The position numbers and the translations under genes were made by a program. The notes beneath the pieces are model-generated. The model did not search any database. It had not been told where the DNA came from and saw nothing but the letters and a program-made list of their open reading frames with translations. Below, in pieces: positions 1 through 24,000 of a DNA stretch of 24,000 bases (positions are counted from its first letter, which is position 1; every line of letters begins with the position of its first letter). Source of the stretch: Syntrophomonadaceae bacterium (GTDB lineage Bacteria; Bacillota; Syntrophomonadia; Syntrophomonadales; Syntrophomonadaceae). The stretch is taken from contig CAXXWF010000001.1 of NCBI GenBank assembly GCA_963665865.2, forward strand, positions 3,299,077 to 3,323,076. Reading direction: 5' to 3'.

Positions 1-1180
1 GTCCACATATAATTTGATGTCGGTAATCAAACTCAGGCAGCTTTTCGCTGAACTCTTCAATGAAAAATGGCCTTTCCGGTCTTGGTCCCACCAGGCTCAT
101 TTCCCCTTTTAAAACATTAACAAACTGTGGTATTTCATCTAAACGGGTTGTTCTTAGAAAATTTCCTACTCTAGTTATACGGGGATCCTGTTTGTCTGCA
201 AAAACTGGACCTGATAACTTTTCTGCATCCTGAATCATCGTTCTAAATTTATATACCTTGAACACCTTTCCCCTTATTCCCGTTCTCGTCTGAGAGTAAA
301 ATACGGAACCTGGAGAATCAATTTTGATCAAAGCAGCAATTATCAATGAAATCGGCATTAATATTATTAAAGCAACAAATGAAAATATTATATCCATCAA
401 CCTTTTTACAATTCCCGTATTACTTTCAGATAATATACCTTGTAATTGTATTATGGGTACATCTCCCGCACTCACTAACTTGGCCCGTTGCAGCAATATA
501 TCGTACACCCCAGGCACTAACATAATTATTTTACTTTCACTAATTGCATAACTAACTAATATGTTTCTCTCTTTCTGTCCAACTGAAGAACATATCAAAA
601 TTACTTCTATTTCATTTGCAATCGACGAATTAATATAGTTGCTCCAGCTGCCCTCAAAATTATCTTTGCTGTTCAGCCTAAGCTCTTTCGCTATTGTTAA
701 GCCGTGACTTAATGAAACATTTATTGAGCTTAGAAGTTTTTTTATTTCACCAGAGTATCCAATAATAAGGGCTTTCTTCGGATACTTTATTAAGAGTCCT
801 TTTCTCCAAACGATATAGCGCCATGTCGCCAAAAGAAATAATTGCATGACCCCCGATATTAGGAAAATGGATCTTGGAACCGCAAATTGTCTAAATAGAA
901 ATGACAAGCTGACGTTTATAATATCTGTAAGGATAACTATACACACCAGCGATGCTAATATCTCATCAAATTTGATATATACGGAGTAAAGATTATATAC
1001 CATTAAAAGAATTACAAATACGCTAACAAACCAAGGCAGCATGTAATAAAAATCTTTAAGATTAAATGCTGGGAGTTCCCTTCCATAACGTAAATAGAAA
1101 GATAGAAAAAATGAAATTATATATACTGAAATATCTATAAAAGCTACAAGAACCTTATTTAATTTAATTGAAGAAGTCAT
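1..1180 (-). CDS. Polyprenyl-phosphate glycosyl-1-phosphate transferase (bacterial sugar transferase, WbaP/CpsE/EpsL-like); C-terminus cut by the window edge
   Basis: Absent from the ORF track because it runs off the left edge. My minus-strand translation starts at ATG (complement of 1178-1180) with GGAGG upstream. It gives MTSSIKLNKVLVAFIDISVYIISFFLSFYLRYG... with several hydrophobic helices. It continues ...FYSQTRTGIRGKVFKVYKFRTMIQDAEKLSGPVFADKQDPRITRVGNFLRTTRLDEIPQFVNVLKGEMSLVGPRPERPFFIEEF..., the hallmark bacterial sugar transferase motif. Confidence 0.9.
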   Translation of the reverse strand, partial: MTSSIKLNKVLVAFIDISVYIISFFLSFYLRYGRELPAFNLKDFYYMLPWFVSVFVILLMVYNLYSVYIKFDEILASLVCIVILTDIINVSLSFLFRQFAVPRSIFLISGVMQLFLLATWRYIVWRKGLLIKYPKKALIIGYSGEIKKLLSSINVSLSHGLTIAKELRLNSKDNFEGSWSNYINSSIANEIEVILICSSVGQKERNILVSYAISESKIIMLVPGVYDILLQRAKLVSAGDVPIIQLQGILSESNTGIVKRLMDIIFSFVALIILMPISLIIAALIKIDSPGSVFYSQTRTGIRGKVFKVYKFRTMIQDAEKLSGPVFADKQDPRITRVGNFLRTTRLDEIPQFVNVLKGEMSLVGPRPERPFFIEEFSEKLPEFDYRHQIICG

Positions 1181-1398
1181 ACAACTGCCTCCTGGAGATA
1201 AATATTCATCTTGTTAATCATTTCTATACAATATATGCAATAAACTTTTTTAATTCGATATCTGTTTACTAATTCCCTGCAAATTTTCTATAGCTTTTCA
1301 TGGTAATTTTTATGCAGATAAATATTTTCCGACTTTAGAGGTATTTTTTTGACAACCCCTTGTGGGCAATTTAGGAAATTGTCGTTATGGGATCAAGG

Positions 1399-1407
1399 TG
1401 TTAAAAT
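1399..1407 (+). promoter_or_regulatory. Candidate extended -10 (TGTTAAAAT) sigma-A-type promoter upstream of the ECF sigma gene
   Basis: TGTTAAAAT at 1399-1407. The identical 9-mer occurs upstream of the VanZ-like gene at 12086-12094. No good -35 box. Confidence 0.3.
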
Positions 1408-1446
1408 GAATAGTGCAAATATTTAATTTTGTAAATTTACCGGACC

Positions 1447-1476
1447 GGGAACTTTTTTTATGGGCCGGGTGTCTAA
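1447..1476 (+). promoter_or_regulatory. ECF-type (probably autoregulated) promoter
   Basis: GGGAACTT (1447-1454), then 16 nt, then GTCTAA (1471-1476), about 45 nt upstream of the sigma factor start. This fits the general ECF architecture (GGAAC -35, GTC-containing -10). ECF sigma genes are commonly autoregulated. Confidence 0.55.
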
Positions 1477-1521
1477 TAACTAGCCTGGTATATGTACTAG
1501 GTGATTCAGGGAGTGTAGTTT

Positions 1522-2094
1522 TTGACGACTGTTAAAGACCTAACCGAAAAAGCCCAGCGGGATGACCTGAGTGCTTTCGAGGAACTGGTGCTTATGTACC
1601 AGGATAGGGTTTATTCTCATTGCCATTACTTGGCAGGGAACCCTGACGATGGCCAGGATCTGGCGCAGGATGTTTTCGTTCAGGCGTTTAAAGGTATTCG
1701 ATCTTTTCGTAATGATGCTGACTTTGGAACCTGGCTTCATAGAATCGCAGTAAATCTGTGGATTAATTTCTGCCGCCGGAATAATAAAGTAGTAACATTT
1801 TCACTGGATGAGCCTTTGCCGCTCCGAGACAGCGAAATAAGCCGCGAATTGGCTGCTAGCGATGAAAGTCCCCTGGAAAAGGTAGAGCGCAGCGAATTCA
1901 ATGCGATGGTGGAAACCGCTCTTAACAGTTTACTGCCTGAGTTTCGAACCGTTCTGGTGCTGAGAGAAATGGAAGGATACAATTACGATGAAATTGCTGC
2001 TGCACTGGGCTGTTCTTTGGGGACAGTCAAGTCCCGGATTAATCGGGGGCGAAAGGCTTTAAAGAAGGAACTGGAAAAACAACTGAAAGCGTGA
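1522..2094 (+). CDS. ECF-family RNA polymerase sigma-70 factor
   Basis: 190 aa. Region 2 reads DLAQDVFVQAF...FGTWLHRIAVNLWINFCRR. The region 4 HTH reads LPEFRTVLVLREMEGYNYDEIAAALGCSLGTVKSRINRGRKAL. TTG start with AGGGAG 7 nt upstream. Its stop overlaps the downstream gene start. Confidence 0.92.
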   Translation: MTTVKDLTEKAQRDDLSAFEELVLMYQDRVYSHCHYLAGNPDDGQDLAQDVFVQAFKGIRSFRNDADFGTWLHRIAVNLWINFCRRNNKVVTFSLDEPLPLRDSEISRELAASDESPLEKVERSEFNAMVETALNSLLPEFRTVLVLREMEGYNYDEIAAALGCSLGTVKSRINRGRKALKKELEKQLKA

Positions 2095-3098
2095 TGGGCA
2101 TGGACTGCAGGAAATTTGAACAACTTATATCTCCTTTTCTGGATGGTGAACTGGGACCGGTCGAAGCCGGCGCAGTAAGGTCTCACCTGTCTGTGTGTGC
2201 AGCTTGCCAGCAGGAGTATGAGGATCTGCTTCATCTTTCTGTTTCTCTCAAACAGATGGGAGACATTCTTATGCCTGCGCCAATTGGTTTTAAGGATACA
2301 CTCATGCAGCGTATTAGTGAAGAAAAGGTTATTACTCCGGTTAAGACTTCTCGTTGGTTTAATCGAAGCTGGAGGCAGGCTGCGGCCGGTGCAGCTGCGG
2401 CCCTGTTGCTGATTTTCGGTGCGGCCAGTTTGAATATCAGCCCTGTTTTTCAGCTAGCGGAGAAGAATCCTATAATTGAATCACAACCCGGTGTTAGCAG
2501 CCCCGGTGTAGTGACCCCTACGAATAATGGCAGCCCTGCACAGCCTGGGGTTGTAACTCCTGGGCAGCCTGAGGGGATAACTCCTGAGGTTACAAAGGAC
2601 GGTACCACTCAGCTAGCAGCTTCAGACCCTGTTGCGAATAGTTTGCGTTCTGCTCCGGTATTCTTAAATAAGGAACGAGCTATAATAACCACCATGCTAA
2701 AAGTAGACGTAAATGGATCTAACTCGGCTTTGGAGAAAGCTCTAGCACTTGCGGATAATGCGCATGCTAAAACTCAGAATCTAGGCCAATCGGTAAATGA
2801 AAATGGCAGTTACACCGCTCTTAAGATTACGGTTGCGAAGTCCTCTGCTAGTAACTTGATTAGTGAACTCAGCAGCTTGGGTACGGTAAGCAGCAAGGAA
2901 GTAGATAAGAATGATATATCTGCCCGTTATACGGAAACCCTGTCCCAATACCAGACACTGGTTACCCAGCGCGCAACTTTACAGGATGCCAGCCAGAAGG
3001 CTCAGCTGGATCAGCGGATAGAGACCCTGGAAAATCAGCTTCAGGATTGGGAGCAAAAAGCTGAGCAGGAAACCATCGTACTGTGGCTTGAAAAATAA
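2091..3098 (+). CDS. Membrane anti-sigma factor (zf-HC2 N-terminus, single TM, extracytoplasmic DUF4349-like coiled-coil domain)
   Basis: 335 aa, translationally coupled to the sigma gene (GTGATG overlap). zf-HC2-like motif CRKFEQLISPFLDGEL...HLSVCAACQ. TM helix AAAGAAAALLLIFGAASLNI, then a Pro-rich linker. The C-terminal part (TALKITVAKSSASNLISELSSLGTVSSKEVDKNDISARYTETLSQYQTL...) resembles DUF4349, recalled from memory. Confidence 0.8.
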   Translation: MMGMDCRKFEQLISPFLDGELGPVEAGAVRSHLSVCAACQQEYEDLLHLSVSLKQMGDILMPAPIGFKDTLMQRISEEKVITPVKTSRWFNRSWRQAAAGAAAALLLIFGAASLNISPVFQLAEKNPIIESQPGVSSPGVVTPTNNGSPAQPGVVTPGQPEGITPEVTKDGTTQLAASDPVANSLRSAPVFLNKERAIITTMLKVDVNGSNSALEKALALADNAHAKTQNLGQSVNENGSYTALKITVAKSSASNLISELSSLGTVSSKEVDKNDISARYTETLSQYQTLVTQRATLQDASQKAQLDQRIETLENQLQDWEQKAEQETIVLWLEK

Positions 3099-3130
3099 GA
3101 TTAATAAAATAGAATAAGATGTTTTATCGT

Positions 3131-3154
3131 AGGCGCCTGAGAGGGCGCTTTTTT
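3131..3154 (+). terminator. Rho-independent terminator of the sigma/anti-sigma operon
   Basis: GCGCC (3133-3137), a 6-nt loop, GGCGC (3144-3148), then TTTTTT. It lies 33 nt after the stop codon. Confidence 0.55.
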
Positions 3155-3194
3155 GTGAGCTATATATATCATCAACCGCACTCCCCTGGCTTCC

Positions 3195-6100
3195 CTACTG
3201 GGTATAAATCTGGTCCAGAATCGCGGCGGTTTCGGCGCGGGTAACGGGTCGGTTTGGATCCAGGTATTCACCGGTGAATATGTTTAATAGGCCCCGTTCA
3301 TACATCTGGGAAAAGGCATCCCGAGCCCAGGGTGGTACAGAAGCTAAATCTTTATACGGTAACCATTTCTGCTTCGGTTTGGTACCTGACAGATGGAAAA
3401 TAATAACTGCCAGTTCACTGCGAGTTACAGCCCGATCTGGCTGGAAACTTCCATCCGGATAACCGCTGATTATGCCTTGCTCCCGGGCTGCCAGAGCCGC
3501 TTCCAAAGCCCACCAGGGAATGTCGCTGGAATCACTGAAATTGGACTGTTCGTTCATGACGGTCAGGGTCAGATACTGCATATTGGCAATCATTGCTAAT
3601 AATTCCGCCCGGCTCAGGGATTGATCAGGATGGTAGCTGCCATCACCATATCCTGCGATTATTTTCCTACTGGCCAAATCTTTAATATATTTTTCTGCCC
3701 AATTACCGCTTATATCAGTAAAGCTGCCCACAGCTGGCACAGTTGGATAAGTGTTGATTTCTGTATCACTTACTTTCATCCCGCCGCTGCGCGTATCCAA
3801 TGCCACCACCAGCAAGTCGGTTTCGTTCTCCAACAGGTGATATAAACGGCTGAATCGCCCGTCGGTAACTATGATGCGCTCGTGACTGCCATCTTTGCGG
3901 TACAGGTATAAGCGATCCGCTGTAGTATAGCCCTGAAGAACTAAGACCCCGTTTAAAGCACTAGCCGTTATTTCTAAATCGGGTGCCGCCTTTTGATCCG
4001 AGCTCACATTTGCTTCTACTCCTGCTAATACCTGCGGCCAGGGTGACGGAGATAGTAAGGTAGTGAGGTCAACTTTCTCGCCCGCCCTTAGATCCTCAGC
4101 ATTTATACAATAACCGCCTTTGCTGATGCGGGTAGAACTGCTGTAGGTATATTCAGATCCGTCGCTCATTACCAGAGTCTTAGTATCCGAATTAACTGAA
4201 GCCAAGGTTTTTACCGTTTCTTTATCAATTTCAGCCAAATCAATCCGCCATGCCTGTTTTTCAGTCGGATCGCTAATAATCCGCACCCAGCTGCCGGAGA
4301 TAATAGCTGCGGAATCCAACGGAATCCCATACCCGAACACCTCAGTCTGCTTATCAAAGGTATAATCTTGGGATTGGTTGTTAGAGTCTATTATGTAGAG
4401 ACTTTTTTGCTGGGTACTAGCATATACCACCCGCCCGTAACTTACATTACTAAAGGCCTGCAGTTGAATGATGCTAGGTCGATCCGGCATCAGCAGGGCT
4501 CTAACCCAAATCCCGGCTTTTAGTGCTTCTAGCGATACCTCTTGTCTGTCCATATATATAGTGGTACCAGGAAAAAGCTGGTAGGTTTGACCCGTATCCA
4601 GGGTGATCTTCTCCTCTTTAGTATTAACTGAAGCTACTTGCCCTATGGCCATGGGTCTTTCCAGCATTAAAGATTGCACCACCTGGGTTTGGGGAGAGAC
4701 CTGCACGGTAACTTTGGTTCCGGGCAAAAGTTTTTCTAAATCATTTTGTTCTGCCGAACCATAAGGAGTATCCCGAGCTGTGCCGTCCAGTATTTTATCC
4801 TGATAGGATATAGCCGCCCAAGGGGCCAATTTGTATGTATTTGGGTCGCGCAGGAGCTTAACCTCTCGGGTTGCAGGGTTAACCTCAGCGATGAAACCAC
4901 TTATTTCCTGGTTGTTTGCCTCCAGCTTCCACAGGGTTTGGAGAGCCGGGTTTATGCTGGCCTGCAACTCCGATCCGGGTGGAATATCGATGATACTGGC
5001 TGCCGGCTGGCCGTTCACCATAATACCACCAGCAGCAGCCCGAGGATCCAGATAATAGCCTCCTTCTCTCACTCCGGTATTCATTTCTAACAGAAGATCC
5101 CCCTCGGCGGTAGGCAGGGCTTGTATCCCTCCGGTTTTCCAGGTTTGCCCGAAAACATAAGCACTATTGGAAGTCAGGTAAATGTCGCTGCCCGCCTGGA
5201 TACTAGCTGTTGAATTGACCAGAACGCCGTCCACTACCTGATGCAGCTTAAAGGTTTTCAGGTTGACCTTTGTGCCATCCAGCAGAAGTATTTCATTTTT
5301 ATCAATATTCTCAACCACCTGCTTTTTAAGAGTCTGACCATACACCAGGGCAAAATCCTGCCCACCGGACGAGCCTATTTTGTTGGCCCGAATTTTTATA
5401 GTGTACTCGCCGGTTTCGGATAATGGGATAGACACCTGTTCAACGTTATTGCGATCATCGGCCTTGCCCTGACTGGTAAAATCGTTACCATAATAGCTTT
5501 TTCCGCTCGGGTCCTGCACGATCAGGTCGAGATTGTTAACCAGGGCTGAACCGGATCCCAAAATAGCCGGAGGGTCTACCCAGGCCAGGGTTACTTTCAC
5601 CGGCATGGAAGTATCAGTTACCTGCAGCTTATATTCCTTAGTTTCTCCCTCTTCAAGTCTGGTTTTTTCATCAGCTATATTAAAGGTACCCTCCTGTAGT
5701 GCCAGAGCTGTACCGGCCAAATCCAGTATACCAAAGCCCTCTTCCGCAGTATTACCGGTCTGGGGCTGAGCCCCATTTATTAATAAGGCCTTAAGTAACG
5801 CTGATGAAGGATTGGGCATATTCAGCTGAGTGTTCAACTGTTCCCGCAGCAAGGCCAAGGCTCCGCCGGTTACTGCGGCTGCCATGCTGCTGCCCCCCAT
5901 ACGGGTATAGAGCGAATTGGCGGTATAATTACTCTCTACCAGACTGGAGCAGGCAGAAATTAGGGCTGAACCCGGAGCCAGCAGATCGGGTTTGATACGA
6001 CCATCCTGAGTCGGCCCCCGGCTGGAAGAGTCTGCTGGCTGGTCGGCGAAGCGAGCCTCGGGATCAAAGGCAGGACGCGGAACCTGGCTGGAACCTACCA

Positions 6101-6776
6101 CCAGCGCATTCTTGCTGTTGGCCTCAGAAGTGAGCGTACTATTACTGGGGCCACTATTGCCCGCTCCGAAGACTGGCAGGAAATCCGGATACCGATATAC
6201 AAAACTATCGATCTGGGATGAACTGGTATTATAAGTGTTAGTACCACTGCCCCAACCATCTACATGAATTCTTACTCCGGCGGAATAGGCAGGGCGGAAG
6301 AGGTCATTTAGAAGATCGGGGATTTTTAGGTTATTGTTTTGATCTAATAGGGCTTGAAAATATAGGCTGGCACCAGGAGCAATGCCCTCGTATTTCCCTT
6401 GCGAAGCCTTACCGGTGCCGGCAATGGTCGCAGCCATGAAAGTGCCGTGTCCGTTGGGATCATCAGCAATTGTGCGATCGGTGTAAGATTTTAGCATAAC
6501 TACCTTGGGCATGTCTCCAGTTTCACTTTGCAGATCAGGATGAATATCACTCATGCTGCCCTTGTCCAGACCGCTGTCTGCAATGCCCACAATTTGACCC
6601 TTACCGCTCAGTCCGGTGGGGGTAATTATGTTTCTGACCAGCAGGGGGCTGGCGCCGATGATGTCAGCAGAACGGTCGTTGGCTAAGATAGGATCTATAA
6701 AACATTGAAAAAATAAGCACAAACAAAGCAACAGTGATAAGTAATCCCGCCACCGTTTTTTATATATGTATTTCAT
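3195..6776 (-). CDS. Secreted S8 (subtilisin-family) serine peptidase with three C-terminal SLH cell-wall-anchoring domains
   Basis: 1193 aa with an N-terminal signal/TM segment. Catalytic triad contexts are GIADSGLD (Asp), HGTFMAATIAG (His) and GGSSMAAAVTGGALALL (Ser). The C-terminus has three SLH-like repeats (FTDISGNWAEKYIKDLASRKIIAGYGDGSYHPDQSLSRAELLAM; FSDSSDIPWWALEAALAAREQGIISGYPDGSFQPDRAVTRSELAV; YKDLASVPPWARDAFSQMYERGLL...). Confidence 0.9.
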   Translation of the reverse strand: MKYIYKKRWRDYLSLLLCLCLFFQCFIDPILANDRSADIIGASPLLVRNIITPTGLSGKGQIVGIADSGLDKGSMSDIHPDLQSETGDMPKVVMLKSYTDRTIADDPNGHGTFMAATIAGTGKASQGKYEGIAPGASLYFQALLDQNNNLKIPDLLNDLFRPAYSAGVRIHVDGWGSGTNTYNTSSSQIDSFVYRYPDFLPVFGAGNSGPSNSTLTSEANSKNALVVGSSQVPRPAFDPEARFADQPADSSSRGPTQDGRIKPDLLAPGSALISACSSLVESNYTANSLYTRMGGSSMAAAVTGGALALLREQLNTQLNMPNPSSALLKALLINGAQPQTGNTAEEGFGILDLAGTALALQEGTFNIADEKTRLEEGETKEYKLQVTDTSMPVKVTLAWVDPPAILGSGSALVNNLDLIVQDPSGKSYYGNDFTSQGKADDRNNVEQVSIPLSETGEYTIKIRANKIGSSGGQDFALVYGQTLKKQVVENIDKNEILLLDGTKVNLKTFKLHQVVDGVLVNSTASIQAGSDIYLTSNSAYVFGQTWKTGGIQALPTAEGDLLLEMNTGVREGGYYLDPRAAAGGIMVNGQPAASIIDIPPGSELQASINPALQTLWKLEANNQEISGFIAEVNPATREVKLLRDPNTYKLAPWAAISYQDKILDGTARDTPYGSAEQNDLEKLLPGTKVTVQVSPQTQVVQSLMLERPMAIGQVASVNTKEEKITLDTGQTYQLFPGTTIYMDRQEVSLEALKAGIWVRALLMPDRPSIIQLQAFSNVSYGRVVYASTQQKSLYIIDSNNQSQDYTFDKQTEVFGYGIPLDSAAIISGSWVRIISDPTEKQAWRIDLAEIDKETVKTLASVNSDTKTLVMSDGSEYTYSSSTRISKGGYCINAEDLRAGEKVDLTTLLSPSPWPQVLAGVEANVSSDQKAAPDLEITASALNGVLVLQGYTTADRLYLYRKDGSHERIIVTDGRFSRLYHLLENETDLLVVALDTRSGGMKVSDTEINTYPTVPAVGSFTDISGNWAEKYIKDLASRKIIAGYGDGSYHPDQSLSRAELLAMIANMQYLTLTVMNEQSNFSDSSDIPWWALEAALAAREQGIISGYPDGSFQPDRAVTRSELAVIIFHLSGTKPKQKWLPYKDLASVPPWARDAFSQMYERGLLNIFTGEYLDPNRPVTRAETAAILDQIYTQ

Positions 6777-6815
6777 CTATGAGTACTCCTACTATATATT
6801 ATTTATCATGCCTCG

Positions 6816-8732
6816 CTAAGGCCTAACATTATTCAAATTAACATTCGCGTTCATATACGCGCCTATGGCGTCGGCTATCGCCTGGGAGGCCAGATCTCTG
6901 AACTGCTGCTGCTGCAGCAGCGCTTCCTCGGTCGGATTGCTGATAAAAGCCAGTTCAACCAGGGCTGATGGCATCACAGATTCCCTCAGTACCGACAGGT
7001 TACTCTGTTTTACGCCGCGGTCTGCCCGTCCCAAACTGGCCACCAGAGACTGTTGTAGTCTAAGTGCCAGATTGTAGCGTTCATCCTTTTGCAAATAGAG
7101 CCCCGGATTTTCCAGCGGAAAATAGCAGTAAGTCTCAGTTCCATAAGGGGCGGAACTGGTACTGGCATTGCAATGTACTGAAACAAATACAGACGCATTA
7201 TAAAGGTTAGCGATGTTGCTTCTATCCATCAGGGACACATTCGTATCGTCTGAGCGTGTATATACCACTTTAATACCCTTAGCGGTAAGTAACTGACCAG
7301 CTTGCAGAACGACAGGCAGATTCACATCTTTTTCGGCCAGGTAAGCACCACTGGCTCCCGGGTCGCTCCCCCCATGCCCGGCATCGAGTACCACAATGGG
7401 CACACGGGGCTGGATTTCACTCTGATCAATAAATAATATATTTAGCCCTGTACCGTCACCATTAGGACCTATCGAAAACTTGGCTGCTTTAGTAGTAGTT
7501 ATGGTCAAAACTGTACCAGTCTGTCCTTGAGGCTGTAAAACCATGCTGCTGATGAGAGGACTGTTGAAATTGTAATTGGCTGACGCCGAACCAACCAGAG
7601 CATTGGTAAACACTACCTCCAGACGATTGCTGGCAGTAGAGGATGTATATTGCATAGAGGTAACTGTACTTATAGTGATATTTTCACCACTGCTGCCAAA
7701 GGTCTTGCGGCTCACGTCATAAATATAGTTGGGGATAATTAAGACCTCTCTTTTCCCGTCATTCTCGGTTGCGGTTGTATACTGCACCCCGCTGGGAAGC
7801 TGTATGTTCACTACGGCGCTGTCGCCCTGGTTGCTGCCCGAGGCGTTAAGCACGGCTGCCCCCAGGTATTCCTGCAGGCTGCTGGTGCCTTGCATCTGCC
7901 GGTTGGCAAACACGTAGCTGACCTGGTTCGTAGTTTTATTGATAGTCTTGTCCAGCTTAACCGCTGATTCCATCATTATACGCACCCCGTCGGCGGTTCG
8001 CTGAGAAGAGAGAGTTACCCCCTCCAATACTTGCACGGGTAAAGGGTTAGGGTCCACGGCGGCGGCGGGGCTCTTCATATTAACTGTATAAGCGGCCTCA
8101 TCCCAGGTTACCGTGCCGCCCAGGGCTTCCCCTATAAAACGCAGGGGAGCCAGAGTGCGGTCGTTGACAGTCTTAGCTGGAACATCCAGGGGCCATGCCT
8201 GGCCATTAACGGTTGGAGAAGTGGAACCTATGGTCAATACCACCGTGGTGCTGCCGCGGGTCGCGGTAACCGTTTGGGTGGCATTGTTCCAATCCACCTG
8301 GGCCCCCATAGCCTCAAAAATAGCCCGCAGGGGAACCAGCGTGCGACCGTTTTCGACAATAGGCGGGACTTCAAACTGCATCTGTTGCCCGTCCAGTATT
8401 ACTATTGGCGTCTTGGCCGCAGAGGGGGTGGTTGGTTTCGCTTGGGCAACGCTCAACAGAGATTGGTTTACCCAGCCCACTGTTTTCCCATACTGAATCT
8501 GATACCATTCCCCGCTCTGGGAGATAATGGTCAATGTGGTGTTTTTATAGAGGGTGCCGGTTACGGCATACTGAGTCCCCGCCCCGGCGCGGATATTGAC
8601 GACGCTGCCGGTCACTACTCCAGTAGCCGCGGCAGCTTGATCAGGTAAAGGCGAGAATAGAAGAGATATGTATAGAGAGACCGTTACCGCTAATAGAAAC
8701 AATAAATTCTTCGTTTTCATCATTTTGAACAT
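6816..8732 (-). CDS. N-acetylmuramoyl-L-alanine amidase (Amidase_3) with N-terminal SH3-like and copper-amine-oxidase-N-like stalk domains
   Basis: 638 aa with a signal peptide. SH3b-like segment GVVTGSVVNIRAGAGTQYAVTGTLYKNTTLTIISQSGEWYQIQYGKTVGWV. Two stalk repeats of the type NGRTLVPLRAIFEAMGAQVDWNNATQTVT. C-terminal Amidase_3 core IVVLDAGHGGSDPGASG...VSVHCNA...VELAFISNPTEE. It sits 39 nt upstream of the S8 gene on the same strand, so the two are probably one operon. Confidence 0.88.
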   Translation of the reverse strand: MFKMMKTKNLLFLLAVTVSLYISLLFSPLPDQAAAATGVVTGSVVNIRAGAGTQYAVTGTLYKNTTLTIISQSGEWYQIQYGKTVGWVNQSLLSVAQAKPTTPSAAKTPIVILDGQQMQFEVPPIVENGRTLVPLRAIFEAMGAQVDWNNATQTVTATRGSTTVVLTIGSTSPTVNGQAWPLDVPAKTVNDRTLAPLRFIGEALGGTVTWDEAAYTVNMKSPAAAVDPNPLPVQVLEGVTLSSQRTADGVRIMMESAVKLDKTINKTTNQVSYVFANRQMQGTSSLQEYLGAAVLNASGSNQGDSAVVNIQLPSGVQYTTATENDGKREVLIIPNYIYDVSRKTFGSSGENITISTVTSMQYTSSTASNRLEVVFTNALVGSASANYNFNSPLISSMVLQPQGQTGTVLTITTTKAAKFSIGPNGDGTGLNILFIDQSEIQPRVPIVVLDAGHGGSDPGASGAYLAEKDVNLPVVLQAGQLLTAKGIKVVYTRSDDTNVSLMDRSNIANLYNASVFVSVHCNASTSSAPYGTETYCYFPLENPGLYLQKDERYNLALRLQQSLVASLGRADRGVKQSNLSVLRESVMPSALVELAFISNPTEEALLQQQQFRDLASQAIADAIGAYMNANVNLNNVRP

Positions 8733-9085
8733 AAAACCACCCTTTAAACAAATTGACCAGGCATTAACAGCCTATATCTTAAATGCTAGTCATTTCTGCC
8801 TTTATTGCCATTTTTCCTGCTTTCCAACCCAGGTAAATGCAGGTAAAACTGCTTTAATTACCTATCTATACTTATAATACGACAACTATCTTGCATCTGG
8901 GCTGAATTATTTCTGAAAATTAACCTGAAAGCCAACTCCAGGTTGCTCTTTTTTACCTTTTTATTCTAATTTTATCATGAATTCCCGTTTATTACTTAAA
9001 ATATTTGATTACAACAAAAAGATAAAGTACACTAATTCGAGAGAGGTTAACGTCTAGTGGTTAACCATCATGTGGAGGTATTATT

Positions 9086-10105
9086 ATGGCTATATTAGTT
9101 ACCGGCGGAATAGGATATATAGGCAGTCATACCTGCGTGGAACTTCTTAATGCAGGTTATGAGATTATAGTCTGCGATAACTTTTCCAACTCTAAACCCG
9201 AGGTAATCAACCAAATAAAACAGATCACTGGCAGGGATTTTCTTTTTTTTGAAGCGGATATTCTTGATCGCTGTGCCCTGGAACAGTTATTCGCTGATAA
9301 TCCCATAGATGCCGTTGTGCATTTTGCAGGCCTTAAAGCAGTAGGCGAATCAGTCGCTAAACCTTTGCTCTATTATCACAATAACGTGGCAGGTTCCCTG
9401 ATACTCTTCCAGACCATGGCCCAGTTCGGGGTTAAACATCTAGTCTTCAGCTCCTCCGCCACCGTTTACGGCGATCCTGCCAGCGTACCTATTACTGAAG
9501 ATTTTTCCCTGGCTGCCACCAATCCCTATGGGCAGACTAAACTGGTTATCGAAAACATCCTGCGCGACCTGTACTTCTCTGACCAGAGTTGGAGTATTGC
9601 CCTGCTCAGATATTTTAACCCCATTGGAGCTCACCAGAGCGGCCTCATTGGAGAAGACCCCAATGGTATTCCTAACAACCTGATGCCCTACATAACGCGG
9701 GTAGCCGCTGGCCAGCTGGAAGTCCTCAATATATTTGGCAATGACTATCCCACCCTGGATGGAACCGGGGTGCGGGATTATATCCATGTTGTCGACCTTA
9801 GTCTGGGACATATTAAAGCCCTGCAAAAAATCATGTCCAGCAACGGGGTATTCACCTACAACCTAGGCACCGGCCAGGGTTACAGCGTACTCCAGGTCAT
9901 CTCGACTTTCGAACAGGCCACTGGGCAAAAATTGAACTGGCGGATGGCTCCTCGCCGTTCCGGAGATATAGCCCAATGCTATGCTGATCCGTCCCTGGCG
10001 AAAACTGAGCTGGGGTGGGAAGCCCACCGTAGCCTAACTGAAATGTGTGCTGATTCCTGGGAGTTTGCCCGGAGGGAGGCAAGTGAGGCACGGGGCCGGT
10101 TCTAG
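9086..10105 (+). CDS. galE: UDP-glucose 4-epimerase
   Basis: 339 aa. Rossmann motif MAILVTGGIGYIGSHTCVELL. Also SSSATVYG, the YGQTK catalytic YxxxK, LRYFNPIGAH and DGTGVRDYIHVVDL. GGAGG RBS upstream of the ATG. Confidence 0.95.
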   Translation: MAILVTGGIGYIGSHTCVELLNAGYEIIVCDNFSNSKPEVINQIKQITGRDFLFFEADILDRCALEQLFADNPIDAVVHFAGLKAVGESVAKPLLYYHNNVAGSLILFQTMAQFGVKHLVFSSSATVYGDPASVPITEDFSLAATNPYGQTKLVIENILRDLYFSDQSWSIALLRYFNPIGAHQSGLIGEDPNGIPNNLMPYITRVAAGQLEVLNIFGNDYPTLDGTGVRDYIHVVDLSLGHIKALQKIMSSNGVFTYNLGTGQGYSVLQVISTFEQATGQKLNWRMAPRRSGDIAQCYADPSLAKTELGWEAHRSLTEMCADSWEFARREASEARGRF

Positions 10106-10127
10106 TGCCTCACTTGCCTCCCTCCGG
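10069..10127. repeat. Perfect 22-bp inverted repeat with a conserved 15-nt loop, overlapping the galE 3' end (copy 1 of a hairpin family)
   Basis: CCGGAGGGAGGCAAGTGAGGCA (10069-10090) is the exact reverse complement of 10106-10127. The loop is CGGGGCCGGTTCTAG and contains the galE stop codon. The core GAGGCA-nGGGGnCGGTTCTnn-TGCCTC recurs at 10957-10994 and 23722-23747. Confidence 0.85.
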
Positions 10128-10342
10128 TGATTAACTTAATTCAGGTAGCTTTATTGAACCTACTTGCCTGATTGCCGACTTATTGCAGCCCCTTTTATCA
10201 AAACCTCCGCTTTTGCTTTGCCCCTCTCTTTTTGCCCCCTGGTTCCATTTGCCCGGTTTTCGCAGATCCATTCGTTCCGGATTAAACTACACAAGGAGGT
10301 CATAACAGGCTTCCAAATCCAATTGAACGGAGGTGTAAACCG

Positions 10343-10567
10343 ATGGCAGTTACTGCTACTTCTGTAACCACTGATCTGATTCTGGTAATGGACAACGGAC
10401 TCGGTGCATCCGGGCAGCCCCTTAGTCAGAACCGCATTTACAAAAATGTGAAGATCAGTGCTACCAATGAAGACGTCTACGCAGTTGCCCAGTCCCTGAT
10501 CGGGCTGCAGAGTAAGACCAACAATGCCATTCAGCGCAGAAACGTGGTTGAACTCGAGTCTGTATAA
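10343..10567 (+). CDS. DUF1659-like small protein (74 aa)
   Basis: GGAGGTG RBS 7 nt upstream. The sequence pattern ...NGLGASGQPLSQNRIYKNVKISATNEDVYAVAQSLIGLQ... fits my recollection of the DUF1659 family. It is paired with a DUF2922-like gene, as is typical in Firmicutes. Confidence 0.7.
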   Translation: MAVTATSVTTDLILVMDNGLGASGQPLSQNRIYKNVKISATNEDVYAVAQSLIGLQSKTNNAIQRRNVVELESV

Positions 10568-10609
10568 TCCAGGGTTAAGTAAACTATTCTAAGAAAGGAG
10601 GTCCTGCAG

Positions 10610-10834
10610 ATGGCAGCTGTAAGAGTCCTGGAAATGGACTTTAACACCGAGCTGGGCCGTACCCAGCGCATCCGGGTTTATGATGCCAAAGATCCGCTGA
10701 CCAGCGCCGAAGTGGCTCTTGCCATGGATGACATCATCGCCAAAAACATTTTTACCGGCACAGGCGGCAACCTAACCGGCAAGATAGAGGCCCGTCTGGT
10801 AATCACTGACAGCTCCGATATAGTCCTTGTCTAA
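10610..10834 (+). CDS. DUF2922-like small protein (74 aa)
   Basis: AAGGAGG RBS. The pattern LEMDFNTELGRTQRIRVYDAKDPLTSAEVALAMDDIIAKNIFTGTGGNLTGKIEARLV matches the DUF2922 pattern recalled from memory (small, Firmicutes-restricted, downstream of DUF1659). Confidence 0.7.
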   Translation: MAAVRVLEMDFNTELGRTQRIRVYDAKDPLTSAEVALAMDDIIAKNIFTGTGGNLTGKIEARLVITDSSDIVLV

Positions 10835-10839
10835 GGTAT

Positions 10840-10910
10840 GGGGACACACCGAAATTAAGGTTTTGGGACACACCTCTTCGGGGAATGTCCCTTGGGTAAG
10901 GAATGTCCCC
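10840..10910 (+). repeat. Nested GGGACA/TGTCCC repeat structure in the 3' UTR of the DUF2922-like gene
   Basis: GGGACACACC occurs at 10841-10850 and 10865-10874. GGAATGTCCC occurs at 10882-10891 and 10900-10909. The outer pair GGGGACA (10840-10846) / TGTCCCC (10904-10910) encloses the inner pair GGGACA (10865-10870) / TGTCCC (10886-10891). Confidence 0.6.
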
Positions 10911-10933
10911 GTAAAAGAACTCGGGAATCAATA

Positions 10934-10955
10934 GGGGCGGGATCATTCCCGCCCC
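10934..10955 (+). terminator. GC-rich hairpin, first of two tandem stem-loops after the DUF2922-like gene
   Basis: GGGGCGGGA, loop tcat, TCCCGCCCC: a perfect 9-bp stem. It has no U tract of its own and is immediately followed by the next hairpin. Confidence 0.45.
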
Positions 10956-10956
10956 T

Positions 10957-10994
10957 AAAACGAGGCAGGGGGCGGTTCTGGTGCCTCGTTTTTT
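10957..10994 (+). terminator. Rho-independent terminator (copy 2 of the conserved-loop hairpin family)
   Basis: AAAACGAGGCA, loop GGGGGCGGTTCTGG, TGCCTCGTTTTTT. The stem carries a 6-T tail. The A tract upstream allows bidirectional use. Confidence 0.75.
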
Positions 10995-11050
10995 CTTACT
11001 AACCACCCATGGCCATAGGCCACAAGCACCCATGAAAATCAAACAGTAAT

Positions 11051-11130
11051 GTCATCCTGAACGAAGTGAAGGATCTTATCGCCAAATATGCTATTCTCCA
11101 AAGGAGATCCTTCGTTGTAATCAGGATGAC
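11051..11130. repeat. Long imperfect palindrome between convergent genes (possible bidirectional terminator)
   Basis: GTCATCCTGA...GAAGGATCT (11051-11079) pairs with AGATCCTTC...TCAGGATGAC (11103-11130). U-rich sequence follows the structure on both strands. Confidence 0.5.
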
Positions 11131-11207
11131 ACGAACGTCATTTTCTTATTAAAGCGTATAAAAAGCGAGGCTCCAGAACTTTACGCCATGGGTCGCTGTC
11201 GCCGTGA

Positions 11208-11804
11208 CTACTTTTCTTCTTTGTCTTCATGATCCGTAATCGCCTCTTCGATATGTTCCAGGCGTCGTTCAATACCCTTGATGGTGCGGTGCAAATAGAT
11301 GCCTGCCTCCACGAATACTTTTTCCCCCGAATCAGGGGATTTCTCACTCTGCAGCATCTCCAGCAGACGCTGTCCCATATGCTGACACTGCAGTACGGTG
11401 CTACGCTTGCTTAAAACCTCGATTTGTCGTGGTCCCGGCAAAGGCACCAGACAGCTCCGTTCTCCGTCGGCTGCCACCTCGCCCATAAAACGCACATCAA
11501 CATATCCGTAAACCATATCCTTGGGCGCCAACACTTTCCTCATTTTCAAAGGGATGAAGACCCGATCATTCCCCAGATAAAAAGGCATTACCCCGTGTCG
11601 CTTCAGCCGCGTCTCCATACTCTTGCGCTGGGCGGTCAAATCAACTGCATATATACGGGCTAGGGCCATAAGCACCGAACGCATTCCTCGTGAATCCACC
11701 CTTTCCCCCTCGCGCAGCAGGATGCGGGTTGCATTCCCCGTATCAGTATAAACAGGCTGTAAAGCAATAATCTCATCCTTTATTTTTTCCAAGTGGGCTG
11801 CCAA
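11208..11804 (-). CDS. comK: ComK-like transcription factor (competence protein ComK family candidate)
   Basis: 198 aa, TTG start with GGAGGAG upstream. The segment GVMPFYLGNDRVFIPLKMRKVLAPKDMVYGYVDVRFM...IEVLSKRSTVLQCQHMGQRLL aligns by eye with B. subtilis ComK ...PPIMVDPSNQIFLFPTLSSTRPQCGWISHVHVKEF...ISYNSFENQVYRTAWL. Similarity is remote and not verified. Confidence 0.5.
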   Translation of the reverse strand: MAAHLEKIKDEIIALQPVYTDTGNATRILLREGERVDSRGMRSVLMALARIYAVDLTAQRKSMETRLKRHGVMPFYLGNDRVFIPLKMRKVLAPKDMVYGYVDVRFMGEVAADGERSCLVPLPGPRQIEVLSKRSTVLQCQHMGQRLLEMLQSEKSPDSGEKVFVEAGIYLHRTIKGIERRLEHIEEAITDHEDKEEK

Positions 11805-12085
11805 TTTTGCACTCCTCCTCTTTACTGCATTCTCCTCCCCAGCAGGGATTTTTCACTTTGGCCATAAAGGTCAAAAAAAATTTCCCCATTAGCAATCTGG
11901 CAGGAAAAATGGTTAATTTCATTCACTTAAATCCACTACTTCTGCTACAAATTTGCATTTAGATGTTCTCAATATATTCCAGCAGAAATAGTTTTGTGAT
12001 GGGAGACATTACTGGCTGCTTAAGTGTTCGCTTGGTACGATTCATAGTAAATGCGGCTCTGCTATTAGGTTATCTTTCCTAAAAA

Positions 12086-12094
12086 TGTTAAAAT
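12086..12094 (+). promoter_or_regulatory. Candidate extended -10 promoter (TGTTAAAAT) for the VanZ-like gene
   Basis: TGTTAAAAT lies 50 nt upstream of the RBS-supported ATG at 12144. It overlaps the alternative ATG at 12093, which argues against that start. Confidence 0.35.
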
Positions 12095-12143
12095 GACAAA
12101 TGTGAGACAGGGGAAGGTCACTTTGACAGGAGGAGATAGGTCA

Positions 12144-12548
12144 ATGCAGAAGAGATGGATCTGGTGGGTGGCGGCAATCATTTTTGGGGTGGCTTTCTAT
12201 GTCTTTACAGCCTCTCCCGTTTCCAATGCTGAGCATACCTTGCTGCTGCTTAGAAGACTAAATTTTTCTGCCCAGGAACTAAAATGGCTGAGTAAAATAG
12301 TCCGCAAGGCAGCTCATCTTTTGGCCTATGCAGTCTTGGCCATAAGCTTGAGAAATGCAATAAAACCTCACCCCTGGACCTATCCAGCGGCCTGGTTCCT
12401 GGCCACCCTCTATGGGGTTGGAGATGAAATACACCAGATCTATGTGCCCGGACGTACTCCATTGTTTAGGGATGTAATGATTGATTCCCTGGGAGCGGCC
12501 CTAGGACTGTTGATAATCTGCTGGAGACACAGGAACCGTGTACAATGA
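12144..12548 (+). CDS. VanZ-like family membrane protein
   Basis: The track ORF is 12093..12548. I prefer the ATG at 12144 (MQKRWIWWVAAIIFGV...) because GGAGGAG lies 8 nt upstream. There are four hydrophobic helices. VanZ-like motifs are KAAHLLAYAVLAISL and GVGDEIHQIYVPGRTPLFRDVMIDSLGAALGLL. Confidence 0.8.
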   Translation: MQKRWIWWVAAIIFGVAFYVFTASPVSNAEHTLLLLRRLNFSAQELKWLSKIVRKAAHLLAYAVLAISLRNAIKPHPWTYPAAWFLATLYGVGDEIHQIYVPGRTPLFRDVMIDSLGAALGLLIICWRHRNRVQ

Positions 12549-12585
12549 CGGTGCCTCTTATATTGCGATGTAGTAAATTGATGTG

Positions 12586-12638
12586 AAATAACTCGGGGTC
12601 TGTGAACTGAACCTCAGTTATTAGACCCCGAGTTATTT
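12586..12638. terminator. Bidirectional terminator hairpin between the convergent VanZ-like and CorC/HlyC genes
   Basis: AAATAACTCGGGGTCT (12586-12601) is the perfect reverse complement of AGACCCCGAGTTATTT (12623-12638). The loop has an inner CTGA/TCAG stem. A and T tracts flank it. It overlaps the CorC stop codon. Confidence 0.7.
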
Positions 12639-13944
12639 AATCCTTTTGTTTCTTATGTACTTTGACTAGGGCGACTCGTTTCTCCTCGACTTCCTCCACT
12701 TGAAAAACCAGATCATTAAACTCAATGATCGGTTTATCCTGAGGGCCGGGTATCCAGCCCAGGTTGCCAATCAAAAACCCGCTCAGGGTTTCATATTCCT
12801 CGGTAGGCAGTTTGACCTGCAGATAATTCTCTACCGCATCTAAACTGACTGCGCCATTAATCATAAAAGTGTTTTCATCTAGCTTATCGAAATCTTTTTC
12901 TTCCTCATCATATTCATCAAAGATGTTGCCGACTATCTCTTCAATTAGATCCTCAATCGTAACCATGCCAGCCGTGCCGCCATATTCATCTATAATGATG
13001 GCTATATGAGTGTTATTTCTCTGTAATTCCCTGAACAGCTGATCCGTTCGCTTGGACTCAGCTACAAAATATGGCGGTCTGATCATCTGGTTCAGCGCAA
13101 AATTGTCCCGCTTACTATCATCAGATAAGATACCAATCAAGTCTTTAGAGTAAAGCACCCCAATGATATTGTCCAGACTGTCATGGTATACCGGGATGCG
13201 TGAATATTTCTCACTATTAACAAAGCCAATCACCGCGTTTAGATCTGCCTCAACCGGCAGAGCAGCCATATCGATTCTATGGGTCATTATTTGACCCACC
13301 GTTTTGTTGTTAAACTCAAATATATTATTAATCATTAGCTTCTCAATTTCATGAATAGCCCCTCGTTCTTCACCGATATCCACCATCATCCGAATTTCTT
13401 CTTCTGTAACCTTCTCATCCTCATCTTCGGGGTCAAACCCCAGTAACCGTATGAAAAAGTTGGTCGACAAGGTAAGCAGCTTTACAAAAGGTGCAGTTAG
13501 CGATGATAAAACATTCAGGGTTCCCACCGCCAAGAAGGCCATAGCTTCCGATTTTTTCATGGCCAGCCGCTTAGGTACCAATTCACCAAAAACCAGTGTG
13601 AAGTAGGAGAGTATGATGGTTATTAAAATCATGGAGACAGTTTTGAGCCAGGTATCGGGAACTGATATCCCGCTAAGTTTTATTAGATAAACCATCGAAT
13701 CGGCAAAATTGGCAGAGGCAAAGGCACTGGCCAGAAATCCCGCCAGGGTAATCCCAATTTGAATGGTCGCTAAGAAACGGCTCGGTTCATCCAACAAATT
13801 CTTAACTAACCTAGCCTTCTTATCGCCTTTATCAACCAGCACCCTTATCTTATTATCATTCAAGGAAATTAAGGCAACTTCAGATGCCGCAAAAAAAGCG
13901 TTCAAAATGATCAATATTACTAAAAATAAAATTGAGGTTAACAT
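12637..13944 (-). CDS. HlyC/CorC-family (CNNM-type) transporter: DUF21 membrane domain, CBS pair and CorC_HlyC C-terminal domain
   Basis: The track ORF extends to 13968. I prefer the ATG at 13942-13944 (MLTSILFLVILIILNAFFAASEVALISL...) because GGGGAG lies 5 nt upstream and the predicted promoter leaves almost no leader for 13968. DUF21 motif FGELVPKRLA. The CBS region includes VGQIMTHRIDM and IPVYHDSLDNIIGVLYSKDL, plus IIDEYGGTAGMVTIEDLIEEIVG, and there is a C-terminal transporter-associated domain. Confidence 0.9.
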   Translation of the reverse strand: MLTSILFLVILIILNAFFAASEVALISLNDNKIRVLVDKGDKKARLVKNLLDEPSRFLATIQIGITLAGFLASAFASANFADSMVYLIKLSGISVPDTWLKTVSMILITIILSYFTLVFGELVPKRLAMKKSEAMAFLAVGTLNVLSSLTAPFVKLLTLSTNFFIRLLGFDPEDEDEKVTEEEIRMMVDIGEERGAIHEIEKLMINNIFEFNNKTVGQIMTHRIDMAALPVEADLNAVIGFVNSEKYSRIPVYHDSLDNIIGVLYSKDLIGILSDDSKRDNFALNQMIRPPYFVAESKRTDQLFRELQRNNTHIAIIIDEYGGTAGMVTIEDLIEEIVGNIFDEYDEEEKDFDKLDENTFMINGAVSLDAVENYLQVKLPTEEYETLSGFLIGNLGWIPGPQDKPIIEFNDLVFQVEEVEEKRVALVKVHKKQKD

Positions 13945-13977
13945 TACTTCTCCCCTATCGGCAGCCATCTATTGTTT

Positions 13978-14006
13978 ATCTTAGAACACCCTGACCTACA
14001 CGTCAA
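13978..14006 (-). promoter_or_regulatory. Sigma-A-type promoter for the CorC/HlyC gene
   Basis: On the minus strand: TTGACG (14006-14001), 17 nt, TAAGAT (13983-13978). Confidence 0.5.
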
Positions 14007-14076
14007 TAAACAGGGTACCCTGCGGCAACTGCATCAATAACTCAGGGTCTGACCCATAGTTTTTGATCCAAAGTTA

Positions 14077-14106
14077 TTTACATTGAATTAGAGAGTATAG
14101 TATAAT
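14077..14106 (+). promoter_or_regulatory. Sigma-A-type promoter driving the c-di-GMP-I riboswitch transcript
   Basis: TTTACA (14077-14082), 18 nt, TATAAT (14101-14106). The aptamer begins about 25 nt downstream. Confidence 0.55.
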
Positions 14107-14130
14107 AATGGAAAATATAATTGTATAAAT

Positions 14131-14228
14131 GGCCTTGAAGGGCAAACTTGTCGAAAGATAAGGACGCAAAACCAAAGGGTCTAAGTCGTTTTTGACGATA
14201 TGACAGCCGGGTTGCTAGAGATCATGCC
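14131..14228 (+). promoter_or_regulatory. c-di-GMP-I (GEMM-I) riboswitch aptamer
   Basis: The sequence is GAAGGGCAAACUUGUCGAAAGAUAAGGACGCAAAACCAAAGGGUCUAAGUCG...CGAUAUGACAGCCGGGUUGC. It carries the class-I signatures GGGCAAAC, a GAAA-capped hairpin (UUGUC/GAUAA) and GGACGCAAA(A/G)CC. It also has a tetraloop-receptor-like UCUAAG...UAUGA and GCCGGGUUGC. These align by eye with the V. cholerae Vc2 aptamer as I recall it. Confidence 0.85.
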
Positions 14229-14237
14229 TTAAGTAGG

Positions 14238-14285
14238 AATCTCCTTAAAAGGTATGGTTATGAGATTTTAAGGAGGTTTTTTGTT
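14238..14285 (+). terminator. Expression-platform hairpin of the c-di-GMP-I riboswitch (terminator-like; also sequesters the RBS)
   Basis: AAUCUCCUUAAAA (14238-14250) pairs with UUUUAAGGAGGUU (14266-14278): 13 bp including one G-U. UUUUGUUG follows. The right arm contains the AAGGAGG RBS of the GTG start at 14286. Confidence 0.6.
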
Positions 14286-14564
14286 GTGGATTTTAGCTGT
14301 ATTGTTCCCAGAATCATAAAGGAAAGTGTAGCCGTATTCAAGGACACAAGCATAGAAGAAATTAAGAATATTCTAATCTTAAAAGAAGAATTAATAGCAG
14401 TCGGGTATAATCCCAATGAGGTCAATTACATGATTGCAACCTTTAGTAATAACGTGGATATTGCTAAGCTTAATTCTAAACAGCTTAAGAAAACTGAAGA
14501 ACGATTAAAAGAACAGCTGTCTATCGCCAGAGAATGTATAGCATTCATCCGAGACCCCCAATAG
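14286..14564 (+). CDS. Hypothetical 92-aa protein, the only cargo of the c-di-GMP-I riboswitch
   Basis: GTG start 9 nt after AAGGAGG. Predicted to be soluble, helical and charged (…LKKTEERLKEQLSIARECIAFIRDPQ). I recognise no family. A terminator overlaps its stop codon. Confidence 0.6.
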   Translation: MDFSCIVPRIIKESVAVFKDTSIEEIKNILILKEELIAVGYNPNEVNYMIATFSNNVDIAKLNSKQLKKTEERLKEQLSIARECIAFIRDPQ

Positions 14565-14579
14565 GGGCCTCATTTTTTG
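14551..14579 (+). terminator. Rho-independent terminator after the 92-aa ORF
   Basis: GAGACCCC, loop caata, GGGGCCTC (one A-C mismatch), followed by ATTTTTT. Confidence 0.5.
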
Positions 14580-14604
14580 CCTTCTTACGGAAAATAACCC
14601 GTTC

Positions 14605-14838
14605 TTATTTAATGATTATATTCTGAATAGATTCAGCTTTGGCCGTTCCCGTTGCGTTGTACTTGGTCAGTACAAAGCGGTATGTACCTTTAGTGCTGCC
14701 CGCAGGAAGTGTAAGATTTGCTGCTCCTCCCGAAATGCTCACCGGTTGGTTCGCCTGGCCAGAAACATTTGCATAGGAGATGCCATATTTTTGTTGGAGG
14801 GTGGATTGCACGTTCCCGGTACCCAGAATTTGAATGGG
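14605..14838 (-). other. Out-of-frame C-terminal continuation (about 77 codons) of the GLUG-repeat gene
   Basis: The frame of track ORF 14605..14811 stays open upstream to 14868. From 14838 it reads PIQILGTGNVQSTLQQKYGISYANVSGQ...TYRFVLTKYNATGTAKAESIQNIIIK. This joins naturally to ...AAAVSVPIT of the 1010-aa ORF if the C4 run (plus-strand GGGG, 14836-14839) is read as C5. The annotated tail of the 1010-aa ORF (PFKFWVPGTCNPPSNKNMASPMQMFLARRTNR) looks like out-of-frame sequence. Confidence 0.7.
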
Positions 14839-17771
14839 GTTATGGGAACTGACACAGCTGCAGCTGAGGCATCAAAAAACCGTGTTCCGGCAACGGCCCG
14901 GATACCGTATTCTGGAGGGGCTGCAAGTGTAATGGACGCAGTCCCTGCTGCCAGCAGATTATCGTTTCTAGGGTTCGCAGGATAAGAACTGGCGTAGGCT
15001 TTGACCTGCAAAGTGTAGGTGCCGGCTGTCAATGGAACCGCACAGCCGCTCATGTCAATACTTATGGTAGTTCCGCTGAGGACATTGGCCGTCAGAAATG
15101 TAGAGGGATAACTGCCGGTAATGACGGTGCCGTTGACTATTGTACCAATAGGCAGATTAACCGTAGATCCCGACTGCTGCAGATAAATTTCATAGAAATA
15201 GGACTTGCCATCAGTCTTGTAATCATAACCCATGGCGGTTGTTTTGGATAAAGCCGCAGTGCAGGAATCTGTTCCACTGGTAGTAGTAAGAGAATAAGCA
15301 TTCTTCCCGGCAACGGTCACCGTTGGCACCGTGCCGGTAGCAGTTCCTCCCGCAATCAGGAATTCGATATTGCTGGTCCCGGCCGCAATCCCGGCCGCTG
15401 TGCGCGAAAAGTCAAAAATGAATACATATTGTTTGGTTGAGCCTGCCGCTGCGGTCTGGCTGGGATAGTTTGTGGCAGTGGTCCCCATCTGTATGAATTG
15501 ATTCAGCATTATGCTGCCGGTCAGATCCGCAGTCAGATTCTTATAGTAATATACTCCGTCCACCAGCATGATAACTGTAGTATGGGCAGGTAGAGTTACT
15601 GCCGTGGTTCCCTGTTTGAGTCCGATAGTCTGGGTTTCAAGGGCACAGGTTGCGATGTAAGTTCCGGAATAAGAAACTGAAAATGCGCTGTCGGCAGTGA
15701 TAGCCGCCGAAGTGGCAGCTCCTTCCAAAGATGTGGGAGTATAATATTTACCTCCTGCTATTTTAGTACTTGCAAACTGCACGACCGGAGGCACAGATGT
15801 TCCAATCACGGGAGGATCACTTGAACCTCCACCGACTTGAATCCAAACGTTGTTTCCTTCAGGATTGGGGATATTCGTCCCAATGCCATTTAATAAATCC
15901 TTGATTACCGTCCAAGGTATTTCACCAACCGGCACAGCCCCATCATTGGTTAATTTGTCACCGGTTCCGGTTCCCTGCGCAGCATTGTCATAATAGTTGT
16001 TCCAGGCATTCGTTGGGGATAACGTTCCCTGATATTGACCGATAATGCCGCCTACATAATTATTATGTCCGGTTATCTCGCCGGTACTTAAATTGTTACT
16101 TATGGTTGACCCAGCTTGAGACCAATCGCCGCCGCCTGCTATGCCGCCTACAGCACTGCTCCCATGAATATCTCCAGAATTAGAGTTATTGCTTATGGTA
16201 TTATTGCTGCCGGCATATCCGACCACACCACCTATATTTTGTTGCCATCCGTCCATATTCACGCTGTTTACATTACCGGTGTTGCTGCATACTTTTACCG
16301 TACCGTCTGTATATCCAGCCACACCGCCCACGCAAGATTTCCCCGTTATATTTCCGGAAGAAGCGCAATTACTGATTTCGCTGTTGGTACCGGCGTATCC
16401 GGCCACACCACCTACATATTCTTGCCAATCTTTCACATTCTCGCTGTTTACATTCCCACTATTGGTGCAAACCGTTATCTCACCGTTCGTATATCCAGCC
16501 ACGCCGCCCACATACTGTTTTCCCGTTATAGTTCCGGAAGAAGATGAATTACTGACTTCGCTGCCCGAATAAGCATAGCCGACCACACCACCCACATAAT
16601 TCTCGCCGCCGGTTACCGTACACGTGACCTCACACCCTGTTACGGCCGCGCTAATCGTGGGCAGGACCGGTGTTTGGTTGTCGATCTTGTATATGCTTCC
16701 AACCACCCCGCCCACATAAAACTTTCCCGTTATAGTTCCGGCAACCGTGCAATTGGCCATTGTACTGTCAGCACCGGCATATCCAGCTATTCCGCCTACA
16801 TAATTCTCGGTTCCGGTTAAGGTTAAGCTTACGTCACACCCGGTTATGTTCCCTTCTGTGTATCCAGCCACACCGGCCACGTAAAATTTTCCAGTTACAA
16901 TTCCTGAAACCGTACAGTTCTCTATTTCACTGTTAGGGCCGGCATATCCCGCCATACCGCCTACATAGTTTTCAGTTACGGTTACTGTAGAACTTAGGTG
17001 ACACCCTTTTATCTTCCCGTTGGTATAGGCAGCCACACCGCCCACGTAAAATTTTCCAGTTACAATTCCTGAAACCGTGCAGTTTTCTATGTCACTGTTC
17101 GTACCGCCATATCCAGCCACACCTCCAGCATAATTCTCGACTGCGGTTACGGGTAAACTTACGCTGCAACCGGTTATGCTCCCGTCGGTGTAGCCGACTA
17201 TCCCTCCCGCATAATATCCTCCTCGCACACTGCCTGAAACACTTAAATTTTTAATCACACTTCCATTGGCAGCATATGCAAACAATCCACAGTAGGAATG
17301 ATAATTTGTTTCATTAATATACAGACCGATGATTTTTTTGCTGTTGCCATCGAAATTGCCCTGGAAGGTTTTGGTTGAGTCGCTGCCAATGCAGGTAAAC
17401 TTTCTTGGTGAAGAGGACACAAAGGTTCCGTTCGTGTTCATGTTATTAAGTAGAATGTCATCTGTAAGCTTAAAATACGTATTTTGATAGTTTAAGCCGC
17501 CGTTAACTCTTTGAGCCAAATAGGCAAGTTCCTTACCGTTGCTGATTAAATAGGGATCCGCCTGAGTTCCTGTTCCACCGGCATAGGCTGTTGACACGGA
17601 ACCATCCCATAGAGCGCTGGTGGCATCAACATACCCAGGCATTGAAAAAATAAATGGCAGCAACATTGCGCATAGCGATACGATAGCCATGCACCGCCTT
17701 AGTCTGAGGCGGCGGCGTTTTTGCCTAAGTATATTTCTGATTTTGGTTTCGAAGTTAGAAGGTTGGATCAT
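14739..17771 (-). CDS. Large secreted GLUG-motif repeat protein (putative adhesin/cargo), frameshifted near the 3' end
   Basis: 1010 aa as called. N-terminal signal/TM RRCMAIVSLCAMLLPFIFSMPGYVDA. The segment GTGTQADPYLISNGKELAYLAQRVNGGLNYQNTYFKLTDDILL is typical of N-termini of GLUG-containing proteins. At least 12 repeats of the type ENYVGGVAGYAG.NSEI.NC.VSG.ITGK.YVGGVAGYT.G follow. The C-terminal third is beta-rich. Its ATG overlaps the upstream stop (ATGA at 17768-17771). No LPXTG or SLH anchor is visible. Confidence 0.8.
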   Translation of the reverse strand: MIQPSNFETKIRNILRQKRRRLRLRRCMAIVSLCAMLLPFIFSMPGYVDATSALWDGSVSTAYAGGTGTQADPYLISNGKELAYLAQRVNGGLNYQNTYFKLTDDILLNNMNTNGTFVSSSPRKFTCIGSDSTKTFQGNFDGNSKKIIGLYINETNYHSYCGLFAYAANGSVIKNLSVSGSVRGGYYAGGIVGYTDGSITGCSVSLPVTAVENYAGGVAGYGGTNSDIENCTVSGIVTGKFYVGGVAAYTNGKIKGCHLSSTVTVTENYVGGMAGYAGPNSEIENCTVSGIVTGKFYVAGVAGYTEGNITGCDVSLTLTGTENYVGGIAGYAGADSTMANCTVAGTITGKFYVGGVVGSIYKIDNQTPVLPTISAAVTGCEVTCTVTGGENYVGGVVGYAYSGSEVSNSSSSGTITGKQYVGGVAGYTNGEITVCTNSGNVNSENVKDWQEYVGGVAGYAGTNSEISNCASSGNITGKSCVGGVAGYTDGTVKVCSNTGNVNSVNMDGWQQNIGGVVGYAGSNNTISNNSNSGDIHGSSAVGGIAGGGDWSQAGSTISNNLSTGEITGHNNYVGGIIGQYQGTLSPTNAWNNYYDNAAQGTGTGDKLTNDGAVPVGEIPWTVIKDLLNGIGTNIPNPEGNNVWIQVGGGSSDPPVIGTSVPPVVQFASTKIAGGKYYTPTSLEGAATSAAITADSAFSVSYSGTYIATCALETQTIGLKQGTTAVTLPAHTTVIMLVDGVYYYKNLTADLTGSIMLNQFIQMGTTATNYPSQTAAAGSTKQYVFIFDFSRTAAGIAAGTSNIEFLIAGGTATGTVPTVTVAGKNAYSLTTTSGTDSCTAALSKTTAMGYDYKTDGKSYFYEIYLQQSGSTVNLPIGTIVNGTVITGSYPSTFLTANVLSGTTISIDMSGCAVPLTAGTYTLQVKAYASSYPANPRNDNLLAAGTASITLAAPPEYGIRAVAGTRFFDASAAAVSVPITPFKFWVPGTCNPPSNKNMASPMQMFLARRTNR
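16094..17264. repeat. Intragenic tandem DNA repeats encoding the GLUG units (periods of about 165 and 180 bp)
   Basis: 16878-16934 and 17043-17099 differ at 3 of 57 nt (CACGTAAAATTTTCCAGTTACAATTCCTGAAACCGT.CAGTT.TCTAT.TCACTGTT), a 165-bp offset. 16261-16320 and 16441-16500 are clearly related at a 180-bp offset. Confidence 0.8.
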
Positions 17772-18574
17772 GTCACTGTAACTCCGGTATAGTTTGCCGC
17801 AGGGCTATCCTTGAAAAAGATCAGCTCGTAAACTGCCGCCTTATTAACAGTAGTCATTATGGTTCTGGTGGTAAGGTTGATGCTGTTGGCGTTTATCACT
17901 ATCGGGTTGGTCATGTCAGGGGATGCTCCAATCGGCCAGCTGATGGTAACCGCTCTGGTCAGTGCAGCGCTGCTGTCGTTCTCCAAGGTTACGGTCAGCC
18001 TGGCCAGGGGTGCACCTGCATTGGAATCGATTGCATAAGCAACCGCCGGCTTTATAACAAAATTCCCTTTCAGGGTTTTTGCGTAGGGTGAGGTGGAGAC
18101 CGCAGTCACCGTAACCGACAAAGGACTATTTTTGTCAGCAGGTGCTGGAATCGTAAGATTTATGGTGGCTTCATTGCCCGGCGAGCCGCCTGCTGCGATG
18201 GTTCCGCTGGCACTGCCGCCTGAGGCAGTTGCAGTTACAGAATAGGATATGCTGCTGTCCGATATGTTCAGCGTACTGTCATAATTCCTTAGTTTGAAGG
18301 TTATAGTCGAGGCAGACTGCAAGTCATTGCAGAGATAATACGTGGGTATAGCTGATAAATTCGACCCCAGCAAATCGCTGGTGAAATAAAATTCAGCATC
18401 TGCGGTGGCGGTGTAGTTGTTCATAACCTGATCGTAAATATAGCTGGCCAAAACTGCCCCCGGATAAGAAATAATTAAAATAAAGGCTAGGATGAATACA
18501 GACATCTGCCTTTTCGTTCGTTTTTGATGCAAATTATTATATATGGGTGTAAACTTATTTTTCATCGTTAACAC
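17768..18574 (-). CDS. Secreted/membrane-anchored beta-rich protein of the fibre operon (possible minor subunit)
   Basis: 268 aa. N-terminal TM VFILAFILIISYPGAVLASYIY, followed by ...ATADAEFYFTSDLL, which resembles the FxFTD/AYFSD part of SipW-cognate signals. The protein is Ser/Thr/Ala-rich. RBS GAGAAGGTG. It starts 9 nt after the upstream gene. Confidence 0.55.
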   Translation of the reverse strand: MLTMKNKFTPIYNNLHQKRTKRQMSVFILAFILIISYPGAVLASYIYDQVMNNYTATADAEFYFTSDLLGSNLSAIPTYYLCNDLQSASTITFKLRNYDSTLNISDSSISYSVTATASGGSASGTIAAGGSPGNEATINLTIPAPADKNSPLSVTVTAVSTSPYAKTLKGNFVIKPAVAYAIDSNAGAPLARLTVTLENDSSAALTRAVTISWPIGASPDMTNPIVINANSINLTTRTIMTTVNKAAVYELIFFKDSPAANYTGVTVT

Positions 18575-18583
18575 CTTCTCTGT

Positions 18584-19123
18584 TTATAATTGAACGGCGC
18601 GCAGCCGAAGCTGTAAGTAATCTATTTCATTTTTGTATGTATAACTGTTAATGTTTGCCGGCCAAGCCATGGTAAGTATAAAAGAGCTGGTGGTTGCTAT
18701 ATTCGCAGTAAATTCCTGAGCCGCACTAACATATTGATAACTAGCAGGATGAGTGAGAGCAACCGGGGTACCTGCTTTGGTCAGAGAGTACTGCAGAGGA
18801 AGGTTGCCAGTAGTGTCCAGCTCCAGGGTATAGCTTTGACTATATCCACTTGCATTTCCACTGCCATCCTGGTTATTTACCGAGATGGTAATGGTTTTAA
18901 TGTCCCCGGGTTTCATACCCTCAATATTAATCGTACTGGCCTGCTGGTTCATAATCCAGGTGGAAAACACAACGGCAGGTATGGCAGTATTTTCTGGTCC
19001 CGTATTTTGAATTACACTGCTGAAACGAGAAAATGAAATACCAGTAATTATAAGGGATACCAAGAAGAGGTAGATTAAATACATATGCCATTTGGCCGTC
19101 TTTTTTTCGACAGGAGCTTGCAT
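18584..19123 (-). CDS. Small TasA/camelysin-like paralogue (179 aa)
   Basis: TM YLIYLFLVSLIITGISFSRFSSV. Motifs occur in the same order as the other paralogues: MKPGDIKTITISVNN, LPLQYSL, and a terminal strand LQLRLRAVQL. RBS AGGAAAGGGG. Confidence 0.6.
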   Translation of the reverse strand: MQAPVEKKTAKWHMYLIYLFLVSLIITGISFSRFSSVIQNTGPENTAIPAVVFSTWIMNQQASTINIEGMKPGDIKTITISVNNQDGSGNASGYSQSYTLELDTTGNLPLQYSLTKAGTPVALTHPASYQYVSAAQEFTANIATTSSFILTMAWPANINSYTYKNEIDYLQLRLRAVQL

Positions 19124-19156
19124 TTTCTAACCCCTTTCCTGTGGCTGATGCTAATG

Positions 19157-20134
19157 TTAATTAGGTTGCATCTGCTCTCCGCTTATACGGAAAATTACCT
19201 GGACTAATGGTTTGGTATTTAAAGCATGGGCGGCAAAGGTATCATAATCATCATAGGCTCTTAAAAGAGAAGTATTACAGGCCTCCATAGCAGCATTCGC
19301 AGCCGCAGCCAGGCTGTTATAATAGCCAAAATCACCATCCGGCCATGTGCCATCCGGCTGCGGACTGCCATGCACGGTCAAATACGTATCGACTGCATTG
19401 AAAGCGGCTATACTCTGATCCTGCAAACCACCCGGAGCGTAATATACATTATAAGCTGCCTGGTAATAAGGAAGATACTTGCCACTGCCTATATTGGTAT
19501 CAGGATTCGGTGTTACCGTAGCAACGCCCGTGTCATTGATATAGAATGAGGTATTCCATTGCCATTGAATTGTGACGGTAACCTCATCAGTGCTGCCTGG
19601 TGAAAATGTCGGCTTTCCATCTGTTAAATCAAAAATGCTAAAATAGCCTTCCCCATCGCGGCTGGTATCCTGCAGCCTGAACCAATTGGTCTGAAATACA
19701 ATGGGTGGGCTGTCGGCTGCGCCCGAGTTCATGGCAGCACTCACTTTGAAAATAAAAGGTGCGTAAACATCTTTACCGCTATGAGTTGCAATAACTGCCG
19801 TATTCCCCGCCGAAGTAAGCTTAATTAATTCATTCGCATTCATTTCAATATTATAGGCAACGGCTACATCAGACCTGCCGCTCTTCAAGGAGAAGCTTTT
19901 CTCTCCCGAGTCCATTGGAGCAACAGTCTTGCCGTCAAACAAATTAAAGGTAAACCCTTTGTTATAATACTGCGTATCGGTTTCACCTTTGGCACTGAAA
20001 TTCCACTTAGCAATCAGGGCTGGGTCCGAGCCACTATATTCACTAGTATAACTTGCCGAAGTAGATGGGAAAATGGAAAAGCTAACCAGTGCCGCAACTA
20101 TCAGCAGTTGTAAACCTATTTTGAAAAGCTTCAC
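19157..20134 (-). CDS. TasA/camelysin-like paralogue (325 aa, with an extra insertion)
   Basis: GTG start and signal peptide MKLFKIGLQLLIVAALVSFSIFPSTSA. The post-signal segment SYTSEYSGSDPALIAKWNFSAKGE is closely related to the 217-aa protein (KYTSVYAGQDTALVAKWSLAIKEG). Other motifs: VAPMDSGEKSFSL, TVTIQWQWN, and the terminal VQVIFRISGEQ. Confidence 0.65.
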   Translation of the reverse strand: MKLFKIGLQLLIVAALVSFSIFPSTSASYTSEYSGSDPALIAKWNFSAKGETDTQYYNKGFTFNLFDGKTVAPMDSGEKSFSLKSGRSDVAVAYNIEMNANELIKLTSAGNTAVIATHSGKDVYAPFIFKVSAAMNSGAADSPPIVFQTNWFRLQDTSRDGEGYFSIFDLTDGKPTFSPGSTDEVTVTIQWQWNTSFYINDTGVATVTPNPDTNIGSGKYLPYYQAAYNVYYAPGGLQDQSIAAFNAVDTYLTVHGSPQPDGTWPDGDFGYYNSLAAAANAAMEACNTSLLRAYDDYDTFAAHALNTKPLVQVIFRISGEQMQPN

Positions 20135-20221
20135 TGGTCATCATCTCCCTTCTCCAACTATAAGTATTGCCGCCCCTGCCGTGATGCAAATTATTCAATC
20201 CCAAGCAGGATTCTCGCAATA

Positions 20222-20743
20222 TTAGTTTCTCTTGCGCTTTATTTCCTGATAAAGCTCTTCACCGTAAATGCAAAGGACTGCTATGATTAGCAACACTATC
20301 ATGCCAGTCGGGTTTTTAATAAATAAGATGGCCAACCCTATTTTCGGGATCCTAAAAAGCACTTTGCCTATAAATTGTTCAGCTGCCACTGTATCATCGG
20401 CAACATTGTTATTATCACCCTTAAGGATAAAACCGCCATTTTCTTCCCCAACAATGCGATGCGTGTAAGTCGTAGTGCCGACCATATAAGTAGCAATATC
20501 GCCCAGCTTATACTTTTGGGGAGCTTGCTCACGGATTACCACCACATCCCCGGGCATTATCGCTGGCTGCATAGAGCCGGACATAACAATGAGCGGTGCC
20601 ATACCCAAAAACTTGGGCACGGGGTTGTGGGTTACTGCCTTATTGATACCCAGGTAGAGATTACTTAATATCACCAGACCCAAAAATCCGACCAACCCAT
20701 ACTTCAAAAAGTTGATCAGTATTTTTTTCCACTTGTTTTGCAA
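20222..20743 (-). CDS. Signal peptidase I, SipW/ER-archaeal type (second copy, short form)
   Basis: 173 aa, TTG start with AAGGATGGG upstream. N-terminal TM, Ser box MSGSMQPAIMPGDVVVIRE, His box YTHRIVG, and LKGDNNNVADD. A C-terminal TM is followed by only a short tail (EELYQEIKRKRN). Confidence 0.85.
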   Translation of the reverse strand: MQNKWKKILINFLKYGLVGFLGLVILSNLYLGINKAVTHNPVPKFLGMAPLIVMSGSMQPAIMPGDVVVIREQAPQKYKLGDIATYMVGTTTYTHRIVGEENGGFILKGDNNNVADDTVAAEQFIGKVLFRIPKIGLAILFIKNPTGMIVLLIIAVLCIYGEELYQEIKRKRN

Positions 20744-20757
20744 GAAATCCCATCCTT

Positions 20758-21975
20758 CTATTTTCTCTGGGCCGAAACTATGATTGAAAGCGTACAGACT
20801 ACTTCATCAGCATGATTAGCGAAGCTATTATCGTTGATGCCGCCATCATCCCAGAACCATTCCAGGGTATATCCAGTCTTCATCGAATCGCTCATCACTA
20901 ACGGTACTGAGGAATCAGCAGTTACCGCCCGGATCTCTGCGGTTGTATGCCAGTTGCTGTCGCCATTTACATACGTATTGGTATTGTTATTCTGCAAACG
21001 ATATTTCATAGGGATGTTTAACGAGTTGTTGGTTTCTACCAGATCGATATCGTAATTAACCGCAAAGGGGTTGGCAGTATTATTCACCGTAAATTTATAC
21101 ACCCCGGTCATACCTGGAGCAATATGTTTGCCGCTCCCGAAAATGTTGATGTCGGTAGCTGGACTGGGAGCTTGATGGAAGTCATTACTATCACCCGTAC
21201 TATATACGGTAAGTGCCCAAGCTTGTGGCTGAGGGGGGATTCCACCACCGCCGCCACCGCCTCCCCCAAGAATATCAGGAGGAGGGTTGGGGATAACTGG
21301 CTGGGCTGGGGGCTCCGGAGTCAAAGGAATGCCAGGCTGCGGTTGCTCCCCCGGGTTATTACGTTCCAGCACATTAACCTGAGGACCTATAGTCAGGTGA
21401 CCATTAGGGAGTCCTGACCCGTCCTGTTCTATTTCCAGGACTACTTCCAGGGTTTTTACATCTACCCCTATCTCCAGTACGAAAGTATCCACCGATACTT
21501 GCACCAGAAGCGTATCGGCAATCTCCAGGTTGCGGTTTATGGTCACCTTGCACGAGGCTAACACTTGCCCGCTCTGGCTCAGCACGCTTATCGTGTGATC
21601 CCCATCCTCGACATTTTGAAATATAAAGTAGCCGTCACGGTCGGTATAGGTAGTCCTCGGCGCACTGCGCAGCTCCACCAGCCCAAAGGCGTATGGCGTA
21701 CCATCTTTGTAGACGACCCGGCCTTTAATAGTTATCTGCTTCTCAACCGGCACGATAACCTTATGAGGAGGGTAAATAAAGTTTCTAATTCTGTCCAGGA
21801 AGGGTACTCCTCGGTCTCCATCCCCAACTATGGGAAGGGTGGAAGATATGATAAAATCCGTCTGCCCGGTGCTGCTATCGCGGATTACACCGTAAACAGA
21901 CACGGCTATATATACAACAATCATGGTTATAATGGCAAGCAGTATCAGGTTCTTGCGGTTTTGCGCAATGTCCAC
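20758..21975 (-). CDS. Membrane-anchored chimeric protein: N-terminal TM, CarboxypepD_reg-like beta-sandwich, Pro/Gly linker and C-terminal TasA-like domain
   Basis: 405 aa, GTG start with GGAGGTG upstream. TM LILLAIITMIVVYIAVSVYGVI. ITIKGRVVYKDGTPYAFGLVELRSAPRTTYTDRDGYFIFQNVEDGDHTISV is carboxypeptidase-regulatory-like. The linker reads PGEQPQPGIPLTPEPPAQPVIPNPPPDILGGGGGGGGGIPPQPQ. The C-terminal domain has HIAPGMTGVYKFTVNN, IPMKYRL, YTLEWFWDDGG and LSIIVSAQ, in the same order as the 217-aa paralogue. Confidence 0.65.
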   Translation of the reverse strand: MDIAQNRKNLILLAIITMIVVYIAVSVYGVIRDSSTGQTDFIISSTLPIVGDGDRGVPFLDRIRNFIYPPHKVIVPVEKQITIKGRVVYKDGTPYAFGLVELRSAPRTTYTDRDGYFIFQNVEDGDHTISVLSQSGQVLASCKVTINRNLEIADTLLVQVSVDTFVLEIGVDVKTLEVVLEIEQDGSGLPNGHLTIGPQVNVLERNNPGEQPQPGIPLTPEPPAQPVIPNPPPDILGGGGGGGGGIPPQPQAWALTVYSTGDSNDFHQAPSPATDINIFGSGKHIAPGMTGVYKFTVNNTANPFAVNYDIDLVETNNSLNIPMKYRLQNNNTNTYVNGDSNWHTTAEIRAVTADSSVPLVMSDSMKTGYTLEWFWDDGGINDNSFANHADEVVCTLSIIVSAQRK

Positions 21976-21998
21976 GCTATCACCTCCGGTACGGCTTC

Positions 21999-22052
21999 CT
22001 TAAAGATAGCGCATTCGGTATGCGCTATCTTTAAGAGAGCCGCAGCTCTCTT
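21999..22052 (-). terminator. Two strong adjacent stem-loops immediately downstream of the 217-aa TasA-like gene (intra-operon attenuator or mRNA-stabilising element)
   Basis: 21999-22014 (CTTAAAGATAGCGCAT) is the perfect complement of 22020-22035: a 16-bp stem with a 5-nt loop. 22033-22040 (AAGAGAGC) pairs with 22045-22052 (GCTCTCTT): an 8-bp stem with a 4-nt loop. No clear U tract follows on the transcribed strand. Confidence 0.5.
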
Positions 22053-22068
22053 ATATGGTTAGATTAGC

Positions 22069-22722
22069 TTATATTGTTGCTGGTGCTACCTGTGTGGCTG
22101 TAACCTTAATCAGCAGATTATAGGTTGTGCGAGAACCTCCACCCGCGGAAGCAACGCCAAGTGCAGTATCGGTTGTATCGGTTGCGCCAGCTGTTGCAGT
22201 AGTTCCATCAAAAGCCCATCTCCAGTAAACGGTATGACTAGTGTTTCCGCCTGCTTCGGCAAGCTGAATACCCAGGCCGTTTAATGCAGTTTTCAATGCG
22301 GCATCACCATTCAATATAACGGCTGTCCCATCCGTAAAAGGCTTATCAATGCTGTACTCCATAGGGACATTAGCGCCTGTTTTAGTAATATCAAAGGTAA
22401 TATCCGCCGCAACGTCACTGTTGTTAGTTAGATTCAGAACAAAGTTGTCACTAATTCCAGGAGCAATGATTTTTGGAGTAGTTGTTAGGATATTTGTATT
22501 AAATGCGTGTGAAAATAAGTCAAGGTTCGCTACAGCCGGATCAATGGCAAAATCATGGGTACCCTCTTTAATAGCCAAGCTCCATTTGGCCACCAGGGCC
22601 GTATCCTGCCCAGCGTACACACTGGTGTACTTAGCGAAGGTTCCCGAAAGCATAACTGTTGAAATCAGACAGACTACTAAAAGCAGTCCCCCAAGTCTAA
22701 AAGTCTTTCCTGTAATATTCAT
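22069..22722 (-). CDS. TasA/BsaA/camelysin-like secreted protein (217 aa), candidate major fibre subunit
   Basis: The signal peptide ends in SGTFAKYTS, in register with the SipW-cognate signal pattern GTxAxF(S/T)D (TasA: GGGTWAAFND). Motifs: IIAPGISDNFVLNLTNN, VPMEYSI, HTVYWRWAFDG, and the terminal strand YNLLIKVTATQV (compare TasA ...FSFEATQ). It is the first structural gene after sipW and is followed by strong hairpins. RBS AAGGGGGA. Confidence 0.7.
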   Translation of the reverse strand: MNITGKTFRLGGLLLVVCLISTVMLSGTFAKYTSVYAGQDTALVAKWSLAIKEGTHDFAIDPAVANLDLFSHAFNTNILTTTPKIIAPGISDNFVLNLTNNSDVAADITFDITKTGANVPMEYSIDKPFTDGTAVILNGDAALKTALNGLGIQLAEAGGNTSHTVYWRWAFDGTTATAGATDTTDTALGVASAGGGSRTTYNLLIKVTATQVAPATI

Positions 22723-22797
22723 ATTTTATCCCCCTTTATTTAATTCTCCTTATTTTTGCTTCGGTCGACGTGCGTTAGCTGCCGACCACCTCCCTTA

Positions 22798-22817
22798 CCG
22801 TAATTTCCGTAATTTCC
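22798..22817. repeat. Tandem 9-bp direct repeat in the sipW to subunit-gene spacer
   Basis: CGTAATTTC occurs twice (22799-22807 and 22808-16). On the minus strand this reads GGAAATTACGGAAATTACGG. It lies within the 140-nt intergenic gap. Confidence 0.6.
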
Positions 22818-22862
22818 TTTCTTCTATCAAACCGTACTGCTAAATATCTATATATCAAGTTG

Positions 22863-23519
22863 TTAGCTTGGGAAGCTATCTTCCGTTGCTTCAGACTTGG
22901 TATTTTCCTTTTGGGCAGCTTTTAAAGCTGCCAGCTCAGCCTCGAGCTCGGCTTCACGACCGCCTTTTCTCTTACTGCGCCTATTGCGCGCTACCACATC
23001 ATAAACTATAAACAGGCAAAGCGGGGTTACCACAAATATCAGCATGCCTATAGGAGTCTGCAGGAACATGGCAAACCTGCCTACGCCGCCAGCCCGCCCC
23101 AGGTATATGCCCTCTAATGTATCAGCCTTTACCGCGGCGGCGTCAGCACCGGTATTGGCATCCCCTTTGGTTAAGAATGATATGTTGCCATTATCATTTA
23201 ATATATCGGTTACTCTATGTGTTATTACAGTATTCTTATCGGATCTAAAAGTGATAATATCGTTCTTAGCAACCTTATCTGCAGTAATCTCCTTGGTCAG
23301 CACAATATCTCCGGTCAAGATGGTTGGCTCCATTGAGCCAGATAAGACAATAAAGGGCTTATAGCCCATAAAGTCTGGTACCTTATCCGGGTAGAGGTAA
23401 GACTTAACAATCATGGTTCCATTAACGACAATAATCAAGGTTAGAAAAATACATACTGCAATACCAACGATGTTTAAAGTCTTTCTAAAAGTTGTGCTTT
23501 CGGATGTCCCATCTGCCAT
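22863..23519 (-). CDS. Signal peptidase I, SipW/ER-archaeal type (first copy, long form with charged C-terminal tail)
   Basis: 218 aa with GGAGGCGG RBS. N-terminal TM, Ser box LSGSMEPTILTGDIVLTKE, His box ITHRVTDI, and TKGDANTGAD. After a C-terminal TM comes a 45-aa cytoplasmic tail, RNRRSKRKGGREAELEAELAALKAAQKENTKSEATEDSFPS. Confidence 0.88.
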   Translation of the reverse strand: MADGTSESTTFRKTLNIVGIAVCIFLTLIIVVNGTMIVKSYLYPDKVPDFMGYKPFIVLSGSMEPTILTGDIVLTKEITADKVAKNDIITFRSDKNTVITHRVTDILNDNGNISFLTKGDANTGADAAAVKADTLEGIYLGRAGGVGRFAMFLQTPIGMLIFVVTPLCLFIVYDVVARNRRSKRKGGREAELEAELAALKAAQKENTKSEATEDSFPS

Positions 23520-23552
23520 TTAGTCCGCCTCCATATTTTGCAAATTAAGCCC

Positions 23553-23579
23553 AAAAAGCCACCACATAAATGTAGTGGC
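23553..23579 (-). terminator. Intrinsic terminator forming the expression platform of the c-di-GMP-II riboswitch
   Basis: On the minus strand: GCCACUACA (23579-23571), loop UUUA, UGUGGUGGC (23566-23558), then UUUUU (23557-23553). The stem is 9 bp with one G-U. The left arm includes the CCAC that forms the aptamer P1 3' strand. Confidence 0.75.
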
Positions 23580-23643
23580 CGGTTGCGTCTCAAGCTACTG
23601 TAGGTCAGACGCCCAATTTACGCCCACAGATCATCGCTTCCAC
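23575..23643 (-). promoter_or_regulatory. c-di-GMP-II riboswitch aptamer in the operon leader
   Basis: The minus strand reads GUGGAAGCGAUGAUCUGUGGGCGUAAAUUGGGCGUCUGACCUACAGUAGCUUGAGACGCAACCGGCCAC. I recall the C. acetobutylicum class-II aptamer as ...GGAAACAAUGAUGAAUGGGUUUAAAUUGGGCACUUGAC...GUGCAACCGACCGUGC. The two share GGAA.C.AUGAU, UGGG..UAAAUUGGGC, a closing helix (GCGUCU/AGACGC here) and GCAACCG.CC. Confidence 0.82.
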
Positions 23644-23671
23644 ATTAATATCCTATTATTCTACCTAATAT

Positions 23672-23700
23672 ATAATGCCTTGCTTTGCAAAATATGTCAA
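23672..23700 (-). promoter_or_regulatory. Sigma-A-type promoter of the sipW/TasA-like/GLUG operon
   Basis: On the minus strand: TTGACA (23700-23695), 17 nt, CATTAT (23677-23672). Overlapping TATATA/TATATT alternatives exist. The aptamer starts about 25 nt downstream. Confidence 0.55.
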
Positions 23701-23721
23701 TCTATTATTGGTTTTTGGGAT

Positions 23722-23747
23722 GAGACAGGGGACGGTTCTGCTGCCTC
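23722..23747. repeat. Copy 3 of the conserved-loop hairpin family, just downstream of the REC-domain gene
   Basis: GAGACA-GGGGACGGTTCTGC-TGCCTC. Compare GAGGCA-GGGGGCGGTTCTGG-TGCCTC at 10963-10988 and GAGGCA-CGGGGCCGGTTCTAG-TGCCTC at 10085-10111. The stem mismatch becomes a G-U pair only in the minus-strand transcript. Confidence 0.6.
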
Positions 23748-23772
23748 CTTGCTCTGCACAATTCCCCTTCTT

Positions 23773-24000
23773 TTATTGTAAACATTTTTTCAGCCTATCC
23801 CTCTCTACCGGGCAGAGTAAATAGCCATATGCCCCGATTTCATGTGCATCCAATGCATAATTTCTATTATCGGAAATAAAAACAATCCGAATGTCGGGGT
23901 TCGTCTTTATCGCCCGGGCGGTTTTAAGCCCCGGTATTTGATCGTGTCCCAAACGAATAAAGCACCAATGAGGCGGGAACTTCCAGGTTCGTTTAATAAA
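23773..24000 (-). CDS. Receiver (REC) domain protein, C-terminal 75 codons only; N-terminus lies outside the window
   Basis: Absent from the ORF track (edge-truncated). My translation is FIKRTWKFPPHWCFIRLGHDQIPGLKTARAIKTNPDIRIVFISDNRNYALDAHEIGAYGYLLCPVERDRLKKCLQ*. This matches the beta3-alpha5 part of CheY-like receivers (xxDxxMPGxxGLELxxxIK...IIFxTAxxxYALxAxxxGAxxYLLKP). Confidence 0.6.
   Translation of the reverse strand, partial: FIKRTWKFPPHWCFIRLGHDQIPGLKTARAIKTNPDIRIVFISDNRNYALDAHEIGAYGYLLCPVERDRLKKCLQ

What the first reader, a model, noticed from the sequence alone, without database searches (positions are those of the whole stretch)
14077..14285. A second c-di-GMP riboswitch, of a different class (GEMM-I), brackets the other end of the locus
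A near-textbook GEMM-I aptamer sits behind a TTTACA-18-TATAAT promoter. It has GGGCAAAC, a GAAA hairpin, GGACGCAAAACC, a tetraloop-receptor-like UCUAAG/UAUGA and GCCGGGUUGC. It is followed by a 13-bp hairpin plus U tract that also buries the RBS of the downstream ORF. It is transcribed convergently toward the 3' end of the fibre operon. Both c-di-GMP riboswitch classes therefore flank one locus. This suggests reciprocal or layered control, with class II ON for the fibre. The class I polarity cannot be resolved by eye, because only a weak 5-bp GAGAU/AUCUC anti-terminator candidate is visible.
Basis: partly seen in the sequence, partly recalled or inferred. Interest (0 to 1): 0.66.

Follow-up and report, generated by a model that had tools for sequence, protein, structure and literature searches.

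The report
c-di-GMP class I OFF riboswitch
This is a genuine but ordinary RNA sensor for the bacterial signal c-di-GMP, most likely wired to shut off a small uncharacterised protein when the signal is high; its position beside the fibre operon looks incidental.

Summary
Rfam RF01051 (c-di-GMP-I) matches 14131-14219 (+) at 74.9 bits against a cut-off of 35.

I resolve the polarity as OFF, by inference. The 3' strand of P1 (14218-14225) overlaps the 5' strand of a conserved 11-bp antiterminator (14220-30: 14249-59). The partner of that strand is the conserved GGUAUGG in the terminator loop. In 12 related leaders the antiterminator is 96% paired. Enforcing P1 gives the terminator in 12 of 12 leaders. 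The flgB leader of the same genome has the same design.

The only cargo is a 92-aa helical protein that is followed by its own terminator. It matches no Pfam, NCBIfam or PDB entry. Its family sits behind a c-di-GMP riboswitch in about 22 of 31 loci across the phylum: class I, class II or II-GAG.

The idea that the two riboswitches bracket one locus is not supported as a functional unit. Adjacency to the fibre operon occurs only in the closest relatives, and the two do not co-occur across genomes.

The closest precedent is the C. difficile class I OFF riboswitches that control small sporulation proteins (PMC13724677).

The parts
14077..14106 (+). Sigma-70-type promoter: TTTACA (14077-82), 18-nt spacer, TATAAT (14101-06). 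Inferred transcription start near 14113.
   Evidence: 11 of 12 matches. A similar TTTACA...TATA(A/C)T arrangement is visible by eye in L025, L026 and L028/L033. The start site was not measured.
14129..14136 (+). P1 5' strand (AUGGCCUU). It pairs with 14218-14225.
   Evidence: 86% of cells paired in 12 leaders, 3 pairs with compensatory changes, slid controls 30-59%. One mismatch is conserved (14133 x 14221).
14131..14219 (+). c-di-GMP-I (GEMM-I) aptamer. It has a GAAA tetraloop (14153-56) and a tetraloop-receptor-like UCUAAG/UAUGA.
   Evidence: RF01051, 74.9 bits against a cut-off of 35, E 2.7e-13, full-length model match.
14218..14225 (+). P1 3' strand (GAGAUCAU). Six of its 8 nt (14220-25) are shared with the antiterminator 5' strand.
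14220..14259 (+). Antiterminator hairpin ('helix A'): 14220-30 pairs with 14249-59 (11 bp). An inner AGGA/UCCU helix (14235-38 : 14242-45) ties up the core of the terminator 5' arm.
   Evidence: -16.1 kcal/mol, z = -3.7, 0 of 200 shuffles as good; 96% paired in 12 leaders, one U-A to C-G compensatory change, slid controls 29-47%; predicted in all 12 leaders (-13.9 to -18.9 kcal/mol).
14238..14282 (+). Intrinsic terminator that also sequesters the RBS. The stem is 14238-50 : 14266-78, the loop 14251-65 and the U tract 14277-82.
   Evidence: -14.4 kcal/mol, z = -3.3; an equivalent hairpin plus U tract is present in all 12 related leaders.
14270..14276 (+). Ribosome-binding site AAGGAGG, inside the terminator 3' arm.
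   Evidence: Read directly from the sequence. It is conserved in relatives as AAGGAGG or a one- or two-base variant (AAGGGGG, TAGGAGG, AGGGAGG).
14286..14564 (+). The only cargo: a GTG-initiated 92-aa helical protein of an uncharacterised family (motifs LKExLIxxGYNPxEVxYMI and QLxIAxxC).
   Evidence: pLDDT 81; helices 20-39, 43-53, 64-89. No family in Pfam or NCBIfam. No fold or PDB match. The profile search found 72 cluster representatives.
14551..14578 (+). Terminator hairpin GAGACCCC-CAAUA-GGGGCCUC plus U6. It overlaps the stop codon and ends the monocistronic unit before the GLUG gene.
   Evidence: -12.2 kcal/mol, z = -2.2. An equivalent GGCCCC...GGGGCC hairpin is seen at the ORF end in L015/L021 and L033.
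23568..23650 (-). Context only: the class II c-di-GMP aptamer in the leader of the minus-strand SipW/TasA-like/GLUG operon.
   Evidence: RF01786, 44.4 bits (below the cut-off of 53.5), E 7.6e-7.

Best explanation
This is a genuine class I c-di-GMP riboswitch that acts as an OFF switch on a monocistronic 92-aa gene.

Transcription starts near 14113 from the TTTACA/TATAAT promoter.

Without ligand, P1 (7 pairs and one mismatch) loses to an 11-bp antiterminator, 14220-30 : 14249-59. That helix uses 6 nt of the P1 3' strand and the conserved GGUAUGG of the terminator loop. An inner AGGA/UCCU helix ties up the core of the terminator 5' arm. Polymerase then reads through and the RBS is free.

With c-di-GMP bound, P1 is locked and the antiterminator loses its 5' strand. 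The hairpin 14238-50 : 14266-78 forms. It stops transcription at U14277-82, before the GTG at 14286. In any transcript that escapes, it buries AAGGAGG.

Shown here: the aptamer, the helices, their conservation, and their mutual exclusivity in nested folding.

Inferred: the ligand, the start site, the polarity, and the in vivo effect.

The cargo belongs to an uncharacterised small helical protein family that is often placed behind c-di-GMP riboswitches. It is therefore probably an output of c-di-GMP signalling that is made at low c-di-GMP in this lineage.
For: Aptamer: 74.9 bits against a cut-off of 35.

P1: 86% paired with 3 compensatory pairs.

Antiterminator: 96% paired with one compensatory change (U-A to C-G) and several one-sided changes that keep pairing (C-G to U-G, G-U to A-U). 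Slid controls give 29-47%. GGUAUGG lies in a terminator loop, where nothing but pairing explains its conservation.

Folding of the window leader: the unconstrained MFE of 14107-14285 contains the antiterminator (-43.3 kcal/mol). Enforcing the aptamer plus P1 gives the terminator (-36.0).

Folding of all 12 leaders: enforcing P1 gives the terminator and no antiterminator in 12 of 12. Unconstrained, 7 of 12 show the antiterminator and 5 of 12 the terminator. The two states usually lie within a few kcal/mol, as expected for a bistable switch.

Conservation of the unit: 11 of the 12 other loci in the close clade carry GEMM-I directly upstream.

Same design in the same genome: the tandem GEMM-I leader of flgB has a P1 3' strand, then GAUCGUACCU:AGGUAUUGAUC, then a terminator. 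The flgB class I riboswitch of C. difficile is an experimentally shown OFF switch (PMC6366702).

Precedent for the cargo type: class I riboswitches that repress small-protein genes by premature termination (PMC13724677).
Against: No experiment or transcript data could be obtained.

Covariation is thin: 12 related leaders and only one double change in the antiterminator.

The antiterminator shares only 2 nt directly with the terminator 5' arm, plus 5 nt through the inner 4-bp helix. An H-type pseudoknot in which the antiterminator and most of the terminator coexist is not excluded sterically, and nested-structure folding cannot evaluate it.

In 5 of 12 leaders the terminator state is already the unconstrained MFE. 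In L024 it is favoured by about 14 kcal/mol. Control must therefore be kinetic.

A longer fold (14112-14300) put the terminator in the MFE.

PMC13724677 reports that plasmid reporters of comparable C. difficile riboswitches behaved opposite to the chromosomal loci. Polarity read from structure alone can therefore mislead.
Confidence: 0.78

Rival explanations
1. ON switch: c-di-GMP binding prevents the terminator and RBS hairpin and induces the 92-aa protein together with the fibre operon.
For: A distant family member (L055) sits behind a class II aptamer whose 3' end runs directly into the terminator 5' arm, which is an ON design. Polarity therefore varies within the family. Plasmid reporters of similar C. 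difficile class I riboswitches rose with c-di-GMP (PMC13724677).
Against: With P1 enforced, nothing competes with the terminator in any of 12 leaders. The terminator lies 19 nt beyond the aptamer and shares no nucleotide with it. The only conserved competitor of the terminator also competes with P1.
Confidence: 0.06
2. The hairpin acts mainly or only on translation by hiding the RBS. The U tract is just the spacer between the RBS and the start codon and gives little termination.
For: The 3' arm is the RBS. A distant homologue (L036) keeps the ACCAUACC/GGUGUGGU helix and an anti-RBS, but I saw no U tract after it by eye. The stem is AU-rich (-14.4 kcal/mol).
Against: All 12 close leaders keep 4-9 U directly after the stem. 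C. difficile class I riboswitches on small-protein genes act by premature termination (PMC13724677). The polarity (OFF) is the same either way, so this differs only in the step that is controlled.
Confidence: 0.1
3. The two riboswitches form one regulatory module around the fibre locus. The 92-aa protein is an antagonist or regulator of the fibre, made only at low c-di-GMP, as in the C. difficile ZmpI/CD2831 pair. Alternatively, convergent transcription gives antisense interference.
For: Adjacency is kept in the closest relatives, L025-L027. The polarities are opposite if class II is ON. The minus-strand operon has no U tract after the shared hairpin, so operon read-through would be antisense to the small ORF. 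The ZmpI precedent is described in PMC6366702.
Against: In homologues of 52-74% identity (and their duplicate captures) the unit lies beside DUF1659/DUF2922 genes, with YvrJ and VanZ as well in L028/L030. G004, G007 and G020 have the small protein but no match to the fibre subunit. G015 and G028 have the subunit but not the small protein. The family occurs behind c-di-GMP riboswitches in 17 of 277 genera sampled in the phylum. The + strand unit has its own terminator.
Confidence: 0.1
4. The aptamer senses a different dinucleotide, for example 3'3'-cGAMP as in the GEMM-Ib variants.
For: The GEMM-I fold is known to have been retuned to cGAMP in Geobacter (from my own knowledge). Ligand binding was not tested here.
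Against: RF01051 outscored the variant families of its clan. The position before the GC pair of GGCAAAC is G (14141). From memory, that position is A in the cGAMP-selective variants. Thirteen GEMM-I copies in this genome precede flagellar, Flp-pilus and surface-protein genes, which is classic c-di-GMP cargo.
Confidence: 0.04

Closest known systems
Cd1 / Cdi-1-3, the class I c-di-GMP OFF riboswitch of the C. difficile flgB operon (PMC6366702)
   Same: A GEMM-I aptamer followed by an intrinsic terminator. Ligand binding favours termination. This genome's own flgB leader uses the same platform design as the window element.
   Different: The cargo here is a single small gene, not a 23-kb flagellar operon. 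The terminator also hides the RBS. The element is single, whereas the flgB leader of this genome carries two aptamers in tandem.
Cdi1_6/8/9/10/11 riboswitches with the CD1980.2/CD2309 small-protein family of C. difficile (PMC13724677)
   Same: A class I c-di-GMP riboswitch, then a monocistronic small-protein gene of unknown biochemistry, repressed by c-di-GMP through premature termination. Some paralogues lack riboswitches. Multi-copy cases also occur here: L030 has two units 2.4 kb apart.
   Different: The C. difficile proteins are 58 aa and membrane-associated through a hydrophobic C-terminal helix, and are reported to have no homologues outside C. difficile. This protein is 92 aa with a charged amphipathic last helix and no hydrophobic segment. 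The profile search returned no hit shorter than 64 aa. This family spans many genera of the phylum and is also found behind class II and II-GAG aptamers. No link to sporulation has been shown here.
ZmpI (class I, OFF) and CD2831 (class II, ON), adjacent genes in C. difficile (PMC6366702)
   Same: Neighbouring genes under opposite-acting c-di-GMP riboswitches of the two classes. One of them encodes a surface structure.
   Different: ZmpI is a protease with a known substrate relationship to its neighbour. Here no functional link is evident, and neither synteny nor co-occurrence is conserved.
Vc2 (Vibrio cholerae), the reference GEMM-I aptamer
   Same: The same Rfam family, with a GNRA tetraloop and receptor and the conserved GGCAAAC and GACGCAAA cores.
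   Different: The host phylum and the expression platform differ. The comparison with Vc2 itself rests on my own knowledge and was not run here.

Membership tests
c-di-GMP-I riboswitch (GEMM-I, RF01051) | Covariance-model score above the curated gathering threshold over the full model | tested here: met
   74.9 bits against 35, model positions 1-87 of 87, E 2.7e-13. It outscores the other families of clan CL00126.
c-di-GMP-I riboswitch (GEMM-I, RF01051) | Two side-by-side hairpins, one capped by a GNRA tetraloop and the other carrying a tetraloop receptor | tested here: met
   GAAA at 14153-56. UCUAAG...UAUGA at 14180-85 / 14199-203 follows the 11-nt receptor pattern with a U-A pair in place of C-G.
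c-di-GMP-I riboswitch (GEMM-I, RF01051) | Conserved junction nucleotides (AAxGGCAAAC, GACGCAAA, AGC), which include the ligand contacts | tested here: met
   All upper-case consensus positions of the model except the last C of the 3' U-CC are matched in the cmscan alignment. Assigning individual contacts (G20, A47, C92 of Vc2) rests on memory and was not checked.
c-di-GMP-I riboswitch (GEMM-I, RF01051) | A closing helix P1 that links the aptamer to the expression platform | tested here: met
   14129-36: 14218-25. 86% paired in 12 leaders, with 3 compensatory pairs.
c-di-GMP-I riboswitch (GEMM-I, RF01051) | Selective, high-affinity binding of c-di-GMP | not testable with these tools
   Needs in-line probing, ITC or gel shift.
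Transcriptional OFF riboswitch (Cd1 type) | The antiterminator shares nucleotides with the P1 3' strand and excludes the terminator | tested here: met
   6-nt overlap (14220-25). The structures are mutually exclusive in nested folding of 12 of 12 leaders. A pseudoknot alternative was not evaluated.
Transcriptional OFF riboswitch (Cd1 type) | Ligand-dependent increase of the terminated transcript | not testable with these tools
C. difficile CD1980.2/CD2309 small-protein family (PMC13724677) | About 58 aa with a hydrophobic C-terminal helix and membrane association | tested here: not met
   92 aa. The last helix is KQLKKTEERLKEQLSIARECIAFIRDPQ, charged and amphipathic.
C. difficile CD1980.2/CD2309 small-protein family (PMC13724677) | Detectable sequence homology | tested here: inconclusive
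   The profile search of 1.84 billion representatives gave 72 hits, the shortest of 64 aa. The C. difficile sequences themselves were not available for a direct comparison.

The most novel reading that the evidence does not exclude
The 92-aa protein represents a widespread family of small helical proteins in this Bacillota phylum (GTDB sense) that serve as dedicated outputs of c-di-GMP riboswitches. The family has been captured independently by class I, class II and II-GAG aptamers, with both polarities. It would be a soluble counterpart, with many genera, of the species-restricted C. difficile sporulation-promoting small proteins. If so, small regulatory proteins are a general effector layer of riboswitch-based c-di-GMP signalling in Gram-positive anaerobes.
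Probability: 0.4. Interest if true: 0.6.

Novelty: new member of a known kind. Interest (0 to 1): 0.38.

Why it matters
The riboswitch itself is routine. GEMM-I elements are abundant in anaerobic Firmicutes, and this genome alone has 13.

The value lies in two things. First, the expression platform is clear and conserved enough to test: P1, antiterminator and terminator/RBS, with the polarity assigned.

Second, the cargo is informative. It is an unannotated small-protein family that sits behind a c-di-GMP riboswitch in about two thirds of 31 loci examined, and those riboswitches belong to three aptamer types. A 2026 study showed that class I riboswitch-controlled small proteins link c-di-GMP to sporulation in C. 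difficile, and reported no homologues elsewhere. An analogous and much more widespread family would make it possible to ask whether such proteins are a general output layer of c-di-GMP signalling.

The work also removes a tempting over-interpretation, that the two riboswitches bracket one locus.

Tried and rejected
1. It pairs in the window, but the sequences are not conserved in L015, L017 and others. I replaced it with the 11-bp helix.

2. Antisense action of riboswitch read-through on the GLUG 3' end. The ORF ends in its own hairpin plus U6, so two terminators would have to be passed.

3. Functional annotation of the 92-aa protein.
- Pfam, NCBIfam and a PDB profile search gave nothing.
- Foldseek against PDB gave its best E-value at 1.2.
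- Weak RuvA_C, RecX and DUF5333 hits (E 5e-4 to 0.09) probably reflect only a helix-GY-helix motif.

4. Searching metagenomes with the wide alignment A2 failed because it has no conserved stretch. A1 added only L033 and L036.

6. Direct comparison with the C. difficile small proteins: no sequences are held.

7. MAFFT put the terminator 5' arm out of register in 5 leaders. I therefore assessed the terminator per sequence with RNAfold rather than by column counts.

8. Polarity of the class II-GAG leaders L051-54 and L056: I looked by eye only and could not resolve it.

Full report
OBSERVATION

cmscan of the whole window against Rfam 15 returns one match above its gathering score. It is RF01051 (c-di-GMP-I) at 14131-14219 on the + strand: 74.9 bits against a cut-off of 35, E 2.7e-13, covering model positions 1-87.

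The promoter TTTACA-18-TATAAT (14077-14106) matches 11 of 12 positions and is the best site in the region.

The hairpin 14238-50: 14266-78 folds at -14.4 kcal/mol (z = -3.3) and is followed by U14277-82. Its 3' arm contains the RBS AAGGAGG, 9 nt before the GTG at 14286.

At a relaxed threshold the 'other' riboswitch appears at 23650-23568 (-). It is RF01786 at 44.4 bits, under the cut-off of 53.5, with E 7.6e-7.

ORGANISM AND GENOME CONTEXT

The window is C1:3299077-3323076 of a 3.83-Mb genome. Same-genus genomes are labelled uncultured Syntrophomonas sp..

The genome carries 13 GEMM-I matches. They precede:
- flgB, as a tandem pair;
- a Flp pilin, as a tandem pair;
- an HU-family protein;
- several secreted proteins, one behind a four-fold tandem array.

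EXPRESSION PLATFORM AND POLARITY

The 92-aa ORF has homologues in related genomes and metagenomes. In 11 of the 12 other close-clade loci a GEMM-I aptamer lies directly upstream.

An alignment of 12 non-identical leaders (A3) shows three conserved helices.

1. P1 is 14129-36: 14218-25. It is 86% paired, has 3 pairs with compensatory changes, and has one conserved mismatch.

2. The antiterminator is 14220-30: 14249-59. It is 96% paired, against 29-47% when the partner is slid by 1-3 columns. It has a U-A to C-G double change in L042, and one-sided changes that keep pairing. Its 3' strand is the conserved GGUAUGG in the terminator loop. RNAfold predicts this hairpin in all 12 leaders at -13.9 to -18.9 kcal/mol. 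It usually has an inner AGGA/UCCU helix, or a CUUAAG/CUUAAG extension, that ties up the terminator 5' arm.

3. The terminator and RBS hairpin is present in all 12 leaders.

P1 and the antiterminator share 14220-25. In the window, the unconstrained MFE of 14107-14285 contains the antiterminator (-43.3 kcal/mol). Enforcing the aptamer plus P1 yields the terminator (-36.0).

Across the 12 leaders, enforcing P1 gives the terminator and no antiterminator in 12 of 12. Unconstrained, 7 show the antiterminator and 5 the terminator, mostly within a few kcal/mol of each other. This is the classic logic of an OFF switch: ligand, then P1, then no antiterminator, then termination before the start codon plus occlusion of the RBS.

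The flgB leader of the same genome has the same design: a P1 3' strand, then GAUCGUACCU:AGGUAUUGAUC, then a 16-bp terminator. The flgB class I riboswitch of C. difficile is an experimentally established OFF switch (PMC6366702).

Caveats:
- No experimental or transcript data were available.
- Covariation is limited.
- The direct overlap between antiterminator and terminator is small, so a pseudoknot cannot be excluded.
- The fold of 14112-14300 placed the terminator in the MFE.

THE CARGO

The ORF 14286-14564 ends in its own hairpin plus U6 (14551-78), so the unit is monocistronic.

The protein is predicted to be helical (pLDDT 81; helices 20-39, 43-53 and 64-89). It matches nothing in Pfam or NCBIfam, in PDB by fold or in PDB by profile.

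A profile search of 1.84 billion representative proteins finds 72 clusters, mostly of 65-95 aa. They share LKxxLxxxGYxxxEVxYMI and QLxIAxKC. In a sample of 401 genomes of the phylum, 19 genomes in 17 of 277 genera have a member.

Of 31 distinct loci examined:
- 15 have c-di-GMP-I directly upstream, plus one more at 34.9 bits;
- 5 have c-di-GMP-II-GAG;
- 1 has c-di-GMP-II;
- 9 have none.

In L055 the class II aptamer runs directly into the terminator 5' arm, which is an ON design. Polarity may therefore differ between lineages.

One metagenomic contig carries two paralogous riboswitch-gene units 2.4 kb apart.

IS IT A BRACKET OF THE FIBRE LOCUS?

The positional statement is true in this genome and in its closest relatives (L025-L027: CNNM, then riboswitch plus ORF, then a convergent GLUG-family gene).

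In homologues of 52-74% identity (and their duplicate captures) the same unit is followed by DUF1659 and DUF2922 genes. In L028 and L030, YvrJ, an amidase and VanZ follow as well. The window's own DUF1659 and DUF2922 copies lie at 10343-10834.

Among 61 related genomes:
- the small protein occurs in G000, G001, G004, G007 and G020;
- the fibre subunit (22069-22722) occurs in G000, G001, G015 and G028.

I therefore read the adjacency as lineage-specific.

One untested possibility remains. The minus-strand operon has no U tract after the shared hairpin, so operon read-through would be antisense to the small ORF.

COMPARISON WITH KNOWN SYSTEMS

The element meets every computable criterion for GEMM-I. 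It works like Cd1/Cdi-1-3 (PMC6366702).

The nearest precedent for the whole unit is the set of C. difficile class I riboswitches Cdi1_6/8/9/10/11. They repress a family of 58-aa membrane-associated proteins that promote sporulation (PMC13724677). That family is reported to lack homologues outside C. difficile. It differs from the protein here in size and in having a hydrophobic C-terminal helix. I treat it as an analogue, not as the same family.

VERDICT

This is a real riboswitch and a new member of a known kind. Its polarity is resolved as OFF, with about 0.78 confidence. The interpretation as a bracket of one locus is not supported. The most interesting lead is the cargo family's repeated association with c-di-GMP riboswitches of different classes.

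Noticed in passing
own genome G000:C1:2356130-2356983 (-), outside the window: Four near-identical GEMM-I aptamers (84.7-85 bits) lie in tandem with a 256-257-nt period. The three upstream units each carry their own GGGCC...GGCCC hairpin plus U run; the unit next to the gene has a similar hairpin but no U run. The array precedes a roughly 441-aa protein with an N-terminal hydrophobic segment that looks secreted. A four-fold tandem riboswitch array is unusual.
   Followed up: partly
own genome G000:C1:2304298-2304476 (-) and 2760994-2761205 (-): Tandem pairs of GEMM-I aptamers lie upstream of flgB (Flg_bb_rod) and of a Flp/Fap pilin gene that is followed by a likely prepilin peptidase. The flgB platform mirrors the one in the window.
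   Followed up: partly
own genome G000:C1:1353196-1353278 (+): A GEMM-I aptamer (82.1 bits) with a terminator sits directly upstream of an HU/IHF-family DNA-binding protein (PF00216, E 4e-24). This is uncommon cargo for a c-di-GMP riboswitch.
   Followed up: partly
own genome G000:C1:748446-748530 and 1828238-1828322 (+): Two GEMM-I copies have nearly identical downstream leaders and terminators. The second is followed by an ORF that looks by eye like an IS200-type tyrosine transposase, which suggests an insertion has separated the riboswitch from its original cargo.
   Followed up: no
L051-L054, L056 (c-di-GMP-II-GAG) and L055 (c-di-GMP-II): Distant members (about 70 aa) of the small-protein family lie immediately downstream of class II-type aptamers in six genomes from five genera. 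L055 has an ON-type overlap between the aptamer 3' end and the terminator.
   Followed up: partly
L030:492-924 and L030:2849-3276: Two paralogous units of GEMM-I plus a 91-92-aa gene lie 2.4 kb apart on one metagenomic contig. The proteins are 68% identical to the window protein over 74 residues.
   Followed up: yes
L042:1755-1985: A group II intron (RF02005, 99.8 bits) begins about 50 nt after the small-protein gene in genome G081.
   Followed up: no
window 14605-14811 (-): The 68-aa ORF after the GLUG gene's stop is 91-93% identical to the C-terminal end of the neighbouring convergent genes in L025-L027. In L025 and L026 that gene is called down to the position where the match ends (757-758 aa).
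   Followed up: partly
window 14540-14610 (-): Read on the minus strand, the hairpin shared by the convergent genes has no U tract after it. The fibre operon therefore lacks an obvious intrinsic terminator, and its read-through would be antisense to the 92-aa ORF.
   Followed up: no
window 10343-10834 (+): DUF1659 and DUF2922 genes lie here. Copies 74-85% identical follow the riboswitch-small-gene unit in L022, L028 and L030. This points to a rearrangement in the window's lineage.
   Followed up: partly

Follow-up and report, generated by a model that had tools for sequence, protein, structure and literature searches.

Organization of the gene cluster

On the minus strand of the 24,000-nucleotide stretch of DNA analysed here (the window), positions 14605 to 23700 contain eight genes in close succession, preceded by a promoter-like site and by a c-di-GMP-II-type aptamer that a terminator overlaps. 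The genes code for two signal peptidases of the SipW/archaeal type, four secreted beta-sandwich paralogues (p217, p325, p179 and p268), a 405-aa chimera (p405) and a GLUG-repeat giant. The eight reading frames lie where the original prediction had placed them, with intergenic gaps of 140, 93, 14, 87, 33 and 9 nt (predicted range 9-140 nt) and a 4-nt ATGA overlap (17768-17771). Since no terminator-like sites were found between the eight genes, it is plausible from the sequence that they are carried on a single transcript. The promoter-like site just upstream of the aptamer (TTGACA-17-CATTAT, 23672..23700, minus strand; 10 of 12 consensus positions) is a consensus match only, and promoter-like sites showed no enrichment across the region. 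Upstream of the operon lies the 3′ end of a response-regulator receiver gene (23776..24000, minus strand; receiver-domain match), which in the orthologous loci L001 and L002 is preceded by genes for a 7TMR-DISM hybrid kinase and an RR-BTAD regulator.

The operon leader

The leader aptamer (23568..23650, minus strand) matches RF01786 over its full length (model 1-84) with 44.4 bits and an E-value of 1.9e-8, a score that falls below the gathering score of 53.5. It is ~90% identical to the aptamers preceding the orthologous operons in L004 and L017, and our own covariance model detected 15 class II-type elements among the loci. An intrinsic terminator hairpin (GGCCACUACA / UGUGGUGGCU plus a U-run; 23553..23580, minus strand; -22.1 kcal/mol, z-score -3.45) overlaps the aptamer, such that by its coordinates the 5′ arm of the terminator is the 3′ strand of the aptamer closing helix. 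Because the aptamer helix and the terminator pairing are mutually exclusive, we infer that this overlap serves as the expression platform and that the switch is of the ON type.

The c-di-GMP control put forward in the original prediction is supported, and is strengthened by the orthologous operons: their aptamers may be of class I or of class II, and show the same ON-type overlap with a terminator. Class II aptamers precede the operons of the window, L001, L002, L004, L015, L016, L017 and L018, and class I aptamers those of L003, L006, L007, L008, L010, L012, L013, L014, L020, L021 and others; some of these aptamers are in tandem, and some recur before the p179 gene. The terminator-overlap design is shared by the folded leaders of L003, L006, L012 and L021 (class I) and L017 (class II). 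The sole above-threshold riboswitch of the window, a class I element at 14131-14219 (plus strand), belongs to a separate, convergent small ORF.

All four class II riboswitches of C. difficile act as ON switches, three of them for known or putative adhesins (PMC6200980). As upstream of C. difficile pilA1 and the adhesin genes (PMC6200980), where the ON switch acts via transcription read-through, a class II aptamer lies upstream of our operon. However, in C. difficile a type IV pilin and sortase-anchored adhesins are controlled, rather than a SipW/TasA-type cluster, and the aptamer described here is sub-threshold.

Signal peptidases

Both peptidases match TIGR02228, the archaeal/SipW-type signal peptidase I model, above its cut-off of 51.85 bits. 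Peptidase 1 (218 aa; 22863..23519, minus strand; 'position 1' group) scored 97.5 bits and peptidase 2 (173 aa; 20222..20743, minus strand; 'position 2' group), which also matches PF00717, scored 85.1 bits. Both contain the boxes SGSM(E/Q)P, THR(V/I) and GD(A/N)N (SGSMEP, THRV and GDAN in peptidase 1), in agreement with the predicted SipW/archaeal type. The peptidases form two distinct orthologous groups, since 96 of 96 nearest neighbours from another locus are enzymes of the same position, and the catalytic Ser-Met and His are conserved in both groups. Two dedicated peptidases are kept in 48/48 complete loci.

The secreted paralogues

The 217-, 325- and 179-aa proteins and the C-terminal domain of the 405-aa protein had been predicted to be paralogues that share most of one motif order. 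The motifs were located at APG87, VPMEYSI119, WRW167 and ATQ209 in p217, at APG286, IPMKYRL321, WFW373 and SAQ401 in p405, at APM72, WQW191 and GEQ319 in p325, and at KPG71, LPLQYSL108, AWP153 and AVQ176 in p179. Their order is beyond chance, and the paralogy was borne out: an iterated profile built from any one of the four finds the other three, with E-values of 1e-6 to 1e-45.

The putative major fibre subunit, p217 (22069..22722, minus strand), has a signal end GTFA↓KYTS, a conserved N-terminal extension (GxDTALVAKW) and a variable beta-sandwich body. In p325 (19157..20134, minus strand) the signal and N-terminal extension are of the p217 type (STSASYTS...DPALIAKW) and there is a large insertion; it matches the N-terminus of p217 by BLASTP (E 2e-9), and the profile E-value is 3e-45. 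The third paralogue, p179 (18584..19123, minus strand), has a distinct signal and extension (SFSRFSS...NTGPEN...FSTW) and belongs to the family closest to TasA. The predicted N-terminal segments were also found, GTFAKYTS starting at residue 27 of p217, STSASYTS at 24 of p325 and ISFSRFSS at 29 of p179, and the signal end given for the four secreted paralogues is [TS]-F-[AS]-[KR]-[YF]-[ST].

Within the p217 family, T28 and A30 are invariant at -3/-1, as are D40, T41, A42, A45 and W47 in the extension, and there is no invariant Lys or Glu within the domain body. The N-terminal extensions of p217 and p179 are disordered in the predicted monomer structures: the AF2 model of p217 (pLDDT 77.6) falls below 50 at residues 32-46, and that of p179 (pLDDT 75.4) at residues 30-46. 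Whereas p217 is only 44% identical to its L001 orthologue, the seven other proteins are 96.5-99.3% identical to theirs. At the sequence level, the strain comparison of p217 shows a hypervariable body with a conserved N-terminus, as would be typical of an exposed shaft subunit. The subunit family counts about 6,400 cluster representatives (6,358), and its profile shows weak cross-talk with Calx-beta.

The membrane-anchored chimera, p268 and the giant

The p405 protein (20758..21975, minus strand) consists of an N-terminal transmembrane (TM) helix without a SipW-type motif, a CarboxypepD_reg domain at residues 82-140 (PF13620, 32.6 bits vs 32.3), a Pro/Gly-rich linker (~207-250) and a subunit-like domain. 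Homology to the subunits begins at W253, directly after the linker, and the subunit HMMs match residues 253-404, a domain without N-terminal extension. Among the orthologues, a strong TM helix was found in 58/65 and a SipW-type motif in 3/70. Because the anchor looks uncleaved and the extension is missing, p405 would accept, and not donate, a strand. The predicted label 'TapA-like' thus fits poorly: B. subtilis TapA is a secreted strand donor, and our locus has a TM-anchored acceptor-type subunit instead.

Profile comparison identifies p268 (268 aa; 17768..18574, minus strand) as a remote paralogue of the subunits (hhalign vs the p179 family 97.5%, E 7e-12). It carries the signal variant AVLASYIY at residue 40, and its orthologues have a G..[LF]A[SK]Y motif. 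Its gene is translationally coupled to that of the giant by the ATGA, and in every locus having both, the giant gene comes directly after the p268-type gene.

The giant (14605..17771, minus strand) has an ordinary AxA signal, an N-terminal GLUG beta-helix-type repeat region (126 bits, 9 stretches) and a conserved C-terminal module of ~400 aa, which is common to the non-GLUG giants of gut loci (E 9e-8, 434 columns). It had been described as one frame of ~1055 aa, a description that overlooked a frameshift: relative to the close relatives L001 and L002, where the giant has 1054 aa, the window has two extra C at 14836-14839, which split it into 1010 + 68 aa.

Conservation across Clostridia

The gene order peptidase, subunit, anchor, peptidase, subunit, p268-type, giant recurs in 79 clostridial loci, all from species-representative genomes, and the gene set is kept together as a block in many Clostridia. 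Many loci have the core (peptidase, subunit, anchor, peptidase, subunit) but lack a p268-type or giant gene in the DNA that was fetched, and some have tandem copies of the major subunit. In both environmental and gut clades, a p268-type gene is followed by a giant with the conserved C-terminal module, and the passenger regions differ.

Relation to TasA and to known fibres

The paralogues had been described as 'TasA-type'. Neither the Pfam TasA/camelysin model (PF12389) nor the NCBIfam SipW-signal models (TIGR04088-type) matched the subunits, even at E 10, and the hhalign probability of the p217 family vs TasA was 1%. However, the p179 family reached 90.7% with signal peptides and 48% without, and a mature-only p179 HMM detected 102/112 TasA proteins at E<0.01, with 0/110 for reversed controls. 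This similarity lies mainly in a segment of ~50 residues (donor region and PG...N hairpin) and in the last strand. In Foldseek, no other of the 50 matches listed for the p179 model had a query TM-score as high as that of TasA (5of2; 0.43), although by E-value it ranked 28th in that list, among generic beta-sandwiches. The p217 model had no PDB match at E<=1e-3 and TasA was not among its 50 top matches; the best were CfaB, the PapG pilin domain, CS17 and Fim subunits, with E-values above 1e-3 and TM-scores of 0.26-0.35. The folds matched include collagen-binding and carbohydrate-binding modules. These comparisons link the p179 family to TasA weakly but significantly, and the link depends on this one paralogue family.

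TasA polymerises by donor-strand exchange (PMC9674648). As in B. subtilis tapA-sipW-tasA (PMC9674648, PMC10151520), a dedicated SipW-type peptidase stands beside secreted beta-sandwich subunits. The signal ends are in register (GGTWA↓AFND in TasA, SGTFA↓KYTS in p217), the cleavage site is followed by an N-terminal extension, the PG-x10-NN hairpin can be aligned, as can the terminal A-x-Q strand, and there is remote profile similarity by way of the p179 family. Unlike the B. subtilis operon, our locus has subunits without a PF12389 match, a second peptidase, four to five paralogues and a giant adhesin gene. Control differs as well, being of the SinR/AbrB type in B. subtilis and by a c-di-GMP riboswitch here.

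In the model proposed for BsaA, a subunit held by its signal peptide receives the donor strand and is then released by SipW (PMC7395162, bioRxiv 10.1101/2024.11.04.621531). Compared by description, C. perfringens sipW-bsaABC is likewise a clostridial SipW operon with several TasA-superfamily paralogues, a subunit of about 23 kDa and a large accessory secreted protein. It has, however, one SipW, a VWA protein in place of the GLUG giant, and control by temperature and a two-component system; moreover, BsaA locks by an Asn-Glu-Lys isopeptide triad, whereas the p217 family lacks the invariant body Lys and Glu. Archaeal bundling pili and TasA-like filaments (PMC9245690; AbpX, bioRxiv 10.64898/2026.01.04.697558), again likened by description, are chaperone-free donor-strand polymers of TasA-like beta-sandwich subunits, with a processing peptidase of the archaeal/ER type; in contrast to our locus they are single-subunit filaments, with no anchored subunit, giant adhesin or riboswitch described. 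The resemblance to chaperone-usher pili (CFA/I CfaB, Pap/Fim), in which an N-terminal extension fills the next subunit's groove and an extension-less subunit stands at one end, is an analogy and not membership: our locus has no chaperone, usher or outer membrane, and the fold matches are weak. The original prediction had regarded both the composition and the c-di-GMP control as undescribed. That claim has to be tempered, as a 2024/25 preprint describes a broad BsaA/TasA family whose operons have several paralogues next to signal peptidases, and proposes heteropolymers (bioRxiv 10.1101/2024.11.04.621531).

Proposed assembly and alternative readings

We infer polymerisation, SipW dependence and the roles of the parts as major and minor subunits, base and tip. 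At high c-di-GMP the aptamer would fold, the terminator would be blocked and the operon transcribed. Sec would export the subunits, held by their signal peptides, and the two peptidases would cleave after the invariant T-x-A, freeing the N-terminal extension (KYTS...GxDTALVAKW in p217), which, as in TasA and BsaA, could enter the beta-sandwich of a neighbour as the donor strand. The hypervariable and most abundant family, p217, would form the shaft, and p325, p179 and p268, with their differing extensions, may be minor or adaptor subunits. With its anchor retained and its extension missing, p405 would be acceptor-only and would tie the fibre to the cell via its Pro/Gly wall-spanning linker. 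The conserved C-terminal module of the giant would serve for its display, with p268 as the probable link, and the GLUG region would be the adhesive passenger.

After processing by SipW, the paralogues might instead act as surface or matrix proteins and surround the cell with a coat, lattice or loose matrix without strand exchange, the giant being an independent secreted adhesin of the same c-di-GMP regulon. The generic beta-sandwich matches, including the collagen- and carbohydrate-binding modules, would suit this, as would the Calx-beta cross-talk, which shows that the strand pattern is common. We nevertheless consider this unlikely, for a conserved disordered extension right behind the cleavage site is difficult to account for unless it has an intermolecular role, to which the anchored domain copy that specifically lacks the extension also points; the retention of both peptidases and the coupling of the giant gene to p268 likewise argue against it. 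Less probable still is that the cluster serves to export and display the giant beta-helical adhesin, with the small paralogues as stalk, chaperone or adaptor instead of a long fibre, and p405 as the membrane base of a short stalk. The succession of p268-type gene and giant in two clades with differing passengers, and the ATGA overlap, speak for such a role, but many loci hold the core alone in the fetched DNA, and a hypervariable p217 and tandem major-subunit copies better fit an abundant exposed polymer.

That the genes build a spore-associated appendage or coat seems very improbable. The p179 model does match the Ena3A L-type endospore appendages (8pdz, E 2.2e-3, Foldseek), which are beta-sandwich polymers, spore formers occur among many host lineages, and TasA was first described, and its homologues named, as 'spore coat-associated protein N'. 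However, the operon has no sporulation genes, c-di-GMP ON switches match the control of adhesin and pilus genes in C. difficile, and a subunit that is anchored in the membrane and has a linker to span the wall speaks for the envelope of vegetative cells.

On balance, we think it fairly probable that the locus specifies a c-di-GMP-induced, SipW-processed donor-strand fibre of the TasA/BsaA type, in which one anchored subunit only accepts a strand and the giant is an adhesin. The cluster is a conserved, uncharacterised locus of Clostridia whose products most likely make up a surface fibre of distant relatives of the Bacillus biofilm protein TasA, switched on by c-di-GMP, the signal to settle.

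Organization of the gene cluster

All the long reading frames between positions 14605 and 23700 lie on the minus strand. From 5′ to 3′ they code for a signal peptidase of 218 amino acids (peptidase 1 or sip218; 22863-23519), the secreted protein p217 (217 aa; 22069-22722), the membrane-anchored chimera p405 (405 aa; 20758-21975), a second signal peptidase of 173 aa (peptidase 2 or sip173; 20222-20743), the secreted proteins p325 (325 aa; 19157-20134), p179 (179 aa; 18584-19123) and p268 (268 aa; 17768-18574), and a giant GLUG-repeat protein (14605-17771). The intergenic gaps are, in the same order, 140, 93, 14, 87, 33 and 9 nt, and the p268 and giant genes overlap by 4 nt (ATGA). No terminator-like site was found in these gaps, so that a single transcript is plausible. 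The giant had been predicted as one intact frame of ~1055 aa, and this had to be corrected: relative to L001 and L002, the corresponding loci of two close relatives, two extra C (at 14836-14839) break the frame into 1010 + 68 aa, versus 1054 aa. The insertion could be an assembly error, or could represent real decay or phase variation of an adhesin. Split p268-type or giant genes were also observed in the related loci L002, L008 and L013.

Upstream of the operon lies a receiver-domain gene (23776-24000, minus strand) that is cut by the window end. The L001 (4147-8970) and L002 (4153-8906) loci carry a 1,027-aa 7TMR-DISM hybrid histidine kinase and a response regulator (Trans_reg_C, BTAD), and these upstream genes are a possible second control layer. 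Cell-envelope genes are abundant between 1522 and 13968, with an ECF sigma/anti-sigma pair (1522-3098), a subtilase-like surface protein of 1,193 aa (3195-6776, minus strand), an SH3-amidase (6816-8732, minus strand), and GalE, VanZ and a CNNM/CorC-type protein. In a 'Candidatus Scatosoma' MAG (L023), the fibre operon is flanked by two 6S-RNA-like matches ~5 kb apart (4640-4843 and 9845-10048, both on the minus strand; 46.0 and 45.3 bits vs a gathering score of 46.4).

Predicted control by c-di-GMP

A promoter-like, consensus-like site (TTGACA-17-CATTAT; 23700-23672, minus strand) stands 5′ of an 83-nt match to the class II c-di-GMP aptamer (RF01786; 23568-23650, minus strand). This match extends over the full length of the model (positions 1-84), with an E-value of 1.9e-8; its score of 44.4 bits is below the Rfam gathering score of 53.5, and its relatives score 35.5-48.8 bits. 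The leader also contains a terminator, a 10-bp hairpin with a U-run (23580-23553, minus strand; -22.1 kcal/mol, z-score -3.45), whose 5′ arm, GGCCACUACA, is the 3′ strand of the closing helix of the aptamer. Having this strand in common, the terminator and the closing helix are mutually exclusive; hence, ligand binding would block termination, and the leader would act as an ON switch. Each of the four class II riboswitches of C. difficile is an ON switch, and known or putative adhesins are under the control of three (PMC6200980).

The full-length class II match in the 5′ leader, with its overlapping terminator, is kept upstream of orthologous operons. The operon strand of the window and of L001-L021, which are mostly environmental, was searched with Rfam and two covariance models of our own, and aptamers were found in 18 of the 22 sequences. 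Class II aptamers are present in the window, L001, L002, L004, L015, L016 (four in tandem), L017 (two) and L018 (two, downstream of the p325-type gene). At the same place as the putative class II aptamer of the window, other orthologous operons have class I aptamers (L003, L006, L007, L008, L010 with two, L012, L013, L020 and L021), and L014 has one downstream of the p325-type gene. The terminator 5′ arm coincides with the aptamer 3′ end also in the class I leaders of L003, L006, L012 and L021, and in the class II leader of L017. This exchange of two unrelated aptamer classes for the same ligand, with the same design and ahead of the same operon, is strong sequence-based evidence that c-di-GMP induction has been selected. 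Among the remaining 60 loci (L022-L081), mainly gut-derived, an aptamer was detected in only 4. The c-di-GMP gating of the original prediction is thus supported by the leader aptamer, its overlapping terminator and the recurrence of either class.

Tandem riboswitches are common in the orthologous loci (L016, 4742-5471; L017, 113-392; L010, 2536-2785), and further sites lie at 14284-14594 in L003, 14470-14712 in L008 and 3454-3729 in L018. In L003 and L008 a second pair of aptamers precedes the p179 gene. Such a pair just before the p179-type gene, seen in several loci, suggests separate dosing of a p179/p268/giant module.

The only riboswitch in the window above threshold is of class I (14131-14219, plus strand; 74.9 bits). 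It was rejected as the operon switch, because it lies on the opposite strand and serves a small convergent ORF. This independent c-di-GMP unit (14077-14564, plus strand) comprises a promoter-like TTTACA-18-TATAAT (14077-14106), the aptamer, a hairpin (~14235-14281) that buries an AAGGAGG ribosome-binding site and ends in U6, and a 92-aa ORF of no known family. It is oriented convergently with the fibre operon, facing its 3′ end, and L001 has this arrangement too. The class I-controlled small proteins recently described in C. difficile are reportedly membrane-associated and differ in look from the 92-aa product.

Two SipW-type signal peptidases

The assignment of the two S26 peptidases to the SipW/archaeal type was upheld. 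Both exceed the cut-off of TIGR02228 (97.5 bits for the 218-aa and 85.1 bits for the 173-aa protein; cut-off 51.85) and carry the Ser and His boxes, SGSMEP and THRV in peptidase 1, and SGSMQP and THRI in peptidase 2. LepB-type signal peptidases have a Lys in place of the His box. Neither enzyme reached the Bacillus SipW equivalog model NF046067 (110.2 and 59.8 bits vs a cut-off of 190); by these scores they are relatives of Bacillus SipW, not equivalogs. In 48 loci both genes are complete. When each of these peptidases was compared with those of other loci, its nearest neighbour was always (96/96) the one at the same position, which defines two orthologous groups, and both groups retain the catalytic Ser-Met and His. 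Of the 81 loci in the set, 79 contain a SipW gene.

The subunit paralogues

The proteins p217, p325, p179 and p268 belong to no Pfam or NCBIfam family. Scans of all eight proteins and of 50 members of the p217 family (E up to 10) against Pfam and NCBIfam matched no model for TasA, camelysin or the SipW signal, and the sole recurring weak match was DUF4179, on the TM region. Profiles were then built by iterated searches seeded from each protein over the ORFs of the related loci. The p217 profile matched p325 (3e-45), residues 274-398 of p405 (6e-16) and p179 (3e-6), and the p179 profile matched p217 (1e-29) as well as p325 and p405. p268 is a more distant paralogue, whose own profile matched p179 at 4e-6 (hhalign 97.5%). 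The 100% given by hhalign among the iterated p217, p325 and p405 C-terminal alignments was discounted as independent evidence, because these alignments have most of their sequences in common; the paralogy rests on the profile matches to the window paralogues and on the largely separate p268 set. The kinship of the 217-, 325- and 179-aa proteins and the 405-aa C-terminus, proposed from a common motif order, therefore stands (mutual matches from 3e-6 to 3e-45), and the motif order itself is present where it had been read.

The signal peptides end in variants of one motif: GTFAKYTS (p217), STSASYTS (p325), ISFSRFSS (p179) and AVLASYIY (p268). Across loci the strict motif is found in 37 of 42 p217-type, 41 of 63 p325-type and only 3 of 70 p405-type ORFs. 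In the 50 p217-family members T28 and A30 are invariant, which fits the -3/-1 rule, and the segment following the cut site, the extension (G38-x-D40-T-A-L-V-A-K-W47), is invariant or nearly so. In AF2 monomer models of p217 and p179 the extension has a pLDDT <50, whereas the beta-sandwich body is modelled with confidence.

Between the window and L001, strains that are 98% identical, seven proteins are 96.5-99.3% identical, and p217 only 44%, with its first 48 residues kept. DNA similarity is lost only in the body of the p217 gene (window 22057-22576 vs L001 10147-10812); the L001 allele codes for 269 aa and conserves the first ~48 codons. Relative to L002, p217 is 68% identical and the other genes 89-94%. 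The divergence of the body looks like cassette-type replacement or diversifying selection of an exposed subunit; divergence with a kept N-terminus is, as read from the alignments, the pattern of an exposed polymer subunit.

The p405 anchor and the giant

p405 has a TM helix at its N-terminus, a marginal CarboxypepD_reg match (residues 82-140; 32.6 bits vs 32.3) and a Pro/Gly-rich linker that ends in G9-IPPQPQ. The domain that it has in common with the paralogues runs from W253 onward; the homology begins at the Trp, so the extension is missing. A strongly hydrophobic N-terminal helix is present in 58 of 65 p405-type ORFs. The domain boundary of the p405 orthologues could not be located with the iterated p217 HMM, which had absorbed p405-type sequences. 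p405 had been described as a TapA-like membrane-anchored base. The anchor is supported by the TM helix, but the likeness to TapA is not: TapA is secreted and donates a strand, whereas p405 is anchored, has no extension and would accept one.

The GLUG repeats of the giant were recovered with PF07581 (126.3 bits over 9 stretches, cut-off 20.5; 118.7 bits in the intact L001 orthologue), and its signal peptide is of the ordinary AxA type. The GLUG giant is confined to the environmental clade; the giants that follow the p268-type gene in gut loci have 1,500-2,000 aa and other beta-helix-like repeats (weak Flg_new match). The N-terminal repeat regions are unrelated between the two kinds, but the C-terminal ~400 aa align (residues 638-1035 of the L001 giant vs 1465-1853 of the L022 giant, E 9e-8; nucleotides 16898-18262 in L001 and 13185-18824 in L022), and three further giants (L055, L064 and L080) match this module at 1e-5 to 4e-4. 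The giants thus consist of a variable passenger and a conserved C-terminal module, which has no Pfam family.

Distribution in Clostridia

The p217 family has 147 matches in a 90%-clustered database, none of them named; at E<=1e-3 it includes 6,358 of the 1.84 billion representatives of 50% identity clusters. A scan of species-representative genomes gave 79 loci. The hosts include Pelotomaculum, Syntrophomonas, Desulfotomaculaceae, 'Ca. Formimonas warabiya', Desulfosporosinus, Sporobacter termitidis and Ruthenibacterium, and many Oscillospiraceae, Lachnospiraceae and unnamed gut Clostridia. Conservation of the neighbourhood was evident, since the order peptidase, subunit(s), p405-type, peptidase, subunit(s), p268-type and giant recurs in the 79 loci.

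Relation to TasA and other surface fibres

The original prediction took the operon for a TasA-type machine, TasA being the fibre protein of Bacillus biofilms. TasA polymerizes by donor-strand exchange (PMC9674648), its filaments are nucleated by TapA via strand complementation (PMC10151520), and the same principle operates in archaeal bundling pili (PMC9245690). For the p217 family the searches for such a relationship were negative. Neither the window proteins nor 50 family members matched PF12389 (TasA/CalY/camelysin, Peptidase_M73), and the SipW-cognate signal model (TIGR04088 class) found no match in the subunits, both at E up to 10. In hhalign the curated p217 alignment was negative against TasA as a single sequence and reached 1% against a 112-sequence TasA alignment, with only the signal ends aligned; the GTFAKY/GTWAAF register pairs up over 28 columns, which is not significant. 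A PDB sequence search with the p217 profile gave nothing meaningful, and Foldseek of the p217 model against the PDB returned nothing at E<=1e-3, with chaperone-usher pilins as the weak best matches. The p179 family, on the other hand, lends the relationship some support. The p179-seeded alignment reached 90.7% against TasA (E 1.3e-6, signals included), with the signal end, the PG-x10-N hairpin and the A-x-Q of the last strand paired in order; without the signal peptides the value was 48% (P 1.8e-4 vs 0.09 for the reversed control). With an HMM of mature p179, at a threshold of E<0.01, 102 of the 112 mature TasA-family proteins were matched (best E 1.3e-8), mostly within mature TasA residues 10-57, and none of the 110 reversed controls. 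In the reverse search the TasA HMM placed p179-type ORFs first among 4,921 ORFs, not significantly. Among the best 50 Foldseek matches of the p179 model, TasA (5of2) had the highest query TM-score (0.43 over 193 columns) and ranked 28 by E-value. Taken together, and as judged from profiles, the family probably belongs to the TasA/BsaA superfamily, as a very remote branch of it.

Other affiliations were considered. The label 'camelysin metalloprotease' was rejected for the paralogues, since the peptidase label of the camelysin family is regarded as a misidentification, and the 'quinone-transporting filaments' of Bacillota (PMC13524794) were dismissed because the proteins are unrelated. The p217-family profile matched a 5,067-aa protein (P0301) in 32 weak stretches; this was attributed to cross-talk with Calx-beta-like repeats, because neither the p179 HMM nor the TasA HMM matched it, and shows at the profile level that generic beta-sandwich repeats can be matched by the strand pattern around the PG...NN hairpin. 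Sortase-assembled pili rely on LPXTG and a sortase gene; here, an LPx[TSA]G sorting signal is absent from all the proteins, and Pfam/NCBIfam scans found no sortase gene among the eight genes. In C. perfringens, sipW-bsaABC directs SipW-dependent BsaA polymers (PMC7395162). BsaA fibres have a triad of Asn (donor strand) with Glu and Lys (acceptor). In the p217 family D40 is invariant in the extension; in a weak, alignment-only test, the invariant columns of 50 members contained no Lys or Glu in the domain body, and a BsaA-type isopeptide lock is therefore not indicated.

The claim to an undescribed system holds in part. A 2024/25 preprint has reported 2,172 BsaA/TasA-like proteins, only 632 of them in the camelysin InterPro family, in operons with several paralogues each beside signal peptidases (bioRxiv 10.1101/2024.11.04.621531), so multi-paralogue operons are already in print. 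In the literature outside subscription journals we found no SipW operon under a c-di-GMP riboswitch, and no two conserved SipW paralogues, anchored extension-less subunit or giants' module. Overall, the features read from the window were confirmed with corrections, and their interpretation is supported in part.

A proposed model for assembly

At high c-di-GMP the aptamer would be stabilized and transcription would read through. The subunits would be exported and retained by their signal peptides, and the peptidases would cleave after T-x-A, freeing extensions that insert into neighbouring subunits; in a published model the donor strand reaches a signal-anchored newcomer, and SipW cuts afterwards (bioRxiv 10.1101/2024.11.04.621531). 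p217 would form the shaft, and p405, with its anchor, wall-spanning linker and extension-less domain, would receive the final donor strand and tether the fibre to the membrane. The extension of p325 is of the p217 type, and p179 and p268 have types of their own, which could set the order of assembly. The giant probably docks through its conserved C-terminal module, and its partner would most likely be p268, since the p268 gene always adjoins that of the giant and, in the window, is ATGA-coupled to it.

It is conceivable, although we consider it doubtful, that, next to sortase and type IV pili, the operon specifies a third type of cell-anchored pilus in Gram-positive bacteria, an ordered TasA-type donor-strand heteropolymer. 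Two SipW peptidases could serve two classes of subunits, a GTFAKYTS-type shaft and SFSRFS/LASYIY-type adaptors, and p405, extension-less and permanently membrane-anchored, could cap and anchor the base. Interchangeable giant beta-helical adhesins could dock via the conserved C-terminal module. Such a pilus could occur widely in Clostridia, in syntrophs as well as in gut Oscillospiraceae and Lachnospiraceae, with the environmental lineages wired to c-di-GMP via either riboswitch class.

Most of what is known of TasA-type fibres comes from Bacillus biofilms, a single C. perfringens operon and a few archaea. The cluster would show that the TasA principle, in a much-diverged branch, is common among anaerobic Clostridia, including syntrophic propionate and butyrate oxidizers and many gut lineages, and here the principle would be elaborated into a multi-part machine with two peptidases of its own, an anchor and a giant adhesin. 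It is also a clear case of two unrelated c-di-GMP riboswitch classes exchanged ahead of one operon. Its interest lies in this breadth, the elaborate parts list and the doubly attested c-di-GMP wiring, polymerization and the roles of the parts being still putative. The cluster is thus a candidate means of attachment to partners or surfaces as c-di-GMP rises, and it offers a natural test of ordered donor-strand assembly without chaperone or usher.

Follow-up and report, generated by a model that had tools for sequence, protein, structure and literature searches.

A divergent class II c-di-GMP-type aptamer overlaps an intrinsic terminator in the leader of a SipW-associated operon from a Syntrophomonadaceae bacterium

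The minus-strand 5′ leader of an eight-gene operon in a Syntrophomonadaceae bacterium contains an element that, judged by its sequence, we accept as a divergent copy of the class II c-di-GMP-type aptamer. The element occupies positions 23568–23650 of the window (the whole stretch of 24,000 nucleotides that was analyzed), and the 3′ strand of its P1 helix is at the same time part of the 5′ arm of an intrinsic terminator. Based on this overlap, the leader element is predicted to bind c-di-GMP and thereby to activate read-through into the operon (an ON switch), a reading that we consider probable. The arrangement recurs in related copies of the element, and orthologous operons carry leaders of either c-di-GMP aptamer class with a comparable terminator overlap.

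Sequence, Score, and Covariation of the Aptamer

Read on the minus strand, the leader runs in the order GUGG-A-AGC-GAUGAU-CUGUGGGC-GUAAAUUGGGCGUCUG-ACCUACAG-UA-GCU-UG-AGACGCAACCGG-CCAC, followed by UACA-UUUA-UGUGGUGGCU-UUUUU. The three motifs from which the earlier note had recognized a class II aptamer are all present on this strand (GGAAGCGAUGAU at 23641–23630, UGGGCGUAAAUUGGGC at 23626–23611, and GCAACCGGCC at 23586–23577), and the P1 helix that it described can be read directly, with GUGG (23643–23640) pairing with CCAC (23578–23575). P1 is paired in 100% of the 15 related copies introduced below, and its 3′ strand, which is common to the terminator, is placed by sequence, folding, and the pair count over these copies. 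P2 is formed by AGC (23638–23636) and GCU (23595–23593; 97.8% paired), and P3 by CUGUGGG (23629–23623) and CCUACAG (23604–23598), with the 3′ strands of both helices defined by the Rfam alignment and the 15-copy pair count. Between the 5′ strands of P2 and P3, GAUGAU (23635–23630) provides the 5′ side of a kink-turn-like internal loop and fits the consensus C-ga-UGA. The loop of P3 contributes the first strand of a pseudoknot (23607–23615), in which GCGUCU (23612–23607) pairs with AGACGC (23590–23585) and UGG (23615–23613) pairs with CCG (23582–23580). The partner strands belong to the 3′ tail AGACGCAACCGGCC (23577–23590), which also holds the invariant GCAACCGGCC core and corresponds to the block that is conserved most strongly in the Rfam consensus. 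All core nucleotides of the RF01786 alignment (GGA, C, UGA, UGGGC, and GCAACCG.CC) are found in the window, and P1, P2, and P3 are nested in the order and spacing of that model, with a P1 of 4 bp compared to 11 bp in the model.

In a permissive Rfam scan, the element aligns to RF01786, the c-di-GMP-II aptamer family, over its full length (model positions 1–84 of 84) with a score of 44.4 bits, corresponding to E = 1.3e-8 for a 401-nt region and to E = 7.6e-7 for the whole window when both strands and all 4227 Rfam families are taken into account. Two lower-scoring matches from the same clan (CL00127) were suppressed in favor of the canonical model, and the clan variants c-di-GMP-II-GAG and c-di-GMP-II-GCG were rejected because they score lower than it does. 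The curated gathering score of RF01786 is 53.5 bits, an operational criterion rather than a structural one, and a default scan at this threshold does not report the element. The earlier note had named a cmsearch score short of the gathering threshold as grounds for giving up the assignment, and formally that is the outcome, with 44.4 compared to 53.5 bits.

The alignment indicates where the score is lost. All flagged non-canonical pairs but one fall in the outer part of P1, and several mismatches to conserved letters are located in the P3 loop (GCGU compared to the consensus GCAC) and in the 3′ tail (ACGC compared to the consensus GUGC). The two segments can pair with each other in the consensus and in the window alike, and in the window two of their pairs are changed on both sides. 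A pseudoknot is not representable in a covariance model, and the two doubly changed pairs are therefore scored as four mismatches. The deficit thus arises mainly from the shortened outer P1 and from covarying pseudoknot pairs that the model is unable to score.

Related copies were collected to place this score in context. Homologues of the operon's 217-aa protein were aligned, 79 related loci were fetched, and contigs encoding the closest homologues were added; a search with a lineage covariance model built from six copies then gave 15 full copies (from the window and loci L002, L011, L012, L013, L014, L080, L081, and L086). Their RF01786 scores are 58.8, 50.5, 50.1, 48.8, 47.8, 44.4, 43.2, 42.6, 41.3, 39.8, 39.3, 38.7, 38.4, 35.5, and 28.8 bits. 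Fourteen of the 15 are below the cut-off, and the low score is therefore a property of the lineage rather than the mark of a spurious hit; dismissal of the match as a false positive was rejected, given that the Rfam model underscores the lineage as a whole. The copy that passes, at 58.8 bits, is encoded on a Syntrophomonadaceae contig (L014), with a second copy of 50.5 bits just upstream. L080 and L081 are metagenomic relatives that are syntenic with the window, and their leaders are nearly identical to that of the window, with an extra 55 nt between a promoter-like site and the aptamer. A strict regular expression for the core, applied to the 79 related loci, retrieved L014 only, plus two chance matches. 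A single metagenome scan with a core pattern added just one independent copy, L086; the other matches were L081 (three times over) and two chance hits within GC-rich coding DNA. Copies of the lineage are sometimes arranged in arrays of up to four.

The 15-copy alignment supports the fold, including the pseudoknot. Across P1, P2, P3, and both pseudoknot helices, 97.5% of the cells contain standard pairs, and sliding the 3′ partners by 1–3 columns leaves only 28–52% paired. The covariation score is reached by none of 500 shuffles; given related copies and an alignment fitted to the model, such shuffle counts overstate independence and are to be read as supportive rather than as probabilities. 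Five pairs change on both sides, two of the four in P1 (GUGG/CCAC, GCGG/CCGC, and ACGG/CCGU) and three of the eight in P3, where 95% of the cells are paired. The pseudoknot helices are paired in 97.8% (GCGUCU/AGACGC) and 100% (UGG/CCG) of cells; their changes within the lineage are one-sided only, and two-sided changes, at two pairs, are seen only in comparison with the Rfam consensus GCAC/GUGC. A real departure from the consensus is seen in the kink-turn region. Its 5′ strand, GAU-GA, fits the consensus, with UGA present; on its 3′ strand (23597–23596), UA stands at the place of the consensus GA and one position is missing, and in six relatives the highly conserved UGA is changed to UAA. Taken together, the full-length RF01786 alignment, the 15 covarying copies, and the one relative above the cut-off bear out the earlier proposal of a class II aptamer in the 5′ leader.

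The deviating kink-turn region, with UA for GA here and UAA for UGA in relatives, bears on an alternative in which the element, though of class II origin, has lost its response to c-di-GMP, either by decay to a constitutive attenuator or by a shift to another ligand. Ligand shifts have happened in class I variants. Scores below the gathering threshold, as low as 28.8 bits in the lineage, would fit such a history, as would the existence of same-clan variants with altered conserved nucleotides, two of which matched here. The canonical model outscores both of these variants, however, and 14 of the 15 copies keep GCAACCGGCC and UGGGC unchanged alongside compensatory changes in the helices, which is the pattern of a maintained pocket and not of decay. 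The genomic setting also argues against a lost or altered response. A c-di-GMP riboswitch is encoded upstream of the operon and on the operon strand in 13 of the 17 closest loci, of which five have class II leaders (L002, L011, L012, L013, and L014) and eight have class I leaders (L001, L004, L005, L006, L007, L009, L016, and L017). The class I aptamers at these orthologous operons, which head the cluster in other genera, are canonical, scoring 59–82 bits, and c-di-GMP is consequently the expected signal for the operon. Loss or replacement of the c-di-GMP response is, on balance, unlikely. Predicted control of orthologous operons by ON switches of class I or class II lends strong contextual support to c-di-GMP as the ligand, and we infer that the class II aptamer of the window binds it. 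In the window, L080, L081, L002, and L013, the class II aptamer is located directly upstream of sipW, and in L012 it is located about 540 nt upstream.

Terminator Overlap and Direction of the Switch

Folding places an intrinsic terminator at 23553–23580 on the minus strand, with GGCCACUACA as its 5′ arm, a UUUA loop, and UGUGGUGGCU as its 3′ arm (23580–23557), followed by U5 (23557–23553). The earlier note had described a 9-bp stem followed by UUUUU. Nine standard pairs and the U-run are indeed present; the stem length needs a small revision, as a closing G-U pair extends it to 10 bp. The hairpin folds at −16.7 kcal/mol (z = −5.2), an energy that was not reached in any of 200 shuffles. A simple terminator scan of the region did not list the hairpin, which folding confirmed.

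The energies of the alternative structures were computed for the leader. In this comparison, the terminator hairpin alone amounts to −15.1 kcal/mol, and P2, P3, and the terminator together to −24.5 kcal/mol; the aptamer helices amount to −11.4 kcal/mol with the pseudoknot left out and gain about −7.9 from its main duplex, and the 4 bp of P1 alone account for −3.5 kcal/mol. The unconstrained minimum free energy structure of the leader contains the terminator, and from these values the default state is therefore termination. When the bound state is imposed as a constraint (P1, P2, P3, the pseudoknot, and the pocket), the terminator cannot form, and only hairpins of 3 and 5 bp remain. Six of the 10 nucleotides in the terminator 5′ arm (23580–23575) belong to the pseudoknot and P1. 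Because the terminator borrows this arm from the pocket and the 3′ strand of P1, a bound ligand would be expected to block termination.

A simple model would involve a minus-strand leader transcript with its start at about 23665. In the absence of ligand, the terminator (23580–23557 and U5), which is very stable, would form, and transcription would stop before sipW. The c-di-GMP-bound aptamer would lock the six shared nucleotides of the terminator 5′ arm through P1 (GUGG/CCAC) and the pseudoknot (UGG/CCG and GCGUCU/AGACGC), and RNA polymerase, with the terminator excluded, would read into the eight-gene operon.

The overlap is preserved across the lineage. A hairpin and a U-run directly follow each of the 15 copies, with the same overlap with the pocket and P1, and 88% of the hairpin cells are paired. 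The terminator shows no two-sided changes. A change of the P1 U-A pair to C-G is not followed by the terminator partner, leaving a G·G mismatch in seven of the 15 copies, which suggests that selection acts on P1 first. In every class I leader of the orthologous operons, likewise, the aptamer 3′ end serves as the 5′ arm of the terminator; in one such hairpin, GACUGCCGAAA pairs with UUUCGCGCAGUC, then U6 follows. The ON logic that had been drawn from the terminator/P1 overlap can now be referred to computed folding alternatives, an overlap kept in 15 copies, and class I leaders that mirror the wiring, and activation by c-di-GMP would be the expected direction in vivo.

Binding of c-di-GMP could in principle have another outcome, by turning the operon off or by acting on translation or RNA stability. 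Precedents exist in both classes: class I switches act in either direction, some of them without termination (PMC6366702), and one class II example acts on translation through a ribozyme (PMC11477304). No anti-terminator open to disruption by the ligand is evident in the leader, where the only partner strand of the terminator is the aptamer 3′ end, and the same terminator/aptamer overlap is kept in all copies. As for translation, the Shine-Dalgarno sequence and start codon of the first gene (23517–23532, minus strand; GGAGG at 23532–23528 and ATG at 23519–23517, read directly and from the list of open reading frames) were inspected. The Shine-Dalgarno sequence lies 20 nt past the U-run, and a translational mechanism was rejected because no pairing partner for it is seen in the leader. 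Outcomes of this kind are accordingly quite improbable, and ligand-dependent read-through is retained as the predicted response.

A promoter-like sequence, TTGACA-17 nt-CATTAT, is located at 23672–23700 on the minus strand, about 28 nt upstream of P1. It has 10 of 12 consensus matches and is identical in L080 and L081, both of them close relatives. Promoter-like sites were found 19 times in the region, compared to 19.5 expected from shuffles, and because they occur at chance frequency, the transcription start is a position that we only infer.

That the leader simply holds a sensor-free hairpin terminator or attenuator, resembling the aptamer by chance, is very unlikely and close to negligible: the match is under the curated threshold and the folding energy of the 121-nt leader as a whole is unremarkable (z = −1.36), but the match is full-length with E = 7.6e-7 over the window, 15 homologous copies carry compensatory changes, one of them above the threshold, and the same operon is preceded by the element at other loci.

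Relation to Known c-di-GMP Riboswitches

It is established that class II c-di-GMP ON switches precede genes for surface structures. In Clostridioides difficile, each of the four class II riboswitches is an ON switch by experiment (PMC6200980, PMC6366702, PMC11477304), and the statement in the earlier note that such switches activate pilus and adhesin genes in this organism agrees with the literature (PMC6200980). The closest in behavior to the element of the window is Cdi-2-4, upstream of pilA1; both are class II aptamers in a 5′ leader, with ligand-dependent read-through (predicted here) into surface genes, and Cdi-2-3 and other C. difficile class II switches are also located upstream of adhesin genes (PMC6200980, PMC6366702). 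In contrast to Cdi-2-4, the element described here precedes a different and uncharacterized operon, has a 4-bp P1, a GCGUCU/AGACGC pseudoknot compared to the consensus GCAC/GUGC, and a non-consensus kink-turn, scores below the Rfam cut-off, and is known from sequence alone.

With the RF01786 consensus, the window shares the P1-P2-P3 order, the blocks GGA..C..UGA, UAAAUUGGGC, and GCAACCG.CC, and the pseudoknot between the P3 loop and the 3′ tail. It differs from the consensus in the absence of the outer seven P1 pairs, in the double substitution of two pseudoknot pairs, and, on the 3′ side of the kink-turn, in one deleted nucleotide and a change of G to U. A structural reference for this class is the crystallized class II aptamer of Clostridium acetobutylicum (PDB 3Q3Z). 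The class II architecture with its kink-turn and pseudoknot has been described (PMC9495366).

Among class I (GEMM-I) switches, Bc2 is an ON riboswitch upstream of cap in Bacillus thuringiensis (PMC6366702). Class I ON riboswitches such as Bc2 and the orthologue leaders resemble the window in ligand (predicted for the window) and in the ON logic based on terminator overlap, and the orthologue leaders in addition precede the same eight-gene cluster. The aptamer folds are unrelated, class I belonging to clan CL00126 and class II to clan CL00127. The presence of either class on orthologous operons, with the same terminator overlap, represents a clean natural replacement of one aptamer class by another under a constant regulatory requirement.

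For the riboswitch itself, these results change little, as it is a switch of an ordinary kind in front of an uncharacterized operon. A side result of some value concerns annotation. The 53.5-bit cut-off misses a whole class II lineage, found in Syntrophomonadaceae, Desulfosporosinus, and the relatives of the window (28.8–58.8 bits), and standard annotation consequently undercounts c-di-GMP riboswitches in these anaerobes. The missed lineage could join the Rfam seed alignment.

The Operon and the TasA Question

The first gene of the operon (22863–23519; all genes on the minus strand) encodes a SipW-type signal peptidase I of 218 aa, which matches TIGR02228 at 97.5 bits (cut-off 51.85) and the SipW model at 110 bits, under the equivalog cut-off of 190. 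It is followed by the gene for a secreted 217-aa protein of an unannotated family (22069–22722), with a signal peptide ending in SGTFAKYTS, and by the gene for a 405-aa protein with a CarboxypepD_reg-like domain (20758–21975), found at the same position in relatives. A second signal peptidase of the SipW/archaeal type, 173 aa in length, is encoded at 20222–20743 (TIGR02228, 85.1 bits; Peptidase_S24). Three genes for unannotated secreted proteins of 325, 179, and 268 aa (17768–20134) have no family match, and their order is kept in L001, L009, L017, and L080. The last gene of the cluster (14739–17771), placed there by synteny, encodes a 1010-aa protein with GLUG repeats (Glug, 1e-37, in six stretches). 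Candidatus Formimonas warabiya and Sporobacter termitidis possess this set of eight genes in identical order; a Pelotomaculum locus (L001) shares the order and has a second copy of the 217-aa gene.

The earlier note had described a TasA-type fiber operon. One half of this label holds, since two SipW-type peptidases are encoded (TIGR02228, 97.5 and 85.1 bits); the other half, a TasA subunit, is unsupported, as TasA homology was not detected in any of seven tests (Pfam, NCBIfam, Pfam on relatives, a PDB profile search, Foldseek, and two hhalign comparisons). PF12389 (TasA/camelysin) matched neither the 217-aa protein nor 31 members of its family, even at E ≤ 1, and the NCBIfam models gave no TasA match in the operon proteins. 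The 217-aa family comprises 147 detected members, all annotated as hypothetical and none with a Pfam domain, and a profile search of PDB sequences with this family came back empty. An AF2 model of the 217-aa protein is beta-rich and partly confident (mean pLDDT 73), with residues 27–77 modeled at low confidence. A Foldseek search of the PDB with this model (pLDDT 73) produced no match at E ≤ 1e-3, and TasA is absent among the 50 matches listed; the weak top matches are donor-strand pilins, FimA with E = 0.011 and the Sulfolobus 0406 filament with E = 0.1. An hhalign comparison with one TasA sequence gave no support for homology. For a second comparison, a TasA family profile was built from a query 99% identical to Bacillus subtilis TasA, with every hit carrying PF12389; it aligned with the signal peptide only (SGTFAKY with GGTWAAF), at a probability of 2.7%. 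By eye, likenesses to TasA can be picked out in GTFAKY compared to GTWAAF, in IAPG...NNS compared to LKPGD...NNGS, and in a C-terminal ATQ, none of them significant. The description that can be supported is one of SipW-associated secreted proteins, possibly fiber subunits, rather than of a TasA-type operon.

Like tapA-sipW-tasA of B. subtilis and sipW-bsaA of Clostridium perfringens, the cluster encodes a dedicated SipW-type peptidase together with secreted proteins; in those systems, the secreted proteins polymerize outside the cell (PMC7395162). Unlike them, it has two peptidases and a GLUG-repeat protein and is devoid of detectable TasA homology. The known operons are under protein regulators, expression from PsipW depending on the BsaR/BsaS two-component system (PMC7395162). 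No report of a riboswitch ahead of tapA-sipW-tasA or sipW-bsaA was found in the literature searched, nor, in the same literature, with most subscription papers outside the search, of a link between c-di-GMP riboswitches and sipW-type operons.

The operon is most likely a c-di-GMP-induced surface fiber or adhesin system. For a widespread eight-gene cluster that is unannotated, the riboswitch provides a strong functional hint, pointing to induction of a matrix or adhesion structure when c-di-GMP is high. A broader proposal can be put forward tentatively, with doubt slightly outweighing confidence: a conserved and undescribed eight-gene system, consisting of two SipW-type peptidases, five secreted beta-rich paralogues, and a GLUG-repeat protein, may build a c-di-GMP-induced surface fiber or adhesin in anaerobic Firmicutes, syntrophic ones among them, its leader having been swapped between unrelated aptamer classes with the ON wiring kept, and its class II lineage being almost entirely invisible at the Rfam threshold. 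The window also contains a class I element at 14131–14219.

Aptamer class at the head of orthologous clusters

Among orthologues of the eight-gene sipW cluster, the class of the leader c-di-GMP aptamer, I or II, differs by genus. A class I aptamer heads the cluster in eight of the related loci compared with the window (L001, L004, L005, L006, L007, L009, L016, and L017), and a class II aptamer does so in the window itself, in its syntenic metagenomic relatives L080 and L081, and in L002 and L011–L014, the last being a Syntrophomonadaceae contig. The 3' end of the aptamer forms the 5' arm of the terminator in all of these leaders, of either class. Additional tandem class I pairs are located further downstream in L001 and L006, with the L001 pair directly ahead of the 179-aa gene. 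L007 has a class I aptamer and, after it, a copy whose best match is the c-di-GMP-I-GGC variant family (65.8 bits).

Beyond the far end of the window's cluster, a canonical class I riboswitch (RF01051, 74.9 bits) occupies positions 14131–14219 of the plus strand, preceded on that strand by a strong promoter-like site (TTTACA-18-TATAAT, 14077–14106; 11 of 12 matches). Downstream is a long hairpin followed by U6; a 92-aa ORF (14286–14564, plus strand) has its Shine-Dalgarno sequence within this hairpin, matched no family, and carries a terminator-like hairpin of its own. This unit (14077–14580, plus strand) and the 3' end of the sipW operon are convergent, and c-di-GMP riboswitches of both classes therefore flank the cluster.

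The neighboring genes at 1522–8732 have cell-envelope functions. They encode an ECF sigma factor and a zf-HC2 anti-sigma factor, an S8 subtilase of 1193 aa that carries three SLH domains, and an amidase in which SH3 and Cu_amine_oxidN1 domains are present. The ORFs scanned yielded no GGDEF, EAL, or HD-GYP genes.

The class II lineage and its tandem arrays

The class II aptamers of the window and of L002, L011, L012, L013, L014, L080, L081, and L086 score between 28.8 and 58.8 bits against RF01786. Fourteen of the 15 copies fall below the gathering score of 53.5 bits, and nearly all of the lineage is therefore missed by standard Rfam annotation. One independent copy, at 2565–2675 on the minus strand of the metagenomic locus L086, precedes not sipW but the gene for a 744-aa, repeat-rich secreted protein; hence, the regulon of the lineage reaches other putative surface proteins.

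Three loci carry class II aptamers as tandem arrays, in which each copy has its own terminator: two copies each in L013 (113–419) and L014 (3454–3754), and four in L012 (3888–4642), a count that is uncertain because a run of N separates copies 2 and 3. Double and triple arrays are known for class I c-di-GMP riboswitches in the literature searched; no description of class II arrays was found there. L002 also contains a half-copy of a class II aptamer (3313–3416), in which the aptamer 3' half and the terminator are identical to L002 1206–1315 and the 5' half is unrelated. It resembles a remnant of recombination.

Leader variation and the secreted proteins

Downstream of the promoter-like site and ahead of the aptamer, L080 and L081 contain a 55-nt segment that is absent from the window (approximately 23651–23652, versus L080 3028–3084) and that includes a small hairpin, GCUAGUGUUUCCAACUAGC. 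In the closest metagenomic relatives (L081, L082, and L083; 2068–3507), insertion of a transposase gene (DDE_Tnp_1) splits the first sipW gene; the riboswitch and the remaining operon are intact.

The unannotated secreted proteins encoded on the minus strand at 22069–22722, 20758–21975, 19157–20134, and 18584–19123 look paralogous. In several loci, tblastn connects the 325-aa protein to the region in which the 217-aa gene lies, and inspection by eye identified motifs common to the operon's secreted proteins: ..A(K/S)YTS.., ..(A/K)PG....F...(N)N.., and a C-terminal ..A.Q. In the structural model of the 217-aa protein, residues 27–77 form a low-confidence segment that could be a donor strand.
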